In this document: in pieces, positions 1-64,000 of the stretch | Numbering within the stretch: the first letter of the stretch is position 1 | How the letters are laid out: every line of letters starts with the position of its first letter | Source of the DNA: an uncultured Gammaproteobacteria bacterium | Lineage (GTDB): Bacteria; Patescibacteriota; Microgenomatia; Levybacterales; UBA12049 | DNA length: 64,000 nucleotides | Direction of reading: 5' to 3' | Assembly (NCBI GenBank): GCA_964571255.1 | Contig: CAZNAA010000001.1 | Span: 423,674-487,673 of the forward strand | Made by a program: the position numbers and the translations under genes | Notes under the pieces: generated by a model | The model's database searches: none | What the model saw: the letters and a program-made list of their open reading frames with translations, nothing else | What the model was told of the DNA's origin: nothing

Positions 1-35
1 TAATAACTCCACGGGGTTGAAGAGGATTAGATTGC

Positions 36-56
36 AGCTGGTTTGTTTCCAGCTGT
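36..56 (-). terminator. Possible stem-loop downstream of rpmA: 7-bp stem cagctgg/ccagctg with a 7-nt loop and no U-tract
   Basis: Inverted repeat read directly from the sequence: gcagctgg-tttgttt-ccagctg. It lies just 3' of the rpmA stop on the minus strand, and no T-run follows it. Confidence 0.2.
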
Positions 57-91
57 ATAAGTGTATCGGCAGGTAAGCTATTTTCCATTTT

Positions 92-343
92 TTAGTTTGT
101 AACTACTTCCACGAGTCTTTTTCCGTGTAATAACTTAAAATTAACTACTCCTTCTACTAAGGAAAAAAGAGTAAAATCTCGTCCCATAGAAACATTTACT
201 CCAGGATGAAACTTTGTTCCTTTTTGACGAACTATAATACTTCCCGCAATCACTTTTGCCCCACCATAAACCTTCACGCCTAAACGCTTTGATCTAGAGT
301 CTCTATTTCCTTTTACCGATCCTTGTGCCTTTGTATGTGCCAT
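92..343 (-). CDS. rpmA: 50S ribosomal protein L27
   Basis: The 83-aa translation begins MAHTKAQGS...[15 protein letters not shown], matching the conserved L27 N-terminus. It lies immediately downstream of rplU as in the canonical rplU-rpmA operon. Confidence 0.9.
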
Positions 344-388
344 AGTATTCCTTCAAATTCTATGAGCTGTGAAGCAAATTGTCAAGTA

Positions 389-784
389 TTATGCTTTTTT
401 TACAGCTCGTGTCTTTTTTACGGGTTTTTCTTCAGTTACTTCTGTTTTTTCTGCCTTTGCCACTTTTCCTTTAGCTCCAATACTATCAATTCGAAGAGTA
501 CTTAACTCTTGCCGGTGCCCCATAACACGTCGGTATCTCGCTTTAGCTTTAAATTTAGCAACCCGAATCTTTACTCCTCGTGGATGAGCCATAACTGTAG
601 CTGAAACTTGTACTCCATCAACAAAAGGCATTCCAACCTTTACACTATCTCCATCAATAAAAAGAAGGACATCTGAAAAAGTGACAGAAGTATCAGCATC
701 AGCCATCATTCTCTCTACATTCAAGACTGTTCCTTCTGTTACTTTGTACTGTTTCCCACCTGTTTGAATTACTGCGTATTTCAT
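389..784 (-). CDS. rplU: 50S ribosomal protein L21 with a Lys/Ala-rich C-terminal tail
   Basis: The translation begins MKYAVIQTGGKQYKVTEG, the classic L21 start. The C-terminal ~30 aa are K/A/E-rich. Confidence 0.85.
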   Translation of the reverse strand: MKYAVIQTGGKQYKVTEGTVLNVERMMADADTSVTFSDVLLFIDGDSVKVGMPFVDGVQVSATVMAHPRGVKIRVAKFKAKARYRRVMGHRQELSTLRIDSIGAKGKVAKAEKTEVTEEKPVKKTRAVKKA

Positions 785-806
785 GAATATGATTATAGCA
801 AAGTAT

Positions 807-1883
807 TTATCTTATTTCCAGCACCGCTTCTTTCTTCTGAGAAATACTCATTTGAGAAAGGATACTCAGAAAAATCATATTCGAAAGCAGTGAGCTACCA
901 CCTAAGGAGACAAAAGGAAGTGTCACTCCAACAACAGGAACAATTCCTGCATTCATGCCTACATTTACAAAAAAGTGAATTAATAAGAACCCAAAGACAC
1001 AAACCCCAAATATTTTTTCGAACGTTTCCTCTTGTTGTATAATTACTTTATAAATCCTAAATAGGAGAAAGAAGAAACAGCCAACAACTATCATTGCCCC
1101 TAAAAATCCAAGTCCCTCTGAAAGAGTAGCAAAAATAAAGTCTGTATGCCGCTCTGGAAGAAATCGAAGTCCTGATTGCGTACCTGCTCCAAACCCTTTC
1201 CCCATAATTCCTCCTGACCCAACAGCAATCACTGCTTGAATAACATTGTATGACTCACCCAGTGGATTTGATGCTGGATTGAAAAAGGTGAAAATTCTAT
1301 CTCTTTGATAATCATGAAGTTGTAACCAGAGAAGCGGAGAGAGTAAAAGAAACGGTACAGCTGAGGCAATAAACCATTTTATTGAATATCCAAAAGTGAA
1401 AAGAACAATTCCCACCACTAGGGCATAAATCGTCGCGTTTCCCAAATCAGGTTGAAAGAAGATAAGCAGAAAAATAGGAGCAAGAAAAACTCCAGTAAGG
1501 AAAAATGACTTTATACTTCGACTTTCAGAATTGGAGAGAAAGCTTGAGAGAGAAATGGCTAGAAGAGGCTTACAAAGCTCAGAGAACTGAATACTCACTC
1601 CAAAAATTTCAACCCATCTCACTGCTCCCTTACTTTCAAATCCAATAATAAAAATGATTGCTAAGGCAATGAGTGAGAAGATATAAAAAATCATCCCAAA
1701 TTCTTTGAGTATCCGATAATCAAACTTATGAAGAAGGAAAAAAAGGACAATACAGACTAGAGAAAAAAGAAATTGGTTTCTAAAATAGTCTCCTCCTAAA
1801 GAAAAAAGAGTAAGAAGCCCAATAATAATGAGAATACAAGACGGTATAAAAATAGACCAATCAACCTTTGGCAGGATTTTCAT
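807..1883 (-). CDS. SEDS-family peptidoglycan glycosyltransferase (RodA/FtsW-like)
   Basis: The 358-aa product is polytopic with about 10 TM segments and the C-terminal SEDS motif LPFVSLGGSS. It overlaps the ileS stop by 4 nt (ATGA). Confidence 0.75.
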   Translation of the reverse strand: MKILPKVDWSIFIPSCILIIIGLLTLFSLGGDYFRNQFLFSLVCIVLFFLLHKFDYRILKEFGMIFYIFSLIALAIIFIIGFESKGAVRWVEIFGVSIQFSELCKPLLAISLSSFLSNSESRSIKSFFLTGVFLAPIFLLIFFQPDLGNATIYALVVGIVLFTFGYSIKWFIASAVPFLLLSPLLWLQLHDYQRDRIFTFFNPASNPLGESYNVIQAVIAVGSGGIMGKGFGAGTQSGLRFLPERHTDFIFATLSEGLGFLGAMIVVGCFFFLLFRIYKVIIQQEETFEKIFGVCVFGFLLIHFFVNVGMNAGIVPVVGVTLPFVSLGGSSLLSNMIFLSILSQMSISQKKEAVLEIR

Positions 1884-4735
1884 GAAATTTTAGAAACAGT
1901 AAATGCTTGTCCAATCTCAATTTCATTCACTAAAGCATTTTTCTTGATATATTCTTCAAACCCTACAGGAAGGCTCTCCAGTGAAACATTTACCTTCTCA
2001 TCCATTGTTGTTCCTAAAAGTTTTCTTTCTTCTTGAATCTTACGCACCAAATCTCGTGCCTCTCCTTCTGCAGTAAGTTCAGGAGTGAGAGTAGTGTCAA
2101 ACTCCACTGTTACTGGAACACTTTCTTTTGTTTTTACATAAACAACTTCTTTTACATTTACTTCTTGAGAAAGTACTTCTGTTAATTCTTTACTCAACAT
2201 TGGCTCAGGAAGAGAAACAGTAAGTTTTGCTAGTGGTTGGCGAAGTTTTATTCCTAGCTTTTTTCTCTCTGCATGTGCAATCTCTACTAGTCCTCGGATA
2301 ATTACCATCTCTGTTCTTAAAAACGAGTTCTCTTTTTTTGCTACAGAATCTATTTCCTGGTTTTCTGGCCAATCAGTTAAATGAACTGACTCTTCTCCTG
2401 TAAGATTTTTATAGATTTCTTCACTGAGAAATGGGGTAATTGGAGCCATAAGTTTAGTAATAGTAGTTAGTACTATATAAGTAGTTTCATAGAAACTCTT
2501 TTTATCCTCTTCACTATTCGCACTTGGTCCTACACGATCCCTACTCCTTCTGATATACCAAGTCGAAAGATTTGTAATAAATTCCTCATATGCTTCAATT
2601 GTTGCAATAGTGTCATATCCATCTAAACTCTTGGTTACATCCTGTTTTGTGCGTTCAAGAAGAGTAAGAATCCATTTATCTAGTACATTCTCACTTGACT
2701 TTCCGGTAAGGTGAGATCTATCCCAGTTATCGATAAGAGCATAGGTAACAAAGAAGTTATATACATTCCACAAAATCAACATAGTACTTTTTACTTGATT
2801 TCGGTACTGCTCCTCAGAAATGACTAAATCCTCTCCTTTCATAATTGTTGATCCTAAAAGATATAAACGAAGTGCATCCCCTCCATACTTTTGAATCATT
2901 TCTTTAGGATCAGGATAATTTTTCAAGTTTTTACTCATTTTCCTCCCATCCGTTCCTAAAATGACTCCTTCAACCAGTACATTTTTAAACGCAGGAGATT
3001 CATATAAGGCAGCACCAATGACATGAAGGACATAAAACCAGGCTCTAATCTGACCAGTATATTCTGCAATAAAGTCAGGTGGGAAAAAGTCCTCTAATTT
3101 TTCCTCTGTATTAAATGGATAATGTCTCTCTGCAAATGAAGCACTTCCTGCTTCAATCCAACTATCTAATACCTCTGGAACTCTTTTAGTTTTTTTTCCA
3201 CACGACGTGCAAACTACCTCTACTTCATCGATAAATGGTTTATGCAAATCAGTAATTTCCACTCCACTCGCATCAGATAGCTCTTTTAAAGAGCCTGGAA
3301 CGAACCTCTCTCCACATGCACATTCCCAAACAGGAACTGGAGATCCCCAGTATCTATTTCGAGAGATATTCCAATCAGGAGCATTCTCTAAACTTTTCAG
3401 AAATCTTCCATTTTTAAAATGCTCTGGGAACCAGTGTATCTCCTTATTGGTTTGTTTCATTTTTTCTTTTAAGTCCTGAACATTCACATACCAGGCATTA
3501 ATTGGTGCATAATATAGTCTCGTATGACACCTCCAGCACAGTGGGACATTATGAGGAACTTCTTCATCTTTATAAATAAGTCCCCTCTCAGCTAGGTCTT
3601 CGTTCACTGCCTTATTTGCCTTGAGATAGTACATTCCTCCAAATTTTGGAACATCAGGTTTTATTATTCCTTCCTCATCAACGTGCATCTCAATATGCAC
3701 ATTTAACTCTCTCATCACTTTCAAATCTTCTTCTCCATAGGCTGCAATCGTCACGACTCCTGTTCCTTCCTCAGCTGTTACAAAGTCCCCTGGAATAATT
3801 TCAAATGATTTCTCTCCTTTGGCAATAGCGTAGTAGTCATAATGGGGAACAAACTTTTTTCCAACAAGCTCTGTTCCTTTCATTTTTGCTACCACTTCAT
3901 ACTCACCTACAAGCATTTGTTTTGTCGCCTCAGCAAGGATATAATATTCCTCACCTTGTTTTACTTTGATATATTCTAATGTAGGATTTACCGCTAAAGC
4001 AGGAGTGACAATTTTATTCCAAGGAGTTGTGGACCAGGCGAGAATAAAGGTGTTTTTTTCTCCGACTAATTCATATTTATAGGTTGTGGCACTATCTGGA
4101 ACTTCTTTATAGTTGTCTGCATCCATTGCTACTTCAAAGTTTGAAATCGGAGTACTGCAATGAGGGCAATACAGTGAAACTTTTAGTCCCTTATAGATAT
4201 ATCCCTTCTCATACATCTGCTTAAATATCCACATAACAGACTCCATATAGGGAATATCCCACGTTTTATAGGCATTTTTGAAATCAACCCATCTCCCGAT
4301 ATGATCTACATACCACTCCCACTCTCCTGAAACTTGATTTACATAGTGAAGACAGCGATCAATAAAGGTTTTGACTCCAACTTTTTCCTCAATATCTTTC
4401 TTCCTTTCAATATTCAACTCTCCTTCTACTTTGTTCTCAATCGGAAGACCATGTCCATCCCATCCCCAGACACGTCGTACTCGATATCCTTTCATCGTCC
4501 AATATCTGCCAAAAACATCCTTTGGAAGACTAGAAAGAAGAGTACCATAATGAGGCATTCCGGTAATAAAAGGAGGACCATCTAAAAAGGTCCATTTTTT
4601 TTCCTTTGGACGAAATTCTACGGACTTTTCAAAAATTTTATTCTCTTTCCAGAAAGAAAGGATATTTTCTTCCATTTCTGGAAAGGATGAGCTGAGGCTT
4701 ACAGGTGAAAATGAATTTTTATTTATATTCTTCAT
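1880..4735 (-). CDS. ileS: Isoleucyl-tRNA synthetase, type 2 (eukaryote/archaeal-like)
   Basis: The 951-aa product carries a class I HIGH-type motif (P-H-Y-G-T), a WGWDGHGLP block and the KMSKN(LKN) KMSKS-type motif. Its length and motif variants fit type-2 IleS. Confidence 0.85.
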   Translation of the reverse strand: MKNINKNSFSPVSLSSSFPEMEENILSFWKENKIFEKSVEFRPKEKKWTFLDGPPFITGMPHYGTLLSSLPKDVFGRYWTMKGYRVRRVWGWDGHGLPIENKVEGELNIERKKDIEEKVGVKTFIDRCLHYVNQVSGEWEWYVDHIGRWVDFKNAYKTWDIPYMESVMWIFKQMYEKGYIYKGLKVSLYCPHCSTPISNFEVAMDADNYKEVPDSATTYKYELVGEKNTFILAWSTTPWNKIVTPALAVNPTLEYIKVKQGEEYYILAEATKQMLVGEYEVVAKMKGTELVGKKFVPHYDYYAIAKGEKSFEIIPGDFVTAEEGTGVVTIAAYGEEDLKVMRELNVHIEMHVDEEGIIKPDVPKFGGMYYLKANKAVNEDLAERGLIYKDEEVPHNVPLCWRCHTRLYYAPINAWYVNVQDLKEKMKQTNKEIHWFPEHFKNGRFLKSLENAPDWNISRNRYWGSPVPVWECACGERFVPGSLKELSDASGVEITDLHKPFIDEVEVVCTSCGKKTKRVPEVLDSWIEAGSASFAERHYPFNTEEKLEDFFPPDFIAEYTGQIRAWFYVLHVIGAALYESPAFKNVLVEGVILGTDGRKMSKNLKNYPDPKEMIQKYGGDALRLYLLGSTIMKGEDLVISEEQYRNQVKSTMLILWNVYNFFVTYALIDNWDRSHLTGKSSENVLDKWILTLLERTKQDVTKSLDGYDTIATIEAYEEFITNLSTWYIRRSRDRVGPSANSEEDKKSFYETTYIVLTTITKLMAPITPFLSEEIYKNLTGEESVHLTDWPENQEIDSVAKKENSFLRTEMVIIRGLVEIAHAERKKLGIKLRQPLAKLTVSLPEPMLSKELTEVLSQEVNVKEVVYVKTKESVPVTVEFDTTLTPELTAEGEARDLVRKIQEERKLLGTTMDEKVNVSLESLPVGFEEYIKKNALVNEIEIGQAFTVSKIS

Positions 4736-4789
4736 AACAAATATCTTTAAACGATATCCAGATTGTAGCTGAATTAGGCAAGAAGATCA

Positions 4790-5920
4790 ATGAAGGTCTC
4801 AGATTTATTCAGGCAGATCTTACATAAATATACTACAATACTTTTACTTTCTTCTATGTACGTCTATCGAAAAACTCGGCAAAAAATTAGAAGACTAATC
4901 AAATCCTTCTTGTTTTTAGTTTTTCTAGGATTTATAGGAGTAATGGGATATACTGTATGGAGTTATATCGCATCAACTCTTTTCATCACTCCCCAACAAA
5001 TTGCGATTGAAAATACTCTCCCCTCTCCCTCAACTGTTGATATGAAAAATATTTCTCCAACTCCTACTTCGTATTTGGACAATAATGATGGTCCACTTTC
5101 TCAAATTGTTACCACTGCACTTGATGGATCAAAAGGAGTATACGGGATTATTATCAAAAACTTGAAAACAGGGGAGAAATACTATCAAAATGAAACTAAA
5201 ATCTTTACCTCAGGAAGCCTATATAAGCTATGGGTACTAGGTACTGTCTATAAACAACTTGACGCAAGTATTCTTAAAAAAACAACCGTGATGAAGTCAG
5301 ACGTAGTTGAGCTAACAAAACGGTTTGGCATCACCACAGAGTATGAAGTACAAAAAGAAGGAGACGTAACGTATAGTATTGGACAAGCATTAAATCAAAT
5401 GGTTGTCGTTTCTGATAACTATGCTTCCCTTCTCTTAACAGAAAAAGCAAAAACAACCAATATCCGAAACTTTATGGAAGACAACGGCTTTCACTCTTCC
5501 TCTATCGGCCTAAAAGATGAAGCTCCTTCAACTACTCCTTTAGATATTGCTTCATTTTTTGAAAAACTCTATAACAAAGAGCTCTTTGGAGAGGAGACTA
5601 CTACTGAGATTTTGGATCTGTTAAAACAACAACGATTGAACGGAAAAATTCCTAAATATCTTCCCACAGGTACTCAAGTTGCCCATAAGACAGGAGAGCT
5701 CTATAGTGCTTCACATGACGCAGGAATTATCTATGCACCTGAGGAAGAATATCTTATTGTTCTTCTCTCAGATACTACCTCACAAGTTCAAGCAAATGAA
5801 AGGCTAGCAAGGCTTTCAGAGGCAGTGTATACCTATTTCACCAAAGATGATACACCTATTACAAAAGCTCCAGCCAAAGTAGTAACAAAAATACCTACTC
5901 CTACTCCCGTTGAAGATTAG
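4790..5920 (+). CDS. Class-A beta-lactamase-like serine hydrolase with an N-terminal TM anchor and a Pro/Thr-rich C-terminal tail
   Basis: Three class-A motifs occur in the right order and spacing: S-x-x-K (SGSLYK), SDN (VVVSDNYA) and KTG (HKTGEL). There is an N-terminal hydrophobic segment. The C-terminus is IPTPTPVED. Confidence 0.6.
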   Translation: MKVSDLFRQILHKYTTILLLSSMYVYRKTRQKIRRLIKSFLFLVFLGFIGVMGYTVWSYIASTLFITPQQIAIENTLPSPSTVDMKNISPTPTSYLDNNDGPLSQIVTTALDGSKGVYGIIIKNLKTGEKYYQNETKIFTSGSLYKLWVLGTVYKQLDASILKKTTVMKSDVVELTKRFGITTEYEVQKEGDVTYSIGQALNQMVVVSDNYASLLLTEKAKTTNIRNFMEDNGFHSSSIGLKDEAPSTTPLDIASFFEKLYNKELFGEETTTEILDLLKQQRLNGKIPKYLPTGTQVAHKTGELYSASHDAGIIYAPEEEYLIVLLSDTTSQVQANERLARLSEAVYTYFTKDDTPITKAPAKVVTKIPTPTPVED

Positions 5921-6687
5921 GGAAGAATTTCTATATCTTTTTCTTTTTTTAAGGTCAAAATATTTATTTTTGGATCATAGAGTCCGGTAATGACTACTCG
6001 CTTATTTACATAGTTATCCAATTTTAAGTAAGTATGATTAAGAATAATCGTAATATTCTCCTCCTTATCAAGCAGTACCCATCGATACGTTACAGGAGTC
6101 GGGGTTGGAGTCAGAGTAGGAGTGGGAGTTGGGGTATTGGTTGGAGCAAGCGTGGGCGTTGGAATAGGAGTACTCTCCGCATCCACTGCATAGGCTTTTT
6201 TGACGATAGTAACACCCAGTACTTGATAGGAGGCTTTTAATACACCAACCTTTGTAATCATATAGGGAGATGGTGTAGGAATTGGAGTAATGCGTGAAAG
6301 AAGGGGAATGTCTGATTGCTGAGTTTGAACAACTTCTTGAGAATTTTTTCCTAAGCTAAAGAAAAAAGTAAATGCACTTCCTAAAACAAGTAAAAATACA
6401 GGAAGAGCAATGAGTGGCACTTTGACTTTAAACTCAAAGGTCGTAGTTTGCTTTTGCTTAATTTGTTTAATCCAATACAAAAGTCGTTTGAGTGGATTAT
6501 TTACTTGAAAAGAAAGTAAAGGTTTCTCAAGCTCTATCTCCTCACTCATTTCTGAAAGTACCAGTCCAGCTCCTGTTATTTTGCTACTTTTAACAGCAGT
6601 ATCTTCTGCTTTTGTACCAGATTTTACAAATCTTCCAGAAGCATCTCGAAGTTTCTTATTATCAGTTGAATTAGAGGAAGTGGGCAT
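5917..6687 (-). CDS. Hypothetical membrane protein with a (TP)n linker
   Basis: The 256-aa product has a charged N-terminus and a single TM segment (LIALPVFLLVLGSAFTFFF). An ectodomain follows, containing the linker PIPTPTLAPTNTPTPTPTLTPTPTP and a ~60-aa C-terminal domain. It is convergent with, and shares a stop-codon overlap with, the beta-lactamase-like gene. Confidence 0.4.
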   Translation of the reverse strand: MPTSSNSTDNKKLRDASGRFVKSGTKAEDTAVKSSKITGAGLVLSEMSEEIELEKPLLSFQVNNPLKRLLYWIKQIKQKQTTTFEFKVKVPLIALPVFLLVLGSAFTFFFSLGKNSQEVVQTQQSDIPLLSRITPIPTPSPYMITKVGVLKASYQVLGVTIVKKAYAVDAESTPIPTPTLAPTNTPTPTPTLTPTPTPVTYRWVLLDKEENITIILNHTYLKLDNYVNKRVVITGLYDPKINILTLKKEKDIEILP

Positions 6688-6736
6688 ACTCTCATTCAGT
6701 ATGGAACTATCACAGAGGAAGGGTCAAGAGGAAAGA

Positions 6737-7510
6737 TTATGCAGAAATTCTTCCTTCTTTAACATCTAAGTCTTGAATAAAACGATTTAATTCACTCAAT
6801 TGCCTCTGAATTATTTGACATCTTCCAAAATCAATTATGTTATTCGCCACTGCGTGTGTTAATACTTGATCGGCTGTAACAAGTGAATGAAGCTCAACAC
6901 CTTTTTTCCATAATACTCTTTTCCCGTACCCATTACTTCTATCCAGTGCGACAACTGCGTGTCTTACGGGAAGTTTTCCTACATTTCGTAAAGTATCAAT
7001 TGCTTTCATAAGTGTTTCACCTGTACTCCATACATCTTCAAGAACAGCTGTTTCCTTCCCTTCGTTTTGCGGAAGTAATCCGGCAATTTGTTGTCCTATT
7101 CCTATTGCTTTTGGTTCAAAATTTGGTGTAACAGAAGGTAAACCACCTAATCTTTCCTTAATAGAACCTAAAAGAACACTCATTGCATTTGGAACTCCAG
7201 CAATCATTTCTATCCTTGATCCAGGAGTTCTTCTGATTCTTTCTATTTCTCTCACATACCCTCTTGCTGTAAGCTTATATAACTGGTCACTTCCTTGTAC
7301 ATCACGAATGTTAAAAGATAGTGGAGCAAGAGGAGCTTCAGGATGTTTTCGATGAAGATTTGTCTCAAATCCTCCAAATTGGATAATACCTAAAGAGAAA
7401 CACAACGTGAGGAAAAAATCTTTATCAAAAAATGGCTCCACTCGTGGTGCTGTTTCAATTGCAGACATAGTTTGTTGGAGTATATAAAAATGTAAGAAAA
7501 ATAACAACAA
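6737..7510 (-). CDS. Type I phosphoribosyltransferase (orotate PRTase-like)
   Basis: The PRPP-binding motif VLEDVWSTGETL (acidic residues, then hydrophobic, then TG) is present. The N-terminal QFGGFETNLHRKHP block resembles the PyrE KFGEFTLKSG block. At 257 aa it is longer than typical PyrE. Confidence 0.5.
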   Translation of the reverse strand: MLLFFLHFYILQQTMSAIETAPRVEPFFDKDFFLTLCFSLGIIQFGGFETNLHRKHPEAPLAPLSFNIRDVQGSDQLYKLTARGYVREIERIRRTPGSRIEMIAGVPNAMSVLLGSIKERLGGLPSVTPNFEPKAIGIGQQIAGLLPQNEGKETAVLEDVWSTGETLMKAIDTLRNVGKLPVRHAVVALDRSNGYGKRVLWKKGVELHSLVTADQVLTHAVANNIIDFGRCQIIQRQLSELNRFIQDLDVKEGRISA

Positions 7511-7618
7511 GTTCTCTTTACTTCAATTCACCTTTCTTTTATGAAAAAATGGATCTACTACCTCATTTAAAATGATAGGCTACATTTTCTAACAAATTTT
7601 GTATAATAGGGTAGAATT

Positions 7619-8329
7619 ATGGATAAACAGAAAAAGTGGGGTATTATTACTCCGGTTGCTAACGAAGAAGAAATTATTACCAAGTTTGTAAGAGAATTAA
7701 GTAAGGAAGCGGAGAAAATTCCAGGTAAGGTTTCACTCTTTTTTGTTATAGACAAAGTTTCTACAGACAAAACTCTCTCTCTTCTAAAGAAAGAGAGTCA
7801 AAAGAATAAGTTGGTTCATGTAGTATATGAACCCAAAAACAGAAATTTAGTTGATGCATATGTTCGTGGATACAAAGAAGCATTAAATCAAAAATGTGAT
7901 TTTATTATTGAGATAGATTGTGGATTCTCTCATCAGCCAAAAGAAATTCATAAATTTGTTGAAGGATTACTTGAAGGCTATGATTGTGTTTTTGGAACCC
8001 GTCCTCTCTGGTCACCTTTTTACAAAGCACCCTTTATGCGCCGAATTTATAGCTTAGGAGGAACTGTTTTAGCAAACGTACTTCTTGGAACTCGACTAAA
8101 AGATATGACTTCAGGATTTGAAGCTTTTACTGCAAAAGCACTCAAAAGCATTATAGCTAAGCCTCTTAAATCCACGGGACATTTTTTCCAAACCGAAATT
8201 CGTTTCCGAGCACGTAAGCTGCACTTGAAACAAGTATGGATCAATTATAATTTTACAGGCACCAGCCTTAACAAAAGCAGTCTAGAGAACTCCTTCACTA
8301 CTCTCTTTTCTCTCATGAAAGAGCGATAA
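7619..8329 (+). CDS. GT2-family glycosyltransferase (DPM1-like, soluble)
   Basis: N-terminal GT-A signature (ITPVANEEE...VIDKVSTD) and a DxD-like EIDCGFSH region. At 236 aa it has no TM segments. Confidence 0.6.
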   Translation: MDKQKKWGIITPVANEEEIITKFVRELSKEAEKIPGKVSLFFVIDKVSTDKTLSLLKKESQKNKLVHVVYEPKNRNLVDAYVRGYKEALNQKCDFIIEIDCGFSHQPKEIHKFVEGLLEGYDCVFGTRPLWSPFYKAPFMRRIYSLGGTVLANVLLGTRLKDMTSGFEAFTAKALKSIIAKPLKSTGHFFQTEIRFRARKLHLKQVWINYNFTGTSLNKSSLENSFTTLFSLMKER

Positions 8330-8416
8330 ATCAACCCTTTTACTATCTTCCAAAGCTAGGTTAATTTTGTTAGTATCGTATGGTATTGTGTAAAGGAACG
8401 CTTATCTAATGAGATT

Positions 8417-9958
8417 ATGAATAATACCATTAAGCATATTATTATCCAGGCTGGAGGAAGAGGATCACGTCTTGAAAGTCTCACGGATAATAAGCCTAAA
8501 GCACTCGTCTCTGTGAATGGTGAAGCGCTGATTGTTAACCAAATGAAGCTATTCCCTGATGCACAGTATTATGTGATCGCTGATTATAAACACGATATTC
8601 TAGAAAAATATCTCAAGCTGTACGCTCCAGCCTCATATGAAATTATTACTGCACAAGGGAAACATAATTGTTCAGGAATACGTGAGTGCCTTACTCGTAT
8701 CCCTCCCAAAACCCCCTTCGTTCTTATGTGGTCTGATTTATTTTTTACTAAACAACTCTATCCTAAACACATTGAGCCAGATAAGAATAATTACATAGGT
8801 CTTTCTACTACCTTTACTTGTAGGTGGATGTTTGAAAAAGGGAAATTAAGAGAAGAACGAAGTTCAGAGCGAGGTATTGCAGGAGTTTTTATCTTTAAAA
8901 ATAAAGAGGAAATCGAAGATGTACCAGACAATGGAGAGCTTTGCGAGTACCTCGCTGAGAAAAATAACCAGTTCTCCTCCTTTTTCCTCAAAGGAGTCCA
9001 CGAAGTAGGAACTATTGAGGCATACGAGACTGTAACACGGCAATTTCCCCATACCAGACCATTTAACAAACTCCATCTTAAAGACACCGTTGTGATTAAA
9101 CGGGCAAAAGATGCTTTTGGAAAGCCACTAGCTAAATTAGAAGCGAATTGGTATAAACATCATAAAGATCATCTCCACGATTTCCTTCCCAAAGTGTATA
9201 AGCACTATCCTTTAACTCTTCAAAGAATTACAGGAAACCCACTGCATCGTACAAGCTTATCTATCTCAGAAAAAAAGAAATTGCTTAAAAGAATTGTTAC
9301 TAACTTACAAACCATTCATTCAGAAGCTACTCCTAAAAAAAGTTCTTTTGAGAATGATTATCAGGCCATACTAGGAAAAACCAAAGACAGACTCAATTCA
9401 ATAGCTACTCTTATTCCTTTTGTTAATTCAGATACCTTTGTCATTAACGGGAAAACGTGTATTAACTTTTATAAAGAATGGGATATCGTTGAGAACCTCC
9501 TGAAACATACCTTCCCACAAAAGTATGTTCCTATTCATGGCGATGCCACTTTTTCAAATATGCTCTATGAAGAAGCAGGACGGAAAATCTATCTTATCGA
9601 TCCAAGAGGATACTATGGTAAATCTAAATTGTATGGAGATGAAGACTATGATTGGGCAAAACTCTATTATTCTATTAAGGGGAACTATGATCAGTTTAAC
9701 GAAAAGAAATTTCGTTTAGGTGTTGAGGAGAATAATATTTCTCTTTCCATTGGCTCTAATGGATGGGAGCCTTTAGAAGAAAATTTTCTCAGTCTCATTA
9801 AGCGAGATATTACTAAGATCAAAGCCTACCATGCAATTATTTGGCTTTCACTCACTTCCTATGCATGGGATAACTATGATTCAATTTGCGGTGCATTTTA
9901 CAATGGTATATATTTAATGCAAGATAGCTATGAAAACTCACTTCCGAAAACAGATTGA
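8417..9958 (+). CDS. Fusion protein: N-terminal sugar-1-phosphate nucleotidyltransferase plus C-terminal APH/choline-kinase-like sugar kinase
   Basis: The N-terminus carries the NTP-transferase G-loop IIQAGGRGSRL...KPKALV. The C-terminal ~300 aa has the Brenner motif HGDATFSNML and the IDPRGYYG catalytic/Mg loop of the APH/ChoK/AmgK/NahK fold. Confidence 0.6.
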   Translation: MNNTIKHIIIQAGGRGSRLESLTDNKPKALVSVNGEALIVNQMKLFPDAQYYVIADYKHDILEKYLKLYAPASYEIITAQGKHNCSGIRECLTRIPPKTPFVLMWSDLFFTKQLYPKHIEPDKNNYIGLSTTFTCRWMFEKGKLREERSSERGIAGVFIFKNKEEIEDVPDNGELCEYLAEKNNQFSSFFLKGVHEVGTIEAYETVTRQFPHTRPFNKLHLKDTVVIKRAKDAFGKPLAKLEANWYKHHKDHLHDFLPKVYKHYPLTLQRITGNPLHRTSLSISEKKKLLKRIVTNLQTIHSEATPKKSSFENDYQAILGKTKDRLNSIATLIPFVNSDTFVINGKTCINFYKEWDIVENLLKHTFPQKYVPIHGDATFSNMLYEEAGRKIYLIDPRGYYGKSKLYGDEDYDWAKLYYSIKGNYDQFNEKKFRLGVEENNISLSIGSNGWEPLEENFLSLIKRDITKIKAYHAIIWLSLTSYAWDNYDSICGAFYNGIYLMQDSYENSLPKTD

Positions 9959-10541
9959 CGCATTAGAACATGTCTATAATTTGCTCGATGAAAAGACGTC
10001 TGAAAAGTTAATAAAACAATGTCGAACTGCTATAAAAAATGGCAATGCGATTATTGCTAGTGGACTGGGGAAAAATGTACCGATTTGTGAAAAATTTGTT
10101 GGAACTCTTAATTCTCTAGGCATACGTGGCCATTTTCTTCATATTAACTCCGCAATTCATGGTGACTTAGGAATGATTCAACCTGGTGATATTGTTATCT
10201 TATTATCAAAAAGTGGAGAGACACAAGAAGCCTTGTACTTAAATCAATTTTTAGAGAAAAGAACAAAACATATCTGGTTATTGACCTGTTCGAAAGACTC
10301 CACTCATGCCAAGATAACTCCAAATGTTGTTGTCTTACCTATCCCTCACGAAGGTGATGTATGGGATTTGGTACCAAACAACTCAAGCATTACATTCTTA
10401 GTATATCTCCAGGCTCTTTGCATGGAACTTCTTGAAACCTTACCTGTAAAACTTGGAACTTTTAAGAAAAATCATCCAGGAGGACGAATTGGAGAAATTC
10501 TTTCAGAAAAAGAAGAAACTATTACGTCTCTTCACAAATAG
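9930..10541 (+). CDS. SIS-domain sugar-phosphate isomerase (KpsF/GutQ-like, lacking CBS domains)
   Basis: It shows the motifs GLGKN, HGDLGMI, SKSGET and FKKNHPGG (HPGG), matching the SIS domain of arabinose-5-phosphate isomerases. At only 203 aa it has no CBS pair. It overlaps the upstream kinase gene by 29 nt. Confidence 0.65.
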   Translation: MKTHFRKQIDALEHVYNLLDEKTSEKLIKQCRTAIKNGNAIIASGLGKNVPICEKFVGTLNSLGIRGHFLHINSAIHGDLGMIQPGDIVILLSKSGETQEALYLNQFLEKRTKHIWLLTCSKDSTHAKITPNVVVLPIPHEGDVWDLVPNNSSITFLVYLQALCMELLETLPVKLGTFKKNHPGGRIGEILSEKEETITSLHK

Positions 10542-10608
10542 AAGAGTAGATATGATAAGATTATTTTTGATGCTCCTAATGGAGAGAGAAAGATAAGTAA
10601 TTAAGGAT

Positions 10609-11181
10609 ATGACAGCAGACCATACGTGTAACTATTGCCACCAACCTCTTGATCCAAATCAAGAAACCTGTTGCCGCGAACAGGCAGAAAAACAACTTCT
10701 GGATATTCTTCAAGTAACCCTTAAAAAGCCAACAGAGGAATTTTTACAACGACTTAAAACAATTTTTTCCACCAAATCAGAACAAGTACTCCAAGAGCAT
10801 CAACCTGAAGCATTCTCTCTTTCAGAAATAATTGATAAATTCCTCATCATTGCCTTAAAAAATCAGTATCTCGATGGTGATAGACTTGTTCAGAATAAAA
10901 ATGACTATCAAAACGTTGAAGATGTCATTAGAAATAAGTTTACTTCCTATGAAATTAATGATCTCCCCTTATTCCTATCACTGTGTAGTGACTTATGGGT
11001 AGTAAACGCTGAGATTTTTTGTATTAATGATATTTGTACAAGTAATCAGGATGATAAAATTGTAGCTGCTGCCGCACGAAGAATGTTTGATATGATTAAA
11101 GAAAGAAATCGAATCAAACATGCAATTGCTAAAGAATTAAAAGAAATGATGTTTGAGACAAAACAGTTCCAGAAAGCCTAG
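10609..11181 (+). CDS. Hypothetical protein with an N-terminal Cys cluster (CNYCHQ...ETCC)
   Basis: 190-aa ORF with no recognisable family. It is convergent with copZ. Confidence 0.3.
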   Translation: MTADHTCNYCHQPLDPNQETCCREQAEKQLLDILQVTLKKPTEEFLQRLKTIFSTKSEQVLQEHQPEAFSLSEIIDKFLIIALKNQYLDGDRLVQNKNDYQNVEDVIRNKFTSYEINDLPLFLSLCSDLWVVNAEIFCINDICTSNQDDKIVAAAARRMFDMIKERNRIKHAIAKELKEMMFETKQFQKA

Positions 11182-11193
11182 TTAACAACTATT

Positions 11194-11409
11194 TTATTGC
11201 TTAATTCTTGCAAGATACCCTGTCTTTTTAATTATTCCAACTATCTGTTCTAAATTAATTTTCTTTTCGTCAAATTCAACATCTGTCTCTTGTTTGGCAT
11301 AATTAGTATTTGATTCGATAACCCCCTCTGTATCTTCAAGTTCGCCATCAATATTCATGGCACAATTTGTGCAGTGCATTCCCTCAATTTTCAACGTTAC
11401 TTTCTTCAT
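11194..11409 (-). CDS. copZ: Copper chaperone CopZ (HMA domain)
   Basis: The 71-aa product carries the GMHCTNCA (M-x-C-x-x-C) motif in a ferredoxin-like HMA fold. Confidence 0.8.
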   Translation of the reverse strand: MKKVTLKIEGMHCTNCAMNIDGELEDTEGVIESNTNYAKQETDVEFDEKKINLEQIVGIIKKTGYLARIKQ

Positions 11410-12545
11410 ATTACATTTATCATCCCTCGATACATTCCCATGCTACACATAAAGGGGATTTGTGTTGGTTTATCAGGCATCTTGAGTGTAACGGTTTCTG
11501 TCTCTCCTTCTTGAACAACTTTTTGATAATTAAAAGCTGGAATAGTAAATGCGGAGGCACACGTGTACACCCCATCATTTCTTATCTCAAATGATACATT
11601 TGTTCCAACTTTTACGGTCACTATGTTTGGACTGTAACCACCTTCTAGTATATTAATCACAACATTCTCTTGAGGGGCACTATTTTTAGATTTGTTTTCT
11701 AAATTAGAATTTTGGCCAGATAGAGTATCAATTGTCCATAAACTTCCACTCAATGCAAGTACGTTGTTTAAATTAAATACGGCAAGAATAATAATGGCAA
11801 ATGCTGCTACCTTCATAAATTTTTGACGCAACGATTCACCCAATCTACTTGTAAAGTATCCAAGAATAAAAAACAATGGAGAAGTTCCAAGCACAAAAGC
11901 AAATAAGATTGCAGATCCCAAAAATGGATTTGCTGAACCTATGGCAAGAGCCATCATTGCCTGGGTAACACCACATGGAATAAACACCGTGAATGCACCA
12001 AGTAATGCTGGTGCGAATAAACTTTTACTTTTTGATTGATTTCTCACAATACGTGTTAGTGATTTTGGTGGTTGAATGATAAAGTATCTAAAAATTGGGT
12101 GAATATTAAGAATACTCAATGCTGTCCCTACCATAAAGATAACTACGACTAATTGCATCACAATTTGTGTGCGTAGTGATAATTGAAAAAGGGAGCCAAA
12201 AAAACCAAGAAGAAAACCAAGAATAGTATAGGCAATTAGTTTTGAAATAAGAAACGATAAAATTGGAAGCACATTGCCAGATTGGTTTGTTTTCTCCTTT
12301 AATGTATCTTCTTGTCGTTGGGCTAAAGTTGCGGCAAGTAATCCTCCTTGGATTGCTAAACAACTTAAGCCCCCAGTCAAAAGACCAGTTATAAAAACCG
12401 CCCACAAGTTAATATGTTGATCTGTAACACTTGAAACATTTGGATTCTCGAGTGAGTAAATTTTTAGCAAAAGAAAACCAATAAGAATAATAGCACCAAG
12501 ACACGCAGAAATCAATAATGTTTGTTTTTTAATCCTAATCTCCAT
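11406..12545 (-). CDS. Polytopic permease (DsbD_2/CcdA-like topology) fused to a C-terminal cupredoxin-like metal-binding domain
   Basis: The ~280-aa N-terminus has 7-8 TM segments with Cys-containing TMs (GGLSCLAIQGG and FIPCGVTQA). The C-terminal ~100 aa (EGGYSPNIVTVKVGTNVSFEIRNDG...CASAF...FMCSMGMYRGMINV) is paralogous to ORF 14822-15187. It overlaps copZ by 4 nt. Confidence 0.5.
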   Translation of the reverse strand: MEIRIKKQTLLISACLGAIILIGFLLLKIYSLENPNVSSVTDQHINLWAVFITGLLTGGLSCLAIQGGLLAATLAQRQEDTLKEKTNQSGNVLPILSFLISKLIAYTILGFLLGFFGSLFQLSLRTQIVMQLVVVIFMVGTALSILNIHPIFRYFIIQPPKSLTRIVRNQSKSKSLFAPALLGAFTVFIPCGVTQAMMALAIGSANPFLGSAILFAFVLGTSPLFFILGYFTSRLGESLRQKFMKVAAFAIIILAVFNLNNVLALSGSLWTIDTLSGQNSNLENKSKNSAPQENVVINILEGGYSPNIVTVKVGTNVSFEIRNDGVYTCASAFTIPAFNYQKVVQEGETETVTLKMPDKPTQIPFMCSMGMYRGMINVI

Positions 12546-12594
12546 ATTCTTTTTTCTTTAATACTCCTTATTAATTAAGTTCTTTGAACCATAT

Positions 12595-14832
12595 TCATTC
12601 TATTCTAACTCTTTTTAGTAAGAGTGAGTTAGAGACTACTGAGATTGACGATAGTGTCATAGCAACTGATGCAAAAATTGGGTTTAACAACAAACCAATG
12701 AATGGATAAAGGATACCCGTAGCTACTGGGATAAGTATTACATTATATCCAAATGCCCAGAATAAATTCATCCGTATTGTTCTCATAGTTTTTTGGGATA
12801 AATCAATTGCAGAAGAGACAGCTTGCAAATCTTTATTCACAAGAATGATGTCTGCTGCTTCGATTGCAACATCTGTTCCCGAACCCATCGCAATTCCAAC
12901 GTCTGCTGCTGCAAGTGCAGGGGCATCATTTATTCCATCGCCAACCATTGCTACAACTTTTCCTTCAGATTTAATCTTTTGTATTTCTATTTCTTTTTCG
13001 TGTGGTAAAACTTCTGCAAGAACTTGTTTTATACCTAGTTTTTGAGCAATTGAGTTTGCAGTTCTTTGATTGTCGCCAGTAATCATCACTACTTCAATAC
13101 CTTTCTTTTGTAACGCATGTACGCCTTCTTTGGCAGATGGTTTTATCGTATCTGCAACAGCAATAAATCCAGCAAGCGTCCCATCAACAGCAAGCATCAT
13201 AACTGTTTTACCTTCACTTTCTAATTTTTCTAACTGAGCTGAAACATTGCTGAAAGAAATCTTTTCTTTCTCTATGTGCTTTCTATTTCCTAGAAGAACT
13301 TTTTTACTCCCTATCATTCCGACAACTCCATGTCCTGCAATAGCTTGAAAGTTGGAGACAGAATCAAGTGTGATTTTCTCATCATCTGCTTTCTTCACGA
13401 TGGATTCTGCTAATGAGTGTTCTGATCCCTTTTCTACAGATGCAGCAAGTCTTAATACCTCGTCTTTCTTATAGTCATTTAGAGAGATAATATCTATTAT
13501 TTCAGGTTTTCCATTAGTTAATGTTCCCGTCTTATCAAAAACTATCGTTTTTATCTTATTTGCTAACTCCAGACTCTGTGCATCCTTAATTAAGATCCCC
13601 TTTTCAGCACCTAAACCTGTTCCCACCATAATTGCAGTAGGTGTTGCAAGTCCCATTGCACAAGGACAAGCAATGATGAGAACTCCAACAGTATTTAGCA
13701 TGGCATACAAAAACGCAGGACTTGCACCGAAAACATACCAAATACCAAACGTTGCAAAAGCAAGCATAATAACAACGGGAACAAAGTAAGAAGAAACTGC
13801 ATCAGCAAGTCGTTGAATCGGTGCCTTACTGCCCTGAGCATCTTGCACGAGTTTGATTATTTGAGCAAGCATTGTCTCAGAGCCAACCCTCATTGCTTTA
13901 TAAGTAAAAGTACCAGCTTTGTTCATCGTAGAACCAATAACCATGTCACCTTTTGCCTTTTCAACTGGGATACTTTCCCCACTAATCATAGACTCATCAA
14001 GTGCTGATTCTCCATTTATTATTTGCCCATCAACTGGTATTTTTTCACCTGGTCTTACTCGAATAATATCTCCTACTTTTACTTGCTCAATTGGAATATC
14101 AAATTCTTTTCCGTCTCTTACAACTCGAGCTGTTTTTGCTTGGAGTTCAACAAGTTTTTTAATTGCCCCAGAAGTTCCTGCTTTCGCTTTTGCTTCAAAA
14201 TATCTCCCAAGTAAAATTAACCCAATAACAATTGTTGCCACGTCAAAATAGGGCATTATTTCAACACCTAATCCCATAAAAACTGTAGGAAAAACAGTAA
14301 CAAAAGCAGAGTAAAAAAAGGCAACAGTTGTTCCTAAAGCAACAAGAGTATCCATATTGGAAGTTCTCTGTTTAAGAGCTGCAATAGCAGTTTTATAAAA
14401 CTCAGAACCTGCCCAAAATTGAACAGGTGTGGCTAAAAATAGTTGTATCCAAAAATTCTGTAAAAATGTTGGAGCAGTAGTCATTACTCCAGGAAAACTT
14501 CCCCAAAGAATTAACCCACCAAGGACTAAGCTAGTAATAACTTTGTTGCGTAGTACTTGGAGCTCTTTTTTCTTCTCTCCTTCTGCGACTTCTTCACTCT
14601 TTTCTTCAAGTTCAAGTGTATAACCCGTCTTGGCAACAGAATCAGCTAATTGCTCTTGTGTACAAGTATCCGTATCAAAGGTAACAGTTGCTTTCTCAGT
14701 TGCAAGATTGACAACAGCGTCTTTAACACCTAATACTTTTTTTAACGCCCGCTCAGTTACTCTTACACAAGACGCACAGTGCATGCCAGTAAGTCGAAAT
14801 GATTGTTTTACCTCAGTCATATTATTCAACAA
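12595..14832 (-). CDS. copA: Copper-translocating P1B-type ATPase
   Basis: N-terminal HMA motif (GMHCASCV), CPC metal site in the TM region ([13 protein letters not shown]), phosphorylation site DKTGTLT and hinge [10 protein letters not shown]. Length 745 aa. Confidence 0.9.
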
Positions 14833-15187
14833 TTATTTTTCCATGAAACATATTCATTCCACAGGACATTTCATATGTTCCGTTCTTCTTGGGTGTAATT
14901 TGAATAGATGTGGTTTTATTCAGAGGTAAATGTCTTCTAATCTTAAACTCAGGAAGGACAACTTCTTCCAAACAAGAGCTTTGGTCATGGCGTATGAAAT
15001 TTATTGTTGTAGTTTTACCTTTTGGGATAGAAATGACGTTGGGAGAATATCCACCTTCCACAGTAATATCTACACTGTTGGCCATTACTACTACGGTTGC
15101 ATCGTCTTTCTTCATCAAGAAAAACCAGTAGGTAAATCCTATTCCTCCTATACTAAATGCTGCAACAAGTAATTCATCAATTCCCAT
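14822..15187 (-). CDS. Small membrane-anchored cupredoxin-like (Cys/Met/His) metal-binding protein
   Basis: 121-aa product with an N-terminal TM segment. The domain [29 protein letters not shown]...[17 protein letters not shown] is paralogous to the C-terminus of 11406-12545. It overlaps the copA start by 11 nt. Confidence 0.5.
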
Positions 15188-15236
15188 ACGTTATCACCTT
15201 AGAAGAAGTGCATTTTTTGCACCTCTCCCAAAAAGA

Positions 15237-15899
15237 TTACTGAGAATACCCCCAGTCTATATACCATTGCCTCATCTGGTCAATCTCATTTGTCTGAGCA
15301 GTTATTATGTTATCAGCAAGCTTTTCCATTTCAGATCGCTGAGTTCCTCCTTTAAGCATATTTGCCATCATTACAGCCATTTGATGATGTGGAATCATTC
15401 CCTCAATGAATGCTTTATCAAAATCCTTTGCATTTTCAAGACTTGTCATATCTGTATCATTACCCATCATCCCCATGTGCATACTATTTCCTGTTTTCAT
15501 TCCGTGCTGATTCATAATAGTACTCCCTTCAGGAACGTCTTTTCCAAACCAAGATGTATACCAATCTTTCATTTGATTAATTTCCCTCCCCTGAGAAGTA
15601 ATAATATTTTCTGCTAACAACTTTATTTCAGGTTTTTGTGCTTTAGTTTGAGCAAGTTTTGCCATAGTGATTGCATCTTCGTGATGTGGAATCATTTGTT
15701 CTATAAAATGTGCATCAATTGAATCAGAATTTCGGATATTACTTGGCTGGGTTCCATTTCTATACCCCATCATTCCCATCATCGCAAAATTATTCGAGTT
15801 AAAAATATTTATAGAGATAAACCATATAAGCAACCCTCCAATAAATATTCCTCCCACTCCATATTTCAGATTATTGTCCATATTTTCACCTCCCTTCAT
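15237..15899 (-). CDS. Membrane-anchored protein with two DUF305 (HH-motif four-helix) repeats
   Basis: An N-terminal TM segment is followed by the repeat motifs FIEQMIPHHEDAITMA and FIEGMIPHHQMAVMMA. Such domains commonly sit in copper-resistance loci. Confidence 0.6.
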   Translation of the reverse strand: MKGGENMDNNLKYGVGGIFIGGLLIWFISINIFNSNNFAMMGMMGYRNGTQPSNIRNSDSIDAHFIEQMIPHHEDAITMAKLAQTKAQKPEIKLLAENIITSQGREINQMKDWYTSWFGKDVPEGSTIMNQHGMKTGNSMHMGMMGNDTDMTSLENAKDFDKAFIEGMIPHHQMAVMMANMLKGGTQRSEMEKLADNIITAQTNEIDQMRQWYIDWGYSQ

Positions 15900-16171
15900 T
15901 ATGATTTCTTTTTAAACACTTCCATTATTTCAGCAATTGATTTATCAGCTTCACCATTCTTAATTGCATCAGCAACACACCCTTTCAGATGGTTTTCAAG
16001 AAGGAGATTTCCTGTTTCTTTCAGTCCACTCTCAATAGCCTGCATTTGATGCAATACGTCAATACAATACGCATCTGTCTCAATCATTTTAATAACTTTA
16101 TCAAGGTGTCCTCTTGCTATCTTTAGTCGGTGAGTAATTCGTTCCTGAGTATCTTTTGGTCTATATGCCAT
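15899..16171 (-). CDS. csoR: CsoR/RcnR-family copper-sensing repressor; ATG at 16171 preferred over the track's TTG at 16219
   Basis: The core ITHRLKIARGHLDKVIKMIE...YCIDVLHQ...C shows C-H-C ligand spacing. The track's codon 1 is TTG (read from the sequence). An in-frame ATG at 16169-16171 (MAYRPK...) is preceded by GGGGGA and by the operator palindrome. Confidence 0.7.
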   Translation of the reverse strand: MAYRPKDTQERITHRLKIARGHLDKVIKMIETDAYCIDVLHQMQAIESGLKETGNLLLENHLKGCVADAIKNGEADKSIAEIMEVFKKKS

Positions 16172-16193
16172 ATATCCCCCTAGTAGGGATATA
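16171..16193. promoter_or_regulatory. Putative CsoR operator: TATATCCC-N7-GGGATATA inverted repeat
   Basis: 8-bp perfect inverted repeat with a 7-nt spacer, read directly. It is a G/C-tract pseudo-palindrome like known CsoR operators and sits immediately 5' of the csoR ATG at the head of the cop operon. Confidence 0.4.
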
Positions 16194-16286
16194 CTATCCG
16201 TTAACAAGTGAGATGTCAATCTGACAACTATCTAAAGAAAACTTGAGATAATTGATGAAAAATCGGAGTTGAGGATTAATTAGAAG

Positions 16287-17420
16287 CTAATTCTTCTGTC
16301 TTAGAAAGGCGGGGATATCCCATTCATCTTCTTCTTTTTCAACAGGCTTCTCATTGCTGTTATTCTGAGGAATAGATGGTTGGGATTGTGGTTGGGACTG
16401 AGGACGTTCATCTTCATCAGATACTTCATATCGACGATTTGGCATAAAGTTACTAAGCGTTTGTTTCGTTGAGTCAAAGCCTGTTGCAACTACCGTAATT
16501 CGCATTTGATCAGTCATACTTTCATCAATTGCTGCTCCAAAAATAATGTTGGCATCTGGATCTGCAGCCGCACGAATAATCTTGGCTGCTTCATCGACCT
16601 CAGTCATGGTGAGATCAGAATCTCCTACGATATTAAAGAGAACTCCTCGTGCTCCCTCCATGGAGACTTCAAGAAGCGGGCTAGAAATTGCCATTCGTGC
16701 AGCAGCTTGGGCTCGTCCTTCTCCTTTTCCTGTTCCAATACCCATAAGAGCACTTCCTGCATTTACCATAATGGTTCGAACGTCAGCAAAGTCGATATTG
16801 ATAAGACCAGGAAGCGTAATGATTTCAGAAATTCCTTGAACTCCTTGGTTCAGTACAGAATCTGCTACTTTAAAAGCATCAACAAGTGAGAGTTTTCGAT
16901 CTACTACTTCAAGAATTCGTTGATTGGGGATAACAATAAGGGTATCTACTTTATCTCGAACACTCTCGATCCCCTCCTCTGCAGCAACCATTCTTCGAGT
17001 TCCTTCAAAAGCAAATGGTTTAGTAACAACAGCAACAGTTAAGGCTCCTACTTCTTTAGCAATCTGAGCAACGACAGGAATAGCACCTGTTCCTGTTCCT
17101 CCACCCATTCCAGCTGTAAGAAAGACCATGTCTGATCCTTCAAGCATGTGTTTAATTTTTTCTGCAGATTCCTCAGCTGCAATTCGCCCTACTTCTGGAT
17201 CTCCTCCTGAACCAAGACCGCGAGTATAATTTTCACCTATTTGGAGTTTTGTATCTGCTTTATTTCGAAGAAGGGCTTGAGCATCGGTATTTACAGCAAC
17301 AAAGTCTACACCTTGAATTGCATTACTGCTAATCATGGAGTTAACTGCATTTCCTCCGCCACCACCAATACCAAGTACTCGAATTTTGGCAAAATTAGTA
17401 GCCTGAGGCTTTATCAGCAT
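16287..17420 (-). CDS. ftsZ: Cell division GTPase FtsZ
   Basis: Tubulin signature GGGTGTG, N-terminal [15 protein letters not shown], and a conserved C-terminal DIPAFLR peptide. Confidence 0.95.
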
Positions 17421-17576
17421 AATGGGTCAATCCTATCAGATAAAAATAGCATTTGCAAGGATATAGGATGGAATTAATGAGGAGTAATTATCTTTCGCTC
17501 TGAAAACAAATATTTTATTTTCAAGGCGAAAGAGAGAGATTGGGTTGATAGCTATGATGTTCTCTTTCGCGTCCGC

Positions 17577-17972
17577 TTAGCGGACTGACTCCACTGTGTA
17601 GTGGAGCTTATAATCCGAAGTGATATGTACCACAAGGAAAAGCTTGCCGGTGCCGTCGAGTAGGTAAATGGGATAAGAGGTGCGATGCTTATCGGGCACC
17701 GCTCCAGCATAATACCAAACACCATTCCGCCCGGCCGTGTAGTGCCGGACTTCGAGCCAGCACACGCTGCTGCGAGAGAACTGAACTAGGGTGACGTACC
17801 CCCCGAGAGGGGCTGCCTCATCTCCGAACAGTTGCTTTTCGTAGTTGTTCTGCCCTGATGGGCATGACTCGCTGAGTGCGACTGGCGTGATGGTCGGAGT
17901 GATCACCAGAATCGACAGAATCGACAGAATCACCGGTAATCGGTTAGCCTGGTTGCCATTCCGTTGCTGCAT
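17577..17972 (-). CDS. Small secreted protein (signal peptide plus ~100-aa two-Cys domain) encoded on a GC-rich insert
   Basis: 131-aa ORF with canonical SD AAGGAGG 5 nt upstream of the ATG. The N-terminus (RLPVILSILSILVITPTITPVALS-ES) is signal-peptide-like. Local G+C is much higher than the flanks. Confidence 0.45.
   Translation of the reverse strand: MQQRNGNQANRLPVILSILSILVITPTITPVALSESCPSGQNNYEKQLFGDEAAPLGGYVTLVQFSRSSVCWLEVRHYTAGRNGVWYYAGAVPDKHRTSYPIYLLDGTGKLFLVVHITSDYKLHYTVESVR
17907..17933. repeat. 9-bp tandem direct repeat (cagaatcga x2 plus cagaatcac)
   Basis: Read directly from the sequence. It encodes the ILSILSIL core of the signal peptide on the minus strand. Confidence 0.6.
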
Positions 17973-18221
17973 CTGATCCTCCTTTGAGAACTTTTTGCCA
18001 TCTGCCCCGTTTGGCAGTCAGCAAAACGGCCCCATTCTAAAGATACTATGTATCTTCACAATAGAACCGTCTTATCAACTACTACTTGGTGGCTTTTGGC
18101 CCAATCTCTCTATTAATGTGCAGATTCTATTCGTAAGTGAAACTAAATAGCCTCAAAAACAAACAAAAATCGTAAGGTGATCCTAGCACAAAAAAAGGAA
18201 ATGTCAATACTATAGGTTTAT

Positions 18222-19541
18222 TTAGGGGATAAAAGACTTGAGGAGGGCAAAGATTTTCTTCATAAATTTACCTCCATCTCCTCCTCCAGGAAGCTTAGGC
18301 ATAGAGAAGCCAAATGGCAGACTCGATTTTTCACTACCTCCAGTTGTTGCTCCGTATTGAGCAAGGCCAATTACTGTTGAAAAGGCAGGGTGCTGTACTT
18401 CATCAGTTATTCCTTTAACATTTGATGGGTATCCTATCCTAACTGGCATAGCCATTGTGCGTCTCGCTGCATCCTTAATACCAACAGTCATTGCCCCTCC
18501 TCCAGTAATGACAACTCCAGCTGGTATTTGCCCGCCAAATCCACTCTTTTTCAACTCTAGCCCAACCATGGTAAAGATTTCATTGAGTCGAGGCCTAATA
18601 ATACCTTCAACAAGAGTTTTTTGAGATACTTTTCGAAGTTCTTCTGGAAGCCCAAGAGTTGTAAGATCCAAATCATCAGATGGTCTTTCTCTTTTCTTCT
18701 CCTCAACCACTTCCTCCTCATCAGGTCTGGTTACTAGCTTTTTTCGAGCTTCATGGGAAAGATAGAGCTTAATTTTCTCTGCACTCTCTAGCGAGATCCT
18801 AAGCCCAATAGCTAAATCATTGGTAATGTGTCTGGCACCAATGGCAAGAACTGATGAATAAGAGATTGACCCTTCCGTATAAATAGCAATATCTGTTGTC
18901 CCAGCTCCAATATCAACTAATACCACTCCTAATTCCTTCTCCGTATCAGAAAGAGTTGCAAGGGATGAGGCAAACCCACTAAAAACAAAGTTATCCACGT
19001 CTACCCCAACTTGTGAGAAAGCTTTATCTAAATTTCGAACTGAGATACTGTTAGCACTAATGATATGCGTATCGACCTCTAAGCGGACTCCAGACATGCC
19101 AATAGGATCTTTTATTCCTTCTTGTCCATCTACGACATAATTACGAGGTAAAACGTGAATAATGTCCCGTGTGGAGGGCATAGAGATGGCTTTTGCTGCA
19201 TCAATTACTCGAACTAAATCACTCTCTCCTATTTCTCCTTGTGGAGTAGAAATTGCTACAACACCCCTGGAGTTTTGACTTTCAATTTGAGATCCACCAA
19301 TGGAGGCAACAATATGTGAGGCAGAATAACCTGCCATACGCTCAGCAGCTTCAAGAGAGGTATTAATACTTCCAACCGCTTCTTCAATATCAACTACTTG
19401 CCCTTTTCTAATTCCTCCAGATTTACCTTCAGATACGCCTAAAACGTTGACAATATCATCAGTTACTTTGGCTATGACAGTAACAACTTTATAAGTACCT
19501 ACATCAATCGCAACAACAATTTTTCCCTCATTCATATGCAT
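18222..19541 (-). CDS. ftsA: Cell division protein FtsA (actin-like ATPase)
   Basis: N-terminal IVVAIDVGTYKV (phosphate-1), DIGAGTTDIAIY (phosphate-2), 439 aa, positioned beside ftsZ. Confidence 0.9.
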   Translation of the reverse strand: MHMNEGKIVVAIDVGTYKVVTVIAKVTDDIVNVLGVSEGKSGGIRKGQVVDIEEAVGSINTSLEAAERMAGYSASHIVASIGGSQIESQNSRGVVAISTPQGEIGESDLVRVIDAAKAISMPSTRDIIHVLPRNYVVDGQEGIKDPIGMSGVRLEVDTHIISANSISVRNLDKAFSQVGVDVDNFVFSGFASSLATLSDTEKELGVVLVDIGAGTTDIAIYTEGSISYSSVLAIGARHITNDLAIGLRISLESAEKIKLYLSHEARKKLVTRPDEEEVVEEKKRERPSDDLDLTTLGLPEELRKVSQKTLVEGIIRPRLNEIFTMVGLELKKSGFGGQIPAGVVITGGGAMTVGIKDAARRTMAMPVRIGYPSNVKGITDEVQHPAFSTVIGLAQYGATTGGSEKSSLPFGFSMPKLPGGGDGGKFMKKIFALLKSFIP

Positions 19542-19993
19542 TATTTAAAAACCACTACTGGCTTATCAAATCGAAGATCCAGTCTTCCGACCTTCTTTCC
19601 TTCCATTGTAAGCTGTGAAAAGATCTGTTGTAAAGAGGAGATCTGTTTGGAATAATTCTTTTCCTCTAAAACAAGTTCTTCCCCTGTTTGGAGTCTTACT
19701 AGATACGCTGAATTTGACGCTTGAGAAATAGAATCTACCGTATACCCTTCTCTTTCCAGAAGAACAGTAATATTTTCTTCCTGTCCTTTCTCTTTATTTT
19801 CAATTTGAGAAGAAAGTGGATTAATAAGAGGGGACTTATGAGAAAGAACCATTTTCATTACTAAAAAATACCCAATGATAAATGGCAAGAGAAGAAAAAG
19901 AATGTTTACTCTTCGTGGTTTGTCAGACGCTAAGCGTCTTTTTTTGCGTAACATCATTAATGACTGAGAGAATCTGTTCTGTAGCCTTCTCAT
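19541..19993 (-). CDS. FtsQ/DivIB-like small division protein (basic N-terminus, one TM, short POTRA-like region)
   Basis: Its position between murG and ftsA and its topology support the call. At 150 aa it is shorter than canonical FtsQ. It overlaps the murG 3' end, so the start may instead be at the MML codons near 19957. Confidence 0.4.
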   Translation of the reverse strand: MRRLQNRFSQSLMMLRKKRRLASDKPRRVNILFLLLPFIIGYFLVMKMVLSHKSPLINPLSSQIENKEKGQEENITVLLEREGYTVDSISQASNSAYLVRLQTGEELVLEEKNYSKQISSLQQIFSQLTMEGKKVGRLDLRFDKPVVVFK

Positions 19994-21017
19994 GGATATG
20001 ACTTAGCTTCTTATCACTCACTCCATAGTCTGATCTCTGAGAAAGAACTGTTTCAATTGTCCTGAGGAGTTTTTCACTCGTTATATTACCTTGTTCAAGC
20101 ACTACTCCAATCCCTGCTTGTTTCAAAAACAAGGCATTTTTCAACTGCTCATTCTTTTGTCCATGAGGAAGTGGAATCAAAATACATGGTTTTTCCAAAG
20201 CTAAAAGCTCAGTTACTGTATTCATTCCTGATCTACAAATTACCATATCTGATTTTGAAAGATAAGCTGCATATTCTTTTGGAGTTGCAAATGGGTGAAG
20301 AGTATAGTGATCTGACTTTATTTTTGACAAACGATGGTAATCTTCTAATGCATTTGCCCCTCCTGTTAAATGAATAACAGAATATTTTTTTAATAAGTCT
20401 GGAAGAAGCTTTTCAATCTCGGTATTAATTGCTTTTGACCCTGCACTCCCTCCTGTAACAAGAATAACTGGGCGAGGATTTTCTTCTCTCTTTTTTCCTT
20501 TTACTTCAAGAATTTCTTTTCGCATCGGATTTCCTGTCAGAATACATTTTCCTTTGGGGAAGAATTTCTTTGAATTTTCAAATGAAATACAGACCTTTGT
20601 TGCAAATTTAGCAACTAATTTATTGGCAAGTCCTGCTTCAAGCGTTTGTTCATGAATAATAATGGGAATATGCATGACAAATCCAGCAAAGCATAATGGA
20701 ATAGAAAGATAGCCTCCAAAACCCAAAATAAGATCTGGTTTTTGTTCTCTGAGTACTCTAAATGCTTCAGAAAACCCTTTGGGGAGACGAAGCAGTGAAG
20801 GAAGGGTATGTTTACTAAATCGCCTTTGTAAACGCCCTGTCTCTAAATGAATAAAAGGAATTTCCCGCTCTCTCACCGTTTTGTACTCCAAAGAAGGAGT
20901 AGTATCCCCTTCAAGCGAATACTTCCTCCCAACAAAAACTATCTCTGTCTGTTTAGGCAGCGCATCAATCGTTGCTAAGGCCGGTGATAAATGACCTCCA
21001 ATAACACAAATTTTCAT
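19923..21017 (-). CDS. murG: UDP-GlcNAc:lipid I GlcNAc transferase MurG (GT28)
   Basis: N-terminal MKICVIGGHLSPALA glycine-rich loop, 364-aa two-domain GT-B fold, and dcw context. Confidence 0.85.
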   Translation of the reverse strand: MKICVIGGHLSPALATIDALPKQTEIVFVGRKYSLEGDTTPSLEYKTVREREIPFIHLETGRLQRRFSKHTLPSLLRLPKGFSEAFRVLREQKPDLILGFGGYLSIPLCFAGFVMHIPIIIHEQTLEAGLANKLVAKFATKVCISFENSKKFFPKGKCILTGNPMRKEILEVKGKKREENPRPVILVTGGSAGSKAINTEIEKLLPDLLKKYSVIHLTGGANALEDYHRLSKIKSDHYTLHPFATPKEYAAYLSKSDMVICRSGMNTVTELLALEKPCILIPLPHGQKNEQLKNALFLKQAGIGVVLEQGNITSEKLLRTIETVLSQRSDYGVSDKKLSHIHEKATEQILSVINDVTQKKTLSV

Positions 21018-21021
21018 ATGG

Positions 21022-22146
21022 TTAAGTAGTGTGTGAAATATTTAATAAAATCCCAATTGCTACCATATCAACAATTAAAGCAGAACCACCGTAAGAGATA
21101 AAGGGAAGAGGAACTCCAGTTAAGGGAAGAAGCGCTGTCATTGCTGCTAAGTTTACTACCATCTGAATTCCTAGAAAAGACGTAATTCCTCCAGCCAATA
21201 ATTTTCCAAAGGTATCTTTGCTATGATGAGCAATCATGAAGCCTCGCCAGATAATCGTCATACATAACCCCATTAAAAGCACTGAGCCAAAAAATCCAAA
21301 CTCCTCTGCAATGATTGCAAAAATTGAATCTGTTACGTTTTCTGGAAGATACGCATATTTTTGCAAGGAATTACCAATTCCTACTCCAAATAATCCCCCA
21401 GACCCTAAAGCAATTAAAATTTGTTTCACATGATACGACGTTCCTTCCAAATTTCCTCCTGTATTAAGAAAGGATGTTAACCGAGCCAACCGGTAAGGAG
21501 CAAGTAACACAGCAATTAGCCCCACCCCTCCAATGAGCGGAAGTCCTATTAAAAATTGACCAATACTTCCTCCTGAAAGAAAGTAAATAACTGCTGCTTC
21601 AAAAAGAATGATGGAGGTTGTTCCCATATCTGGCTGGAGCATAACCAAAAGAATAATTGCTCCCATAAGCATGGAAAATGCAGGAAGTCTCCCTTGTTCT
21701 TTAATAGAAAACCAAGCAGAGAGATAAATTGCTAAACTCAATTTGACAAATTCTGCTGGTTGAAGCGTGGTAAAGCCTAAGTTAATCCATCTTTGTGCGC
21801 CTAAAGCATTTACGCCAATACCAGGGATAAAAACAGCAACAAGCATTCCCAACGCAATCATCAGAAATGGCAGTGCCAGTCCATAGAGTTTTTTATAAGG
21901 GAAATAACTGGCAGCAAACATACCTCCCACTCCTAAAACTGCCCACACGAGTTGATTTTTAATGTAGTAATACTTGTCGTTAAAATCTCGATAGGCAATA
22001 ACTGATGAGGCATCATAAATCATAAGCAAACCAAAACAGATCATTACGACAACAGAAGTAAGAAGAAAACCATCAATTTTTTTCATGAAGTAACTGTATT
22101 GTAGAGGAAAAATATCATTTAGCCAAAAGCTATGTGATGAAGGCAA
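21022..22146 (-). CDS. ftsW: SEDS protein FtsW
   Basis: 374 aa with 10 TM segments and the C-terminal LPFISYGGSA motif. It lies between murG and mraY. Confidence 0.8.
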   Translation of the reverse strand: MPSSHSFWLNDIFPLQYSYFMKKIDGFLLTSVVVMICFGLLMIYDASSVIAYRDFNDKYYYIKNQLVWAVLGVGGMFAASYFPYKKLYGLALPFLMIALGMLVAVFIPGIGVNALGAQRWINLGFTTLQPAEFVKLSLAIYLSAWFSIKEQGRLPAFSMLMGAIILLVMLQPDMGTTSIILFEAAVIYFLSGGSIGQFLIGLPLIGGVGLIAVLLAPYRLARLTSFLNTGGNLEGTSYHVKQILIALGSGGLFGVGIGNSLQKYAYLPENVTDSIFAIIAEEFGFFGSVLLMGLCMTIIWRGFMIAHHSKDTFGKLLAGGITSFLGIQMVVNLAAMTALLPLTGVPLPFISYGGSALIVDMVAIGILLNISHTT

Positions 22147-23140
22147 GGTAGAGTCCTAACACGGCAAAAAGAAGACCAATAAGCCAGAGTCTCATGACAA
22201 TCTTTGGTTCCTCCCAACCTCTTTTGAGAAGGTATAAATGCATAGGAGCAACAGGAAATACTTTTCTTCCTAAAAATCTTTTACTGAGCATTTGAATTAA
22301 AGAAGAGGCTACTTCAATAAGAAATACTCCTCCAATGACAACAATTGCCAATGTTTTTCCTGTTAATAACCCAATAACAGCAAGTGCAGCTCCTAAGGAT
22401 AACGACCCCACATCTCCCATCCAAATTCTCGCTTTATAAATATTAAAATATAGAAAGGCTGCTAAGGCTCCAATAAGAATCGCAATAAAAATTCCTAAAC
22501 CTTGATCCAATTGAGAAAAAGCAATCGTTAAAAAGGCTACTAAACAGATAATCATCAGTCCTGTTGCTAATCCATCTAACCCATCGGTAATATTAGCTGC
22601 ATTGACAAAAGAGACTATGACAAAAGCAGCAAACGGAACAAATAACCATCCTAATTTTATGAGTCCAAATCCATGCAGATAAATAAAGTTATATCCTAAA
22701 GCAGCATATAATACGATGGCAATAATAAAGGCCAAAATCCACTGAATTAAAAACTTATACCGAAACCTCAAGCCAAAAAAACTGGCTGCTTCTTTTTTCA
22801 CCAATTTCTTTAAATCGTCATAAAGTCCAAGCATTCCAAAACTGATAAAAGCAAAAAAGAGAGCAAAAAGCTCCCATCCTTTGGTTGTTATACCTAAAAT
22901 CCCATAGGCCCACAAGGAAAGAGTAGTAACAATCAGGATAATAAGAATACCTCCTCCAAAAGGAGTGCCTACTTTCCATTGATTTGACTTATCAAAAAAA
23001 GGAGTTGTGTTGTTAAAAGGATCTCTGGTTATCTGATACTGACGTCTCATTTTAACCCGATAAAGAAAATCAATAAAAGGGATAAAAAGAATAACAGAAA
23101 TAAAACACGATAAAATAATAAAACCCAATAATTGTGCCAT
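22130..23140 (-). CDS. mraY: Phospho-N-acetylmuramoyl-pentapeptide transferase MraY
   Basis: It has the DGLDGLATG motif, a NxxNxTDGLDG-like block and the C-terminal FHLYLL-like HLYL motif, with a polytopic topology. Confidence 0.9.
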   Translation of the reverse strand: MAQLLGFIILSCFISVILFIPFIDFLYRVKMRRQYQITRDPFNNTTPFFDKSNQWKVGTPFGGGILIILIVTTLSLWAYGILGITTKGWELFALFFAFISFGMLGLYDDLKKLVKKEAASFFGLRFRYKFLIQWILAFIIAIVLYAALGYNFIYLHGFGLIKLGWLFVPFAAFVIVSFVNAANITDGLDGLATGLMIICLVAFLTIAFSQLDQGLGIFIAILIGALAAFLYFNIYKARIWMGDVGSLSLGAALAVIGLLTGKTLAIVVIGGVFLIEVASSLIQMLSKRFLGRKVFPVAPMHLYLLKRGWEEPKIVMRLWLIGLLFAVLGLYLAFIT

Positions 23141-23160
23141 AACGGTATTGTACCAAAAGC

Positions 23161-24489
23161 CTATTCTTCTTTTACACGAGAAATTCGTGCTCCGAGTTGT
23201 TTAAGTCTTTCTTCAAATTGCTCATACCCCCGATCAACATGCTGAATTCCATGAACAACTGTTTCTCCCTTTGCACAAAGCCCTGCAATAACAACAGCAG
23301 CACCTGCCCTCAGGTCAATCATATTAACGATGGCATTGTGAAGAGGAGTAGGACCAGTAATTTTTATTGCATGAAAAAATCCAGGTTTATCATCTTCTAA
23401 ATTGAAATTGTAAAAGTCCTCTTTGTTTTCAACTACAGGATTAAACATTTCAATTTTAGCTCCCATTTTCTTCAATTCATGCACATACCCAAATTTATTT
23501 TCAAAAATAGTTTCGTGAATAACTGCTTCTCCTCGTGCTTGAGTCATGAGAACTGCCCAAGGGGACTGCCAATCAGTCATAAAGGCAGGATAGGGTTGTG
23601 TTTCAACATCTACTGAGTGCAGTTCTTCTTTGTAGAAAAAGCGAATACCATTTTCCTGTACTTCTATTCCTGCTCCTGTCTCTTCAAGCTTTTCTAAAAA
23701 CTCCTCAATCCCTCGAGTCGTAATCCCTGTTAAGACAATATCTCCTTTAGTTACTAAAGCTGCAATTGCAAACGTTACTACTTCATTTCGATCAGGTAAA
23801 ATCGTACACTCTGCTCCATGCAGTTTTTCAACTCCTACAATAGTAATTTGTCGCTTTGCACTTCTTTTGATATTTCCTCCCATAGCATTAATGAGTTCAA
23901 TTAACTCATCAATCTCTGGCTCCTCTGCAGCATTTTCTAAAATAGTTATTCCTTTAGCAAGGGATGCAGCAATAATCATCGTTTCTGTCCCTGTATGCGT
24001 GTTTTTCTCAAAATGGTATGTTACTCCTGTAAGTCCTTCAGTTTGTGCATGAAAGTATCCGTCCTCACTGTGATAAGAAATTTTAGCTCCCATATGTTCT
24101 AAACCTTGCACGATTCGATTAATAGGACGTGCTCCTAATCGGCATCCTCCTGGATTTGGGATGATAGCTTCTTTAACCCGTGCCAAAAGAGGAGCAATAT
24201 ACATAGAGGAAGTTCGAGTATGAGCTGCTTGCTCTAAAGAGATCATATGCTTTGAGAACTCTTTCATATGAACTGTTGCGCTGTGTCCTTCAATACTGAC
24301 TGTGGCACCCAAATCTTTCATAATATCAAGCATGGTAAAAACATCTGAGATAAGGGGGATATTGTGAAGAATAACAGGTTCATCTGTTAAACAAGCTGCT
24401 ACGAGAACTTTGAGCACAACATTTTTAGCTCCCGCAATCTGAACTGACCCTTTAAGGGGGATCTGACCATTCACTACGTATTTTTCCAT
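23161..24489 (-). CDS. murA: UDP-N-acetylglucosamine 1-carboxyvinyltransferase MurA
   Basis: N-terminal IAGAKNVVLKVLVAA, the active-site loop PGGCRLGARP (Cys retained), 442 aa. Confidence 0.9.
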   Translation of the reverse strand: MEKYVVNGQIPLKGSVQIAGAKNVVLKVLVAACLTDEPVILHNIPLISDVFTMLDIMKDLGATVSIEGHSATVHMKEFSKHMISLEQAAHTRTSSMYIAPLLARVKEAIIPNPGGCRLGARPINRIVQGLEHMGAKISYHSEDGYFHAQTEGLTGVTYHFEKNTHTGTETMIIAASLAKGITILENAAEEPEIDELIELINAMGGNIKRSAKRQITIVGVEKLHGAECTILPDRNEVVTFAIAALVTKGDIVLTGITTRGIEEFLEKLEETGAGIEVQENGIRFFYKEELHSVDVETQPYPAFMTDWQSPWAVLMTQARGEAVIHETIFENKFGYVHELKKMGAKIEMFNPVVENKEDFYNFNLEDDKPGFFHAIKITGPTPLHNAIVNMIDLRAGAAVVIAGLCAKGETVVHGIQHVDRGYEQFEERLKQLGARISRVKEE

Positions 24490-25908
24490 TTAGTTATGAA
24501 AGAGAAAGGTTTCCTTTATCTTATAGAGATCTCCTGCTCCCATCGTAATAATAACTGTATCATCCTGTGGAGCAAGAGTATTAAGGTATTGTACCACATC
24601 TGAAGCTGTTGAAAAAAACTTGGCATTCCTACTTTTCTTGTTAATTTCTGTCACTAACATCTCACTAGTTATTGATAAATCAATCTCTTCTCTAGCTGAT
24701 GGATAAATAGAAATTATCCCTGCCAAATCTACGTGATCAAATGAGTCACTAAATTCCTCGAACAACTTTTTTGTCCGAGAGTAGGTATGGGGTTGGAAAA
24801 AACAAAGAATTTTTTTCTCTGGATACATACTCTTTAGAGTCTTTAGGGTATTTTGTATTTCTGTTGGGTGATGGGCATAGTCATCATACAAAAGAGCACC
24901 TGTTGTCAGTTTTCCAATATACTCCAGTCGTCTTTTCGTTCCTTTAAATGAGAGGAGTCCTTTGTGAATTTCACTTGATACCACCCCTACCTGTTTTGCC
25001 GCAAGATAGGATGCAGTCGCGTTTAGAGCGTTATGTTCCCCAAATACTCTAACAATAAGAGTCTCAAGAAGTACTCCCTTACTCCAAATTTCAAAAGAGG
25101 TTCCAGTAGGAGAAACAGTTACTCCTTTAATAACAAACATATTATTCTCAGAAAATCCATATGTTTGGACTACTCCTGTGTATTCTTTTAGTAGGTCCTG
25201 TACCGCCTCATCATCTCCACACGCAATGAGAAGCCCCGTTGAGGGAAGTTGTAGAGCAAATTGTAAAAATACTCGCTTAACAGCTGCTAAGTCAGGATAG
25301 ATATCAGGATGATCTAATTCAATATTCGTAATTACTAAAACAGAAGGGTGTTGCCAGAGAAATTTTGCTGTCTTGTCATACACTGGCTCTGTTGCATATT
25401 CATCTGCTTCTGCAACAAATACATCTCCCTTGCCGAAATGTCCTGGATTTCCTAAAGGAAATAAATCACTCGTTCCAATAACAAAAGAGGGGTCTTTTCT
25501 TGCACTCATTAAAACAGTTGCGATAAGAGCTGTAGTAGTCGTTTTTCCGTGAGATCCTGCAACAGAAATACCTATTTGTTCTCTCCCAAAGAGTTTCCCG
25601 TTCATAAACTCTCCAACTGCCTCTCCTTGTGTGAGAAGTGGAAGTCCTCTTTCCTTAGCTTCTTTCACTTCAATATTATCATAACCCCCATGGGCTCCTG
25701 TTGTAATAACTAAATCTTGATCAGTAATGTGCTCTCTAAGGAATCCCACAGATACTTCTATTCCAGCCCTTCGTAGGATTGGATCGGTAATAAACTCATC
25801 CCCTACATCAGATCCTGTCACTTCAATCCCAGCTTCTTTAGCAATCAAGGCAAGAGGTGTCATCCCTACTCCTTTAATACCAACAAAATGAATTTTTTTA
25901 TATTGCAT
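24490..25908 (-). CDS. murC: UDP-N-acetylmuramate--L-alanine ligase MurC
   Basis: N-terminal IHFVGIKGVGMTPLALIAKEAG (MurC-type UDP-binding domain) and the P-loop GSHGKTTTTALIA. Length 472 aa. Confidence 0.8.
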   Translation of the reverse strand: MQYKKIHFVGIKGVGMTPLALIAKEAGIEVTGSDVGDEFITDPILRRAGIEVSVGFLREHITDQDLVITTGAHGGYDNIEVKEAKERGLPLLTQGEAVGEFMNGKLFGREQIGISVAGSHGKTTTTALIATVLMSARKDPSFVIGTSDLFPLGNPGHFGKGDVFVAEADEYATEPVYDKTAKFLWQHPSVLVITNIELDHPDIYPDLAAVKRVFLQFALQLPSTGLLIACGDDEAVQDLLKEYTGVVQTYGFSENNMFVIKGVTVSPTGTSFEIWSKGVLLETLIVRVFGEHNALNATASYLAAKQVGVVSSEIHKGLLSFKGTKRRLEYIGKLTTGALLYDDYAHHPTEIQNTLKTLKSMYPEKKILCFFQPHTYSRTKKLFEEFSDSFDHVDLAGIISIYPSAREEIDLSITSEMLVTEINKKSRNAKFFSTASDVVQYLNTLAPQDDTVIITMGAGDLYKIKETFLFHN

Positions 25909-25909
25909 A

Positions 25910-27136
25910 TTACTTTTTCTCCTCTATTCCTTTTTTAATTGCTTCATACTCATCCCATACTTCCTCTCCCTTTCCATAGTTAATTCCCTTTTCATGACTT
26001 TTCCCTGTACACACAATTGTATCTCCTTTTTTAGCAATTGCTATTGCATAAGCAATTGCCCTTTCACGCCGAAGTATTTCAATAATATATTTTTCGTTTT
26101 TGGAAAGATCTTCTCCTTCCTTCCCTTTTCTAAATTCACTTGAGGAAATTTCTTGGGTAATTTGTTGATTAATCTTTTCCAAAGATTCTTTTCGTGGATC
26201 CTCAGCGGTTAGAATCATGATATCTGCATACTTTGCTGAGATCTTTCCCATTTCAGAACGTTTCCCAGAATCCCTTTCTCCTGCACAACCAAAAACATGA
26301 ATCAGCTTCCCCTTCGTCTCCTCAGCAAGAGGACTTAAGATACTTTCGAAAGAATTTGGAGTATGGGCAAAATCCACCACAATCTTAAAATCCTTGTTAT
26401 ACACAACTTCTTGTCTTCCTTTTGGAGGAGTGAAAGACTTCATTGCTGACTGGATTATTTTTCGATCAATTCCTAATTTGTCACACACAGCAATTGCTGC
26501 AAGTGAATTATAAATATTAAACTCCCCAATAAGTTTTGTCTCAAAGGGAAAGTTTTTTCTATTATACCGGGCAGATTTATCTTTTCCATAGGTTATAATT
26601 TTTCCTTTATATTTTTTCTTCTTCAAATAAGCAGTTAAAGGAGCGTAGGAGGAGTCGTCAAAATTAAGTATAGAGATTTTTGATTTGAGAAAAAGTCTAG
26701 CTTTGGCTTTCAGGTACTTCTCATACGTTTTATGATAATCCAAATGTTCTCTGGTAATATTTGTCAAAACCGAAATAGCATATTTGATGCCATACACTCG
26801 GTGCTGATCAAGAGAATGTGAGGTAGTTTCAAGAACGAAATGGGTAATTCCTGCTTTTTTTGCTTTTCTCAAATACTTTTGCAAGGTAAATGAACTTGGG
26901 GTTGTAACATGAAAACCTGTTTCGTACTCTTTTCCATCAATGAGAGCAGAAACGGTAGTTAACATTGCAGCTTTTTTCCCAGCATGAATAAGAGTGTGGT
27001 AAATAAGACTTGCTGTAGTGGTTTTTCCATCCGTTCCTGTTACTCCAATAATCTTCATTCCTTTTGAGGGATTGAGATACAGTACATTTGCAAGAAAGGC
27101 TTTGTGTAGATGAAAGATGTTTTTAATCTTTTGCAT
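25910..27136 (-). CDS. MurE-like Mur ligase lacking the N-terminal UDP-binding domain
   Basis: The P-loop GVTGTDGKTTT begins at residue ~32. C-terminal motifs VVDFAHTPNS and HVFGCAGERDSGKR resemble MurE (DYAHTPDA / FGCGGDRDKGKR). At 408 aa it is ~90 aa shorter than E. coli MurE. It has a genuine ATG and there is no room upstream. Confidence 0.55.
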   Translation of the reverse strand: MQKIKNIFHLHKAFLANVLYLNPSKGMKIIGVTGTDGKTTTASLIYHTLIHAGKKAAMLTTVSALIDGKEYETGFHVTTPSSFTLQKYLRKAKKAGITHFVLETTSHSLDQHRVYGIKYAISVLTNITREHLDYHKTYEKYLKAKARLFLKSKISILNFDDSSYAPLTAYLKKKKYKGKIITYGKDKSARYNRKNFPFETKLIGEFNIYNSLAAIAVCDKLGIDRKIIQSAMKSFTPPKGRQEVVYNKDFKIVVDFAHTPNSFESILSPLAEETKGKLIHVFGCAGERDSGKRSEMGKISAKYADIMILTAEDPRKESLEKINQQITQEISSSEFRKGKEGEDLSKNEKYIIEILRRERAIAYAIAIAKKGDTIVCTGKSHEKGINYGKGEEVWDEYEAIKKGIEEKK

Positions 27137-27138
27137 AC

Positions 27139-27744
27139 CTAACGAATTATTTGCGTTCTAATAATATGGATCAATGTATCGTAGTGCGCGTAGATTATAT
27201 ACCCATTTATGAATAAAAGCATCGGGAAAACAAAAGATTTTTCAACCACTCCTCCTGTTTTAAACCGCATAAATCTCAAAGGAGGGATTCCAATATTAAT
27301 GGGTATTGGAAAAAGCCAGGGAACCCCGTCTCTTGTGAAGCTATCTGTTACTAAATGAGAAACATATCCAATCATAAAAGACCACCAAACAAGATTCATA
27401 TCTACCAAAAGCACCGTTCCTAAGGCTTTTCCAAATAGATGAGTAATATACCCAAACAGAAAAACTCCAACAAGAGAGTGTGAGATATATCTATGTCCCC
27501 CAAACAAGGGGTGAACTAATCTTCCTAAGATTGATCCTGCTCGAATTCTTTGCCAGAGAGAACTAGTTGGTTGATCAATATCAGGAGCCAGTCCTCCAAG
27601 CATATTCACACCAAAACAGGTAATTACGGTTGCTAGAGACATTTGAGGCAAAGGAAGGGTTGCAGCACAATAAAGCATTGCCGTGAATGCAGCGAGGTCA
27701 TGTGTTCTACCAGTCATATATATTAGAATAGAGAAAATGAGCAT
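27139..27744 (-). CDS. Membrane-bound metal-dependent hydrolase-like protein (DUF457/YdjM-like); start uncertain (ATG at 27744 or 27717)
   Basis: About 5 TM segments and His-containing TM motifs (THDL..., HPLFGGHRYISH). The track start at 27858 is TTG and would overlap the divergent DUF192 gene. Confidence 0.35.
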   Translation of the reverse strand: MLIFSILIYMTGRTHDLAAFTAMLYCAATLPLPQMSLATVITCFGVNMLGGLAPDIDQPTSSLWQRIRAGSILGRLVHPLFGGHRYISHSLVGVFLFGYITHLFGKALGTVLLVDMNLVWWSFMIGYVSHLVTDSFTRDGVPWLFPIPINIGIPPLRFMRFKTGGVVEKSFVFPMLLFINGYIIYAHYDTLIHIIRTQIIR

Positions 27745-28069
27745 TCGAAACAAGACTAAAGGTACTATTCTTTCAGAAAAGGTAGTAAAAGCTACTTCTT
27801 TCTGGGAAAAAACCAAAGGGCTATTGTTCTCATATGAACCTTCCTCTCTTCTTCTCAAAACTCGTTGTGGGATTCACACTTTTGGAATGAAGTATCCGTT
27901 AGACATTTTAGTGTTAGATAGAAATAACTGTGTAGTAAAAATACAAGAAGGATTACTTCCTAATAGAATATGTATCTGGAATCCACTTTTTGACACTGTT
28001 CTTGAGTTACCTGAAAATACTATCCAAAACTCTAAAACAACTCTTTCAGATATTCTTATGCTAAAATAG
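27737..28069 (+). CDS. DUF192 (COG1430) family protein
   Basis: Family motifs KTKGLLF, CGIHTFGM and LDILVLD. The track start at 27683 is GTG. The ATG at 27737 fits the family length and avoids overlapping the divergent gene. Confidence 0.5.
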   Translation: MSIRNKTKGTILSEKVVKATSFWEKTKGLLFSYEPSSLLLKTRCGIHTFGMKYPLDILVLDRNNCVVKIQEGLLPNRICIWNPLFDTVLELPENTIQNSKTTLSDILMLK

Positions 28070-28073
28070 CCAT

Positions 28074-28403
28074 ATGAAACCTATTATTCAATTTGAAGAT
28101 TTTGCCAAACTTGATTTGCGGGTTGGAGAGATTACAAATTGCGAAGCCAAAGAGGGATCAGAAAAACTTCTTCGTCTTGCGGTAGATTTTGGTAAAGAAG
28201 GAACTCGTAACATTCTTTCAGGAATTGCACAGTGGTATACACCAGAAGACTTACTAGGAAAACAATTTATCTTTGTTTTTAATCTCGCTCCCAAAACGTT
28301 AATGGGTGAAGAATCAGAAGGAATGATTTTGGCAGCAGATGGAGAAAAACCACTTCCGCTTATTCCATCAGAGAAAGCAATTCCAGGATCACCTATTAGG
28401 TGA
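28074..28403 (+). CDS. tRNA-binding domain protein (CsaA/Trbp111-like, EMAP-II fold)
   Basis: DLRVGEI...KLLRLAVDFG...ILSGIAQWY matches the OB-fold tRNA-binding domain family. Length 109 aa. Confidence 0.7.
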   Translation: MKPIIQFEDFAKLDLRVGEITNCEAKEGSEKLLRLAVDFGKEGTRNILSGIAQWYTPEDLLGKQFIFVFNLAPKTLMGEESEGMILAADGEKPLPLIPSEKAIPGSPIR

Positions 28404-30098
28404 TCCGTACCTCTCAATCGATTCTGTTGGAGCAATTCCGTAATACTTTAGTATGCGATCAGTTATCTTGAAAAAGATGGGTGCTGCTGTTTCTGATCCA
28501 TAGATAGAACTTTGAGGACGATTCAGAACGACTAACATCACAAACTTTGGATCATCAGCTGGACCAAAACCAATGAATGAAGGAATGGTTTGATTAGGAT
28601 CATAATGTCCTTCAATTGGGATTTGAGCTGTTCCTGTTTTTCCTGCTATTCTGTAGCCTTTCACACTCGTCCATTTTGACTCACCATCTTTTACTGCTGA
28701 TACCATCATTTCTGTAATTATGTGGGCAGTTTGAGATGAGATCGGTTCGTTTAGCACTTTTGGTGGAATCTCAATCACATCTCCTTCTGGGGTTTCAATA
28801 CTTTTCACAACATGTGGCTCCATTCGTTTTCCTCCATTGGCAATGGCAGTAAAAGCGGTAAGAAGAGAAATAGGCGTAACAGAAATTCCCTGTCCAAAAC
28901 TAGCTGTAGCTAGATCAATCGGATACCACGAATCCCGCTCTCTTAAACCTGCTTTTCCTTCCCCTTCTAAATCAATCCCAGTTGATTCTCCAATGCCATA
29001 TTTTTTAAAGTAAGAAAGCATTCTATCTAGCTTCAAAAGTCTGCCTGCATAAACCATTCCTGTATTGTCAGATTGGACAATCACCTCAGTCATGGTTTTA
29101 TTGGGAACATATTTTCCATTCCAGGTTCGAATCTGATACTCTCCGATTTGAATAGGTCCTGCACAAATAGGACATTTGGTATCAGGTTTTACTAACCCTT
29201 CCTCAATGGCTGCTGCCATTACAAGAGGCTTAAACGTAGATCCAGGTTCATAGGTATCTGAGATAAAAGGATTTTTATATTCACTATCAGTGAATTCATT
29301 ATACGTACGAGGATCAAAGGTAGGAAATGCTGCTAGAGCAAGAATTCCACCTGTTTTTGGATCAATGGCTGCTGCCATGCCACTTTGCGCTCCATACCTT
29401 TCAATTCCTTTTTTCAACTCCTCCTCCATAAAAAATTGGATACTTCGATCAATGTGAAGGGTTAATGATCTTCCATCAATAGCCCCTGAAAAATCATTCA
29501 TCTTTGCTAAAATCGGTCTTCCAAACGCATCATGAACTTGTACAGCAATCCCACTTTTCCCTTTTAACTGCCTATCATAATATCCTTCAAGTCCAAAATA
29601 GCCTGTGTCTTCTCCATCTTCATTTTTTCCAACAAATCCAAGAAGTTTAGCTCCAATCGATGCCTCAGGATAAAATCGTACCGTCTGTTCCTCAAATCCA
29701 ACTCCTGGAATATCTAATTTGGCTACTTCTTGTTTCTTCTTTTCATCAATTCTAGACTTAATAGGAACCCAAAACCGATCTAAATCTAAAAGGGCACTAA
29801 TACTTGCTCTATCTACCTCTAAAAGTGGAGCTAAAAGCAATGAAGCTTTTTCTTTCTCTTCAATTTCTTTTGGATTAGCAAACACTTGATAGGTTATTCT
29901 ATTTCCTGCAAGAGAAAATCCATCAGATGTTTTTATTTCTCCACGAATCGGGGTAAGTTTTAATCGTTGGCCGTATTGAGATTCACCAATGGAGGTAAGC
30001 TCTGCTGCTCTGACGGTTTGCCAATACAATAACCGTACTGCAACGCAGAAGAACATGAAGAAAAAAGAACCTAAGACAAACGTGTAGCGCCATTTCAT
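28389..30098 (-). CDS. ftsI: Penicillin-binding protein 2/3-class transpeptidase (FtsI)
   Basis: An N-terminal TM segment is followed by the transpeptidase motifs SxxK (GSTFKP), SxN (QSDNTG) and KTG (GKTGTA). Its dcw position is after ftsL. Confidence 0.85.
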   Translation of the reverse strand: MKWRYTFVLGSFFFMFFCVAVRLLYWQTVRAAELTSIGESQYGQRLKLTPIRGEIKTSDGFSLAGNRITYQVFANPKEIEEKEKASLLLAPLLEVDRASISALLDLDRFWVPIKSRIDEKKKQEVAKLDIPGVGFEEQTVRFYPEASIGAKLLGFVGKNEDGEDTGYFGLEGYYDRQLKGKSGIAVQVHDAFGRPILAKMNDFSGAIDGRSLTLHIDRSIQFFMEEELKKGIERYGAQSGMAAAIDPKTGGILALAAFPTFDPRTYNEFTDSEYKNPFISDTYEPGSTFKPLVMAAAIEEGLVKPDTKCPICAGPIQIGEYQIRTWNGKYVPNKTMTEVIVQSDNTGMVYAGRLLKLDRMLSYFKKYGIGESTGIDLEGEGKAGLRERDSWYPIDLATASFGQGISVTPISLLTAFTAIANGGKRMEPHVVKSIETPEGDVIEIPPKVLNEPISSQTAHIITEMMVSAVKDGESKWTSVKGYRIAGKTGTAQIPIEGHYDPNQTIPSFIGFGPADDPKFVMLVVLNRPQSSIYGSETAAPIFFKITDRILKYYGIAPTESIERYGSPNR

Positions 30099-30376
30099 CG
30101 CCGAGCTATTGGTAATGGTTGAGAGATACTTACCTGTGTTTTAATATTAGTGTATCCAGCGAGTTTTGCCTTCTCATTTACATTCATAAGAGATGAAGCT
30201 TGAAGAATGTGCTCTTTAAGTTGGGTATTTTCCTTCTTATATGACTTAATCTCCTCTTGCATCTTAGAAAGAGTAATACCAGTAGTTGATAAAGAATTAG
30301 CAACAGATACGTGAATTACTGAAAGTCCAATAACTGTTAAAAACAATATAGCAATAAAAAAGATAGGTCTTTTCAT
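30095..30376 (-). CDS. ftsL: FtsL-like septum protein (single TM plus coiled coil)
   Basis: 93 aa with TM segment FFIAILFLTVIGLSVI and a heptad-like EEIKSYKKENTQLKEHIL. It lies between rsmH and ftsI. Confidence 0.5.
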   Translation of the reverse strand: MKRPIFFIAILFLTVIGLSVIHVSVANSLSTTGITLSKMQEEIKSYKKENTQLKEHILQASSLMNVNEKAKLAGYTNIKTQVSISQPLPIARR

Positions 30377-31254
30377 AATTTTTCAAAAACACGAAACTTA
30401 GCGCTTCGTGAACGACTATTTTTTCCCTGCTCTGACGACGTTGGTATTATTGGTTTTTTAGTAAGGATTTTCCCTTTGCCTTTATCTTCCCATTCATTAA
30501 ATGTCTGTTTTACAATCCTGTCCTCAAGTGAATGAAAAGAGATAATACCGACTCTCCCTCCACTTTTTAATATTCGAAAGATTTGTGACAATCCTTCAGT
30601 TAAAACATATAATTCATCATTTACAGCAATCCTAAGAGCTTGAAAGACCAAGGTTGCTGGATGAATGCCATCCTTTCTTGGAAGTGCTCTTTTGATCAAA
30701 TCTGCAAGTTCTGTTGTCCTTGCAATTTCTCTCTCACTTCGTCTCTTTACAATTGATTTTGCAATCCTTTTTGCAAAAGGTTCTTCTCCAAATCTTTCAA
30801 AAAGTTCAGCTAACTCTTTCTCTGTTAGTGCATGAATCAAATCTTTAGCCGTCACTCCTAAAGACAGATCCATTCTCATATCCAAGTTTCCTTCTTTTTG
30901 ATGGCTAAATCCTCTTTCCCCAGTATCAAATTGATGGCTTGATACACCTAAGTCAAGTAATACTCCATCCACTGTTTCAATTCCGTTTTTTTTCGCAAAT
31001 TCTTCTATTTTAGAAAAATTTCCCTTTACGAGTATTAAATTCTTTCCAAGCTCTGGATCTTTCCCAATTGTTTCTTGGACATACGCTAATGCATCATCGT
31101 CTTGATCAATTCCTAGTACTCTGGCTCCTTTTTGTAACAATTCTTTCGTATGTCCTCCACCACCCACTGTTCCATCAATAAAGACTTTCCCACCACTTGG
31201 TTGCAAAGCTTCTAGAACTTCCTGTAAAAGAACACTTACATGATAGTTACTCAT
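30373..31254 (-). CDS. rsmH: 16S rRNA m4C1402 methyltransferase RsmH (MraW)
   Basis: N-terminal HVSVLLQEVLEAL...DGTVGGGGHT, 293 aa, mraZ neighbour. Confidence 0.9.
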   Translation of the reverse strand: MSNYHVSVLLQEVLEALQPSGGKVFIDGTVGGGGHTKELLQKGARVLGIDQDDDALAYVQETIGKDPELGKNLILVKGNFSKIEEFAKKNGIETVDGVLLDLGVSSHQFDTGERGFSHQKEGNLDMRMDLSLGVTAKDLIHALTEKELAELFERFGEEPFAKRIAKSIVKRRSEREIARTTELADLIKRALPRKDGIHPATLVFQALRIAVNDELYVLTEGLSQIFRILKSGGRVGIISFHSLEDRIVKQTFNEWEDKGKGKILTKKPIIPTSSEQGKNSRSRSAKFRVFEKL

Positions 31255-31684
31255 GTGACACCCTCTCTGTGATTTTTTCAGCTACGCTTAAAATCACTTC
31301 TGATAATCCTTTCTCGTGCTTTTCCCATTCTTGTTTTGCCCATACTTCTACATACCTACTTACTCCAATAAACACTAATTCCTCTTTAATCTGGGCAAAC
31401 TCTTTTAAATATTCAGGAAGAATAAATCTACCTTTCATATCTAACTCCACCTCTGTTGCATTTCCAAACAAAAATCTCTGGATTTGTCTTGTGTGTATAT
31501 CCGTAAACGGTTTATCCTCAGTTCCCTCTAGAAGCGTTTTCCATTGCTGCTGTGACACAATCAAAAGGTTTCTGTCCAATCCCTTAGTAAGAAGTATTTT
31601 CTCGCCTAATTCTTCTCGAAACCTTTTGGGAAATGCTACTTGTCTTTTCTCACTTACTATTCCGTCGTGTCTTCCCAGTAACAT
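31247..31684 (-). CDS. mraZ: Transcriptional regulator MraZ
   Basis: 145 aa with two repeats of the DxxxR-type SpoVT/AbrB-like half (first repeat GRFILPEYLKEFAQI). It is the first gene of the dcw cluster. Confidence 0.85.
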   Translation of the reverse strand: MLLGRHDGIVSEKRQVAFPKRFREELGEKILLTKGLDRNLLIVSQQQWKTLLEGTEDKPFTDIHTRQIQRFLFGNATEVELDMKGRFILPEYLKEFAQIKEELVFIGVSRYVEVWAKQEWEKHEKGLSEVILSVAEKITERVSHE

Positions 31685-31803
31685 ATCCTACTTTTTCCTA
31701 CTTTCGCCTCTACAATCTATATTGAGGTCTGTGAAAAAAGAAGTCAATAAATTTTGTTAACAATTGCATATACGAAAATGGAAGAGAACGAGGAGAGTGG
31801 AGA

Positions 31804-32301
31804 TTAGAGAGTAATACTATCTTCTACTTGATAGACTTTTCCATCTTTTTTAGTTACTTTCAGAAGAATATTTACTTTTTCAACCCCTGCGTCAAACCGG
31901 CATTTTCCTGAAGAACAGGAACCTAATTCTCGGAATTCAGATTCATAAGAGTTACCAGTAACATCTGTTTCTCCTTCAAAGGCTTGAGTAATTTTCTGTC
32001 CTTCTTCTCCTGCAAAATCTCCCGAGGTCGGAACATCAGCGTCATAGGAAAATTCCCATGATAGCTTACTTACATCAGATAGCTTACTTGCCATGAGCTT
32101 CACTTTTCTCTTATCTGGAGAAAGAACGAGTTCTAGTCCAATATCTTCTGGATTTAATTTTTCAATAGGTTGGGAAAATTCATCATCATATAAAGATGGC
32201 GTAGCAGAGTTTGAACGGGAACGAGCAAAAAGAACCCCACCAACAAGTAAAAGAAGTACTACTCCAGCAACTATTCCATATAGAACTCTTTTATCTTTCA
32301 T
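31804..32301 (-). CDS. Hypothetical membrane-anchored/secreted protein
   Basis: 165 aa with N-terminal TM segment IVAGVVLLLLVGGVLFA. There is a CxxxxC pair near the C-terminus. Confidence 0.3.
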   Translation of the reverse strand: MKDKRVLYGIVAGVVLLLLVGGVLFARSRSNSATPSLYDDEFSQPIEKLNPEDIGLELVLSPDKRKVKLMASKLSDVSKLSWEFSYDADVPTSGDFAGEEGQKITQAFEGETDVTGNSYESEFRELGSCSSGKCRFDAGVEKVNILLKVTKKDGKVYQVEDSITL

Positions 32302-32312
32302 AGATTTATTGT

Positions 32313-32711
32313 TCAGGATTTTTTTCTTCTTGTCAATCTCCTAGGCGTACCATCTGTACCCGTAGAATCGGGGATAGTTGTATACCAGTAAATTCTAAAA
32401 GGTTTTCTTGGAACTGAACTGTCTTTACTTCGAAACTCATCATCCTGAGCACTATTAGCAACATCCTCTGCTTGCATTTGTTTTTCTATTCTTAATATTT
32501 GTTCTCCTTGTTGTGTGGGATCATTTGATAGGCCTAGTTCGCGGGCTAATTGTTCAATCTCTAGTTCATATTGACTTCTTAGCTCAGGTGAAATTGCTTG
32601 GGTTTCCCTTCTTGCATTTGCATTAAGAATAATTCGTCTAAGAAGAGCGATTTTAATATACTTTGACTCTACTTGTGGATTTGGATGAACTGATTCTGGA
32701 GAGGTAGCCAT
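32313..32711 (-). CDS. Hypothetical charged/coiled-coil protein (start moved to ATG at 32711)
   Basis: The track start at 32780 overlaps glyS by 68 nt. The in-frame MATSPESVH start abuts the glyS stop. No family recognised. Confidence 0.3.
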   Translation of the reverse strand: MATSPESVHPNPQVESKYIKIALLRRIILNANARRETQAISPELRSQYELEIEQLARELGLSNDPTQQGEQILRIEKQMQAEDVANSAQDDEFRSKDSSVPRKPFRIYWYTTIPDSTGTDGTPRRLTRRKKS

Positions 32712-32712
32712 T

Positions 32713-34140
32713 TTATAATTTTTCTTGAATACAAGAAGAAAGAGAAGAAATAGATACTCTCTCTTGCTGAGCTGTATCACGATATCTCACTGTCACAGTA
32801 TCGTCCTCAAGTGTCTGATAATCAATAGTCACACAATACGGAGTTCCTACTTCATCTTGATACAAATATCTCTTTCCAATATTTCCCCGATCATCCCAAG
32901 ATGTAGTCATTTTTTCATTAAGCATATTAAATACCTCTTTTGCCTTATTCACTACTTCCTCTTTATTGGAAACAAGAGGGAATACAGCAACTTTAGTAGG
33001 CGCAAGAGATGGAGCAAGCTTTAAAATTATTCTATTCTCTTCTTCAGTATACGCATCACAAAGCACCATTAACATAAGTCTATCGATACCTACTGCAGGT
33101 TCAATTACATGAGGAAGAATTTTTTCTTGGGTGTAAGGATCTTGAATGGTTAAATCTTTTCCAGAGTATTTCTCGTGCTGTGACAAATCATAATTTGTTC
33201 GATATGCTAACCCCCATAATTCTTTAAAACCAAATGGAAATTTATACTCTAAATCTTCTGTCCTTTTACTGTAAAAAGACCTTTCTTCATCAGTGTGTGG
33301 CCTCCATCGCAAATTCTCTTCCTGAACCCCTAATTTTTTTGTAACAAACGTATGCATCTGCTTTTTCCATTCTTCAAATAACTCTTCCCAGTTAGATTTA
33401 TTAGGATCGAAAAAGTACTCAACCTCTGCATTTTCAAAAACGAGTGTTCTAAAAATAGAGTTTCCTGGAGTAATCTCGTTTCGAAAACTCTTTCCAACTT
33501 GTGCAACTCCAAAGGGAAGTCTGACTCTTGTTGTATCAGTAATGTTTTTGAAATTCGTAAACATACCTTGAGCTGTCTCACCTCGAAGATATGCCAGGGA
33601 GTCATCTCCTGCTACGATTCCTAAATTCACTGGGAATAATTGATTGAACTTTCGAACAGGAGTCCAGTTGGTTTTTTTGCAGTTTGGACAAGAAATATGA
33701 AAGTCTGAGATAAAGTGATCAAGCTGTGAAAGGGATAACCCTTCCACTTTTCCTGTTTCAATTGATTTCTTAATTACTTCGTCATCTGACGTATTGTTCA
33801 TTTCCTCTTTATGAGATTCAATATAGTCCTCAATCAAATGATCTGCCCGCATTCGATGCTGACATTCTTTACAATCGACCAACGCATCTGCAAATCCTGC
33901 AGTATGACCAGAAGCTTCCCAAATTTTATGATGGGAAATAATACTGGCCTCAAGTCCGACCATATCGGGCCGTTTATGAACAAAATAATCCCACCATGCG
34001 TTTCGAATATTTCGGAGTAATTCTGCTCCTACCGGACCATAATCATACGTGTTTGCCACCCCTCCATAAAGATCAGACCCTGGAAAGAAAAATCCTCTCC
34101 GTTTTGCTAAAGAAACTACTTTTTCCATTACGTTATCCAT
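32713..34140 (-). CDS. glyS: Glycyl-tRNA synthetase, dimeric archaeal/eukaryal type
   Basis: Class II motifs and the N-terminal RRGFFFPGSDLYGGVANTYDYGPVG block. The track start at 34242 is GTG and has a non-conserved leader, so the ATG at 34140 (MDNVMEKV) or 34128 is preferred. Confidence 0.85.
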   Translation of the reverse strand: MDNVMEKVVSLAKRRGFFFPGSDLYGGVANTYDYGPVGAELLRNIRNAWWDYFVHKRPDMVGLEASIISHHKIWEASGHTAGFADALVDCKECQHRMRADHLIEDYIESHKEEMNNTSDDEVIKKSIETGKVEGLSLSQLDHFISDFHISCPNCKKTNWTPVRKFNQLFPVNLGIVAGDDSLAYLRGETAQGMFTNFKNITDTTRVRLPFGVAQVGKSFRNEITPGNSIFRTLVFENAEVEYFFDPNKSNWEELFEEWKKQMHTFVTKKLGVQEENLRWRPHTDEERSFYSKRTEDLEYKFPFGFKELWGLAYRTNYDLSQHEKYSGKDLTIQDPYTQEKILPHVIEPAVGIDRLMLMVLCDAYTEEENRIILKLAPSLAPTKVAVFPLVSNKEEVVNKAKEVFNMLNEKMTTSWDDRGNIGKRYLYQDEVGTPYCVTIDYQTLEDDTVTVRYRDTAQQERVSISSLSSCIQEKL

Positions 34141-34199
34141 ACGAGGTAATGATAGCAGATTAACCTTGCAAGAACAAAAACTTATAGTATAATACCGGG

Positions 34200-34814
34200 A
34201 TGGAACAATTTTTAGGTAGATTTGATCACGTTCCAAATGCACCCCGTTTTGACCAAGTCGTTTCCTATCATGAAATAATCGTCGCTGGTTTAATGAATGC
34301 TGAAGTCACTCTAAACAAGGAGATTAATAATCTAGCTCAGTGTTATGACGAGTTAGTAGGTTCTGGAATCGTTACTGTTGTTGCCCCTTATCTTTCTGAA
34401 CTATCGAAATTTGGTATTTCATTAAACGCTGCGACACGTCATCTTAAAGATATACAGTTTAATCCTTTTATTGCCCGTAAAGTATATGGTCAAGGAGAAG
34501 TAGTTGAAACTTTTGTAGTTCTTCCACAAGGACTCCCCGAGATGGTAAAAGTATCCCCTATCCAAGTGTTAGGAAACTTTACGAGAATGATGAGTAGACT
34601 TAAAGATAGCTTCTCTGAATATTCTAAGAGGGAAAAACGCTTAAATATATATATTCAACATATGCGTAATAGAGAAGAAGCTTATGAGAGTGAATTAATT
34701 AACACTTTCAGAGTAGATCCTAGTGATCTAACTCCAAAACAACGTGCAACTTTAAACTATTACCCTACTGGACTTTATGGGTTACATCCAGGAATTCGCT
34801 ATCCTGGAAGATAG
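34200..34814 (+). CDS. Hypothetical protein
   Basis: 204-aa ORF with a real ATG and no recognisable family. It is divergent from glyS. Confidence 0.3.
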   Translation: MEQFLGRFDHVPNAPRFDQVVSYHEIIVAGLMNAEVTLNKEINNLAQCYDELVGSGIVTVVAPYLSELSKFGISLNAATRHLKDIQFNPFIARKVYGQGEVVETFVVLPQGLPEMVKVSPIQVLGNFTRMMSRLKDSFSEYSKREKRLNIYIQHMRNREEAYESELINTFRVDPSDLTPKQRATLNYYPTGLYGLHPGIRYPGR

Positions 34815-34815
34815 T

Positions 34816-35361
34816 TTATACCTTGGCAAAAATTCTTCTAGATTTGAGTCTTCGTTCTAAAAGAGACTCAATATAGAGTTCTGTATCTACTTCTTTTTCT
34901 GCATAGTCTCTCTGTTTAGAGTTCCAAAACCCAAGAATGGTTAACAGTGCTACTTCAAAATTTCGAACTAAAAGAGCAGAGTTATCCTCAGTTAGTTTTG
35001 ATAAGGTTTCAAAAAGAAGTGTGTAGATATCAGGATGGACTTCCTCTTCAGGACACAACCCATCTATGACCTCACAGAGGTGGTAAGCAAGTCCTACTGA
35101 TGAGAGATCTTCTTTGATATTACTAAAGATTTCATGAGAGTTTACTTCAACCAATACAGGCATTCCTTTGCCTTTATAGTAAGAAAGAGATATGTGATTC
35201 AGAAGCTCAACGTGAGGAGACCTTTTACTCGCAATTTTTCGAACTCCTTGGGCTTTTAACTGAAGTTTTCCATATTCTCTGGTAAATACAGTAATAAACT
35301 TATCTGTTTCACCACTATCACGACGTTTGATGACAATACCTTCTGCCTTGTGAGTTCTCAT
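34816..35361 (-). CDS. recO: DNA repair protein RecO (short form)
   Basis: The N-terminal OB fold AEGIVIKRRDSGETDKFITVFTREYGKL matches RecO. At 181 aa it lacks a long C-terminal domain. Confidence 0.65.
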   Translation of the reverse strand: MRTHKAEGIVIKRRDSGETDKFITVFTREYGKLQLKAQGVRKIASKRSPHVELLNHISLSYYKGKGMPVLVEVNSHEIFSNIKEDLSSVGLAYHLCEVIDGLCPEEEVHPDIYTLLFETLSKLTEDNSALLVRNFEVALLTILGFWNSKQRDYAEKEVDTELYIESLLERRLKSRRIFAKV

Positions 35362-35366
35362 GAAGA

Positions 35367-37310
35367 TTACAATTTTATCTTAAGTTCTGTATCGGTGAGG
35401 AGTTTGAATGGATCTCCACTTCGTCCTTTAACAACGGTTGTATACTCTGGCTCATCACTTCCTGGTTGTTTCTGGATCAGTACAGGAACTTCAGTTCCGT
35501 TAGGAACCGTGAAAGGAAGTTTATAAGCTATAGTGATCTTGGCTTTTCCTTCTGGTCTGACGGTTAAGAATCCTTCAATAACGGTTTTTCCAAGTTCCTC
35601 ATAGGACAGGAGTTTTACTTGAGAGCCTTTGGACTTATCTTGAATAATTTCACTACCTTTGGGAACATAGAGTCTGAGCCAGTTTCTGTTTTCTGCATTC
35701 AAACACAAATCTCCTCTTTCTAAGTTACAACCTGAATGAGGTTGAGGATTTTCGTATTCAATTGTTACTGTTTTAATAATACTGTCCCCTTCTCTTTCAT
35801 ATTTATTCTCTACTTTTTGAGTAATAAAGAGATTTGATTTTGCTCCAGCAAAGTTGACATCATTAATATGTAAATAGTCTCCCTTGTCTTCAAAATCTTG
35901 AATTCGTCCTGCTGCATTTAGAGCTTCTACTCCTTGCTGAGCATCTTTATTGAAAAGATAAAACATCACGTGTTTTTGTTGTGCTTGAGTTAAACCTGAT
36001 TGAATGAGAGGCCCCCAATATTCTTTCGGAGATGAAGAAAGAGCTTTTTTCATGATTGCCTGGAGTAATTCTCCCAATAGTCCTTTTCGGTTTGTTTTAA
36101 TATAGTTCACTGGACGAGAGATATTATCCTCTAGCTCATAAATTACTTGAGGACAAGCATCCCAACATCGTGGATCTGGTTTAGTATTAAAAGTTAATCC
36201 ACCAGCACTTACCTCGTCATCCAATATTTTAATAGTTGAGACAAGAATATGGGTATCAAGAGCAATGATTCCATCAATGGCTACTTCTTGAGGAGATTTC
36301 TGATACATTTCATAAAAAGTCTTCATTGATTCAACGTAATCTGGGGACAAGTTACTATCTCTTAGATTAAAGGTAGATACTTTTGGAAGATATTGAGCAA
36401 TAGGACGAGGAGCTTTTGTTTTTGGAATCGTATTATCAAGAGCGTAAATATCCTCAGATTTGTCAACAAAAATATTTCCTTTATCTACTCTGAAAATGGC
36501 ATATGCTGTAATAAATCCACCTGTTGCCCGAAGTTCTGCATCATTTTGGAAGAGAACTAAGTATTTTTTCTCTTTTTTCTCTCCTAGTAACTCAGGAAGA
36601 ACTTTTACCAAAGGCCGTGCATCATTAACAAACGTTACTCCTTGATCTGTCAAGTCTCGAAGAAGAGTTAATTGCGTTTGTACTCTTTCTCCAAAAATCA
36701 ATTTAGGATAGTGTTTTGGGTTTACTTGATTTACTTCACTCTTAACAGTGTCTAAATGCTTAGCAATATCATCAATTCGTGGAGTAATCTTTCCTAATGT
36801 TAATACAGCAGTTCTAATTCTATCTTCTGCTGAACCTCCAACAAAGCTTCCTCCACCTTTTAATCCTAATACATCAGCATAAGGCTCTAAAGCTTTTATA
36901 GCAATTTCGGCACTATCTAGTCCGGCCGCTCCTGCCTTCATCATATGATCAGCATCGTTGTAATAGAAGTTAGCAACTGGAATAAGTTTTAAATAAAACA
37001 TAGATCCAAGTTTTTTCTGAGTATCAGAAAGAGCTACTTTGGTTTTTTGTAATTCAGTTGAGGCAAGACTAATATCTTGTTGTTTTAAGGCAGCAGAGAG
37101 GACTTTCGCTTGACGATAGGTAGTAATACCAGATTTATACAAAGCAAATGCTTGCATTCCAGTAAGTACACCAAATAACCCAAGAACGACAATTACTCCG
37201 ATTAAAATTTTCGTTGCTTTTTTAGATAATCTAAATTTTGATCGTCGCTTTGTCATAGGTGAGCTTATCTGGGTATCTTCAGGGGCATCTAGAACCTCAA
37301 TTTTTTCCAT
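35367..37310 (-). CDS. Large N-terminally anchored exported protein of unknown function (possibly DUF4012-like)
   Basis: 647 aa with a basic cytoplasmic N-terminus and one TM segment (ILIGVIVVLGLFGVLTGMQAFALY), followed by a ~580-aa ectodomain. The DUF4012 assignment is from memory only. Confidence 0.35.
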   Translation of the reverse strand: MEKIEVLDAPEDTQISSPMTKRRSKFRLSKKATKILIGVIVVLGLFGVLTGMQAFALYKSGITTYRQAKVLSAALKQQDISLASTELQKTKVALSDTQKKLGSMFYLKLIPVANFYYNDADHMMKAGAAGLDSAEIAIKALEPYADVLGLKGGGSFVGGSAEDRIRTAVLTLGKITPRIDDIAKHLDTVKSEVNQVNPKHYPKLIFGERVQTQLTLLRDLTDQGVTFVNDARPLVKVLPELLGEKKEKKYLVLFQNDAELRATGGFITAYAIFRVDKGNIFVDKSEDIYALDNTIPKTKAPRPIAQYLPKVSTFNLRDSNLSPDYVESMKTFYEMYQKSPQEVAIDGIIALDTHILVSTIKILDDEVSAGGLTFNTKPDPRCWDACPQVIYELEDNISRPVNYIKTNRKGLLGELLQAIMKKALSSSPKEYWGPLIQSGLTQAQQKHVMFYLFNKDAQQGVEALNAAGRIQDFEDKGDYLHINDVNFAGAKSNLFITQKVENKYEREGDSIIKTVTIEYENPQPHSGCNLERGDLCLNAENRNWLRLYVPKGSEIIQDKSKGSQVKLLSYEELGKTVIEGFLTVRPEGKAKITIAYKLPFTVPNGTEVPVLIQKQPGSDEPEYTTVVKGRSGDPFKLLTDTELKIKL

Positions 37311-37347
37311 ATATCCATCATATCCAAGGACGTTTTACTTTGTCAAA

Positions 37348-38013
37348 TTAATGAGCACCTCTTCCTGACAGAATAGCTAATGGAGTTTTAATCATAAGAT
37401 ATATATCATACCAGAATGAGCGTCTTTTTACATATTCAGCATCCATTTCAATCCGTTTATCAAAGTTAATTTGAGATCGACCCGAGACTTGCCAAAACCC
37501 AGTGAGACCAGGTTTTACTGATAACACAATTTTTACCGCATCTTTCGTATGAGGATATTTGTTCTGTTGCTCTTTAAGCTCGTCAGGATAATAGGCTCGT
37601 GGTCCTACGACACTCATTTCTCCTCTAATCACATTCACAAATTGAGGTATCTCATCAATCGAGTACTTTCGAATAAACTTTCCTACCCTGGTAACACGAG
37701 GATCATTAATTAACTTATAACTTCCTTTCTTATAATCTGCATAAAGCTTGGCAAATTCAGGATCTTCTCTTAAGAGAAGATGTGCATTTTGAATCATAGA
37801 ACGAAATTTATACATTTTAAATAATCGCCCACTTCTCCCCACTCGTTCAGGAGTATCTGCAAACACAGGACCTTCAGAATTCAATTTAATAGCTAAGGCT
37901 ACAAGGAGGAGGAGCGGAGAAAAGACGATGAGAAAAGCAGCAGCGAATGTGATATCCACTACTCTTTTCAATACTTCATAAATTGGATGTTTTTTGATAA
38001 CTGTGTATTCCAT
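37348..38013 (-). CDS. Polyprenyl-phosphate sugar-1-phosphate transferase (Bac_transf / WbaP C-domain type)
   Basis: Motifs PVFADTPERVGRSGRLFKMYKFRSM and KPGLTGFWQVSGRS; 221 aa with one N-terminal TM segment. Confidence 0.85.
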   Translation of the reverse strand: MEYTVIKKHPIYEVLKRVVDITFAAAFLIVFSPLLLLVALAIKLNSEGPVFADTPERVGRSGRLFKMYKFRSMIQNAHLLLREDPEFAKLYADYKKGSYKLINDPRVTRVGKFIRKYSIDEIPQFVNVIRGEMSVVGPRAYYPDELKEQQNKYPHTKDAVKIVLSVKPGLTGFWQVSGRSQINFDKRIEMDAEYVKRRSFWYDIYLMIKTPLAILSGRGAH

Positions 38014-39089
38014 TAGGCTAAATTTTCAAATTTAGTACCTTTTAAACCTTCAACAAATTTTTTTATTTTAGGAACAGAGGTTTTAGGACAAACCAGTAAG
38101 ACATCTTCTGTATTAATAACTAAGAGCTCGTCTAAATCAAGACCAACTACTAATTTTTCTGGTTGATAGTTAAATACTAAGGTATCCCGTGAGTCCTGAA
38201 CGACGATATTTCCCTGTGTTACATTCTCTTCAACAGAATTACTTAATGCCTCTTTTAGAGCTTCCCAAGCTCCTACATCAGCCCATTCAATATCATCAAC
38301 AATGACTAACGCGTCAGATTTATCAATCCGCTCTGGAATAATGTTATCAAAATGAAGCTTTGGCATTTCTTTATAATAGGTATCCAACGCTTTTTGAATA
38401 TGTGGTGCATTTACGATTTTCTGAGCAATTGCATATACTTCAGGCTCATACTCTTTGGTTTTTTCTAAGACAAATTGGGGAGTTGTTGCAAAGTATCCTA
38501 AGTTCCAACAATAGTTACTATCTTTAAACCACTCCTGTGCAACTGGTCTAGTGGGACGATACTTAAATCCTGCAAATTCTCTAAAAATCACATCGTTTTT
38601 CTCCTCAACTGCAACTCCTGTATGGATCCATCCCAGGTTTTCAGAAGCAAATCGAGGTTTGTGTCCAATAAAAATCATTTTGTTTGGATCATTTTCTAAC
38701 CTTTTTCCAGCCTGAATAACAATATTTTTAAACTTTTTTTCATTTTTAATGATATGATCACTCCACAAAATAGCAACTGGTTCTAGAGGATGTTCTTTAG
38801 CTAGAAGTGCCATAGCATAAATAACCGCAGCTCCTACATCTCGCCTCTCAGGTTCTCCAATAATATTTTCTTTTGGGATTTTGGGGAGTTGTTCAATAAC
38901 AAGATCTACATATCTTTTCTCAGTCGCAATATAAATATCAGCATACTCAAATTCAGGGATAAGACGCTCAACTGCTAATTGAAGCATTGATTTGTCACCA
39001 ACTATTCTTTCAAATTGTTTTGGAGATTTCTCTCGAGAAAGAGGCCATAACCTACTTCCTACTCCTCCTGCAAAAATAACTACTCTCAT
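38013..39089 (-). CDS. Mannose-1-phosphate guanylyltransferase-like NDP-sugar pyrophosphorylase
   Basis: N-terminal G-loop VVIFAGGVGSRLWPLSREKSPKQF, ManC-like, 358 aa without a cupin isomerase domain. Confidence 0.7.
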   Translation of the reverse strand: MRVVIFAGGVGSRLWPLSREKSPKQFERIVGDKSMLQLAVERLIPEFEYADIYIATEKRYVDLVIEQLPKIPKENIIGEPERRDVGAAVIYAMALLAKEHPLEPVAILWSDHIIKNEKKFKNIVIQAGKRLENDPNKMIFIGHKPRFASENLGWIHTGVAVEEKNDVIFREFAGFKYRPTRPVAQEWFKDSNYCWNLGYFATTPQFVLEKTKEYEPEVYAIAQKIVNAPHIQKALDTYYKEMPKLHFDNIIPERIDKSDALVIVDDIEWADVGAWEALKEALSNSVEENVTQGNIVVQDSRDTLVFNYQPEKLVVGLDLDELLVINTEDVLLVCPKTSVPKIKKFVEGLKGTKFENLA

Positions 39090-40171
39090 ATATGTTTTTT
39101 TACTAAATTTTCAACTGTTGTTTTAAACTCTTCAAGAAATCTTCTTTCACTAAACTTTTCTGCATTCTTTTCTAACACTTTTGGATCATAAGTGAAAGTA
39201 TCGAATTTCTTAAGCGCATCAACTAAGCACGAAACCGTTTGCTTATCAAAAAACATTCCTGTTTTCCCTTCAACAATAGTTTCCAATGCTCCTCCTCCTC
39301 TGAAAGCTAAGACAGGTTTTCCAAGAAGCTGTGCTTCAAGGATGGTTATACCAAAATCTTCACTCCCCGGGAAAAGAAATCCCTTGCACTGTCTATAGTA
39401 CCCAACTACCTCTTCATCAGTCAAGTTACCTAGAAATTCTATGGTAGGTCCACTCATCCCTTTTAGCCTCTTTTCATCACTCCCACTTCCAATTATCTTT
39501 AAAGAAAATCCTAATTTATTGCACGCTTTTATAGCTAAATCGACCCGTTTATACGGAACAAGACGAGAAACAATTAGGTAATAGCCTTTTTCTTGAGGAA
39601 GAGGTGAGAGAGCACTCTTTGGTAATTCTACTGGTGGATAGATTAAAAGAGAATCTTGGTTGTAATACTCTTTTATTCTTTTCTGGACTTCTTTAGAAAT
39701 AGCAATATAAGAATGTGGCCTCGTCGAGGCAATCTTATCCCACCAACGCAAATAAGACACTGCTGGACTAAGAAGCATCCTTACTACTTTTTTGGGGAAG
39801 TATTCTTCATACCCACTCCATAAATATCTTGTTGGGGTAAGACAATAACAGAGATGGATGGTATTGGGCTTTGTAAGAATTCCTTTCCCTGCTTCACTCG
39901 TAATTGAAATAACAACATCATACTCATCAAAAGAAAAACTTTCAAAGACAATTGGCATAAGAGGAGCAAGTTTCTCATGAGAAGTTTTGGTGAAAGGAAG
40001 TTTTTGCAAAAAAGATGGAAAAACGATAAATACGTTGGCCCACGAAGCACTTTGGGGATTATACACTGAGGTAAAAAGAGGAGCATCAGGAAAAAGTTTA
40101 TGAAGGGAAAGCAGGACCCTTTCAGCCCCTCCGAATTTATTTACCCTATCATAGACTAGCGCAACTTTCAT
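39086..40171 (-). CDS. GT4-family glycosyltransferase
   Basis: GT-B fold with C-terminal EDFGITILEAQLLGKPVLAFRGGGALE (E-x7-E region). Confidence 0.7.
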   Translation of the reverse strand: MKVALVYDRVNKFGGAERVLLSLHKLFPDAPLFTSVYNPQSASWANVFIVFPSFLQKLPFTKTSHEKLAPLMPIVFESFSFDEYDVVISITSEAGKGILTKPNTIHLCYCLTPTRYLWSGYEEYFPKKVVRMLLSPAVSYLRWWDKIASTRPHSYIAISKEVQKRIKEYYNQDSLLIYPPVELPKSALSPLPQEKGYYLIVSRLVPYKRVDLAIKACNKLGFSLKIIGSGSDEKRLKGMSGPTIEFLGNLTDEEVVGYYRQCKGFLFPGSEDFGITILEAQLLGKPVLAFRGGGALETIVEGKTGMFFDKQTVSCLVDALKKFDTFTYDPKVLEKNAEKFSERRFLEEFKTTVENLVKKHI

Positions 40172-41261
40172 ATGCTTCTTTTGTCAAACGTGCCATCTCC
40201 TTCCAAGAAAAAAGAGAAAGTCTTTTCTTTCCTTTCTCTTTATAGTTATTTTTTTCTTTAGAAGAAAGTGAGTTCCATTCTAGCATAGTCTTAGTTATTT
40301 CTTTCGGATTATTCGGTTCAAAATACAGTGCTCCGTCCGCAATTACTTCTTTAAAGGCAGTAATATGTGAAAGCAAAGGAACTGTTCCATTCGCAATAGC
40401 TTCAAGTGGAGGAAGACCAAAACCTTCTTGAATAGATGAAGAGATATAGGCATCAGCACTTTTATACAAAGAAGATAGATCTGTATCAGTTACTTCATGG
40501 AGAAAATGAATATCTTTTCTTTTGTACTGAGATTCTTTTTGAAGTTGGGTATAGAAAAAATCTTCCTTCCCAACGAGTACTAAAGAGTTTTTTCCTTTTT
40601 GCTTTTTATATTGGAGAAATGCTTCTAAAAGAGTTTCTAAATTTTTATGTGGATACGCATTTCCCACATATAAGAAAAAAGAGCCATATTTACTTATTTT
40701 TTCCTGGCCCTTCGTAACAGAGAAGTCCACACCTTCTTTAGTCACTATAATTTTTTCGTTTTTTAAGGAAAAAGTATTTACAAGATCATCTTTTACACAC
40801 TGAAGTGGAACAAGTATTTTTTCAGATCTTTTCAAACCATGTCTTAATACTCTACCAAAGAAGAATCTTTTCACCTTATACATGGGAAGGGGAAGAGTTG
40901 AAGCTTTTCCTGTATCAAAATGATGAATAATCAAATCGTGGATGGTTATAATAAAAGGTTTGCGATACAAAACAGGAAGTGAAAAATAAGGAAAGTGCAT
41001 AATATCAAGTGGATGAAGATACAGATCATTGAGAAACTGCGTTTGTTCAGAAAGTGAGTGCCAGTGAGATGAAACAGGAATGACTCTCCATTTGTGTTTC
41101 CGAGAGGTTATGACTTTCTCAATTGCTTCTTTGTCTTTTGGAAGAGAAAAAAGGTAATATTCATTTTCTAAATCAATTCGAGTTAATTCTGTAATTAAAT
41201 TTCGAATATATCTTCCAACCCCCGTCTCACTCCATAACCTAGTATCAATTCCAATTTTCAT
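40149..41261 (-). CDS. GT4-family glycosyltransferase
   Basis: N-terminal KIGIDTRLWSETGVGRY, C-terminal QEGFGLPPLEAIANGTVP. Confidence 0.7.
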   Translation of the reverse strand: MKIGIDTRLWSETGVGRYIRNLITELTRIDLENEYYLFSLPKDKEAIEKVITSRKHKWRVIPVSSHWHSLSEQTQFLNDLYLHPLDIMHFPYFSLPVLYRKPFIITIHDLIIHHFDTGKASTLPLPMYKVKRFFFGRVLRHGLKRSEKILVPLQCVKDDLVNTFSLKNEKIIVTKEGVDFSVTKGQEKISKYGSFFLYVGNAYPHKNLETLLEAFLQYKKQKGKNSLVLVGKEDFFYTQLQKESQYKRKDIHFLHEVTDTDLSSLYKSADAYISSSIQEGFGLPPLEAIANGTVPLLSHITAFKEVIADGALYFEPNNPKEITKTMLEWNSLSSKEKNNYKEKGKKRLSLFSWKEMARLTKEAYESCASL

Positions 41262-41300
41262 ATAGCTAGTATAGCAAGATCGTATTATAATGTCTCACAT

Positions 41301-42137
41301 ATGTCAGGTCGTCAAGAAGTTTTTTCCGATCAAGATATTACTGATACCATTAATGGTATCGCTGATTGGCTTCGTAATCCAAAAGAGTATGATGCTAAAA
41401 AAGATAAAGAGGAAGCAATACGAGTTGCACAAGAATTAATAATACCTCATCCAATATCTCCAGATATTGTTAACTGTTTGGATTTATCAGCTGCAAACTT
41501 TACTCACTTACTTGAGGGACTTCTACCACCTAACGAGATAGCAAAGGAGACAAGAAGAAGCCTTGAGCTTGTTGTTGTATCTCCTCTGTTCTCTTATATA
41601 ATTACAGAACTAATAAAATATAACGGAAAAATCCGCAAATACATCCCTGCAGATGAACTCCAAAGACGCGTCCTACAAGAATGCCTAGACCATATCCAGT
41701 TACTATTAGGAAAAGTAGGGAAAGGCGTAAAAGAGATAGAGGCAAGATCAGGTCTTCCTGTTCCTATACCACTTTTACAGGTCTCTCTAGTAAGCCCCAA
41801 TATAAGTGTTTCCCAACGATATATAGCCACAACTACAGGAAGTGGAGATTTAAAAGGAACACAATTTACTGCTATCCACACATTAGCAGCAAGAACAGCT
41901 ATTCTCCCTCTCTTAGGATTTGAGCTGGACCAAAATAACCAACTCCTGCAGCAGCCAGCTGATATGAAAAATTTAGTAGGGAGAGGACGTCAAGTAGAAA
42001 CAGTTTATGTAAGTAACAAAATTCCTACTATCTCTTTTCGAACTTCTAGAAGTTATGTGGGGATCAAAGAAGTTCCTTCTCAACTATGTAGTATCAATGA
42101 ACGACTAACTTTTATTCCTCCACCTTTTACCGCTTAG
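41301..42137 (+). CDS. Hypothetical protein (only plus-strand gene inside the minus-strand glycan cluster)
   Basis: 278-aa ORF with no TM segment or signal peptide and no recognisable motifs. Confidence 0.3.
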   Translation: MSGRQEVFSDQDITDTINGIADWLRNPKEYDAKKDKEEAIRVAQELIIPHPISPDIVNCLDLSAANFTHLLEGLLPPNEIAKETRRSLELVVVSPLFSYIITELIKYNGKIRKYIPADELQRRVLQECLDHIQLLLGKVGKGVKEIEARSGLPVPIPLLQVSLVSPNISVSQRYIATTTGSGDLKGTQFTAIHTLAARTAILPLLGFELDQNNQLLQQPADMKNLVGRGRQVETVYVSNKIPTISFRTSRSYVGIKEVPSQLCSINERLTFIPPPFTA

Positions 42138-43051
42138 CGATATTTCCGAAGTGTCAAATACTCTTTAGAAGAAATTCCTAATAAAACTAACTGAGTTATA
42201 AAAGAAGGGTATGTTGTTTTATAATGTTTTTCATAAAAAATCCTCATTGCCTTAAATCTTTGCTGCGTCACAAATCGTTTTCTCTCTTTATTTGCCGTTG
42301 TGATTCCAGCAGTTACCTCCTTTGTTCCTCCGGCTACTCCGTTGTAGTGAAGAATGGAAACTTCGGGAACATAATAAATTTTCCAATCTTTATTCCTTAA
42401 CTCATAACAAAAATCAATATCTTCTCCGTTAAAAAAGTAATCCTCATCCCACCATTTCACTTGCTCCCCTGCTTCCCATCTCACTAACATAAATGCACCT
42501 GCTAAACAATCAATTTCATGAGTTTTGGTTAAATCTTTCCATCCTTGAGTATAACCACTAAATAATCTAGTAGTAGGAAATTTTTTCGTAAGACCTGAGA
42601 AGAAACAAAAAGCATTCCAAGGAGAAGGAAAACCTCGATGACTTGCATAATCAATTTGTCCATTAAGCATTTCTAATTTACACGTTGATGCTCCTGCATC
42701 TGGATGCTCATTCATAAATTTGATCATGTATTCAATTGTTTTTTCCCTGGTAATGGTGTCAGGGTTTAAGAATAAAACGTATTTTCCTTTTGCTTTTTTT
42801 ACTCCTACATTATTGCCTTTAGAAAAGCCTAAATTTGCTTTGTTTTCAATGAGAATAAGAGTAGCATTTTTCTGTTTTAATCCTTTTTGTAACTGTTTTA
42901 CTTCCTCAATCGATCCATCTTGAGAATCATTATCTGAAACAATAATTTCATACTGTAGTGATTCAGGAACTGTTTTGAGTACTGATTCAATTGCTTCTTT
43001 TAGAAAGTTTTTTGTATTATACGAAACGATAATAATGGATAAATCTAACAT
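42134..43051 (-). CDS. GT2-family glycosyltransferase
   Basis: LSIIIVSYNTKNFLKEAIESV...SDNDSQD...FLNPDT (GT-A, DxD). Confidence 0.75.
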   Translation of the reverse strand: MLDLSIIIVSYNTKNFLKEAIESVLKTVPESLQYEIIVSDNDSQDGSIEEVKQLQKGLKQKNATLILIENKANLGFSKGNNVGVKKAKGKYVLFLNPDTITREKTIEYMIKFMNEHPDAGASTCKLEMLNGQIDYASHRGFPSPWNAFCFFSGLTKKFPTTRLFSGYTQGWKDLTKTHEIDCLAGAFMLVRWEAGEQVKWWDEDYFFNGEDIDFCYELRNKDWKIYYVPEVSILHYNGVAGGTKEVTAGITTANKERKRFVTQQRFKAMRIFYEKHYKTTYPSFITQLVLLGISSKEYLTLRKYR

Positions 43052-43053
43052 AC

Positions 43054-44232
43054 TTATTTTATAGCACTAACATACACAGATTCTAACTTTTTCACAATAC
43101 TTTTCCAATCATACGTATCTTCAATAAGTTTTCGAGCCTTTTTTTGTATCTTTGTATATAAAGCTCTATCTCCTGTTATTTCTTGAACTAATCTCGCAAG
43201 TTCTTTTGATGTATCTCCAATAAGTACTTCTTCCTTGTGATGAGCATCAATTCCTTCAATCCCAAGTGCAGTCGTTACTACGGGTAGACCACTTGCCATA
43301 GCTTCAAGTACTTTAAATTTAGTTCCCCCTCCAACACGGATTGGAGCAAGAAGAACATGTGCTTCTTGAAATGCTTTGGCTGCATCTTCAACGTGTTCAT
43401 CAAAAATAATTGACGTGTCTTTACTTAAATTCTTAATTTGTTGAGGAATTTCTTTTCCTACTATCCAAAGCGTAAGTGAATCTCCCTCTTTTCCTTCTTT
43501 TATCTTTGGCCAGATCTGAGTAATGATTTGATTTACTGCATCTTGGTTGGCAATCCATTTGAAACTACCAATAAACAGTACCTTTTTGGATCTTTTCTTT
43601 TCAGAAAAAGCAAAATTAGTAATATCAACGCCATTAGGAACTAGTGCTACATCGTTTCGTTTCATCTTTTTTTGCTCAATCCCTGATACTGCAACCAACT
43701 TAGTAGCTTTCTTCCAGAATTTTTCCTCCCAATATTTTATTTTCGCAATATCAAAATAAAGAAGAGGAAGTAATCCTACTAAGATACGAGGAAGTGTCTG
43801 GATGTACCGCTGGTATACCAGGTACTCAATATTATGTTCAACTAGAACTGTCGGAAGGAGAGTATTGGGTAAATTATGCATAATATAAAATGTTTCTACA
43901 TGAATAAGATCATATGTCTCTTTACTCAAAAGCTCTGAAATTTTCCTTTTCATTTCAGGATGAAAATGTCCAGTAAGTAAAAATGGATACCAAGTAAAAG
44001 CAGTTTTGAAAATATTAGCAGATGACCACTGTTTTTTTCTATCCACTGTATAGACTTCGTTACAAATCTTTTTCAGCTCAGCAATATCTTTCTCTGATTG
44101 ATGATGACGCCTCTCACAAACAAGAGTAACAGTATGAGTACGACTCAACTCTTTAATGATGTTATACAAGCGTACATCTCCTCCTGAGTACAAAGGAAAA
44201 GGGAGAAAAGATGATACAAGTAGGATGTTCAT
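43054..44232 (-). CDS. GT4-family glycosyltransferase
   Basis: C-terminal GGGTKFKVLEAMASGLPVVTT; 392 aa. Confidence 0.7.
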   Translation of the reverse strand: MNILLVSSFLPFPLYSGGDVRLYNIIKELSRTHTVTLVCERRHHQSEKDIAELKKICNEVYTVDRKKQWSSANIFKTAFTWYPFLLTGHFHPEMKRKISELLSKETYDLIHVETFYIMHNLPNTLLPTVLVEHNIEYLVYQRYIQTLPRILVGLLPLLYFDIAKIKYWEEKFWKKATKLVAVSGIEQKKMKRNDVALVPNGVDITNFAFSEKKRSKKVLFIGSFKWIANQDAVNQIITQIWPKIKEGKEGDSLTLWIVGKEIPQQIKNLSKDTSIIFDEHVEDAAKAFQEAHVLLAPIRVGGGTKFKVLEAMASGLPVVTTALGIEGIDAHHKEEVLIGDTSKELARLVQEITGDRALYTKIQKKARKLIEDTYDWKSIVKKLESVYVSAIK

Positions 44233-45743
44233 TTTTTAAGAGAAAAAAGAAGATATGCAGGTGATTCACTAATTAAAGGATATTCACTACTTATCCCTTT
44301 ATCTTCTGGCTTCGGATAGAGAATAACAAAATAATCTGCACCCATCAAGGCAAGTTCAGGAAGGCTTTTGGACATACTTGCCCACCCTTTCCTATTCATA
44401 GCATAAAGAAAGGTTGTATCTCCATCTCTGTTAGTAACAACTGTTGCATCTTTAGGAAGGGTTTTATCAAGTTCTTTTCCAACTGCCACAAGTGTTGGAT
44501 CATATTTATAAAACTCTCGCACTTGATACCAGGTAAATGCTAACATGAGAAGCATAATAAGGCCTAACACTCCCCGGGAAACCCACGGATGAAAAAGTCC
44601 TTTGACAGGCATAAAGAGAAGTCTTGCTCCTAACCCTGTAAAAATTGCAAGGGATGGAATAATAGGGATTTGATAATAATCATGTTGAACATTTCCCCGA
44701 GCCACTACAACTAGATAAATAAGAGTAGATGCCAAAAAGGAATAAAAAAGTCCCCGATGAGTTGGTCCTTTTTTCTCTCCAAATTGCACGAGACTGTTAT
44801 AAAGAATACCAAGTATTAATAGTGCCACTCCATAATAGCCAAGAATTAACTTTCCAATTCTTTCAGCAAAAATCCAGTGAAAATATGCTCCTGTGAAACG
44901 AATATTGCCTCCGTTAAATAACCAATTACTCACAGGAATTCCTTCTGGAAATTGGGTAATCCATATTCTCCAAAGAAGCAAAGGCAGGACTGCCAATACA
45001 GCATAGAGATATAACTCCCATCGTTTAAATACTTTCACTCCATATGTACTAAATGATAGATAAACAATTGGGAGATAGAAAAAAAGAGCAAAGGGTTTAA
45101 AGAGTAAACTCTCTATCGCAAAAACAAGAGAGCAAAGAAAAAAAAGAACTTTCTTTTTTCCACTCGCTGAAAGATATCCATCAAAAAAGTATATTGCCAT
45201 AATAACAGCAGCTATCATATGAGGATCAGGAAGGACTACTCTACCGTAATACACAGCAAATGGTAAAACTGCGTAGACTCCAGCAACCATGAGCCCTGTC
45301 AAATCATCAGTATATTTTCTTACCAGAAGAAAAAGAAAGGTAACTGTTAATAAACTCGCTCCTACTGCCCACAATCTTCCCCACATCTCAAGTGTAATAA
45401 ATGGGAAAATAATAAATGCTAAGGCATGAGGAAGATTAAAAAGTGGAAATTCAACAAATCTATTTCCTTCAGGATTATCTAGTCCTGCTGGAACATTTGA
45501 TAAGTCATCAAATTTTGGATGAAGAAGATCAAACTCTCCTTGAACTAAATTTCGAGAAACTGCTGAGGTATCTACTTGACGCCAACTATGCCAATCAGCA
45601 AGAGGAGATTGAATGTGGTAAAGACGTAATAGCCCAGTGAGGATAAAAGCACCGATAAAAAATATCAGAGTAGTTTTCTTCATATTAATTTCTTTCTGCT
45701 TCGTAAAGAGAGTAAGACTCATCAAAAAGAAGAATACGGGCAT
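44229..45743 (-). CDS. GT-C superfamily polytopic glycosyltransferase (ArnT/PMT-like)
   Basis: 504 aa with >=10 TM segments, and a first extracytoplasmic loop WHSWRQVDTSAVSRN that resembles the acidic loop of GT39/GT83 enzymes. Confidence 0.5.
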   Translation of the reverse strand: MPVFFFLMSLTLFTKQKEINMKKTTLIFFIGAFILTGLLRLYHIQSPLADWHSWRQVDTSAVSRNLVQGEFDLLHPKFDDLSNVPAGLDNPEGNRFVEFPLFNLPHALAFIIFPFITLEMWGRLWAVGASLLTVTFLFLLVRKYTDDLTGLMVAGVYAVLPFAVYYGRVVLPDPHMIAAVIMAIYFFDGYLSASGKKKVLFFLCSLVFAIESLLFKPFALFFYLPIVYLSFSTYGVKVFKRWELYLYAVLAVLPLLLWRIWITQFPEGIPVSNWLFNGGNIRFTGAYFHWIFAERIGKLILGYYGVALLILGILYNSLVQFGEKKGPTHRGLFYSFLASTLIYLVVVARGNVQHDYYQIPIIPSLAIFTGLGARLLFMPVKGLFHPWVSRGVLGLIMLLMLAFTWYQVREFYKYDPTLVAVGKELDKTLPKDATVVTNRDGDTTFLYAMNRKGWASMSKSLPELALMGADYFVILYPKPEDKGISSEYPLISESPAYLLFSLKK

Positions 45744-48702
45744 TAGGGATATTGTCTGATTCTTTAACTGCAGCTTCTAGTGTTGACATTAATCGCACTG
45801 AAGGTGGATTATTTTGGAATGCTAACCACATCCCGTCTGCCAATCCAGTTGGGAAAACCCATGCATGTTTATATTTGGTTGGAGTATTTACAAAATAAAA
45901 GGTGGTATTTGCCGGTTTCCCACTCAACTGGTAAAGCTCACTCGTTGTTGAGACTGTTCTATCTGAAATTTGACCTGCAACATGCCACTCACCATTTAAC
46001 TTTTGGATTTGTGACAGATGATACGATGTGAAACCTAAAATAAATAATCCAAAGATCACAGTTAACCCTTTCTTTTTCTTGGAAATAAATCCTTCATATA
46101 AAAGACTGATCATTGCTCCGAGTAACCCAGCTGTTGCTAAATAGGAATATCTTTCTGCAATATTCCCTAATCCTAAGAAAGGAAGAAGGGGAATAAGAAA
46201 CAGTAAGAGACTAAAGAACACAATATACTTTGTTTCTTTGGTGATATTTCGATATATCAAGACCCCAAGCCAGATACCTATAGGAAGAATAACAAGAGTG
46301 ATAATACCACTGAGTAATAGATCAGTTTTAAACGAGAGACGAAGGGTATTATACAAAGGTAAAGACTCCACTCCTCCTAAAATAAGCCCAAGATACCCAA
46401 GAAGGTTTCCAAACACATTAAACGGGAGTTTCAAAAGGTTATAAGAGTAATCTCCGTGAGGTTGGAAGCTTTGAGCAAGAGTCCTCGCTGTTAGATAAAG
46501 AGGGATTTGAAGCAAGAATAATAAGGAAAGTTTTTCTTTCCATACTCTCCCTTTGGTCTGAATAAGTTCATACCCAATAATAAGTAACGGAGCTACAATT
46601 CCCATTTCTTGAAAAAGAGGAGCGACTAAGACGTGAGCAAGTGATAGAAGAAGGAGTAAAATATTTTTTTGTTCTTTCCATAAGAGATAAAAGACTAATC
46701 CTCCTAAGATAAAATATGACGAGGCAATATGCCCAATCGATGAAATCCAAAAGATCGCTTCATGATATCCGCTTGCAGCCACAAAACTTAATCCAATAAT
46801 AAATGAAAGCAGTTTGTTTTTGGTTACTAAATAGAAAGTCATAAAAACAGCAATAACAGTTGCAATATGGAAAACAAGAGAAGCTAGGTGATAAGAGAAA
46901 GGGTTAAGTGTTCCAAAAGAATACAGAATTGAGATCAGGACTTTTGTTCCTGGTCGATAGAAAAACCCAGCAGAATCCGTAAAGTATCTCACAATACTTT
47001 GTTGAAACGTTTCACAGACACTCACACCCCCCACCATGACTTTTTGACACTCTGCTGCCCATCTGATCCAGGTATAGTCATCTCCAATAAAAAAGTTCCC
47101 CATAATAACAGACCAAATACCAATAGTCAGTGCTCCTAGATAGAGAGCTAAAGCAATAGGAGAAAATAAAGCATTTTTTACTTCTTTAAAAACCGAGAAG
47201 GCTTGCTTTTGATAGAGTGACAAAACACCAACTGCACATCCTATTAATAACCACTGGGTATAGGCAACTTTTGATGCTTCAAAGACATCAATAAGAGTTG
47301 CATTCATTAAAATGCCAAAGACTCCCGCTGTTACTCCTAAGACAAAACTGCGAGATAATGGATCATCTACATCAGGAATAATTTTTCTGACATATAAAAA
47401 GAAAGTAAGGAAAATAAGTAGGAAAGATGCAAACCCAAAAAGCCCCACTTCCCCAAGTAAGCGCAGATAATCTCCATCTGTTGCTAAACTAATGGAGGAG
47501 TATCCACTCCCAAGAAGAATATTACGTTTAAAAGCATCAATAGCTCGTGGCCATTCTCCTTGGAAACGAGTAGTCCAAGATACATCAAATGCATATCCTT
47601 TCTTGGTTCCAAACTCTCCTCGCAATTCATCTGTTATTACTTTTCCATCAGCAGTAAGTCGTTTCACAGTAATTTTATTTGGCCCTTTCTGAATTTCTCC
47701 AGGAACATTGATATACCCTGAACCTCGAGGGAGGTTTTCTCCAGTTGAGAGAGTATCTTCAATTACCAGCTCTTTTCCTGTTTCATCAGGTTTTGCTGTC
47801 CCTATAACTTTTCCAGTTCTTGCATCTACAATCTGATCAACCTGTGTAATAGTTCCTGCAAAACGCTCCATAAACCCATTGAAAGGAACAGCAATAAGAA
47901 GACTAATGATTAATACCGGTAACACTAACCATTTTTTGTTTTGAATAAACAACATAAAAGAAATAGTTAAAAGATATACGGCAAAAGACACCCGAGATTC
48001 TGTGAGAAGAAGAAGGCAAAGTCCTAAGGCTGCTAAAACTATATGAAAAATCTTCCACCCCCACTTTTTTACTCCAAAAGAGATACTTCCAATAAGAGGA
48101 ATTATAAGGACTAAATAAGCTGCTAAATCATAATGTCCTGCAAAAGTAGAGGGAATTCGAGCAAGAGGAGAAAGTCTTAGAGGAATTCCTTTTGAAAACT
48201 CCTCATTCATAGTTGAGAAAGCATAAAAATACTCAGGCCTAATTTTTTGTCCAAACCCATAAAAAATAACTAGACCAAGAGTAACAATAACTGAAATAAT
48301 AACGGGTCTTATATACTCTTTCTTCCTTAAGGCAGAAAAGGCAATAAAAAAGAGCATGAGGTATTCAATGCGTCTGGCAAAATGCAACACTGCTAAACTC
48401 CAGGACACATTAGAAAGAGAAGGGAAAATAAGAAAAATAGCATAGAGAGTAGAAAGAGCACCAACCACCCAAAAAAGAATAATAGGAAGACTTAAAGGAG
48501 CTGAAAAGTTCACTTTTTTTCTTAAAAACTGAATACCCCACAAAAGTCCCACTAAAAGAATCACATAATCTTCAAGCCTAATATTTACCCACGTCCCAAC
48601 AATATCTTGTAAAGGAAGTTTTGGATACAAAGGAATAAAAACAATAAGAAAAATGGTAGAGAAAATGAGGCTATTGTCTAATATTTTATGCAACAGTTTC
48701 AT
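45685..48702 (-). CDS. 1005-aa polytopic fusion: O-antigen-ligase-like (Wzy_C) domain plus a second GT-C-like membrane domain
   Basis: The N-terminal ~450 aa has ~10 TM segments and an extracytoplasmic loop with ILLGSGYSS...DGDYLRLLGEVGLFGF (Wzy_C-like). The C-terminal ~500 aa is a second multi-TM module. Confidence 0.45.
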   Translation of the reverse strand: MKLLHKILDNSLIFSTIFLIVFIPLYPKLPLQDIVGTWVNIRLEDYVILLVGLLWGIQFLRKKVNFSAPLSLPIILFWVVGALSTLYAIFLIFPSLSNVSWSLAVLHFARRIEYLMLFFIAFSALRKKEYIRPVIISVIVTLGLVIFYGFGQKIRPEYFYAFSTMNEEFSKGIPLRLSPLARIPSTFAGHYDLAAYLVLIIPLIGSISFGVKKWGWKIFHIVLAALGLCLLLLTESRVSFAVYLLTISFMLFIQNKKWLVLPVLIISLLIAVPFNGFMERFAGTITQVDQIVDARTGKVIGTAKPDETGKELVIEDTLSTGENLPRGSGYINVPGEIQKGPNKITVKRLTADGKVITDELRGEFGTKKGYAFDVSWTTRFQGEWPRAIDAFKRNILLGSGYSSISLATDGDYLRLLGEVGLFGFASFLLIFLTFFLYVRKIIPDVDDPLSRSFVLGVTAGVFGILMNATLIDVFEASKVAYTQWLLIGCAVGVLSLYQKQAFSVFKEVKNALFSPIALALYLGALTIGIWSVIMGNFFIGDDYTWIRWAAECQKVMVGGVSVCETFQQSIVRYFTDSAGFFYRPGTKVLISILYSFGTLNPFSYHLASLVFHIATVIAVFMTFYLVTKNKLLSFIIGLSFVAASGYHEAIFWISSIGHIASSYFILGGLVFYLLWKEQKNILLLLLSLAHVLVAPLFQEMGIVAPLLIIGYELIQTKGRVWKEKLSLLFLLQIPLYLTARTLAQSFQPHGDYSYNLLKLPFNVFGNLLGYLGLILGGVESLPLYNTLRLSFKTDLLLSGIITLVILPIGIWLGVLIYRNITKETKYIVFFSLLLFLIPLLPFLGLGNIAERYSYLATAGLLGAMISLLYEGFISKKKKGLTVIFGLFILGFTSYHLSQIQKLNGEWHVAGQISDRTVSTTSELYQLSGKPANTTFYFVNTPTKYKHAWVFPTGLADGMWLAFQNNPPSVRLMSTLEAAVKESDNIPNARILLFDESYSLYEAERN

Positions 48703-49553
48703 AATGAGTATCGTAGTGCTTTTTTATAGGTAGAAACCAATTCTTTTTTCCTTAGCACCATTCCAAGAGTTAAAGCCAGTACTGCTTTAACCGTTAGTAA
48801 TAGTTTAACAAGATAATACGCAAAAAGCGACTTATGCTTCTTGTAAAAGTAAATAAGTCCTTTATAAATATTTACAATAGCAAATTCTCTATTTGAGCTC
48901 CCATATCCAAGATGTTTGACAACAAAGGAAGGATTAAAGAAAATGGAATAGCCTGCTTTTCGCACTCGAAAACATAATTCCATATCCTCAATATACATAA
49001 ATATCTGCTTATCAAATCCTTGAAGCTTGTCAAAAATATCTTTCCTAATAAACATACATCCCCCACTTACCCAATCAACTTCTCGTCCCTTATCTCCCTT
49101 ATATAAAGATGTTTCAAGTTTATCTCCTCCAAAAAGCATGAGAAAAATATCCTTGATTCCATAAAAGTTACTGAAAGACCTTTGATATGATCCATCTTTA
49201 TTTTCAAGTCGTCCTCCAATAATTCCACACGTTACTTCTTTTTCAAAAAAAGAAACAATGTCTTTTAATCCATCAGTTTTTATTTCTGCGTCTGAGTTAA
49301 GAAATAGAAGGTATTCTCCCTTGGCTTTTGTAGCACCTAGATTAATTCCATTTCCAAACCCTAGGTTTTCTTTACTTTTTATCAGTTTTACCCACGGATA
49401 TTTTTTTTCAATCATTCCACAACTAGCATCACTTGAAGCATTATCCACAACAATTACTTCATAAGAAGATGTCTTGAGCATCTGCTTCACTGAAGATAAA
49501 CACCCGTCAAGAAGTTTTTCGGTATTAAAAGATAAGATAATTATCGAAACCAT
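48699..49553 (-). CDS. GT2-family glycosyltransferase
   Basis: VSIIILSFNTEKLL...VVDNASSD...FLNSDA; 284 aa. Confidence 0.75.
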   Translation of the reverse strand: MVSIIILSFNTEKLLDGCLSSVKQMLKTSSYEVIVVDNASSDASCGMIEKKYPWVKLIKSKENLGFGNGINLGATKAKGEYLLFLNSDAEIKTDGLKDIVSFFEKEVTCGIIGGRLENKDGSYQRSFSNFYGIKDIFLMLFGGDKLETSLYKGDKGREVDWVSGGCMFIRKDIFDKLQGFDKQIFMYIEDMELCFRVRKAGYSIFFNPSFVVKHLGYGSSNREFAIVNIYKGLIYFYKKHKSLFAYYLVKLLLTVKAVLALTLGMVLRKKELVSTYKKALRYSL

Positions 49554-50158
49554 CGTGCTCTTCCTAGAATGTAATGAAGATTTGAGGTATCTCTGGTTCC
49601 AATTACTTTGGCAGGAATTCCTCCAACAACTTCTCCTTCTCCTACGTCTTTAGTCACTACTGCACCTGCTCCGATAACTGCACCTTTCCCAATAGTTATT
49701 CCTGGAAGAATGATAGCTCGAGGACCAATAAATACATAATCATGAATTGTCACTGCCTCTTCTTGTACTCCCTCATTTGATGCAAAATGTTCAGCATGAA
49801 TATTATGTTGAGAGTTATAAATCATCACTTCACTTGCTATATCAACATGATCTCCAATAACAAGTTTTGCCCGTCCATCAAGAACTACTCCCTCGCCAAT
49901 AATACTATCTTTTCCAATTGAGATATTATGAGGATTATAAAACCTAGCATGCATGTGAATAGTTGATCCTTTGCCAATCTGAATCCCCCCCATTCTATAA
50001 AAAAGTCTTCTTACTAAATGTGAGGGAGCACATCCCACCATATGAAGCAAGTACACTTCAAGTTCCAGTAAAATATTTTCGACTCTATTAAATCCTTTTT
50101 TCATAACCTCAGTACTTGATAATGACTTTCCTGTTTTATCTTTAAGCATTTTTTCCAA
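49541..50158 (-). CDS. Hexapeptide-repeat (LbH) sugar O-acetyltransferase
   Basis: Repeated [LIV]GxxxxIxxx hexads, e.g. IGKGSTIHMHARF, IGKDSIIGEGVVL and IGKGAVIGAGAVV (WcaF/maltose-acetyltransferase-like). Confidence 0.75.
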   Translation of the reverse strand: MEKMLKDKTGKSLSSTEVMKKGFNRVENILLELEVYLLHMVGCAPSHLVRRLFYRMGGIQIGKGSTIHMHARFYNPHNISIGKDSIIGEGVVLDGRAKLVIGDHVDIASEVMIYNSQHNIHAEHFASNEGVQEEAVTIHDYVFIGPRAIILPGITIGKGAVIGAGAVVTKDVGEGEVVGGIPAKVIGTRDTSNLHYILGRARWFR

Positions 50159-51260
50159 CCTCCAGTAAAACTTCTAGGGTTTGTTTTGCTGTTTTTTCCC
50201 AACTAAACTTTTTAACTTGTTCCCTTCCTTTTTTAATTAACTCTTCACGTACTTTTTTATCTGTATACATCTCTTCCATCTTCTCAGCAATATCTTGAGA
50301 GTTCAATGGATCAACATAGAGTACTGCATCTCCTCCAGCTTCAGGGAGACTACTAATATTACTGGTAATAACAGGACAATCAAACTTCATGGCTTCAAGA
50401 ACAGGGAGTCCAAATCCTTCGTAGAGACTGGGGAGAACATAGGCAACAGCATTACTATAAAGTCCGGGAAGATCTTCATTTGGAACAAAATCAAGAAACT
50501 TTACTTGGTCTTCAACTCCATACGTTTTAGGAGAAGCTAAAATTTCTTCATACATCCATCCCTTTTTGCCTACAATAATAAGTTGCACTTCGGGATGTTT
50601 TTTTTGAAGGTAGGAAAAGGCTTGGACAAGCCTGGTTACATTTTTTCTCGGTTGGAGTGTACTGACAAACAAAAAGTAAGGCATTGAGAAAGAGTATTTC
50701 TTTTGTAATTCAGCTATGGTTATTTGATTTTTCATATCACCCGTTGGCTTAATTCCTAAGTAGGTTACTGTAATATCTTCCTCTTTTACCTTGTAGAACT
50801 TAATTATATCACGTTTACTTGCCTCACTAATGGTAAAAACTTTAGTTGCATTTTTCACTGAATACCCTGTCCACTCTTTCAATTGGTATAAATCTGATTG
50901 GTTAAATAGTGCTGGAAAATGGAGGTATGCTAAATCCATAATCGAAATAACTGTTGGAACTGGAGAGAAACGAGGAGCATAGTGAGAAGGGGTAAAAAAG
51001 AGTGTGGGACGAGGAAAGTGGGTAAAAAGATAGAGAGGAAGACCCACCTGAGTCCAGAGTCTTTTGGGTTTTACAAGTACGTATTTCCAGTACTCATTTT
51101 CCTTTGGCATATCACCAAGTGGAGGCTGTTTAAGATACACAGTAAACTGAAGGGTTGATGAAGCATTCGCAGCAAAGTGTTTTAGTACTTCATATGCATA
51201 TACTCCACTTCCCACTCTTCTCTCTTCATTAGCTTCATTTCCATCAATTCCAATTATCAT
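50142..51260 (-). CDS. GT4-family glycosyltransferase
   Basis: C-terminal YEGFGLPVLEAMKFDCPVITS; 372 aa. Confidence 0.7.
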   Translation of the reverse strand: MIIGIDGNEANEERRVGSGVYAYEVLKHFAANASSTLQFTVYLKQPPLGDMPKENEYWKYVLVKPKRLWTQVGLPLYLFTHFPRPTLFFTPSHYAPRFSPVPTVISIMDLAYLHFPALFNQSDLYQLKEWTGYSVKNATKVFTISEASKRDIIKFYKVKEEDITVTYLGIKPTGDMKNQITIAELQKKYSFSMPYFLFVSTLQPRKNVTRLVQAFSYLQKKHPEVQLIIVGKKGWMYEEILASPKTYGVEDQVKFLDFVPNEDLPGLYSNAVAYVLPSLYEGFGLPVLEAMKFDCPVITSNISSLPEAGGDAVLYVDPLNSQDIAEKMEEMYTDKKVREELIKKGREQVKKFSWEKTAKQTLEVLLEVGKNA

Positions 51261-51835
51261 ACATTTACTCCTGCTAAAATAACTTTTAATTTATTTTCTG
51301 GAATTCCCAGTATATCCACTGCATCCTTTTTCGTTGCTTCTGAGATGCAAAGGATTTTATCTACTTCTTTTTTTACCCAGTATAGTTTTTTCTTTTGAGT
51401 AGTAACAATATTAGGAGTGAGTAACATTTTTTTAAGAGAGAAACTCGTATTATTATTTGCTTCTTCTGGGTATTTATAGACAACCAAATCATAGAGAATA
51501 GTTACTTTTTTTGCTTTTTGTACGGGCGGCTCAACCCAATCTGATGAAAGAAAAACATCAACTTTTCCAATAAGTCGCTCAATGGGAAGAATGTGTAAGA
51601 CATTCCATAACAGATGTAAAACTGTAGGAGGTAATTTGAACTGTTTTATAGCCACATTTGAATGTTTCGTTGTAAGATCCTGGACTCTCTGAGGAAGAGT
51701 CCCACGTAAAGAGGAGAAAAACAGAATATACTCATTCTCCAAATCTTGTTTCAAAAGAGTGGAAACAAGTGAATAAAGATAATTAGGTACTCCCCCAGAA
51801 TAAGCAAGTTGCGAAATATCAATTCCTATTTTCAT
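51257..51835 (-). CDS. Stand-alone GT4 N-terminal-domain protein (possible split or truncated GT)
   Basis: MKIGIDISQLAYSGGVPNY matches the Glyco_trans_4 N-domain start. At only 192 aa it has no C-terminal sugar-donor domain. The downstream gene is a complete GT4 with its own N-domain. Confidence 0.4.
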   Translation of the reverse strand: MKIGIDISQLAYSGGVPNYLYSLVSTLLKQDLENEYILFFSSLRGTLPQRVQDLTTKHSNVAIKQFKLPPTVLHLLWNVLHILPIERLIGKVDVFLSSDWVEPPVQKAKKVTILYDLVVYKYPEEANNNTSFSLKKMLLTPNIVTTQKKKLYWVKKEVDKILCISEATKKDAVDILGIPENKLKVILAGVNV

Positions 51836-52058
51836 AGTGCTTTAGTATTACTACTATCACATACCCTACTAAAAAAGACAACGCGTACATAATGAATCTT
51901 CGTGCGGTAAAGAAATTTCCTAAAGTATAAAGAAGAAGTGAGGATCCAGCAAGAAAAGTACTACTCCATAAAAATATTCTTTCATTTTTCTTGAAAAGAA
52001 AAATGAGAATAAGTATGAATAGAAAGGAAATTATCCAAACGATATCTTGAATTTTCAT
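51819..52058 (-). CDS. Small two-TM membrane protein
   Basis: 79 aa with two hydrophobic segments. It overlaps its neighbours by 4 and 17 nt. Coding status is uncertain. Confidence 0.3.
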   Translation of the reverse strand: MKIQDIVWIISFLFILILIFLFKKNERIFLWSSTFLAGSSLLLYTLGNFFTARRFIMYALSFLVGYVIVVILKHYENRN

Positions 52059-53017
52059 TTAGCCTCTGAAGAATATTTTAGAGGAAATATGATAGGTTTG
52101 TCATCTTCCATTGGTTGAGAATATGACATATGAAGCAAAAGATCAGCAATAAAGCCTGTTGAAAAGATTTGTAATCCTCCAACAATAAGGAGTACTGCAT
52201 ACGTTAAGAGAGGTCTTGTACCAATTGATTGTCCACTCAAACGGAGAAGTGTGAGATAGACAAGGAGAGCTCCTCCAATAATGGTACATATTCCACCAAT
52301 TATTCCAAAAAAGTGCATAGGTCTTTTACTGTACTTGAAAATAAAGATTACGGTAAACATATCTGGAAGCTCCTTCCAGAGTTTAGAAAAACCATATTTA
52401 GAAGTACCTTGCATTCGTGGAGCATGTTCAACTACTACTTCATCAACTGAAAATCCGTTATTTTGTGAGATAAGAGGAATAAAACGATGGAGCCCTCCAT
52501 AGAGTCTAAGAGATTTAGCAGCATCTTTTTTATACATCTTAAGTCCACAGTTATAATCATGAAGGCTTAATCCAAATAGATAATTCATGATTTTATTGAA
52601 AATTCGAGAGATAGCAACCATTTTGGACTTATCTTTTCTATCTCTTCTCCATCCAGAAACAACATCTGTTCCTGATTGACATTTTTTAAGTAATTTATGG
52701 ATTTCAGTTGGCTTATCTTGTAAATCTGCATCCAATGTAACAATATAATCTCCGTCTGATTTTTGGAAACCTAAGGTAAGGGCCTCAGCCTTACCCATAT
52801 TTTTTCTAAAAGAAAATGCTTTTACTCTCTTATCCTTTTTAACTAAATCTTGAAGCATAGAGAGACTTTTATCTGTAGAACCATCATCGACAAACACTAT
52901 CTCATAGCGAGAAGATAAAGAAGGCATAACACGAGTTGCTTCAGCATAGAAAGCATCAAGACTTTCTTCCTCGTTGTAGACTGGAACTACCACTGAAATC
53001 AACGGATTTTTTTCCAT
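52055..53017 (-). CDS. Polyprenyl-phosphate glycosyltransferase (GT2; DPM1/GtrB/ArnC-like with a C-terminal 2-TM anchor)
   Basis: ISVVVPVYNEEESL...VFVDDGSTDKS...DADLQD, plus two C-terminal TM segments. Confidence 0.75.
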   Translation of the reverse strand: MEKNPLISVVVPVYNEEESLDAFYAEATRVMPSLSSRYEIVFVDDGSTDKSLSMLQDLVKKDKRVKAFSFRKNMGKAEALTLGFQKSDGDYIVTLDADLQDKPTEIHKLLKKCQSGTDVVSGWRRDRKDKSKMVAISRIFNKIMNYLFGLSLHDYNCGLKMYKKDAAKSLRLYGGLHRFIPLISQNNGFSVDEVVVEHAPRMQGTSKYGFSKLWKELPDMFTVIFIFKYSKRPMHFFGIIGGICTIIGGALLVYLTLLRLSGQSIGTRPLLTYAVLLIVGGLQIFSTGFIADLLLHMSYSQPMEDDKPIIFPLKYSSEAK

Positions 53018-54984
53018 ATTATTAAACTATATATCGAGTATATCACAAATGCCAATAAAAGTCCTATAGGTAATAATTTTGTGTAGTTTTGTAGTGTATA
53101 ATGAAGCTTTAGTGAAGAAGAAGAATCAGGAGATATAGTAAATTTCATTGTGTTAAATTCTGTTTTTTCAACTTTTTTTGTTATACCTTCTTGCTCAATC
53201 TCCCAAAAAGGATCATACATCTCAGAAAAATAAATCTCTCTATTTGGCTCTGTCTTCAAAGCAGAGGTATCAAGCGTATAAGAGACAGGTGAAGCAGAGG
53301 TAACAGCTATTTCCCCCTGTGCTGACCAAATATGATGTTTATACTCATCCACCTCATAAAGGATTACTCCCTCTTTCTCTATTTTTTTAAGCCAAGAGAG
53401 AGAATCAAGAGTAGCATAGGTTTCTTTTTCCAGCTTTGGTGAATATTTACGATCTTGAGTAAAGATAGTACCTTCTGTATCTTTAGGAACAATAATATAT
53501 CGAATAGCTGACTCTTTTATCCTTTGCTCAGTTACTGAGTTTTTCATTTTGTTATGAAGAGAAGATAGTGAATATGTTTCAAAGTAATCAACAGCAGGAA
53601 TTGCAGGATGGGTGAAAGAATAGTAACTAAAAATAGAAATACTCGGATACCAAAGTGTTCGATAAAAAGAAGCATCTTTTTTTATTACCTCTCCACTTTT
53701 TTGATACCACTGCGGAACTTCCCGTGATTTGATTGCACCTGTTGGTGTAAAAAGAAGATAGTGGAGTGTTGGGATTGTAAGAATAAAAACTGCATAGATA
53801 AAAAGGCAAGCTTTTATTTTTTGAGACTTTTCTTTTGAGAACAAATAGATACTCAGTGGGAAAAGAATCATATACCCAACAAGTACTAACATAAAAAACT
53901 TACTCGGATCTCTAAATAAAGAAAATCCTGGAATATGAAAGAATAACCACTGAAAGATTTGCCCAAAAGGATCCTGCACTCCTTTTCCAAAAAAACTTCC
54001 AAGAAGAATAAGAACAAGTGAAAATATAATAAGAACCTTTGTATTCTTCTCTTGTTTGCTTAAGGAGAGAAAAAGTAAGGCTGAGAAAGGTAAAAGAAGA
54101 AAAAGTGGTGAGAAAAAACTCATTTTTCCAAATATATTCTCAGGCCAAAAGGGATGATGAAGAGCAAAGGGATATTCAATAGTTGCAAAACTAAAATACT
54201 TTAATGCCTCAACACTATAAAAGGCTTTCCCCAAATCTTTAATAGGATCTGTCTTATGAAGAAGTACTGGAATGTACCAAAAAGCATTTAATACTATAAG
54301 AAATAGAGTGGAAAAAAGAAACATTCCACCAAAAAGATACATTATTTGTTTTTTATTTTTCGCAAATATAAACTGGAGAAGAGTAAAAAGCCCCACAATT
54401 CCTAATCCTAAAACAAATACACGCAACTCATACCATAAAAGAAGTGCTAGTGAAAATGGAAAGAGTATAATTCCAATCTTTTTTTCCAAAATACTTCCAA
54501 AATTAGTACTAAGAACTAAAGAAAGTGTCACGAGAATCAAACAACTAAATCCTAGAGCCATTTGGACTTGTCCTCCTGATAAGAGTAAAACAACATATGA
54601 GTTAAAGAAGAAAAGTATTGGACCAAGTAGCCCTATCCACCAACTCTTTGTGATTTGTCTAACAAGAAGAAAACTTCCTCCTCCACCCAAGATAAAAAGA
54701 GGAAGAAAAAGAACTACGCGAACAACTATTTCCCAAGAAATATGAAGAGTATCTAAAAGAAATCGGAAAGGTAAGGTAATTGGCAGAAAATACCAAAGAA
54801 ATGGAGCATAGAATCCCCCCGTCCCAGATCCTCTTTGCATGTCCCAGACAAAGGGAAGCGGGAGAAGGTTACTACTATTCCAATAGGGCAAATCAGTATT
54901 GGTTAACGTACCTGGAGTTAGAATTCCTCGATATGCTATAAGAATGATTCCAATTATCGATGCAACAAGAAGGTATTTTTTCAT
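52999..54984 (-). CDS. Large polytopic membrane protein, GT-C-like
   Basis: 661 aa with about 13 TM segments, a ~200-aa extracytoplasmic C-terminal domain and a terminal TM segment. It sits immediately downstream of a polyprenyl-P GT2. Confidence 0.4.
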   Translation of the reverse strand: MKKYLLVASIIGIILIAYRGILTPGTLTNTDLPYWNSSNLLPLPFVWDMQRGSGTGGFYAPFLWYFLPITLPFRFLLDTLHISWEIVVRVVLFLPLFILGGGGSFLLVRQITKSWWIGLLGPILFFFNSYVVLLLSGGQVQMALGFSCLILVTLSLVLSTNFGSILEKKIGIILFPFSLALLLWYELRVFVLGLGIVGLFTLLQFIFAKNKKQIMYLFGGMFLFSTLFLIVLNAFWYIPVLLHKTDPIKDLGKAFYSVEALKYFSFATIEYPFALHHPFWPENIFGKMSFFSPLFLLLPFSALLFLSLSKQEKNTKVLIIFSLVLILLGSFFGKGVQDPFGQIFQWLFFHIPGFSLFRDPSKFFMLVLVGYMILFPLSIYLFSKEKSQKIKACLFIYAVFILTIPTLHYLLFTPTGAIKSREVPQWYQKSGEVIKKDASFYRTLWYPSISIFSYYSFTHPAIPAVDYFETYSLSSLHNKMKNSVTEQRIKESAIRYIIVPKDTEGTIFTQDRKYSPKLEKETYATLDSLSWLKKIEKEGVILYEVDEYKHHIWSAQGEIAVTSASPVSYTLDTSALKTEPNREIYFSEMYDPFWEIEQEGITKKVEKTEFNTMKFTISPDSSSSLKLHYTLQNYTKLLPIGLLLAFVIYSIYSLIIWKKIR

Positions 54985-55045
54985 TAAATATGGTAGGTAT
55001 ATACTTTATAGTAACGGATAATAATAGGCGAATCTATATGTAGTT

Positions 55046-56119
55046 CTAACGGACAAGCTTTTTTTCATCTCGTAGTTCTATCCACGCATGTAATAGACCG
55101 ATAAGAAGAAGTAAAAACACCCATATACTGGATTCATCAGCAAGTAGGGGTTTATTTATTGTTAAAAGAATGATAGTCAAACCTAGCATAAAAATAGAAG
55201 AGAAAAAAGAGATAACACTTGGAAGTTTATAAAACCATACTCCAAGTACCCACAAAAACATTGTATGGCTTAATAAGTATCCGTTCACTCCAGTGAAAAG
55301 AAATATTGGTATAAGAATAATTATGTGTAAAAGAAATATTACACTAAAGGTATTAAGAGTAATGATATGAGTAGCCAAAAGCTTATGTCCTTTTTTCACT
55401 CGTTCGTTTCCTTTAAGCTGTTTTATTATTCTTTTTGCACCTGATTCAATAACATTTTTAAAAAGAAGATATGTCAAAAATGGACTAAATGAGAATGCAA
55501 TAATAAGAATGCTTATAGGATTTGATAATGAGAAAGTTATCTTTTGTGCAATGAAATGAAGAGACACAGTTTTGTCTGAGACTAGAACAGCTTTAGAGAA
55601 TTGATAACTTCCAACAATAGCAGGATAATTTGGATTAAAGGTCAACGAATTATCCTCTGTTCCCCTTTGAGAAATAACTTCAACAATATATTTTTTATTT
55701 TTAGATGAGGCTATTGTTGGAAAACCAAATGGGTAAAGAGTAAGCGTTCGGAAATTTCCTCCCCCGTATGCCCGTTCGTAATACCATTTTGCATCACCCT
55801 CCTCTTTTATTCGAAATACTATTTCATCCTCATCAATATTCCACTTGTTATAATTTTTTAGACGGAGTGAAATAATTCCGAGATTATCTTCTGAAGCTAT
55901 AAAAACAGCTCTAACCTTTTCTCCTTTTAGAATTCTTCCTGTTTTACTTTTACTATCAAGACCTGAAGTATGATCAACAGGCAAGGTAGATAAACTAGCA
56001 CTATTATTAAAAAGAACCATTGCAGCGACAAACAAGCCAAAGAAGAAGAACATGTAGAGAGTAATCCAGTGTCTGATATGTATACCTATGAGGTTTATTA
56101 CGGAATAAATAAATTTCAT
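55046..56119 (-). CDS. Hypothetical membrane protein (N-terminal TM, beta-rich ectodomain, C-terminal 4-5 TM)
   Basis: 357 aa with no recognised motifs. Confidence 0.3.
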   Translation of the reverse strand: MKFIYSVINLIGIHIRHWITLYMFFFFGLFVAAMVLFNNSASLSTLPVDHTSGLDSKSKTGRILKGEKVRAVFIASEDNLGIISLRLKNYNKWNIDEDEIVFRIKEEGDAKWYYERAYGGGNFRTLTLYPFGFPTIASSKNKKYIVEVISQRGTEDNSLTFNPNYPAIVGSYQFSKAVLVSDKTVSLHFIAQKITFSLSNPISILIIAFSFSPFLTYLLFKNVIESGAKRIIKQLKGNERVKKGHKLLATHIITLNTFSVIFLLHIIILIPIFLFTGVNGYLLSHTMFLWVLGVWFYKLPSVISFFSSIFMLGLTIILLTINKPLLADESSIWVFLLLLIGLLHAWIELRDEKKLVR

Positions 56120-57288
56120 ACTGAAAAGATTGGTTTTAATGCTCTACTATAAATTGCACTCCAATCAAACTCTTTAGCATATCGCAAAGCATTTTTCCTA
56201 TACAGTTGAGTTTGTGTCTTATCTTTCATGAGCTTAATAATTGTATCCGCTAATACTTTTTTATCATATTTAACTACAACACCACATCTCCTCTTCTCAA
56301 GTTCATCACCCATATATGTAACGTTTGTTGTAATGACAGGTAAACCGCACCCGAGATACGATTTGATCTTTGATGGATCAGCATAATAGGACCATATATC
56401 TAATTCTTTACTATACATTGCAACCGCAACATCTCCTTGGATAAGGATTTTTTCGACGTCTTCATGTTTCTCTTGATATCCTAAGAACTCTACATACTTT
56501 TCAATCTTTAACTGTTTAGACTTTTTCTTTAAAACCTCTTCATAGTTTCCAGAACCAACAATTTTAAAGACAAAATTGGGAAGTTTTTTTACTACTAAAG
56601 GAATCGCTTCTAGAACTACCTGTACTCCTTGATGAGGAGATAATCCTCCTGCATATACAAGAACATTCTGAGAAGTTTGCTTACTTTTTCTTTTTGGAAT
56701 TCTATCAATCCAGATGCCAATTGGAGCAATGATTTGCTTATTATAAACTTCTCTTGATAACCCTCTTACTTTTTCTCTTCCCTCTGCCATTCTTTCTGTT
56801 AAATTCCACGTTACATCAGCTAGTTTGACTGATTGTTTATCGAGGAAATGATAGATATTGTTAAGAACATTATTCTTAAACCGTTGAGGTACGAAGTCTA
56901 TTGTGTAATAGATAACTTTTTCAATATATCCTACGCTTTTTAATATGAGTCCAGTTATCGTGTTTAAATTATCAAGAGCAATAATTAAATCCCATTTTCC
57001 CCCTATTTTTATAACCCAGAAAATAGTCACTAGTATATCACGAATATAAGCAGGGATTCCTGATAAAGGATAATTTTTGTGAGAAACGGATTTAACTAAT
57101 TTCCCATTTTTATAAAGTTTAAAATAGGATCCAGGTTTACCTTCTTTATAGAACAAGGGGTGACCAATAAAAAGAAGTTCCTTTACTTTACGATCTAATA
57201 AAAACTTCTCCAGATCTTCAGCAGGAACTGTTGTAATTACATGAGACAGAATAATAATTGATTTTTGATGTAATCCTTGTTTTTTCAT
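56116..57288 (-). CDS. GT4-like glycosyltransferase
   Basis: GT-B C-domain YAGGLSPHQGVQVVLEAIP...GCGLPVITTNVTYMGDE. Confidence 0.6.
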   Translation of the reverse strand: MKKQGLHQKSIIILSHVITTVPAEDLEKFLLDRKVKELLFIGHPLFYKEGKPGSYFKLYKNGKLVKSVSHKNYPLSGIPAYIRDILVTIFWVIKIGGKWDLIIALDNLNTITGLILKSVGYIEKVIYYTIDFVPQRFKNNVLNNIYHFLDKQSVKLADVTWNLTERMAEGREKVRGLSREVYNKQIIAPIGIWIDRIPKRKSKQTSQNVLVYAGGLSPHQGVQVVLEAIPLVVKKLPNFVFKIVGSGNYEEVLKKKSKQLKIEKYVEFLGYQEKHEDVEKILIQGDVAVAMYSKELDIWSYYADPSKIKSYLGCGLPVITTNVTYMGDELEKRRCGVVVKYDKKVLADTIIKLMKDKTQTQLYRKNALRYAKEFDWSAIYSRALKPIFSV

Positions 57289-58532
57289 TTTTTCTTTTTT
57301 ATGTTTACTTTTGCTATCATATTTCTTCCTCTTGCAATAAAAGGTTGTTCAATTAACTTCTCACTCATGGTACTTACCAGGAGAGTAATAAGAAATATGG
57401 AAATAAATCTAAGATATTCATTTCCTAGAGGTATAAGAGTGAAAAAAGCAATAATTAATAAATGAAATAAGTAGAACGAATAACTAATTTTTCCTATATG
57501 TAGAATGAACTTATTCTCAAAAACCACTCTTACCAAAACTCCTCCTTCTAAACATGCGAAAATTAATACCATAGTAAAAAGAGAAAGGAAAAGATCGGGT
57601 AGTAAGATTGTGCTATTAATATATAAACCTAGTAGTACAAGAAGAAAAAAGATTGAGGAATTTTGAATGATCTGTTTATTTATATTTTTTTTAACTAACG
57701 ATAACATTTTTTGCTGAAAAAAAAGGACATAGGCAAAAAGACTAAGTCCAATGACCCAAAAAATTCTTTGTTCCGTAGACAGTGCTTTTAAGATATAGAT
57801 GAAGATTCCACTGGTAACTACTACAGAGAATATATGTTTAAAATTGGGAAAGATAGAAATAATTTTTCCACGTGTAGGTTTTATCATATATGCTAGTATT
57901 CCCATACAATAAACTGCTAAATATGTTTCAATAGCCCAGTCCCCTCCCCCTAATCGTATTTGATAAATCGGTAACTCAACAGTTCTATTCAGATAAAAAA
58001 ACACTCCCATCCCAAGTAAACCAACAAGGAATAAACTATACTTTCTTGCCAAAAAGAAAATAAAAGGAATAACCAAATAGTAAAAGAACTCTAAAGGGAT
58101 AGTCCACTCTACACCCAGCAAACTATTTTGATATCTTTGATTAAGAATACTAAAAAAAGTGAGATGATAAAAAAGATTGGCAAAGTCAAAAGTTGAAAGT
58201 TGGAATAGATTTTTATAATAGGCAGCCAAAGGTAAAAATCCTCCTAATAAAAAACAAATAATCATAACAAAGTAGTACAACGGAACAATTCTGAGAATTC
58301 TTTTTTTTAGATATACTCTAAAATCAAATAGTTTTGACCTATCAATACTCATACACAGCGTAAAGGCTGAGATAATAAAAAATACTGTTACTCCATATTT
58401 CCCAAAATTTACTAATTTATCAGAAAACGAATTGATATTTCCCAGGAAGGTTCCTGCATGAATGAGAAACACAAAAAGTGCGGCATATCCCCGAAGACCA
58501 GTAATAAAAGCTAATGTTTCTTTCTGTTCCAT
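57285..58532 (-). CDS. Acyltransferase family 3 (OatA/OafA-like) membrane O-acyltransferase
   Basis: N-terminal FITGLRGYAALFVFLIHAG..., 10-11 TM segments, 415 aa. Confidence 0.75.
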   Translation of the reverse strand: MEQKETLAFITGLRGYAALFVFLIHAGTFLGNINSFSDKLVNFGKYGVTVFFIISAFTLCMSIDRSKLFDFRVYLKKRILRIVPLYYFVMIICFLLGGFLPLAAYYKNLFQLSTFDFANLFYHLTFFSILNQRYQNSLLGVEWTIPLEFFYYLVIPFIFFLARKYSLFLVGLLGMGVFFYLNRTVELPIYQIRLGGGDWAIETYLAVYCMGILAYMIKPTRGKIISIFPNFKHIFSVVVTSGIFIYILKALSTEQRIFWVIGLSLFAYVLFFQQKMLSLVKKNINKQIIQNSSIFFLLVLLGLYINSTILLPDLFLSLFTMVLIFACLEGGVLVRVVFENKFILHIGKISYSFYLFHLLIIAFFTLIPLGNEYLRFISIFLITLLVSTMSEKLIEQPFIARGRNMIAKVNIKKKK

Positions 58533-58534
58533 AC

Positions 58535-60715
58535 TTATTTCTTTTTTTTCTCTCTCCTTTGAACAAGATTATAAACTATATATATACCCAAACTAATAAG
58601 TGTAATTAAGGTAACTAACATTCCACTTAGTCTTTTTGCTTCAGGTTGAAAATAGAGGGTAAATTCAGCTGAAGTAGTACTATTCATTTGTCCTTGTTGA
58701 AAGATATCACTACGTGGATCAAGTATCCACCCATTGGCATACTCATTTGCATGTACTCTTTCAACAACAGCATTTCTTCTTCTCAAAAATAATAAGTCAT
58801 TTGTTCTAGTCAGATCTCCTGGATACAACCTCCACTTATCAGAATATGGAGTATTAAATACAAGCACTGTTTTTTCTGTTACTCCTTCAATTGTAATATG
58901 ATACTTTGCTGCAGATGTCTTCTTATAACTAATCTTATTATTTCCTGTCGATGAAAAAAGTTCTTTCTTTCCGATTTTATTTTCTTCTACCACTTTTTTA
59001 ATTTGATAAACAGAGATATCTTTCGAACGGTCAATCATTGACAAGTATCCTGGATCTTTAGGAGCAGTGTATCTTCCAATAAATGATAATCTTTCATCGT
59101 TATTTAAAATTTCATTTAACTCTTTAGCTGGTAACTCTAAATCTTCAAATTTATTATAGATAAGAATCGTATCAACTCCATAATGTGTTAATGTATCAAT
59201 AGCAGTAGGAGAAGTGATTTCTTTAATTTTCTGATAATATGCTCTGCTATTTTCGTCAGCAAACGGACTTAGACCGGCTGTAAGAGGTTTTTCATAAATA
59301 ATCTGCCCCATAAGTTGATAGGTTGGGGGAAATCCGTTATCACCATTATTCAATACTAAAGGATAAGCAGAAATTGCATGAATTTGTGAATTATCCTTTA
59401 GTGGACTATATAGTTTCTCTATTGAGGCAAAACTCGTGCTTTTATACCAACTCCCATCAGATGTTAAGGAAATAAAAATAACAAAGATTCCAAGAAGTAT
59501 AAAGATGGCATACGAAAACCATTTTGAAATACGAGTATAGAGAGGGGAATTCATGTAGTAGCTAATAGTTACTCCAAAAAGAAGACCTAAGAAAAGCGTA
59601 GTGTGAACATTAATTCTGGCAACACTCCGAAACATACTAAAAAATTTAAAGTAAATTTCATTAACAAAAAAGAGATTGGGCACATATGAAGAAAGAAGAA
59701 TTGAAAGCAAAAAACAGCTAAAAAGAGTGAGGAATAATCTTTTTTTTCTTAAGAAAATAAGTGACCCAATTAAAAAAAGAGTAAGAAGTCCACTAAAAAT
59801 GTGGCTATAGTTACCAAAATGAAAAAATAAATAACTATTTTCTGCCATGGAAAAATGATAAACAATATCAAGTAATTCATTTTGAGGAAGTGAGTTTCTT
59901 CCACTCAAAACTGCCTGTGATTTATTAAATAGGTAGAGATTAGAAAGAATGAAATTAATATTTAAGAGAAAAAATACAATAAACAAAGGGCTGTAGTAAG
60001 AGAAGAAAGTACCAATTTTTCTTTGGATTGCTTCTTTATGATAAAGCAGAATAATTGGTACTGTAAAAATTCCCGAGAAAAATGCATAGTAAGCGTCTGC
60101 TTTAAAAAGAAGTCCAAAAAGTGTTATGGAAAGAACTAACGAAAACATGTTTCTTCTATCTAAGTAATAAAACAATGAAAGAAAATAAAGAGGAATCATT
60201 TCAGTATGATTAATAGACATTTGTCCTCTCCCCCATAAAACAGTATTAAAAGAAAAGGCATATACTAATCCAGCAATAAAACTCCCTACTTTATTTCTTG
60301 TTAAGTAATAACAAAGAATACTTGCTCCTAAAGCAGAGAGTGGATATACCAAAAAAGAAGAGATATTAATAACTAAGATAAGATTATTCCACGAAAAACC
60401 CATGAGGTTAAGTATAAATACTTGAATTGTATAAATGAGATTAAATACCGGGGAAAAGGCAAGATCAAACCCAAAAGGATACCCTGTAAGATTAATAACG
60501 TCATAAACGTGCTGATGCTTATGAATATACGTTAAGAACCATTGGTACCATAATCCTCCTTCTGTATCAATGTCAGGCATTGCATAATGAGTAAAGAACA
60601 AGGGAATACGATGTTTAAATATGATAATTGTTATAAGAGAATAACTAAGAAATGAGAGGGTTATATAGAAAAGAGTATTATGCTTGCGTACGGTACTGTT
60701 TAAGTTTTTAACCAT
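58535..60715 (-). CDS. Large polytopic membrane protein, GT-C-like (YfhO/ArnT-like topology)
   Basis: 726 aa with ~12 TM segments, followed by a ~280-aa extracytoplasmic domain and a terminal TM segment. Confidence 0.4.
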   Translation of the reverse strand: MVKNLNSTVRKHNTLFYITLSFLSYSLITIIIFKHRIPLFFTHYAMPDIDTEGGLWYQWFLTYIHKHQHVYDVINLTGYPFGFDLAFSPVFNLIYTIQVFILNLMGFSWNNLILVINISSFLVYPLSALGASILCYYLTRNKVGSFIAGLVYAFSFNTVLWGRGQMSINHTEMIPLYFLSLFYYLDRRNMFSLVLSITLFGLLFKADAYYAFFSGIFTVPIILLYHKEAIQRKIGTFFSYYSPLFIVFFLLNINFILSNLYLFNKSQAVLSGRNSLPQNELLDIVYHFSMAENSYLFFHFGNYSHIFSGLLTLFLIGSLIFLRKKRLFLTLFSCFLLSILLSSYVPNLFFVNEIYFKFFSMFRSVARINVHTTLFLGLLFGVTISYYMNSPLYTRISKWFSYAIFILLGIFVIFISLTSDGSWYKSTSFASIEKLYSPLKDNSQIHAISAYPLVLNNGDNGFPPTYQLMGQIIYEKPLTAGLSPFADENSRAYYQKIKEITSPTAIDTLTHYGVDTILIYNKFEDLELPAKELNEILNNDERLSFIGRYTAPKDPGYLSMIDRSKDISVYQIKKVVEENKIGKKELFSSTGNNKISYKKTSAAKYHITIEGVTEKTVLVFNTPYSDKWRLYPGDLTRTNDLLFLRRRNAVVERVHANEYANGWILDPRSDIFQQGQMNSTTSAEFTLYFQPEAKRLSGMLVTLITLISLGIYIVYNLVQRREKKKK

Positions 60716-60779
60716 GTTTTTATTGTAACAAATACATATAGTGCTTTATAAATAAAATTATCATTATTTACATTTACCT

Positions 60780-61850
60780 CTACTTCCTTGCAACAACCTT
60801 TGATTCATCATAACTTTTTAGTAAAGGGTTATCACCTAGTATGTGACGAATAGTGTGATAAATAATAAGATTAGCAGTAAAAAAACTCAAAGGTAGATGA
60901 AAAATATAGAGAAAATTTCTTCTTGAGATAATTAAGGAAAGTGAATCATATAAACAAAAAATTATCGAATAAACATAAGGGAAGAAAAGGTATTTTTTTA
61001 TTTTACTTTCTTGATGATAAACTTCTCGCCCAGTGTAGCCTGCCTTTCCCATATAATCACTATGGTATATATTATTTTTCACTCTCCATCTAATTTTGTT
61101 TAAATATTTTTGCAAGGTATCTGACGAGTAATGAAGAAGAGCGTCATTTTTAGTAATAGCAATACATGAATTGGTTTTATTAAGAAGATAGAAAAAATGT
61201 GGGATAAGCTCTGCTGTTTTTACTGTTTGAGGAAATTTTTTCTTCATAAATGACGCATCAAACATACTTCCTCCAGCACACAGTTCAATAATAGGTGTTT
61301 GTTTTACAGATTGTAAGTTAAAGATACTATATTGTTCATTTTCTGTAATAACACCATAGCGTCTAACCATTTCTTTCAGAAAAAAATGATTATTCTTTGA
61401 AAGACGATAGATAAAAAAAGAGAAAGGATCTCCGAAATCATTAATATAATTATTAATAAATGGGTATCCACGAGGATTTTCGTATCCACTAACTAAAACA
61501 GCTTTTACCCTCTTCTCTTTTTCTAGACAAGAAACTTTATTTTTCAGACTATCAGGATTTTGGAGTACTTCATCATGATCAAGGTATAGGATGTATTTCC
61601 CTTTCGATCTAGTGTAACCTAAATACTTTGCGTGTAATGGTTCTGTTAGCGGATTTTTTATTATTTTACACTTGAATTTTTTCCCAAGTTTTAAGGTTGT
61701 ATCTGTAGATCCACCATCAACAAGAACAATTTCTAGTCTATTTTTAGGATAGGTTTGTTGTGATAATGCTTTAAGCACTAAAGGTAGTGTTCTAGCCGAA
61801 TTATAAGTTGCAATTACTACTGAAACAATAGGAAGCAAAGAGGTAGTCAT
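60780..61850 (-). CDS. GT2-family glycosyltransferase
   Basis: VSVVIATYNSARTLPLVLKALSQQTY...VLVDGGSTD...LDHDE. Confidence 0.75.
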   Translation of the reverse strand: MTTSLLPIVSVVIATYNSARTLPLVLKALSQQTYPKNRLEIVLVDGGSTDTTLKLGKKFKCKIIKNPLTEPLHAKYLGYTRSKGKYILYLDHDEVLQNPDSLKNKVSCLEKEKRVKAVLVSGYENPRGYPFINNYINDFGDPFSFFIYRLSKNNHFFLKEMVRRYGVITENEQYSIFNLQSVKQTPIIELCAGGSMFDASFMKKKFPQTVKTAELIPHFFYLLNKTNSCIAITKNDALLHYSSDTLQKYLNKIRWRVKNNIYHSDYMGKAGYTGREVYHQESKIKKYLFFPYVYSIIFCLYDSLSLIISRRNFLYIFHLPLSFFTANLIIYHTIRHILGDNPLLKSYDESKVVARK

Positions 61851-61964
61851 GTAACTAGGTTCGTGTAGGAAGTTTCATTACCGTATAATTCATGATTCAT
61901 AATTCCTAGCGTAACTAAACTAATATATCTTATGATTTTTAATAATACAAGGCATCAGACTATT

Positions 61965-63281
61965 TCACTTATTACCTTTAGAAAGATATATGTCCCTAAT
62001 AGAAATTGTTACATTAAAAGCAAGGAGAATAATTATTGTATATAAAGGAAGAATTCCTCTATTCCCAATAACAGTCCCATGATAAAACGCAGAAAAAAGA
62101 ACATAGGTAATACTTCCTATCCAAAGAGGAATAAAAATTGACTCTCTCCTGAATTGCTTTATACACAATGCTGGAGAAATAATAAATCCTAAAAGGATAA
62201 TTGTATTAAGTGGTTTTTCTAATAGTTTTAAAAATCCCATTACATCATTTTTGTTCCATTGAAAGGTGGGATCAAGAAAGAGAGATGCTATAGATATTCT
62301 GAATTGATTTAATACCAACTTTGGATGAGTTAACATATACTCTCTAGTTCGTTTTGCAATTTCTTTATTAAAAGTTACATATGCTACTCCTACTGGTACA
62401 TTCTTTTTCAGTTGGTCTTGCATATATTTTTCTCCTGCTTTATCTATGTGAATCCAAGCAACTAGTTTATTTGTTTCTGCATTTGGAAAAAGGGAAAAGT
62501 AAGTATATTCGTTAAGTAATTGGGATTCAGAAGCTGTTGAAATCGCAAGAGACTTAGTAATAGTATAGTTTCTGCCAACCCATACCACTAAGAGAATTAC
62601 AAAACTTACTACTAATCCAAGAAAAACTCTTGAATAACGATCAAGTTTTCTTTTCTTTATGAGTGGGAGCAATGGAAATAAAAGGACAGGAAGAATAAAA
62701 AGTAATGTATTTTGACGACTAAAAATAGCCCCTACTCCGAAAAAAAAAGTTAAAAAGATTATTTTTCTAGACATTTCTTTTTTATATAGTAAGACCGCAT
62801 AGTATACAAATCCTGTTACCATTGCATAAGAAAAAAGATCTACATTTCCCATCCGGGTTGTATAGAAAAGAAGAGAGGGACTTAACAGAATAAGAAGTAA
62901 TGGAAATAAAGCATCTTTTTTGAAAAATAATAAGAAAAGTTTATATGAGTAAGCATGAATGAGGAAAATAAAAGCTATATTATAAATTACTAATAAAGTT
63001 GACTCGCTATATATCGTTCTCCCTGCAGTTAAGAGTAATGAGAAAGCTGGAAGTCGCATTGTTTCTGGAATATATTGCCCTTCTTTAGGAGGGAGAAAAT
63101 AGAGATTAGATACTTTTTGAGCAGAATATCCATTTCCACTTAGTAAACTATTTGAATAATCCATATATTGATCCATATCTTGCCCACACCACTCTTTCTG
63201 CATGCAAGAATCTTGGACGTAATAGTAGATAACTGAGGAATATACTAAAAGAAGGATAGCGAGGAGAAGTTTATTTGGCAT
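61965..63281 (-). CDS. GT-C-like polytopic membrane glycosyltransferase
   Basis: 438 aa with >=10 TM segments. The extracytoplasmic N-terminal loop has acidic residues (QDSCMQKEWCGQDMDQYMDY). Confidence 0.45.
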   Translation of the reverse strand: MPNKLLLAILLLVYSSVIYYYVQDSCMQKEWCGQDMDQYMDYSNSLLSGNGYSAQKVSNLYFLPPKEGQYIPETMRLPAFSLLLTAGRTIYSESTLLVIYNIAFIFLIHAYSYKLFLLFFKKDALFPLLLILLSPSLLFYTTRMGNVDLFSYAMVTGFVYYAVLLYKKEMSRKIIFLTFFFGVGAIFSRQNTLLFILPVLLFPLLPLIKKRKLDRYSRVFLGLVVSFVILLVVWVGRNYTITKSLAISTASESQLLNEYTYFSLFPNAETNKLVAWIHIDKAGEKYMQDQLKKNVPVGVAYVTFNKEIAKRTREYMLTHPKLVLNQFRISIASLFLDPTFQWNKNDVMGFLKLLEKPLNTIILLGFIISPALCIKQFRRESIFIPLWIGSITYVLFSAFYHGTVIGNRGILPLYTIIILLAFNVTISIRDIYLSKGNK

Positions 63282-64000
63282 GGTAAGGTTGTTTAAAGAA
63301 ACGATAAATATTCTTTATTATTTCTTCATGCTCTTCAGGAGTAAGATTATAAAAGAGAGGAAGCCTGACTAGCGTATCTGAGACAGTATCAGTTACATTC
63401 ATATCTCCAACAAATCTCCCATACTTCTTTCCCGCTGGGGAGGAATGAAGCGGAATGTAGTGAAAAACCGAGAGAATATTATATTTCTTTAAGTATTCAA
63501 TTAATTTTGTTCTCGTTTTAAGAGAATCAACTAATATATAGTACATATGTCCGTTGTGCTCACAATCTCGAGGGATAATAGGACGGCGCAGTAATCCTTT
63601 TTCTTCTAATGATTTTAATCCTTTATGATAGGTTTTCCAGACCTTAAGTCTCTGTTCATTTATCTCACTCGCATTTTCAAATTGTGCCATTAAGAAAGCG
63701 GCAATTATTTCACCTGGCAAATAGGAAGAGCCAATATCAACCCACGTATATTTATCTACTTGTCCCCTAAAAAATTTAGCTCTATTTGTCCCTTTCTCTC
63801 TTATCATTTCAGCTCGCTCACTAAATCTCTCTTCATTAATTACAAGAGCACCTCCTTCTCCTGATATAACATTTTTTGTTTCATGAAAACTAAATGCACT
63901 CATATGTCCAAGAGTTCCCAGATTTCGTCCTTTATAGGTTGATAAAAAACCTTGAGCAGCATCTTCCATTACAAGAAGATTATGTTTTTTTGCAATTTTA
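63271..64000 (-). CDS. DegT/DnrJ/EryC1/StrS-family PLP-dependent sugar aminotransferase (C-terminal part; N-terminus beyond the window)
   Basis: GTLGHMSAFSFHETKNVISGEGGALV matches the conserved FSFYPTKNLG...GEGG region. The ORF is still open at the window edge. Confidence 0.7.
   Translation of the reverse strand, partial: KIAKKHNLLVMEDAAQGFLSTYKGRNLGTLGHMSAFSFHETKNVISGEGGALVINEERFSERAEMIREKGTNRAKFFRGQVDKYTWVDIGSSYLPGEIIAAFLMAQFENASEINEQRLKVWKTYHKGLKSLEEKGLLRRPIIPRDCEHNGHMYYILVDSLKTRTKLIEYLKKYNILSVFHYIPLHSSPAGKKYGRFVGDMNVTDTVSDTLVRLPLFYNLTPEEHEEIIKNIYRFFKQPYHAK

What the first reader, a model, noticed from the sequence alone, without database searches (positions are those of the whole stretch)
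7619..10541. Unusual nucleotide-sugar activation module: fused nucleotidyltransferase::APH-like anomeric kinase overlapping a CBS-less KpsF-like isomerase
A single 513-aa ORF joins an N-terminal sugar-1-P nucleotidyltransferase (GGRGSRL G-loop) to a C-terminal APH/choline-kinase-fold kinase (HGD...IDPRG). Known analogues of this two-step kinase-then-NT logic are separate proteins (AmgK+MurU for MurNAc recycling; NahK-type GlcNAc/GalNAc 1-kinases; LicA+LicC for choline). Here they are fused in NT-then-kinase order. The next gene, overlapping by 29 nt, is a 203-aa SIS isomerase whose motifs (HGDLGMI, SGET, HPGG) match arabinose-5-phosphate isomerases but which lacks the CBS pair. A soluble GT2 lies just upstream. 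This points to a salvage-type route to an unusual NDP-sugar, or to phosphocholine decoration, feeding the large glycan cluster in this window.
Basis: partly seen in the sequence, partly recalled or inferred. Interest (0 to 1): 0.6.

Follow-up and report, generated by a model that had tools for sequence, protein, structure and literature searches.

The report
Bacterial arabinose-activation module missing its phosphatase
The fused enzyme and its neighbouring isomerase are real and are the bacterial counterpart of a three-enzyme pathway, recently found in phages, that turns ribulose-5-phosphate into nucleotide-activated D-arabinose; in this genome the third enzyme, a small phosphatase, has been almost completely deleted.

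Summary
GT2 (7619-8329), a 513-aa nucleotidyltransferase::kinase fusion (8417-9958) and a CBS-less KpsF-type SIS isomerase (9930-10541, 29-nt overlap) are all there, with their catalytic motifs intact.

The fusion is not an artefact and not rare. An independent assembly is identical, and relatives occur in at least 542 species genomes.

The fusion is homologous over its full length to the T-even phage proteins RB69 gp52:53 and Bp7 gp091 (26-28% identity). It also matches Synechococcus phage S-SRM01 (33%, 9e-88). A 2026 paper equates the phage proteins with AfhE, a bifunctional D-arabinose-5-phosphate 1-kinase / UDP-D-arabinose pyrophosphorylase. AfhE works with an arabinose-5-phosphate isomerase and a HAD phosphatase (AfhF).

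Of 71 informative bacterial loci, 61 carry a HAD phosphatase next to the fusion. Monoderm and CPR lineages add the SIS isomerase; diderm lineages mostly do not.

In this window only about 80 nt of the phosphatase gene remain (10511-10604). A roughly 90%-identical relative keeps it intact.

Best reading: a de novo route from Ru5P to NDP-D-arabinofuranose in a CPR bacterium, probably feeding the adjacent DPM1/ArnC-like GT2, with its phosphatase step recently lost. It is not salvage and not phosphocholine. It is a new (cellular) member of a known kind.

The parts
7619..8329 (+). GT2 glycosyltransferase, 236 aa. It has the catalytic domain of the polyprenyl-phosphate sugar synthases (DPM1/ArnC/GtrB type) and no transmembrane segment. 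It is the probable consumer of the NDP-sugar.
   Evidence: Pfam Glycos_transf_2 1.3e-14. The NCBIfam best hits are PgfS, AglJ, ArnC and dolichyl-P hexose transferase, all far below cut-off. The only PDB sequence relatives are P. furiosus DPM synthase 5mlz (8e-12), ArnC and GtrB sll0501. No hydrophobic segment. It is syntenic with the module in L008, L010, L014 and L015, and a homologue sits next to the module in a Myxococcota bin, L055 (HMM 1e-45). dN/dS against L014 is 0.049.
8417..9040 (+). N-terminal sugar-1-phosphate nucleotidyltransferase domain of the fusion (residues 1 to about 208). The G-loop GGRGSRL is at 8453-8473.
   Evidence: Pfam NTP_transf_3 and NTP_transferase. Foldseek of the full model matches MurU, LicC and HddC (E 1e-9 to 1e-10, TM on target 0.70-0.75). 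The profile of A1 against PDB gives HddC at 4e-11. G13, G14, G16, R18, K26, P27, K28 and D107 are conserved in 35 homologues.
9065..9958 (+). C-terminal APH/choline-kinase-fold kinase domain of the fusion (residues about 217-513). The catalytic H374-G-D376...N381 lies at 9536-9559 and the Mg-binding D395-P-R-G at 9599-9610.
   Evidence: The domain model has pLDDT 94.4. Foldseek matches 3dxq, APH(2'')-IVa, LicA and NahK at probability 1.00. The catalytic residues are invariant. A signature is shared with the phage proteins: IHGDxxFSN, IDPRGYFG, YDxAKLYYS, G(N)YDxFN. dN/dS of the whole fusion against L014 is 0.108.
9930..10505 (+). Single-domain (CBS-less) KpsF/KdsD-type SIS sugar-phosphate isomerase, a predicted D-arabinose-5-phosphate isomerase. 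It overlaps the fusion gene by 29 nt.
   Evidence: Pfam SIS 3.7e-12 and NCBIfam kpsF 8.3e-28, KdsD 6.8e-25, GutQ 2.9e-24. PDB: 5uqi 4.9e-20, 3etn, 3fxa, KdsD 2xhz. An ungapped alignment to KdsD places K48, H77, E100, E141 and H182 at KdsD positions 59, 88, 111, 152 and 193. 30% identical to RB69 gp55 (6e-17) and to the S-SRM01 SIS (9e-26). dN/dS is 0.068.
10511..10604 (+). Relic of the small HAD phosphatase gene (the AfhF-equivalent step). Two deletions of about 194 nt and about 97 nt, plus an in-frame TAG at 10539-10541, leave only ETITSLHK*KSRYDKIIFDAPNGER. The DxD nucleophile motif and the C-terminus are gone.
   Evidence: tblastn with the Oscillospiraceae, Sutterella and S-SRM01 phosphatases hits 10548-10622 (E 0.002-0.04 in the 64-kb window). 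The alignment to L010 is. blastn to L014 and L015, which are about 90% identical in nt and carry an intact 122-aa gene, is. The identical sequence occurs in the independent assembly L013.
10609..11181 (+). Conserved 190-aa partner of unknown function. It has a Cys-rich N-terminus and gives a weak DUF6165-like hit.
   Evidence: It is syntenic directly after the phosphatase in L008, L010, L014 and L015. Pfam DUF6165 at 0.0024, below cut-off. No PDB relative. dN/dS is 0.103.

Best explanation
The module is the cellular counterpart of the phage pathway that makes nucleotide-activated D-arabinofuranose. It sits in a Patescibacteria (CPR) genome.

Proposed steps:
1. The SIS protein isomerises D-ribulose-5-phosphate to D-arabinose-5-phosphate.
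2. The C-terminal APH-fold domain of the fusion phosphorylates C1, giving arabinose-1,5-bisphosphate.
3. A small HAD phosphatase removes the 5-phosphate.
4. The N-terminal domain of the fusion couples arabinose-1-phosphate to an NTP. The phage product is UDP-sugar; the nucleotide here is unknown.
5. The adjacent GT2, which has no membrane anchor and resembles DPM1/ArnC, most likely uses the product, perhaps to charge a polyprenyl phosphate.

What is shown: domain identities, intact catalytic residues, full-length homology to the phage enzymes, and conserved gene association across phyla.

What is inferred: the substrate (arabinose), the nucleotide, and the role of the GT2.

In this genome the gene for step 3 has been destroyed by two deletions and a stop codon. 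The other four genes are intact and have evolved under purifying selection. So the pathway either uses another phosphatase encoded elsewhere or has recently become non-functional.
For: 1. Architecture and catalytic competence.

2. Homology to the phage enzymes. tblastn finds 361 phage records, 186 of them full length, mostly T-even-like. blastp gives Bp7 gp091 26.7% over 525 aa (3.6e-36), RB69 gp52 28% over 311 aa (1.7e-20) and S-SRM01 33.5% over 511 aa (8.8e-88), with shared kinase signature motifs.

3. Published function. PMC13326640 reports that HY126 AfhE is a dual D-arabinose-5-P kinase / UDP-D-arabinose pyrophosphorylase and that AfhF is a Mg-dependent phosphatase. It treats RB69 gp55, gp52:53 and gp51 as their counterparts, and shows that UDP-Araf is the donor used by the DLP3 transferases.

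4. The same gene trio occurs elsewhere:
- RB69: API, split fusion, small HAD.
- S-SRM01: SIS, fusion, 113-aa phosphatase.
- Sutterella: SIS+CBS, fusion, 124-aa HAD.
- CPR relatives.
- Triple NT-kinase-SIS fusions.

5. Survey of 71 informative loci:
- 30 have SIS plus HAD.
- 30 have HAD only. All of these are diderm lineages, which (from established knowledge) already make arabinose-5-P through KdsD for Kdo.
- 11 have SIS only. In one of these, the Woesebacteria locus, the SIS is fused to a Cof-type HAD.
- Where diderm loci do carry a SIS, it is the full KpsF type with CBS.

6. The SIS has the KdsD catalytic residues.

7. The GT2 relatives of known structure are only polyprenyl-phosphate glycosyltransferases.

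8. dN/dS is 0.05-0.11 for the four intact genes.

9. The host is CPR. FtsZ is about 75% identical to Levybacteria and Patescibacteria FtsZ.
Against: - Identity to the T-even phage proteins is only 26-28%, and 17% in the NT domain against RB69 gp53. Substrate specificity can drift at that distance.
- The biochemically characterised protein (HY126 AfhE) could not be compared directly.
- The small HAD of the bacterial type is not detectably similar to RB69 gp51 or Bp7 gp092 by HMM.
- No arabinose-containing glycan is known from CPR bacteria.
- The phosphatase is missing here, so the full pathway may not run in this organism.
- The NT domain's closest structural relatives use three different nucleotides: UDP (MurU), CDP (LicC) and GDP (HddC).
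- The GT2 acceptor is a guess.
Confidence: 0.6

Rival explanations
1. Same enzyme logic, different sugar. The isomerase, 1-kinase, phosphatase and nucleotidyltransferase act on another ketose phosphate, for example sedoheptulose-7-P (by analogy with GmhA/HddA/GmhB/HddC) or a hexulose phosphate. The product would then be an NDP-heptose or NDP-hexose rather than NDP-arabinose.
For: The four-step logic is identical to the GDP-heptose pathway (established knowledge). The best profile-to-PDB hit of the NT domain is HddC at 4e-11. One CBS-less SIS relative in the PDB (3fxa) is annotated only as 'SIS domain protein'. Identity to the phage enzymes is low. Diderms also possess GmhA, so 'no SIS in diderm loci' does not by itself discriminate between the two sugars.
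Against: The SIS matches the KpsF/KdsD/GutQ models (1e-24 to 1e-28) and gives no GmhA hit. The HddC model scores 17 against a cut-off of 300. The KdsD catalytic residues are all present. When diderm loci carry a SIS it is the KpsF type with CBS. The only characterised homologues make arabinose (PMC13326640).
Confidence: 0.17
2. The module is a decaying remnant in this genome. With the phosphatase gone, no NDP-sugar is made, and the remaining genes are on their way to loss.
For: About 290 of the 369 nt of the phosphatase gene are deleted and a stop codon has been introduced. A relative with about 90% nt identity and 99% identical FtsZ keeps the gene intact. 61 of 71 loci elsewhere keep a HAD next to the fusion. 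No DxD-type HAD motif occurs in any ORF of the 64-kb window. CPR genomes are prone to gene loss (established knowledge).
Against: The GT2, fusion, SIS and 190-aa genes are full length, have intact catalytic residues, and show dN/dS of 0.05-0.11. Note that this ratio averages over the whole divergence and cannot detect a very recent relaxation. Ten loci from other organisms (eight Bacillota, two unclassified) have no HAD within 6 kb of the fusion, and a Woesebacteria genome uses a different HAD type, so the step can be supplied by other enzymes. Only 64 kb of a contig of at least 773 kb could be inspected.
Confidence: 0.3
3. A LicC/LicA-like CDP-choline (phosphocholine decoration) enzyme, or an AmgK/MurU-like MurNAc salvage enzyme.
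For: The best phmmer PDB hit for the G-loop region is LicC (1jyk, 0.0013). Pfam Choline_kinase hits at 0.0042. Foldseek top hits are MurU for the NT domain and LicA among the top hits for the kinase domain. A LicCA fusion exists in Treponema.
Against: All these scores are far below family cut-offs: Choline_kinase 16.9 against 29, and MurU 26 against 250. Neither pathway needs a sugar-phosphate isomerase or a phosphatase, yet one or both are adjacent to, or fused with, the fusion in all 71 loci. No LicB/LicD-like or MurNAc-related gene was seen among the window genes scanned. The family-specific kinase motifs match the phage AfhE-like proteins.
Confidence: 0.04

Closest known systems
Phage UDP-D-arabinofuranose pathway. 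Members: HY126 AfhE (bifunctional kinase/pyrophosphorylase), AfhF (HAD phosphatase) and an arabinose-5-phosphate isomerase; RB69 gp55, gp52:53 and gp51; DLP3 gp83, gp82 and gp81. Sources: PMC13326640, PMC6024577; He et al. 2026 Nat Chem Biol was cited there but could not be read.
   Same: - The domain order is the same, NT then APH-fold kinase, in one polypeptide.
- Homology is full length, with shared kinase signature motifs.
- The partner isomerase is the same CBS-less KpsF type (30% identity to RB69 gp55).
- Relatives have the same small HAD of about 120 aa as third gene.
- Gene order matches RB69 and S-SRM01.
   Different: - The setting is cellular (a CPR bacterium), not viral.
- There is no 5-hydroxycytosine synthase or DNA glycosyltransferase nearby, so the product must go to a glycan or lipid rather than to DNA.
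- The neighbouring transferase is a GT2 of the polyprenyl-phosphate type, not the GT-B DNA arabinosyltransferases.
- Identity is only 26-33%.
- The bacterial-type small HAD is not recognisably the same subfamily as RB69 gp51.
- The phosphatase is deleted in this genome.
GDP- and ADP-heptose pathways (GmhA, HddA or HldE, GmhB, HddC)
   Same: The chemical logic is identical: SIS isomerase, anomeric kinase acting on a sugar phosphate, HAD phosphatase removing the distal phosphate, then nucleotidyltransferase. HldE is likewise a kinase/nucleotidyltransferase fusion (established knowledge). The NT domain resembles HddC.
   Different: The SIS belongs to a different subfamily (KpsF rather than GmhA). 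The kinase has a different fold (APH/ChoK rather than GHMP or ribokinase). The HddC model score is far below cut-off.
Single-domain arabinose-5-phosphate isomerases (PDB 5uqi, a 198-aa phosphosugar isomerase; B. fragilis 3etn) and E. coli KdsD/GutQ
   Same: The SIS fold, the motifs GxGK, HGDLG, SGE and HPGG, and the five KdsD catalytic positions are conserved. CBS-less forms are already solved structures, so the lack of CBS is not unusual.
   Different: In a CPR bacterium, which has no LPS by established knowledge, the arabinose-5-P cannot be destined for Kdo. Here it is coupled to a kinase/NT fusion by a 29-nt gene overlap. The Ser/Thr-rich loop reads VPNNSS instead of APTSST.
LicC/LicA including the Treponema LicCA fusion, and AmgK/MurU
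   Same: A two-step kinase plus nucleotidyltransferase activation, carried out by an APH/ChoK-fold kinase and a small MurU/LicC-like NT. LicCA shows the same fusion order.
   Different: The substrates are free choline or MurNAc (salvage). No isomerase or phosphatase partner is involved. Sequence scores are far below family thresholds.
Polyprenyl-phosphate glycosyltransferases (DPM1/DPMS, ArnC, GtrB), compared with the GT2
   Same: The GT-A catalytic domain. These are the only PDB sequence relatives of the GT2.
   Different: The GT2 lacks the C-terminal membrane helices of ArnC, GtrB and archaeal DPMS. Its donor and acceptor are unknown.

Membership tests
AfhE-type bifunctional arabinose-5-P 1-kinase / NDP-arabinose pyrophosphorylase | One polypeptide with an N-terminal sugar-1-P nucleotidyltransferase domain and a C-terminal APH/ChoK-fold kinase domain | tested here: met
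   Pfam. The AF2 model has pLDDT 94. Foldseek matches the NT domain to MurU, LicC and HddC and the kinase domain to ChoK, APH, LicA and NahK.
AfhE-type bifunctional arabinose-5-P 1-kinase / NDP-arabinose pyrophosphorylase | Sequence homology over both domains to the phage members | tested here: met
   Bp7 gp091 26.7% over 525 aa, 3.6e-36. RB69 gp52 1.7e-20 and gp53 7e-4. S-SRM01 8.8e-88. 186 phage records are covered at 80% or more. HY126 AfhE itself was not available for comparison.
AfhE-type bifunctional arabinose-5-P 1-kinase / NDP-arabinose pyrophosphorylase | Catalytic residues of both domains present | tested here: met
   H374, D376, N381, D395, K228, the G-loop, K26/K28 and D107 are invariant or nearly invariant in 35 homologues.
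AfhE-type bifunctional arabinose-5-P 1-kinase / NDP-arabinose pyrophosphorylase | Encoded next to a KpsF-type arabinose-5-P isomerase | tested here: met
   29-nt overlap in the window. The same pairing occurs in RB69, S-SRM01, Sutterella and CPR relatives, and as a fusion in Clostridia.
AfhE-type bifunctional arabinose-5-P 1-kinase / NDP-arabinose pyrophosphorylase | Encoded with a HAD phosphatase (AfhF step) | tested here: not met
   Only an 80-nt relic remains at 10511-10604. The gene is intact in the closest relatives L010, L014 and L015, and a HAD is present in 61 of 71 surveyed loci.
AfhE-type bifunctional arabinose-5-P 1-kinase / NDP-arabinose pyrophosphorylase | Phosphorylates D-arabinose-5-P at C1 and forms UDP-D-arabinose | not testable with these tools
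   This needs enzyme assays. For the phage enzyme, the activity is taken from PMC13326640, which cites He et al. 2026.
KpsF/KdsD/GutQ arabinose-5-phosphate isomerase | SIS domain with the KdsD catalytic positions K59, H88, E111, E152 and H193 | tested here: met
   An ungapped alignment to 2xhz gives K48, H77, E100 and E141. H182 lies in HPGG at the same offset of 11. The roles of these residues are taken from memory of the KdsD literature.
KpsF/KdsD/GutQ arabinose-5-phosphate isomerase | C-terminal CBS pair and the curated NCBIfam score | tested here: not met
   No CBS hit. The kpsF model scores 97.7 against a cut-off of 203.7. CBS-less relatives of 198-220 aa exist as solved structures (5uqi, 3etn), so this excludes only the two-domain subfamily.
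LicC/LicA (CDP-choline) | Choline kinase family membership | tested here: not met
   Choline_kinase scores 16.9 bits against a cut-off of 29. No NCBIfam LicA or LicC hit. No LicB/LicD-like gene among the window genes scanned.
AmgK/MurU (MurNAc recycling) | MurU equivalog score | tested here: not met
   NF045761 scores 26.2 against a cut-off of 250, and the match covers only residues 8-46.
GmhA/HddA/GmhB/HddC (GDP-heptose) | GmhA-type SIS and HddC equivalog | tested here: not met
   The SIS protein gives no GmhA model hit. HddC NF049965 scores 17.2 against a cut-off of 300.
Polyprenyl-phosphate glycosyltransferase (DPM1/ArnC/GtrB), tested on the GT2 | GT2 catalytic domain related to DPMS/ArnC/GtrB | tested here: met
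   5mlz 8e-12, ArnC 3e-7, GtrB 2e-4. There are no other PDB families among the hits.
Polyprenyl-phosphate glycosyltransferase (DPM1/ArnC/GtrB), tested on the GT2 | Membrane anchor helices, and transfer to a polyprenyl phosphate | tested here: not met
   No hydrophobic segment in the 236 aa. The transfer activity is not testable here. All NCBIfam equivalog scores are far below cut-off.

The most novel reading that the evidence does not exclude
Many bacteria make a nucleotide-activated D-arabinofuranose from ribulose-5-phosphate. They include CPR lineages, Akkermansia, gut Alphaproteobacteria, Sutterella, Lachnospiraceae, Oscillospiraceae and Treponema. The phage DNA-arabinosylation module would then be a captured copy of this widespread, unstudied cellular pathway. 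In the CPR clade of this window, the adjacent anchor-less DPM1-like GT2 would transfer the sugar to a polyprenyl phosphate. That would give a lipid-linked D-arabinose donor by a route independent of the PRPP/decaprenyl-phosphate-ribose epimerase pathway of mycobacteria.
Probability: 0.2. Interest if true: 0.7.

Novelty: new member of a known kind. Interest (0 to 1): 0.45.

Why it matters
Nucleotide-activated D-arabinofuranose was, in the literature I could search, described only for phage DNA hypermodification (2018-2026). Bacteria known to use D-arabinofuranose, such as mycobacteria, build it on a lipid from PRPP (established knowledge).

This window and its relatives show that the same enzyme set is widespread in cellular genomes, in at least 542 species. 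It sits in glycan-synthesis contexts there, including abundant gut commensals and CPR bacteria whose surface chemistry is essentially unknown. That predicts a class of D-arabinose-containing bacterial glycans or lipids. It also offers a source for the phage module.

The locus also gives a natural contrast. The window genome has the phosphatase deleted, and L014 (about 90% nt identity) has it intact. Comparing the two could show whether the dedicated phosphatase is dispensable.

The finding is not categorically new. The enzyme architecture and the pathway logic are already published.

Tried and rejected
- The primary papers on AfhE/AfhF (He et al. 2026; Mahler et al. 2025) are not held. No preprint version was found. 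The phage biochemistry is therefore taken second-hand from PMC13326640.
- Sequence and profile searches of the PDB found no significant kinase-domain relative. The best was ribulosamine 3-kinase at E 0.03.
- Literature searches for a cellular version of the pathway found only the phage papers.
- tblastn with the 413- and 427-aa Sutterella neighbours, the Oscillospiraceae neighbours, the Bp7 neighbours and the 626-aa membrane protein of L008 found nothing in the window.
- A motif scan for DxD-type HAD phosphatases in all window ORFs of 80 aa or more found none.
- Rfam and tRNA scans of the window found nothing.
- The promoter and terminator scan of 7400-11500 was uninformative. No plus-strand terminator lies inside the module, which is compatible with one operon.
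Taxonomy was inferred from FtsZ relatives.
- An assembly or frameshift artefact was considered and rejected.
- A pseudokinase was considered and rejected.

Full report
**1. The observation**

- GT2: 7619-8329, 236 aa.
- Fusion: 8417-9958, 513 aa.
- SIS: 9930-10541, 203 aa, overlapping the fusion by 29 nt.

A fourth co-oriented ORF follows at 10609-11181 (190 aa).

Pfam finds NTP_transf_3 and NTP_transferase on residues 9-115 of the fusion. It gives only a sub-threshold Choline_kinase match on residues 272-395. It finds SIS in the third protein and Glycos_transf_2 in the first. NCBIfam places the SIS protein closest to KpsF, KdsD and GutQ, at 1e-24 to 1e-28. These scores are below the cut-offs because the CBS half is absent.

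The kinase assignment needed structure.
- The full-length AlphaFold model is confident, with pLDDT 94 and pTM 0.92.
- Its N-terminal half matches MurU, LicC and HddC.
- A separate model of residues 210-513 (pLDDT 94.4) matches choline/ethanolamine kinases, APH(2''), LicA and NahK. Probability is 1.00 and TM-scores are modest, about 0.5-0.58.

In an alignment of 35 homologues the kinase catalytic residues are invariant. These are H374-G-D376, N381 and D395-P-R-G. The nucleotidyltransferase G-loop and lysines are invariant or nearly so. The domain is therefore not a pseudokinase.

**2. The fusion is not an artefact and not rare**

- An independently assembled contig (Logan, SRR8893624) is 100% identical over 7613-10623.
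- The protein database holds 3218 hits. More than 120 of them are full length at 43-75% identity.
- A scan of one genome per species found at least 542 genomes that encode a relative.

The carriers include CPR lineages, Akkermansia, Alphaproteobacteria, Lachnospiraceae, Oscillospiraceae, Treponema, Solirubrobacterales, Gastranaerophilales, Elusimicrobium and Myxococcota. Sutterella wadsworthensis carries it too, in a cluster of 809 sequences.

In Oscillospiraceae and other Clostridia the SIS domain is fused on as a third domain, giving a 711-aa protein. That is strong evidence that isomerase and fusion work together.

**3. What it corresponds to**

A literature search led to PMC13326640 (NAR 2026). 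T-even-like phages that arabinosylate 5-hydroxycytosine encode three sugar-activation proteins:
- an arabinose-5-phosphate isomerase (RB69 gp55, DLP3 gp83);
- a bifunctional protein with an N-terminal nucleotidyltransferase and a C-terminal kinase (RB69 gp52:53, DLP3 gp82);
- a small HAD phosphatase (RB69 gp51, DLP3 gp81).

The paper reports, citing He et al. [quoted passage not shown] It reports that AfhF is the Mg-dependent phosphatase that converts the 1,5-bisphosphate to arabinose-1-phosphate. It also shows that UDP-Araf is the donor for the DLP3 transferases. Thomas et al. 2018 (PMC6024577) had already noted diverged prokaryotic homologues of RB69 ORF53_52c, including Butyrivibrio triple fusions.

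The window protein belongs to this family.
- tblastn against phage genomes gives 361 records, 186 of them full length.
- blastp gives Bp7 gp091 26.7% over 525 aa (3.6e-36), RB69 gp52 28% over 311 aa (1.7e-20), and Synechococcus phage S-SRM01 33.5% over 511 aa (8.8e-88).
- All share motifs beyond the generic kinase signature: IHGDxxFSN, IDPRGYFG, YDxAKLYYS and G(N)YDxFN.

The window SIS is 30% identical to RB69 gp55 and to the S-SRM01 SIS. It aligns without gaps to E. coli KdsD. This places K48, H77, E100, E141 and H182 at KdsD positions 59, 88, 111, 152 and 193. The roles of these residues are from my memory of the KdsD literature. CBS-less relatives are already solved structures (5uqi, 3etn), so the lack of CBS is not unusual.

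**4. The third gene, and its loss here**

In several other loci a protein of about 113-124 aa with a DxDGT motif follows the fusion or the SIS. This holds in S-SRM01, Sutterella, the Oscillospiraceae triple-fusion locus and the CPR relatives. It scores as HAD subfamily IIIB / PNKP-phosphatase-like.

I built HMMs and surveyed the 80 fetched species loci. Of the 71 with enough downstream DNA:
- 30 have SIS plus HAD.
- 30 have HAD only.
- 11 have SIS only.
- None has neither.

The HAD-only loci are all from diderm lineages: Akkermansia, Alphaproteobacteria, Gastranaerophilales, Elusimicrobiota and Desulfuromonadota. By established knowledge these already make arabinose-5-phosphate through KdsD for Kdo. 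The monoderm and CPR lineages carry their own SIS. When a diderm locus does have a SIS, it is the full KpsF type with CBS. This pattern fits arabinose-5-phosphate as the intermediate.

In one Woesebacteria genome the SIS is fused to a different, Cof-type HAD phosphatase. This again shows that a phosphatase step belongs to the pathway.

In the window only a fragment of the phosphatase gene survives. After the SIS core the frame reads ...GEILSEKE ETITSLHK* KSRYDKIIFDAPNGER KISN*. This matches residues of about 63-87 of the relatives' phosphatase...KTINSLHKHGIRYDKIIFNAPKGER....

Contigs L014 and L015 share about 90% nt identity with the window and their FtsZ is 99% identical. Their neighbourhood is largely syntenic with the window's and the 122-aa gene is intact. 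Against them the window has two deletions of about 194 and 97 nt at A/G-rich junctions, plus a stop codon. The nucleophile motif is gone.

The four remaining genes are intact. Against L014 they show dN/dS of 0.05-0.11, like their neighbours. This averages over the whole divergence and would not reveal a very recent relaxation. No DxD-type HAD is encoded elsewhere in the 64-kb window. The rest of the genome could not be inspected.

**5. Context and host**

The module is a small island. On one side lie housekeeping genes: RodA, IleRS, a beta-lactamase-like protein and a phosphoribosyltransferase. On the other side lie copper-homeostasis genes and then the dcw cell-division genes.

The large glycan cluster lies at about 35-64 kb. 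It includes DUF4012, an initiating Bac_transf, a ManC-like NT, several GT4 and GT2, a PMT_2 GT-C, Wzy_C and acyltransferases. It is real but about 25 kb away, so a link to the module is possible and not shown.

The adjacent GT2 is the more likely consumer.
- It is syntenic with the module in the close clade and in a Myxococcota bin.
- Its only relatives of known structure are polyprenyl-phosphate glycosyltransferases: DPM synthase, ArnC and GtrB.
- It lacks their membrane helices.

FtsZ relatives place the genome in the Patescibacteria, near Levybacteria. These organisms lack LPS by established knowledge, so the isomerase is not serving Kdo synthesis.

**6. Mechanism and rivals**

The best-supported model is a de novo route (confidence about 0.6):
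1. Ru5P is isomerised to arabinose-5-P by the SIS.
2. Arabinose-5-P becomes arabinose-1,5-bisphosphate through the kinase domain.
3. The bisphosphate becomes arabinose-1-P through the HAD phosphatase, which is lost here.
4. Arabinose-1-P becomes NDP-D-arabinofuranose through the NT domain.
5. The product is passed to the GT2.

The domain identities, catalytic competence, homology and gene linkage are shown. The sugar, the nucleotide and the acceptor are inferred.

The rivals:
- The same logic with another sugar, such as a heptose (about 0.17). The KpsF-type SIS and the only characterised homologues disfavour it.
- A choline or MurNAc activation enzyme (about 0.04). It is contradicted by the obligatory isomerase and phosphatase partners and by the sub-threshold scores.
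- A separate question is whether the pathway still runs in this genome. I give about 0.3 to the module being non-functional here. Ten loci from other organisms (eight Bacillota, two unclassified) have no HAD within 6 kb of the fusion, and the Woesebacteria locus uses a different HAD type, so substitution by another phosphatase is plausible.

**7. Verdict**

It is wrong on three points.
- The fusion is not unprecedented.
- The route is de novo, not salvage.
- Phosphocholine is not supported.

The module is a new, cellular member of a recently described phage pathway. I found no paper in the searchable library describing the cellular version. The degraded phosphatase is a finding specific to this genome. 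The possible link to a lipid-linked arabinose donor is the most novel reading that remains open.

Noticed in passing
window 10511-10604: Remnant of a small HAD phosphatase gene between SIS and the 190-aa ORF. Two deletions plus a stop codon have destroyed it, and the last 8 codons of the annotated SIS ORF derive from it. The gene is intact in the roughly 90%-identical contigs L014 and L015.
   Followed up: yes
window 10609-11181: A 190-aa protein with a Cys-rich N-terminus (CNYC...CC) and a weak DUF6165-like C-terminal part. It always follows the phosphatase in the close clade (L008, L010, L014, L015). It has no PDB relative and its function is unknown.
   Followed up: partly
L014 2419-3123 (and L015 1085-1789), compared with window 7511-7618: The close relatives carry an extra 234-aa gene with no Pfam match between the phosphoribosyltransferase gene and the GT2. 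The window lacks it. This is a second gene-content difference within the same 10 kb.
   Followed up: partly
L007 (Synechococcus phage S-SRM01, record 191-202 kb): A cyanophage carries the bacterial-type trio (SIS, fusion, 113-aa phosphatase). The trio sits among GDP-fucose synthesis genes, fucosyltransferases and other glycosyltransferases, not next to DNA-modification genes. This suggests a phage-encoded glycan pathway rather than DNA arabinosylation.
   Followed up: no
L019 7512-9134 (Candidatus Woesebacteria): The SIS isomerase is fused to a Cof-type HAD phosphatase (Hydrolase_3) in one 541-aa reading frame. This replaces the usual small HAD.
   Followed up: partly
L008 8441-10321 (minus strand): A 626-aa protein with about 10 hydrophobic segments and no Pfam match sits inside the module of a 59%-identical relative. 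It could be a GT-C-like transferase using a lipid-linked sugar. There is no homologue in the window.
   Followed up: partly
L001 9937-12458 (Sutterella): Two proteins of 413 and 427 aa with no Pfam match follow the SIS+CBS, fusion and HAD genes. They lie downstream of three ABC-exporter genes. They are candidate novel transferases for the product.
   Followed up: no
L066 8071-13115 (Acetatifactor muris): The fusion-SIS pair, without a HAD, is followed by CDP-hexose pathway genes: a glucose-1-P nucleotidyltransferase, a 4,6-dehydratase, a DegT aminotransferase and a TPP enzyme. So the module sits in a complex polysaccharide locus.
   Followed up: partly
window 35367-64000: A large surface-glycan cluster on the minus strand. 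It holds DUF4012, Bac_transf, a ManC-like NT, five GT4, four GT2, a PMT_2 GT-C (44229-45743), a 1005-aa Wzy_C protein, a hexapeptide acetyltransferase and Acyl_transf_3. It also holds three polytopic membrane proteins with no Pfam match (52999-54984, 55046-56119, 58535-60715).
   Followed up: partly
window 51257-51835 and 50142-51260: A 192-aa ORF with only the N-terminal Glyco_transf_4 half is followed by a 372-aa GT4. This may be a split or duplicated glycosyltransferase.
   Followed up: no

Follow-up and report, generated by a model that had tools for sequence, protein, structure and literature searches.

A predicted CsoR-repressed copper resistance operon of a Patescibacteria bacterium with a DsbD_2::cupredoxin membrane protein genetically linked to an HMA protein

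We describe here six co-directional genes on the minus strand (positions 11194-16219) of a 64-kb stretch of DNA, hereafter the window, which in identity and regulation very probably constitute a CsoR-repressed Cu(I) resistance operon. The host is a Patescibacteria bacterium, Levyibacteriota-like and with a small genome. Five parts of the operon can be assigned to recognisable families. The sixth, which is the new part, is a membrane protein of 379 aa that is widespread, unstudied and wrongly annotated; its sequence joins a DsbD_2 membrane domain to a CupA-type domain. The best explanation for the whole would be a CsoR-derepressed Cu(I) efflux operon combined with a thiolate relay across the membrane. 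We give this explanation about an even chance, because its weakest committed step is the choice of Cu(I) as the relayed species. The features are collected in Table 1.

Table 1. Features of the copper operon in window coordinates
Feature	Position	Strand	Description	Evidence
Promoter	16191..16219	-	-35 TTGACA (16219-16214), 17-nt spacer, -10 TAGTAT (16196-16191)	sigma-70-like match
Putative CsoR operator	16172..16192	.	palindrome ATATCCCTACTAGGGGGATAT	palindrome search
csoR	15899..16171	-	90 aa, Cu(I)-sensing repressor	PF02583 (Trns_repr_metal), 86 bits, 1.8e-24
DUF305/CopM-family gene	15237..15899	-	220 aa, or 214 aa (ATG 15881)	PF03713, 157 bits, 6.4e-46
cupA-like gene	14822..15187	-	121 aa, N-terminal TM helix + cupredoxin domain	PF13473 (Cupredoxin_1), 83 bits, 1.9e-23
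copA	12595..14832	-	P1B-1 Cu(I) ATPase, one N-terminal HMA domain	TIGR01511, 642 bits vs cut-off 397
Fusion, membrane part	11751..12545	-	residues 1-265, TM0 + 6-TM DsbD_2 core	PF13386, 111 bits, 8.6e-32
Fusion, CupA-like cupredoxin domain	11409..11666	-	residues 294-379, C-terminal	PF13473, 49 bits, 6.4e-13
copZ-like gene	11194..11409	-	71 aa, HMA protein, GMHCTNC motif, no signal peptide	PF00403, 54 bits, 2.3e-14

An open reading frame check of the window recovered all six genes in the order csoR, DUF305/CopM, cupA-like, copA, fusion and copZ-like, and every family named for them in a preliminary description of this DNA (HMA, E1-E2_ATPase, DUF305, Cupredoxin_1, DsbD_2 and Trns_repr_metal) was matched above its curated Pfam cut-off. 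In a synteny survey of related loci the gene set recurs in related genomes, and the arrangement is therefore far beyond chance; the accessory genes are likewise copper-related and syntenic in relatives. Their description as atypical holds against model organisms, but not against the breadth of the families, with more than 5,800 homologs of the fusion and about 2,400 clusters of the CupA-like protein, many of them from Patescibacteria. The operon does lie directly downstream of ftsZ in the window, as first described, but this adjacency is not conserved, with ftsZ within 8 kb in 0 of 80 related loci. Overlaps of 4-11 nt had also been reported; the sole certain one is the 4-nt ATGA at the fusion/copZ-like junction, where the HMA start ATG overlaps the fusion stop codon, while the other junctions depend on start codons or are gaps. 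The first two genes overlap by 1 nt, or lie 17 nt apart if the DUF305 gene begins at ATG 15881, the better-supported start with the SD GGGAGGTG. The cupA-like gene and copA overlap by 11 nt only with a TTG start at 14832 (745 aa) and are 1 nt apart with the publicly called ATG 14820 (741 aa), and gaps of 49 nt precede both the cupA-like gene and the fusion.

Among sigma-70-like sequences on the operon strand between 10900 and 16500, the promoter scores highest, agreeing at 10 of 12 positions. The candidate operator has no second copy in the window; it adjoins the csoR ATG and overlaps both the SD GGGGGA and the final base of the -10 hexamer. Of 54 related loci, 38 carry the same C-tract/G-tract palindrome upstream of csoR. 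In 1.1 Mb of such loci there are 33 boxes, of which 21 could be assigned to csoR starts; the remaining 12 mostly fall inside over-extended csoR ORF calls. In the window, csoR starts at ATG 16171, giving the product called in public data, and the TTG of the ORF listing at 16219 is that of the -35 hexamer. The translated repressor carries the Cu(I) ligand fingerprint Y35, C36, H61, C65 and E81, in a numbering that matches M. tuberculosis CsoR. Given this ligand set and a conserved operator between -10 and start codon, Cu(I) should derepress the operon: its binding to CsoR would release all six tightly packed genes. CopA combines E1-E2_ATPase, Hydrolase and HMA domains with the motifs CASC19, SGE284, CPC389, DKTGT433, GDGIND631, YNVILIP696 and MTLSS725, which identify it by signature as a CPC-type P1B-1 Cu(I) pump. 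Repressor, operator and pump thus bear out the complete CsoR-controlled operon that had been proposed.

Two accessory proteins are predicted to face opposite sides of the membrane. The DUF305 protein scores 117.6 bits against NCBIfam CopM (cut-off 90) and is anchored in the membrane by its N-terminus, with Met-rich stretches and two PHH motifs in its sequence; the tandem DUF305 of the preliminary description corresponds to two CopM-type repeat units contained in one full-length Pfam domain (profile positions 1-151 of 151). The TM helix is preceded by a mean K+R of 2.33 and followed by one of 1.00 (n = 18), and the domain is predicted to lie outside the cell. The 121-aa protein, with ligands C71 and C108-G-M-N-M112, matches the characterised pneumococcal chaperone CupA in the PDB (2mry/4f2e, E=4.2e-19); the alignment pairs the Cys and CGMNM and keeps all four ligands. 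Related loci supply 38 homologs in which this motif is likewise conserved, and homology marks the protein as a membrane-tethered CupA-type Cu(I) chaperone. The positive-inside rule and homology together indicate that it most likely faces the cytoplasm, where it would feed CopA; the charge bias of its flanks is modest (K+R 0.92 versus 2.71), which counts against this part of the scheme. An extracytoplasmic branch made of all three accessory genes, as first suggested, is thus plausible from topology for the DUF305 and the fused domain but not for the small CupA-like protein. The two cupredoxin domains are indeed paralogous, as had been stated (31% identity, E=4e-10).

The fusion protein carries two sets of conserved residues. 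Its membrane part has C62-x3-Q66 in TM1 and P190-C191 in TM4, and its cupredoxin domain has C329 and C367-S-M369-G-M371; C62, Q66, C191, C329, C367, M369 and M371 show no variation among 120 homologs and persist even at 34-42% identity across four phyla, and the fused domain has no invariant His. The family profile finds CupA in the PDB (2.1e-07), and an AF2 model of moderate confidence (pLDDT 65) consists of seven TM helices and a beta-sandwich, the latter with CupA 4f2e as top Foldseek match (TM-score 0.79). Over the 120 homologs, mean K+R is 1.9, 4.6, 6.3 and 2.3 on the N-terminus and loops 1, 3 and 5, versus 0.29, 0.02 and 0.05 on loops 0, 2 and 4, a pattern from which the cupredoxin domain is likely to face the outside of the cell. 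Source annotations label the protein a 'sulfite exporter TauE/SafE family protein', and one could accordingly regard it as a sulfite or anion exporter, or as an unrelated neighbour in a plain csoR-copA-copZ operon with passengers. However, PF01925 (TauE) does not match the window protein and matches only one of 150 family representatives, at 7e-4; moreover, synteny with HMA genes and Cu(I) ATPases extends across four phyla, and the CupA-type ligand set is invariant. Family and synteny tests contradict the exporter assignment, and we consider this reading very improbable.

The fusion is genetically locked to the 71-aa HMA protein. An HMA gene lies directly downstream of it in 71 of 72 evaluable related loci, usually within a few nucleotides, and adjoins copA in 46 of 70. 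A Cu(I)-type copA was found in 56 of 59 loci, csoR in 45 and a DUF305/CopM gene in 18, and the fusion-HMA pair is also present in loci without copA within 8 kb. The HMA gene likewise follows the fusion in all five plasmids inspected from three other phyla (Deinococcus, Chlorohelix, Tsukamurella, Mycolicibacterium and Streptomyces), as an ATPase-fusion-HMA arrangement in Actinomycetota and as the pair in Deinococcota and Chloroflexota. Three plasmid partner ATPases were examined, and by their CPC/YN/MxxSS signature all are Cu(I) pumps. The HMA partners are acidic (mean net charge -3.1), small and without a signal peptide, and the invariant cytoplasmic loop 3 of the fusion is strongly basic. Where the pair is separated from csoR in related loci it has no CsoR box of its own, an observation that speaks against the scheme proposed here.

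From its residues and partner, the fusion probably passes copper or reducing power across the membrane. We propose that fusion and CopZ would form a chain of paired-thiolate sites, running from the CopZ CxxC inside through C62/C191 in the membrane, alternately exposed to either side as in CcdA, to C329/C367 with M369/M371 outside. We prefer Cu(I) itself as the species passed along, at a confidence that reaches an even chance at best. If so, movement in this operon would be outward, a direction that is somewhat favoured once a Cu(I) relay is granted, and would provide a second, ATP-independent exit or hand-off route, at the end of which Cu(I) would be retained on the outer face or delivered to CopM. 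Against this stands the lack of an obvious energy source for a passive outward route. In addition, homologs from Actinomycetota do not conserve Q195 or the membrane Met pair M197, M198, residues that would have favoured a metal path.

Electrons could be relayed instead, a role that was absent from the readings of the preliminary description. Here the DsbD_2 domain would carry reducing equivalents, with C62/C191 taking electrons from a cytoplasmic thiol donor and keeping C329/C367 reduced and able to bind Cu(I) released by CopA, while the HMA protein would mainly serve CopA, in a self-contained version of the Salmonella ScsB/ScsC-CueP arrangement. The DsbD beta-gamma layout is mirrored by the invariant TM1/TM4 Cys and the C-terminal external Cys-pair domain, an architecture that would suit electrons as well as metal, and both DsbD_2 and DsbD_TM match the fusion. 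Thiol-redox genes also recur nearby: a membrane-anchored DsbA-like CPFC protein is encoded immediately upstream in 7 of 80 related loci, and TlpA, CcdA, glutaredoxin and peroxiredoxin genes are present in plasmid islands. An exposed outer bis-thiolate site would presumably need re-reduction, and a Met pair that is not universally conserved also fits. In contrast, the DsbD_TM match is marginal (30.1 bits vs cut-off 27.1) beside the strong DsbD_2 match, and the family profile detects no solved CcdA/DsbD chain even at E=10. The 64-kb window contains no thioredoxin-fold gene, and the HMA gene is tied more tightly to the fusion than to copA and stays with it in loci that lack copA within 8 kb. We regard electron transfer as possible but rather unlikely.

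A metal relay could also run inward, following the logic of MerP-MerT-NmerA: the outer cupredoxin domain would capture a soft metal (Cu(I), Ag(I) or Hg(II)), the membrane Cys pair would move it inward, and the HMA protein would receive it for CopA or, in other hosts, MerA. The Tsukamurella plasmid fits this direction, where the genes next after ATPase-fusion-HMA are a 473-aa merA and one for a multicopper oxidase, and where no mer transporter is annotated in the 15-kb stretch; the window CopZ also scores best, though below cut-off, against the HMA part of the MerTP fusion model, and the chain of Cys-pair stations is formally similar. However, merA adjoins the pair in only one of the five inspected plasmids, and every partner ATPase examined is of the Cu(I) type by its signature. 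In the window, the genes share their transcript with an efflux pump, under a repressor that excess Cu(I) releases; to take the metal in and then pump it out again would be futile. The inward relay corresponds to the reuptake suggested earlier for the accessory genes, and we rate it as improbable; outward Cu(I) transfer remains our preferred reading.

Like the CsoR-CopZ-CopA module known from Bacillus subtilis, Listeria and Mycobacterium tuberculosis, the operon has a palindromic operator of the C-tract/G-tract kind and a CsoR with C-H-C ligands, together with an HMA chaperone and a P1B-1 pump. It differs in adding three genes (CopM-type, CupA-type and the DsbD_2::cupredoxin fusion) and in coupling copZ to the fusion rather than to copA. 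As in Streptococcus pneumoniae copY-cupA-copA (CupA, PDB 4F2E/2MRY), a cupA gene stands immediately upstream of copA, and a domain of the same type is fused in the 379-aa protein. In contrast to S. pneumoniae, the regulator is CsoR and not the BlaI-family CopY, a CopZ is present, and CopA has a ferredoxin-like HMA instead of a cupredoxin metal-binding domain; the 71 neighbouring CopAs of related loci likewise have no N-terminal cupredoxin domain. According to a review, CupA is confined to a few streptococcal species (PMC7558416), whereas the family as analysed here comprises some 2,400 clusters.

Synechocystis CopM, which is periplasmic or extracellular (PMC4335983), shares family, two repeat units, His/Met-rich motifs and predicted extracytoplasmic placing with the DUF305 protein. 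The latter differs in its membrane anchor, in its Patescibacteria host and in its regulator, which is CsoR where Synechocystis uses the CopRS two-component system, and it accompanies the fusion only occasionally. The COG2836 proteins of gut Firmicutes, computationally placed in the CsoR regulon (PMC4938975), also combine a DsbD_2 membrane domain with HMA; in those proteins the HMA domain forms part of the membrane protein and DUF2318 is present, whereas here HMA is a separate gene, a cupredoxin is fused, and none of the top 150 fusion family representatives carries an HMA domain.

DsbD/CcdA and ScsB-ScsC/CueP belong to the same membrane-domain superfamily, have one invariant Cys each in TM1 and TM4, continue beyond the last TM helix into an external domain that contains Cys, and share the link to copper, the Scs system being a copper-tolerance reductase system (as cited in PMC7785015). 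The external domain in our operon, however, is a CupA-type cupredoxin and not a thioredoxin fold, and the fixed cytoplasmic partner is an HMA metallochaperone. MerP-MerT-NmerA places Cys-pair metal sites outside, in and inside the membrane, with an HMA protein at one end, the same station logic as in fusion and CopZ. The membrane part showed no sequence relationship to MerT; a cupredoxin takes the place of an HMA domain as the outer station, and the context, with CsoR and a P1B-1 pump, is that of Cu(I).

The fifth of the six genes in the copper operon, which run in the order csoR, a DUF305/CopM gene, a cupA-like gene, copA, a fusion gene and copZ, encodes a protein that joins a DsbD_2 membrane part to a C-terminal cupredoxin domain. 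With somewhat less than even confidence, we propose that this DsbD_2::CupA-domain protein and the small HMA protein encoded directly after it make up a class of copper transporter not recognised before, which would act as an alternating-access relay. The Cys pair of the DsbD type would here be re-used to carry Cu(I), and perhaps Ag(I) or Hg(II) as well, through ligand exchange; of the two partners that exchange the metal, the ferredoxin-fold chaperone would be cytoplasmic and the cupredoxin-fold chaperone domain extracytoplasmic. Such proteins would accompany P1B-1 pumps in four or more bacterial phyla, and would everywhere go under the annotation of sulfite exporter. No experimental study of the fusion was found in the literature. 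For related HMA+DsbD_2 proteins (COG2836) of gut Firmicutes, membership of the CsoR regulon was assigned computationally (PMC4938975), and that assignment is the only literature trace of the fusion-HMA module that we found.

As the preliminary description had it, the six genes are co-directional, and every family that it proposed was matched in Pfam and NCBIfam profile searches. The overlaps of 4-11 nt that it gave apply to the fusion/copZ junction (4 nt, ATGA) and, at one alternative start, to the cupA-like/copA junction (11 nt, otherwise a 1-nt gap), but the other junctions are gaps, of 49 nt at both DUF305/cupA-like and copA/fusion and of 17 nt at csoR/DUF305 (or a 1-nt overlap). This revised set of junctions results from revised start codons. 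The csoR product from the ATG start matches public gene calls, the copA start is that of public data, and the probable start of the DUF305 gene is preceded by GGGAGGTG. A TTG at 16219 was ruled out as the csoR start, being the -35 hexamer. No convincing promoter or terminator was found inside the operon, where counts equal the shuffle expectation, and both 49-nt gaps hold ribosome-binding regions and nothing else. The GC content of the operon (0.35-0.37) is that of the flanking DNA. Identical operon proteins are also encoded on a 772,860-bp NCBI contig and in Logan assemblies SRR8893623/4, and the nearest relatives are MAGs labelled Levyibacteriota, Microgenomates or Patescibacteria. The dcw cell-division cluster in the window ends with ftsA and ftsZ and the operon comes next, so that its placement downstream of ftsZ is true here, but it is not conserved; since no ftsZ gene lies less than 8 kb from the module in any of the 80 related loci, the site is considered incidental.

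Positions of the copper operon genes, their control elements and neighbouring features, with profile matches
Feature	Position	Strand	Length	Match or remark
190-aa ORF	10609-11181	plus	190 aa	converges on copZ; 12 nt between stop codons
Operon, six genes	11194-16219	minus		
copZ		minus	71 aa	PF00403 53.9 bits; GMHCTNC at residues 10-16; no signal peptide
Fusion gene	11409-12545 (region)	minus	379 aa	PF13386 DsbD_2 111 bits; Cupredoxin_1 49 bits; PF02683 30.1 bits (cut-off 27.1)
copA	start ATG 14820	minus		TIGR01511 642 bits (cut-off 397); one HMA domain, 53.7 bits
cupA-like gene		minus	121 aa	PF13473 82.9 bits; N-terminal TM helix
DUF305 gene	start probably ATG 15881	minus		PF03713 156.6 bits (cut-off 27); NF049983 (CopM) 117.6 (cut-off 90), two stretches
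csoR	start ATG 16171	minus	90 aa	PF02583 Trns_repr_metal 86.3 bits (cut-off 22.8)
Predicted CsoR operator	16172-16192			palindrome ATATCCCTACTAGGGGGATAT; once in the 64-kb window
Promoter	16219-16191	operon strand		TTGACA-17-TAGTAT; best sigma-70-like match
ftsA-ftsZ gap	17421-18221		~800 nt	
131-aa ORF	17577-17972	minus	131 aa	within the ftsA-ftsZ gap
GC-rich island	17600-18000			fold z-scores -1.4 and -2.4
Right end of window	52000-64000			GC falls steadily from ~0.36 to 0.30 along a long run of minus-strand genes

Several other features of the window were recorded. The 131-aa ORF between ftsA and ftsZ is an island of 54% GC in a genome of ~36% GC; it has a strong SD (AAGGAGGA), a signal-peptide-like N-terminus in which an ILS motif is repeated, and, directly 3' of its stop codon, a GTCCGC...GCGGAC hairpin. 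It matched no Pfam family and had no significant Rfam match. A structured RNA was considered for this island and set aside, as a coding ORF with a strong SD fits better; the ORF looks like a horizontally acquired gene for a small secreted protein put into the dcw cluster. The 190-aa ORF next to copZ, also found there in the Logan contigs, is rich in Cys at its N-terminus (CNYC...CC); no Pfam family matches it above threshold, DUF6165 being a weak match (0.0024). The 64-kb window contains neither a tRNA gene nor a match to any Rfam family.

The membrane domain of the fusion is of the DsbD type, with one conserved Cys in each of TM1 and TM4, and no solved relative of it is detectable by sequence. 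An AF2 model of moderate confidence (pLDDT 65) has seven TM helices followed by a beta-sandwich. The current name of the family, sulfite exporter TauE/SafE, is a systematic misannotation that could now be corrected: PF01925 gave no match in the window fusion at E<=0.1 and appears, weakly (7e-4), in one of the 150 top representatives of the family. The fused domain is of the CupA type with Cys/Met ligands. It matches CupA by family profile (2.1e-07), its top Foldseek hit is CupA itself (4f2e, TM-score 0.79), and it is 31% identical to the CupA-like protein of the same operon. Type 1 (blue) copper cupredoxins have a His-Cys-His-Met ligand set, which is not found here; because the homolog alignment columns hold no invariant His, the fused domain is not regarded as a type 1 copper site, and a role as a blue-copper electron carrier was rejected.

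Residues invariant across 120 homologs are C62-x3-Q66 in TM1, P190-C191 in TM4, C329, and C367-x-M369-x-M371, and the same residues are kept at 34-42% identity in homologs from Deinococcus, Tsukamurella and Streptomyces. Q195, M197 and M198 are invariant in the closer homolog set only; the argument for M197/M198 as a universal metal ligand was dropped, these residues not being conserved in Actinomycetota. In several homologs (P0070, P0077, P0090, P0101 and P0120) the linker that leads from TM6 to the cupredoxin domain, predicted to be extracytoplasmic, contains a further Cys pair, CTVSVC or CLVSYC (alignment A1, columns ~299-306). This pair could be an additional relay station; the window fusion is without it.

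Across the 120 homologs, mean Lys+Arg counts are 1.9/4.6/6.3/2.3 for the N-terminus and loops 1/3/5, and 0.29/0.02/0.05 for loops 0/2/4. Given this very strong positive-inside signal, the N-terminus is predicted to lie inside and the C-terminal cupredoxin domain outside the cell. TM0 is absent from 20 of the 120, which begin at TM1, and these are consistent with a 6-TM core having both ends outward. The HMA partners, ~72 aa long, carry MHCxSC and are without a signal peptide; with a mean net charge of -3.1 they are acidic chaperones, which may dock on the basic loop 3, itself invariant.

Three conserved thiolate stations can thus be named, the HMA CxxC, the membrane Cys pair and the CupA-type Cys/Met site, of which the first would lie in the cytoplasm and the last outside. 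In CcdA and DsbD the positions of the membrane Cys pair are exposed to each side in turn. This three-station arrangement goes together with Cu(I) pumps, joined in this window by a Cu(I) sensor. Orientation and function are deduced here from sequence statistics, homology and gene linkage. Our preferred reading is that Cu(I) would be relayed through the fusion and its HMA partner, because the HMA gene is tied more closely to the fusion than to the pump, because the pair is also kept in places without a pump close by (such as the related loci L019, L035, L053 and L082, and Chlorohelix), and because an acidic chaperone could dock on basic loop 3, beside C191. The direction favoured in this operon would be outward, since the pair is co-expressed with efflux functions under CsoR.

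The gene linkage is seen in a large family. More than 5,845 homologs of the fusion were found, with both domains in all of the top 120, and a genome scan found 268 species genomes. The membrane domain alone gave 2,817 clusters at 50% identity; all of the top 150 contain DsbD_2, 95 contain Cupredoxin_1, most others being fragments, and none contains HMA. Among the 80 best loci, an HMA gene directly follows the fusion in 71/72, copA is adjacent upstream in 46/70, and copA lies within the locus in 56/59. The accessory genes of the operon recur in these relatives, as a synteny check bore out (cupA-like gene 32/59, DUF305 18/59); csoR is found in 45/59, and 12/59 have all five features. On plasmids of cultured bacteria the HMA gene follows the fusion in five of five inspected, the fusion is without exception named 'sulfite exporter TauE/SafE family protein', and the partner ATPases have the Cu(I) signature in all three examined. 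The order in Tsukamurella and Mycolicibacterium, ATPase-fusion-HMA, is that of the window. The taxonomic labels of MAGs were taken as given, and several are implausible. 'Uncultured Gammaproteobacteria bacterium' is the title of many module-bearing MAGs whose identity to Levyibacteriota proteins is 55-77%, and single matches are labelled Weeksellaceae, Sulfotelmatobacter and Methylomirabilota; these odd labels look like placeholders or mis-binned contigs.

The main rival explanation is a reductant conduit similar to DsbD or Scs, in which the fusion would keep an exposed Cys pair reduced. Membership of the DsbD superfamily and the architecture of the fusion speak for such a role, as do genes for TlpA, CcdA, glutaredoxin and peroxiredoxin on the plasmids. 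So does a gene for a membrane-anchored, DsbA-like CPFC protein directly upstream of the fusion, although only 7 of the 80 related loci have it. The window contains no gene for a thioredoxin-fold acceptor, and the fused domain is a cupredoxin. In the 7 loci the DsbA-like gene is part of an insert. That insert, between copA and the fusion, is recurrent (L022, L026, L029, L030, L032, L043, L044, L051, L063 and L077) and carries a BlaI/CopY-family repressor (PF03965, ~126 aa, without a C-terminal CxC motif) and a BlaR1-type M56 peptidase (PF05569). The BlaI and M56 pair occurs again beside the module on Streptomyces pFRL6 (L085, 3525-4870) and may be a second, protease-coupled regulatory circuit of a copper/thiol module. 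No homologs of DsbA, BlaI or BlaR1 were found among the other genes of the window.

An inward, Mer-like metal relay is suggested by Tsukamurella, where merA comes after the fusion-HMA pair. On the plasmid of Tsukamurella tyrosinosolvens (L084), a 473-aa merA (8461-9882) stands directly after the ATPase-fusion-HMA triad and before a multicopper oxidase, and no mer transporter is annotated in the 15-kb stretch examined. As this MerA has only 473 aa, it probably lacks an N-terminal HMA domain, and the fusion-HMA pair might replace MerT/MerP/NmerA there. Computation alone cannot separate the Cu(I) relay that we prefer from the reductant conduit and the inward relay. Knock-outs are possible in cultivable carriers such as Deinococcus, Tsukamurella, Mycolicibacterium and Streptomyces. 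Copper handling outside the cytoplasmic membrane in bacteria without a periplasm is poorly understood, as are routes for copper across the membrane besides P-type ATPases, and the module is abundant and tightly linked genetically to Cu(I) pumps and HMA chaperones.

The regulator and pump of the operon conform to well-known types. The CsoR translation carries Y35, C36, H61, C65 and E81; in Mycobacterium tuberculosis CsoR, Cys36, His61 and Cys65 are the x-C-H-C Cu(I) ligands and Tyr35 and Glu81 the second shell, so that ligand and second-shell residues stand at identical numbering in the two proteins. The predicted operator shares one base with the -10 hexamer, the last, and adjoins the csoR ATG at its other end; of 54 related loci, 38 have the same palindrome of C-tract and G-tract upstream of csoR. 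A strict box pattern gave 33 boxes in 1.1 Mb of related loci, 21 of them assigned to csoR starts and the remaining 12 mostly within over-extended csoR ORF calls; none precedes a fusion-HMA pair detached from csoR in these loci. The simplest reading is that the operon forms a single Cu(I)-derepressed transcript. CopA can be classified by its motifs (CASC19, SGE, CPC389, DKTGT433, GDGIND, YNVILIP696 and MTLSS725) as a heavy-metal P-type ATPase with the P1B-1 Cu(I)/Ag(I) signature: it has DKTGT, CPC in TM4 and an N-terminal CxxC HMA domain, with YN(x4)P and MxxSS in the last two TM helices. The CopZ-like protein is treated as a generic HMA chaperone and not as an equivalog, because it scores below the cut-offs of the NCBIfam CopZ models (53.4 vs 91).

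The operon is thus ordinary as a copper operon, being of the known CsoR/CopA/CopZ kind with the addition of the known CopM and CupA families, and what is new is the combination of CsoR with CupA and of CupA with an HMA-type pump. That ~5 kb of a genome of ~0.8 Mb serves copper defence points to copper stress as a real selective pressure on these small-genome Patescibacteria. The DUF305 protein, assigned by profile to the CopM family, has an N-terminal anchor, Met-rich stretches and two PHH motifs; the tandem DUF305 of the preliminary description stands as an internal duplication with two CopM repeat units, but Pfam sees a single domain. The flanks of its anchor favour an outward domain, with K+R falling from 2.33 ahead of the helix to 1.00 behind it (n=18), in agreement with Synechocystis CopM, which is periplasmic or extracellular (PMC4335983).

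The 121-aa protein is, on sequence comparison, a homolog of pneumococcal CupA: residues 39-121 match Streptococcus pneumoniae CupA (PDB 2mry/4f2e, E=4.2e-19), and SSC and CGMNM in the window align with PC and CGMNM in CupA. A single Cys with C-G-M-N-M is the motif that defines CupA (PMC5552934); it is kept in 38 relatives, and the fused domain also has the set, as C329 and CSMGM. The TM flanks of 38 homologs (K+R 0.92 before the helix, 2.71 after, a bias that acidic residues balance), together with the homology, favour a cytoplasmic soluble domain, although not decisively. A review describes CupA as confined to a few streptococcal species, with chaperone and pump sharing one fold (PMC7558416). 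The CupA-like family comprises 2,369 clusters, many of whose named members are Levybacteria, Patescibacteria or Saccharimonadales and which are annotated merely as cupredoxin or plastocyanin domain proteins; no paper linking CupA with Patescibacteria was found. CupA-type chaperones are not a streptococcal peculiarity. In contrast to the S. pneumoniae system, the window CopA has an HMA domain and is without a matching cupredoxin metal-binding domain, and among neighbouring CopAs in related loci a cupredoxin domain is found in 0 of 71 and a single HMA domain in 60 of 71. The occurrence of CupA-type chaperones with HMA-type pumps thus calls into question whether chaperone and pump must share the same fold.

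Follow-up and report, generated by a model that had tools for sequence, protein, structure and literature searches.

The adjacency of ftsA and ftsZ is very widely conserved, and the genomes of CPR bacteria are small and streamlined. In the 64,000-nt stretch of DNA from a Candidatus Levybacteria (CPR) genome that we analyse here (the window), a compact GC-rich gene lies between the two. How did this gene come to be there, what DNA accompanies it, and how could the cell accommodate it? We find it probable that the gene is part of a horizontally acquired, self-contained, moron-like expression module, whose product is a polymorphic exported beta protein with two Cys and whose core is swapped while its arms are conserved.

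The insert and its empty site

The module has as neighbours the dcw genes from mraZ to ftsZ and a copper-resistance cluster. Pfam agrees with the initial annotation on the two flanking genes, ftsA (18222-19541, on the minus strand, as are all features given below; FtsA and SHS2_FTSA domains) and ftsZ (16287-17420; Tubulin and FtsZ_C domains). The insert had been placed at 17555-18065. The inserted DNA is actually wider, 17494-18221 (728 nt, GC 0.473), because a sister lineage at ~89% nucleotide identity has an empty site. In three contigs of this lineage (L091, L092 and L093) the gap between ftsA and ftsZ is 78 nt, and when these contigs are compared with the window by BLAST, the homology breaks exactly at 18223 and at 17493. 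The insert begins right after the ftsA stop codon, at 18221. A search for related genomes in which ftsA adjoins ftsZ, as had been proposed, finds the two genes adjacent in further relatives as well: among the next-closest genomes, the 17 whose fetched contig holds both genes have spacers of 38-213 nt, and the gaps that tblastn gives in relatives are 41-245. Neither the sister lineage nor any of the more distant relatives examined has the module.

The ancestral ftsZ promoter, P2 (17430-17458; TTGCAA, 17 nt, TAGGAT, and 9 nt to the ATG), is beyond the border of the insert and was left intact. It is identical in the window, in the L085 strain described below and in the empty-site contig L091, and several close relatives (L004-L008) retain its motif. 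We propose that the insertion is tolerated because ftsZ stays expressed from this promoter of its own. A tolerated module here shows that the ftsA-ftsZ junction can be an insertion hotspot if the ftsZ promoter is left intact. Within the insert there is another promoter-like site, P1 (18180-18207; TTGACA, 16 nt, TG-n-TAGGAT), for which a consensus scan gives 10/12 consensus matches plus the TG extension. Its extended -10 is the same as that of Levybacteria ftsZ promoters and, judging from the sequence, P1 probably acts as a promoter. The two sites share ~68% over 38 nt, chiefly in the promoter hexamers (hand alignment). We considered whether this promoter duplication is a target duplication and rejected it, since the comparison with the empty site leaves P2 as the only ancestral promoter and places P1 within the insert.

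Host-like arms around a GC-rich core

The initial annotation described a jump in G+C between ftsA and ftsZ. Its hand counts (36/60 for 17701-17760 and 19/60 for 18121-18180) are exact on recount, and the island is real and unique in the 64-kb window (55% GC vs 36%), but high GC extends only over 17572-17982. The GC content of 200-nt windows peaks at 0.595 (17700-17899) against a mean of 0.359 for the window as a whole, and in 400-nt windows the ORF region is 5.4 SD above that mean and nowhere else in the 64 kb is 0.47 exceeded. This core has a GC of 0.550 and the arms on its two sides 0.372; the arms are AT-rich with a host-like composition, and the foreign composition is confined to the core. 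Codon usage, another check of composition that had been called for, gives a GC3 of 0.64 for the ORF vs 0.254 +/- 0.031 in 57 other genes, and the three alleles of the gene described below have GC3 of 0.64, 0.69 and 0.66. With the empty site in the sister lineage, this bears out the earlier proposal that a compositionally foreign gene was acquired horizontally. That first reading missed the host-like AT-rich arms with their promoter-like site, the restriction of foreignness to the core, and the allelic replacement of the core.

The core (17572-17982) is variable and comprises a Shine-Dalgarno sequence, the ORF and a hairpin at the stop codon. The ORF (17577-17972) is preceded by the AAGGAGG that had been noted (17978-17984), 5 nt upstream of the ATG. 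It is the only ORF with a 7-nt Shine-Dalgarno among the 58 examined, and the flanking dcw genes have no match of at least 5 nt, so the remark that neighbouring genes have no such strong sites holds. Host genes are almost devoid of them: the longest matches elsewhere are one 6-nt AGGTGA and two 5-nt AGGAG. The Shine-Dalgarno is strong and correctly spaced in two alleles and weaker in the third. The palindrome GTCCGCT-T-AGCGGAC reported over the stop codon is real (17571-17585) and forms a hairpin with the stop codon in its loop (GTCCGC-TAA-GCGGAC). Such a stop-codon hairpin is found in all three alleles with differing sequence (GTCCGC-TAG-GCGGAC in L084 and CGCGGT-AACA-ACCGCG in L085). On either side of the variable unit there are inverted hexamers, GTTCTC and GAGAAC.

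The encoded protein has 131 aa, with an N-terminal hydrophobic segment, a putative signal or anchor, followed by a ~100-aa two-Cys domain that is all-beta. Tandem Repeats Finder identifies the 9-bp repeat from which the core of the signal peptide was said to be built; its 2.8 copies (17907-17931) code for ILSILSIL in the hydrophobic segment. Based on hydrophobic stretches judged by eye (LPVILSILSILVI in the window, ALCIAILALVTATV in P0002 and AAIMVLVLIAFVGW in P0004), the protein is predicted to be exported or membrane-anchored. It had been described as belonging to no recognisable family, yet an exhaustive HMMER search of ~15 billion proteins finds two distant homologues, P0002 (E 7e-28) and P0004 (E 1.5e-6), with 52% and 34% identity. 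In the alignment of the three, both Cys and 28 columns are invariant, and the dN/dS of the three alleles is 0.23-0.44 with saturated dS. Because of these homologues, the invariant positions and the dN/dS, we conclude that the ORF is a real protein-coding gene. The proposed searches and structure prediction thus yielded homologues and also an AF2 model (7 strands, pLDDT ~80 in the domain), but searches of Pfam, NCBIfam, PHROG, PADLOC and PDB and a fold search returned no significant match for the window protein. A profile search of 5.8 billion clusters gave only the three known proteins, all of them singleton clusters. As there are only three family members in ~15 billion proteins, any generalisation is weak.

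The arms include two sequence blocks that are invariant amongst copies of the element, TTAATAGAGAGATTGGGCCAAAAGCC and ATCAACCCAATCTCTCTCTTTCGC. The 26-nt 5’ block TTAATAGAGAGATTGGGCCAAAAGCC (18091-18116) is the same in the window, L085 and L084, and its motif is limited to element copies among 87 loci, save for one chance occurrence in L087. Inside this block lies the left arm (18100-18114) of the inverted repeat I3, in which 14/15 positions match. From here the transcript would enter a structured leader (17986-18110), whose RNAalifold consensus is a long rod of 47 pairs (93.6% paired), six of them altered on both sides; hairpin 1 (18026-18070) is followed by UUUU and hairpin 2 covers 17993-18026. 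This level of folding is matched by 7-8/500 shuffles, and slid controls pair at most 52%. Covariation in the alignment supports the predicted leader fold. Downstream of the core, the conserved trailer (17526-17570) has a 10-bp stem GCGAAAGAGA / TCTCTTTCGC around a 25-nt loop, and it holds an invariant 24-nt block (17526-17549) that includes the right arm of the inverted repeat (17530-17544). When the RNAs of the window and L085 alleles are folded at full length, the two boxes, 5’ and 3’, pair with P ~1.0, and a 5’/3’ panhandle is predicted in such folds of all three alleles. The last element is an AT-rich hairpin at the insertion border (17491-17533; inverted repeat I2, with 20-nt arms that are 85% complementary), a possible terminator or insulator without a U-tract. 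The CTTTCGC/GCGAAAG inverted repeats described for the left flank belong to I2 and I9 and are real. A scan for canonical intrinsic terminators found none; the hairpins have no U-tract except for leader hairpin 1.

Core replacement and a second locus

When the window is compared with L085 and L086, the flanks are 94-96% identical and there is no nucleotide similarity across 17982-17572. The L085 allele occupies the same ftsA-ftsZ site in a strain ~95% identical, between near-identical arms, and the core alleles of these ~95%-identical strains are only 34% identical. The break in composition coincides exactly with the break of the swap. Between the window and L085 we count 11/239 and 1/78 mismatches in the arms, 24/572 in ftsA and 17/280 in ftsZ; the arms have diverged to much the same degree as the neighbouring genes. 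The third allele is in another genome (L084) at a different locus, adjoining an FtsJ-like gene, with arms 76-78% identical to those of the window. When an empty site was sought for this copy, the gene next to it turned up on a single contig. An exact 11-nt direct repeat flanks this copy (2/2000 shuffles), and the candidates for a target duplication in the window are only degenerate (10/12 or 10/11). We found no other copies of the element in the window. The two homologues, the only ones known, likewise lie in contigs of lower GC (~42% GC), and no donor was found of the kind that had been suggested, a higher-GC neighbour or host.

In the module reading, the element would have entered once, in an ancestor shared by the window and L085 strains, and would have come to lie directly behind the stop codon of ftsA, with the promoter of ftsZ left intact downstream of it. 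Its arms would supply P1, a structured leader of ~125 nt and the trailer hairpins, with a GA-box at the 5’ end and a CU-box at the 3’ end that can pair into a panhandle. The core would supply the strong Shine-Dalgarno, the ORF and the stop-codon hairpin, and would code for an exported or membrane-anchored two-Cys beta-sheet protein. Later, the core alone would have been replaced by a deeply divergent allele, probably by recombination at or within the conserved arms; related modules with a third allele are found elsewhere in other genomes. The protein is presumably exposed at the surface and may be under diversifying or balancing selection.

Of more interest than the site is this two-layer design, in which structured host-like arms conserved across loci and genomes surround a GC-rich core that bears its own Shine-Dalgarno. 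A core swap between ~95%-identical strains is just the trace that an exchangeable cassette for a surface protein leaves, and it may be relevant to the way in which episymbiotic CPR cells diversify the surface that they present to hosts or phages. The composition of the core counts against the module reading, however. High GC3 is kept in all three alleles despite saturated dS, and long co-travel of arms and core in AT-rich genomes would erode it. As it has not eroded, simple homologous exchange among CPR-resident copies fails to explain the composition. The failure to find a recombinase in the 64-kb window, for either the original insertion or the core swap, also counts against the module reading, as does the negative scan for a canonical intrinsic terminator. 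The puzzle calls for either an unsampled GC-rich gene pool with a mechanism of capture or an unusual selection on base composition.

Known systems and rival explanations

Several known systems resemble the module in part. According to the moron criteria of Hendrix and colleagues, as summarised in PMC2920897, it is like a phage moron in being an extra transcription unit between genes that are adjacent in relatives, in carrying a promoter-like signal of its own, in having a core that differs in base composition from its surroundings (the arms being host-like), and in that units of this kind occur in at least two genomic contexts, with differing versions at one hotspot. Unlike a moron, it is in the chromosomal dcw cluster of a CPR bacterium and not in a phage or prophage, it has no canonical terminator that we could find, and it has conserved structured arms, so that only the core is foreign in composition. 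There are no phage genes in the 64 kb, and no PHROG match. Searches for a phage or plasmid origin by tblastn and distant blastn of phage and plasmid collections gave nothing, nor did scans of IMG/VR with both end motifs, the leader motif and the protein profile.

Surface-antigen loci offer another comparison. Polymorphic loci of this kind, such as Borrelia ospC and those for capsule and O-antigen, are exchanged by recombination within conserved flanks, and fungal mating-type idiomorphs are a formal analogue. The module shares with them deeply divergent alleles at one locus in genomes that are otherwise near-identical, sharp borders at conserved flanks, an atypical base composition and a product predicted to be exported. 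It differs in that the locus is itself a recent insertion, also present elsewhere, and in that only three alleles are known.

We weighed five rival explanations. An assembly chimera or binning artefact joining foreign GC-rich DNA to a Levybacteria contig, which the initial annotation had wished to see excluded, could be suspected from the sharp change in composition and from the MAG origin of the sequence. We give it practically no credence: both junctions are 100% identical in the assemblies of four independent SRA runs (SRR8893622, SRR8893623, SRR8893624 and SRR8893625), two ENA assemblies have the same junctions with a different allele, and the arms at both junctions are host-like in composition. 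It is very unlikely that the gene is an ancestral, vertically inherited member of the dcw cluster lost in relatives. Two ~95%-identical strains do share the module at the same site, but the sister lineage, with an intact 78-nt spacer, and the 17 more distant relatives examined lack it there, the codon usage and Shine-Dalgarno are foreign, and a homologous module is present at an unrelated locus. The third is that of a structured non-coding RNA island, GC-rich due to its RNA structure and with an ORF that arose by chance. In AT-rich genomes an island of high GC is often an RNA, the two strands here have fold z-scores of -3.8 and -3.3, and the leader is truly structured. Against this, Rfam has no match in the window at gathering thresholds and only chance-level ones at E >=0.2, searches for tRNA and tmRNA found nothing in the window, the GC-rich part is conserved as protein and not as nucleotides, with dN/dS <1 and codon positions ranking GC3 > GC1 > GC2, and a strong Shine-Dalgarno is correctly spaced in two alleles and weaker in the third; we deem it highly improbable.

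The other two rivals involve a mobile cassette. The module could be a non-autonomous transposable element, either a mobile insertion cassette (MIC) or an ORF-carrying MITE, in which the 5’ AATAGAGAGATTGGG and 3’ CCCAATCTCTCTCTT boxes are terminal inverted repeats for a transposase encoded elsewhere. MICs are a documented class (PMC4337579, PMC5444012). Like them, the module is small (~0.6-0.75 kb) and without a transposase, and it has a passenger gene: the 14/15 inverted repeat brackets leader, ORF and trailer, both of its arms are within the two perfectly conserved blocks common to L084, its 11-mer occurs across the 87 loci solely in element copies, and there as inverted pairs, apart from the chance occurrence in L087, two different loci are occupied, and one copy, L084, has the 11-nt flanking direct repeat. 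However, these repeats (18100-18114 and 17530-17544) are not at the borders: the insertion in the window ends 107 nt outside the left one (at 18221) and 36 nt outside the right one (at 17494), and the direct repeat of L084 is 5-11 nt and 24 nt from the inverted repeats. The inverted repeat alone is not significant (43/300 shuffles are comparable), a clear target duplication is missing around the window copy, and neither a cognate transposase or insertion sequence nor another copy is found in the 64 kb. Consistent with the earlier remark that no integrase or transposase accompanies the gene, none of the 57 other ORFs has a domain of a transposase, an integrase or a recombinase. Transposition also leaves unexplained how the core was replaced between unchanged arms, and we regard this rival as unlikely. 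The alternative is a cassette-capture platform with integron-like logic, where the AT-rich arms are a docking site with a promoter and GC-rich promoterless cassettes come from an outside pool via a site-specific recombinase. The variable unit is indeed an ORF of atypical GC that brings a ribosome-binding site but no promoter and lies behind a resident one, and it has a 3’ hairpin over the stop codon that is conserved in structure and not in sequence. The coincidence of the breaks in composition and swap, the inverted hexamers around the unit, and the GC3 of 0.64-0.69 kept by all alleles despite saturated dS and arms 76-78% identical speak for it too. Integron attC sites are 57-141 nt long with R''/L''/L'/R' boxes, whereas the hairpins here are 15-16 nt and no RYYYAAC/GTTRRRY boxes are seen by eye. 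The module has neither IntI nor attI, no integrase Pfam domain or other recombinase is found in the 64 kb, each site has just one cassette, the three cargos are all members of one protein family, unlike in an open capture system, and among ~15 billion proteins there is no GC-rich genome carrying the family. We hold a platform of this kind to be quite improbable.

A bolder version is that the AT-rich arms, with their promoter, structured leader and panhandle-forming trailer, are a resident docking platform in CPR genomes that captures or exchanges GC-rich promoterless cassettes (Shine-Dalgarno, ORF and hairpin) by a recombination mechanism other than that of an integron, insertion sequence or phage integrase. 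Ultra-small episymbiotic bacteria would then obtain polymorphic surface proteins through a new and minimal system of cassette exchange, possibly with DNA from a GC-richer partner; we put it forward as a speculation that is probably wrong. The module reading, with its exchanged core, is still the one that we favour.

An origin from IS200/IS605 (PATE) was also considered. An invariant 20-mer of the 5’ block has one match in JGI metagenomes (L087), ~160 nt upstream of an IS200 tnpA. We rejected this candidate: the left end of the L087 IS200 is at 2564, so that the 20-mer in common (2499-2518) falls outside the IS. Compared with three other copies, the L087 IS200 starts 45 nt downstream of the motif, and one such match is the number that chance predicts.

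The ftsA-ftsZ insert and its borders

By FtsZ, the source of the window is a Candidatus Levybacteria genome (CPR/Patescibacteria; best species-representative match 79% identical), and its low-GC DNA averages 35.9% G+C. The minus-strand genes ftsA (18222-19541) and ftsZ (16287-17420), both assigned by Pfam, end a canonical dcw cluster (mraZ, rsmH ... ftsI, mur genes, mraY, ftsW, murG, ftsA). In the interval that separates the two genes, 200-nt windows reach GC values of 0.54-0.60, which bears out the jump reported in the initial annotation, whose hand counts are exact. In 400-nt windows, GC over the ORF (17577-17972, minus strand, 131 aa) exceeds the window mean by 5.4 SD, and nowhere else in the 64 kb does it pass 0.47. 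The ORF has AAGGAGG-N5-ATG upstream, as first described; SD sequences are nearly missing from the host genes, and of 58 ORFs examined this one alone has a 7-nt SD. The other details noted from the sequence are also present: a 9-bp tandem repeat coding for ILSILSIL, a palindrome that overlaps the stop codon, and the CTTTCGC/GCGAAAG inverted repeats.

The decisive evidence for a true insertion is an empty site. In a sister lineage, represented by three contigs (L091, L092 and L093, ~89% nucleotide identity), the ftsA stop is followed by 78 nt and then ftsZ. Homology to the window ends at 18223 and restarts at 17493, so the inserted DNA is 17494-18221 (728 nt); an insert between the two genes thus stands, with this extent replacing the one first given, 17555-18065. 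The insert is likewise absent from the 17 next-closest genomes whose retrieved contig holds both ftsA and ftsZ (FtsZ identity 62-79%), where the spacers are 38-213 nt and low in GC (tblastn gaps 41-245 nt). One relative (L020, 3846-4061) has a 213-nt low-GC spacer rich in GGTACC/GATAC direct and inverted repeats, unrelated to the cassette. An assembly chimera, raised as a concern at the outset, is excluded: contigs independently assembled from SRR8893622, SRR8893623, SRR8893624 and SRR8893625 span both junctions with 100% identity to the window.

The ancestral ftsZ promoter (17430-17458, TTGCAA-N17-TAGGAT-N9-ATG) is not part of the insert and has the same sequence in the window, the L085 strain described below and the empty-site lineage. 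Its motif, cTTGCAA-N17-TGCTAGGAT, ~9-12 nt before the ATG, is kept in several close Levybacteria relatives (L004-L008). The insertion is tolerated because this conserved promoter remains outside it. The arrangement implies a putatively leaderless or near-leaderless ftsZ transcript, separate from that of ftsA. Many host genes have a -10 box 6-12 nt ahead of the start codon, which suggests that leaderless mRNAs may be widespread in this genome; TATAAT-like examples ending at that distance precede 389-784, 7619-8329, 34200-34814, 40149-41261, 41301-42137 and 16287-17420.

Structured arms and an orphan core

The feature, richer than first described, is a 728-nt module in which conserved and structured arms enclose a foreign core that can be exchanged. 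The 5’ arm (17983-18221) and the 3’ arm (17494-17571) are host-like, each with GC 0.372, and the core (17572-17982) has GC 0.550. Core GC3 is 0.64 versus 0.254 ± 0.031 in the 57 other genes, and it is 0.69 and 0.66 in the two homologues. The 5’ arm includes a near-consensus putative promoter, P1 (18180-18207), an invariant 26-nt block (18091-18116), and a leader (17986-18110) whose consensus fold is a long rod. In this fold 93.6% of cells are paired and 6 pairs change on both sides, a level reached by 7-8 of 500 shuffles, and slid controls pair at most 52%. Hairpin 1 (18026-18070) is followed by UUUU. At the core's end, the stop codon sits in the loop of a hairpin that is kept in all three alleles with differing sequence. 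In the 3’ arm we find a 10-bp stem (GCGAAAGAGA/TCTCTTTCGC), an invariant 24-nt block (17526-17549) and, at the insertion border, an AT-rich hairpin (17491-17533). A 5’ box AATAGAGAGATTGGG and a 3’ box CCCAATCTCTCTCTT are inverted repeats (14/15). Thermodynamic folding of full-length RNAs predicts that they pair with P ~1.0 in the window and L085 alleles, and that in the L084 allele the 5’ box instead has a second CU-box, located more distally, as its partner.

Among 5.8 billion clusters, a word-seeded search returns only the ORF product itself; when 1.84 billion representatives are searched exhaustively with HMMER, two homologues emerge, P0002 (170 aa, 52% identical, E 7e-28) and P0004 (142 aa, 34% identical, E 1.5e-6). 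Three other HMMER matches are repeat proteins that look spurious. A profile search adds no members to these three proteins, each a singleton cluster. All three combine a hydrophobic N-terminal segment, a linker rich in Thr and Pro, and a ~100-aa domain whose two cysteines are invariant. Pairwise dS is saturated (at least 1.7) and dN is 0.50-0.78; because dN/dS is 0.23-0.44, the protein is under purifying selection. The ORF is a genuine gene, and its family is very small. Its AlphaFold2 model is all-beta with seven strands (domain pLDDT ~80), with no significant fold or sequence match in the PDB and no match in Pfam, NCBIfam, PHROG or PADLOC. The early remark that the protein belongs to no recognised family holds for database families, and is amended by the two distant homologues. 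Judged from sequence, the core product is a polymorphic, putatively exported protein of a three-member orphan family.

Core replacement, a second locus and the proposed route of acquisition

Contigs L085 and L086, one strain from two ENA samples, share 94-96% identity with the window over ftsA, ftsZ and the two arms, and have zero nucleotide similarity to it over 17982-17572, where they encode P0004. The arms have mismatch densities (11/239 and 1/78) like those of ftsA (24/572) and ftsZ (17/280); therefore the module entered once, prior to the divergence of these strains, and only the core was subsequently replaced. Divergence of the core in situ is excluded because dS is saturated. The L085 strain and the empty-site lineage (L091) both occur in ENA sample ERZ15185638, so module-bearing and module-free populations coexist. 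In L084, from another Logan sample, P0002 adjoins an FtsJ-like methyltransferase gene, not ftsA/ftsZ. Leader and trailer are 76% and 78% identical to those of the window, the module is again a GC island (0.56-0.63 in a ~42% GC contig), and an exact 11-nt direct repeat, ATGTAATTTCA, flanks it (2/2000 shuffles). Since L084 carries a homologous module at another locus, the unit is mobile between loci and genomes.

These results support the horizontal acquisition proposed initially. The reading we favour, with some reserve, is that the module was acquired as a moron-like autonomous expression cassette and that its core would have been exchanged through recombination at or within the conserved arms. 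Its design fits the moron criteria quoted in PMC2920897; it differs in being chromosomal and in having no canonical terminator. In a rival model the boxes would mark a TIR-transposon, but the inverted repeats are set in from the insertion borders by 107 nt and 36 nt, so membership among mobile insertion cassettes (MICs) or MITEs fails on a defining feature, and the repeat alone is not significant, a comparable one arising in 43 of 300 shuffles; we regard this model as live but improbable. Transposase, integrase and recombinase domains are absent from the 57 other ORFs of the window; RecO alone is present. Slightly less probable still is the other live rival, an integron-like capture platform; attC and IntI are absent. 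The module is akin to a moron, a MIC and a variable surface locus, and is a member of none. We also followed and rejected an IS200 lead: an element with a Y1 transposase (PF01797; L087, 2564-3198), whose conserved left end starts TAACCCGACCGCTAAGCC and which has hairpins at both ends, is unrelated to the cassette. Its copies (L087, L088-L090) are 82-93% identical on four metagenome contigs, often amid other transposase genes.

The composition of the core poses a puzzle. Arm identity between the window and L084 is 76-78% and the cores are synonymously saturated, yet all cores have GC3 ~0.65 in AT-rich genomes; under a common history of arms and core, the cores would be expected to have taken on the composition of the host. 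They may be repeated draws from an unsampled GC-rich pool, although no such homologue appears among ~15 billion proteins, or their high GC may be held by selection or biased conversion.

Neighbouring genes

Directly downstream of ftsZ is a copper-handling cluster (11406-16219), kept in the sister lineage L091, with a CsoR-type repressor, DUF305, a cupredoxin, a P-type ATPase with an HMA domain and a DsbD-like/cupredoxin fusion. The place of ftsQ, between ftsA and murG, is taken by a 150-aa ORF (19541-19993; listed with a 71-nt murG overlap) with no Pfam match; a 138-aa product is called there in the sister lineage. A minus-strand cluster of ~29 kb (35367-63969) is probably a surface-polysaccharide locus, with glycosyltransferases, a sugar transferase, a 1005-aa Wzy_C protein, an acyltransferase and a DegT aminotransferase; several of its large ORFs (661, 726, 438 and 357 aa) lack a Pfam match. 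Finally, a 376-aa Beta-lactamase2 (class A-like) protein is encoded at 4790-5920 on the plus strand, adjoining an isoleucyl/valyl-type tRNA synthetase gene on the opposite strand.
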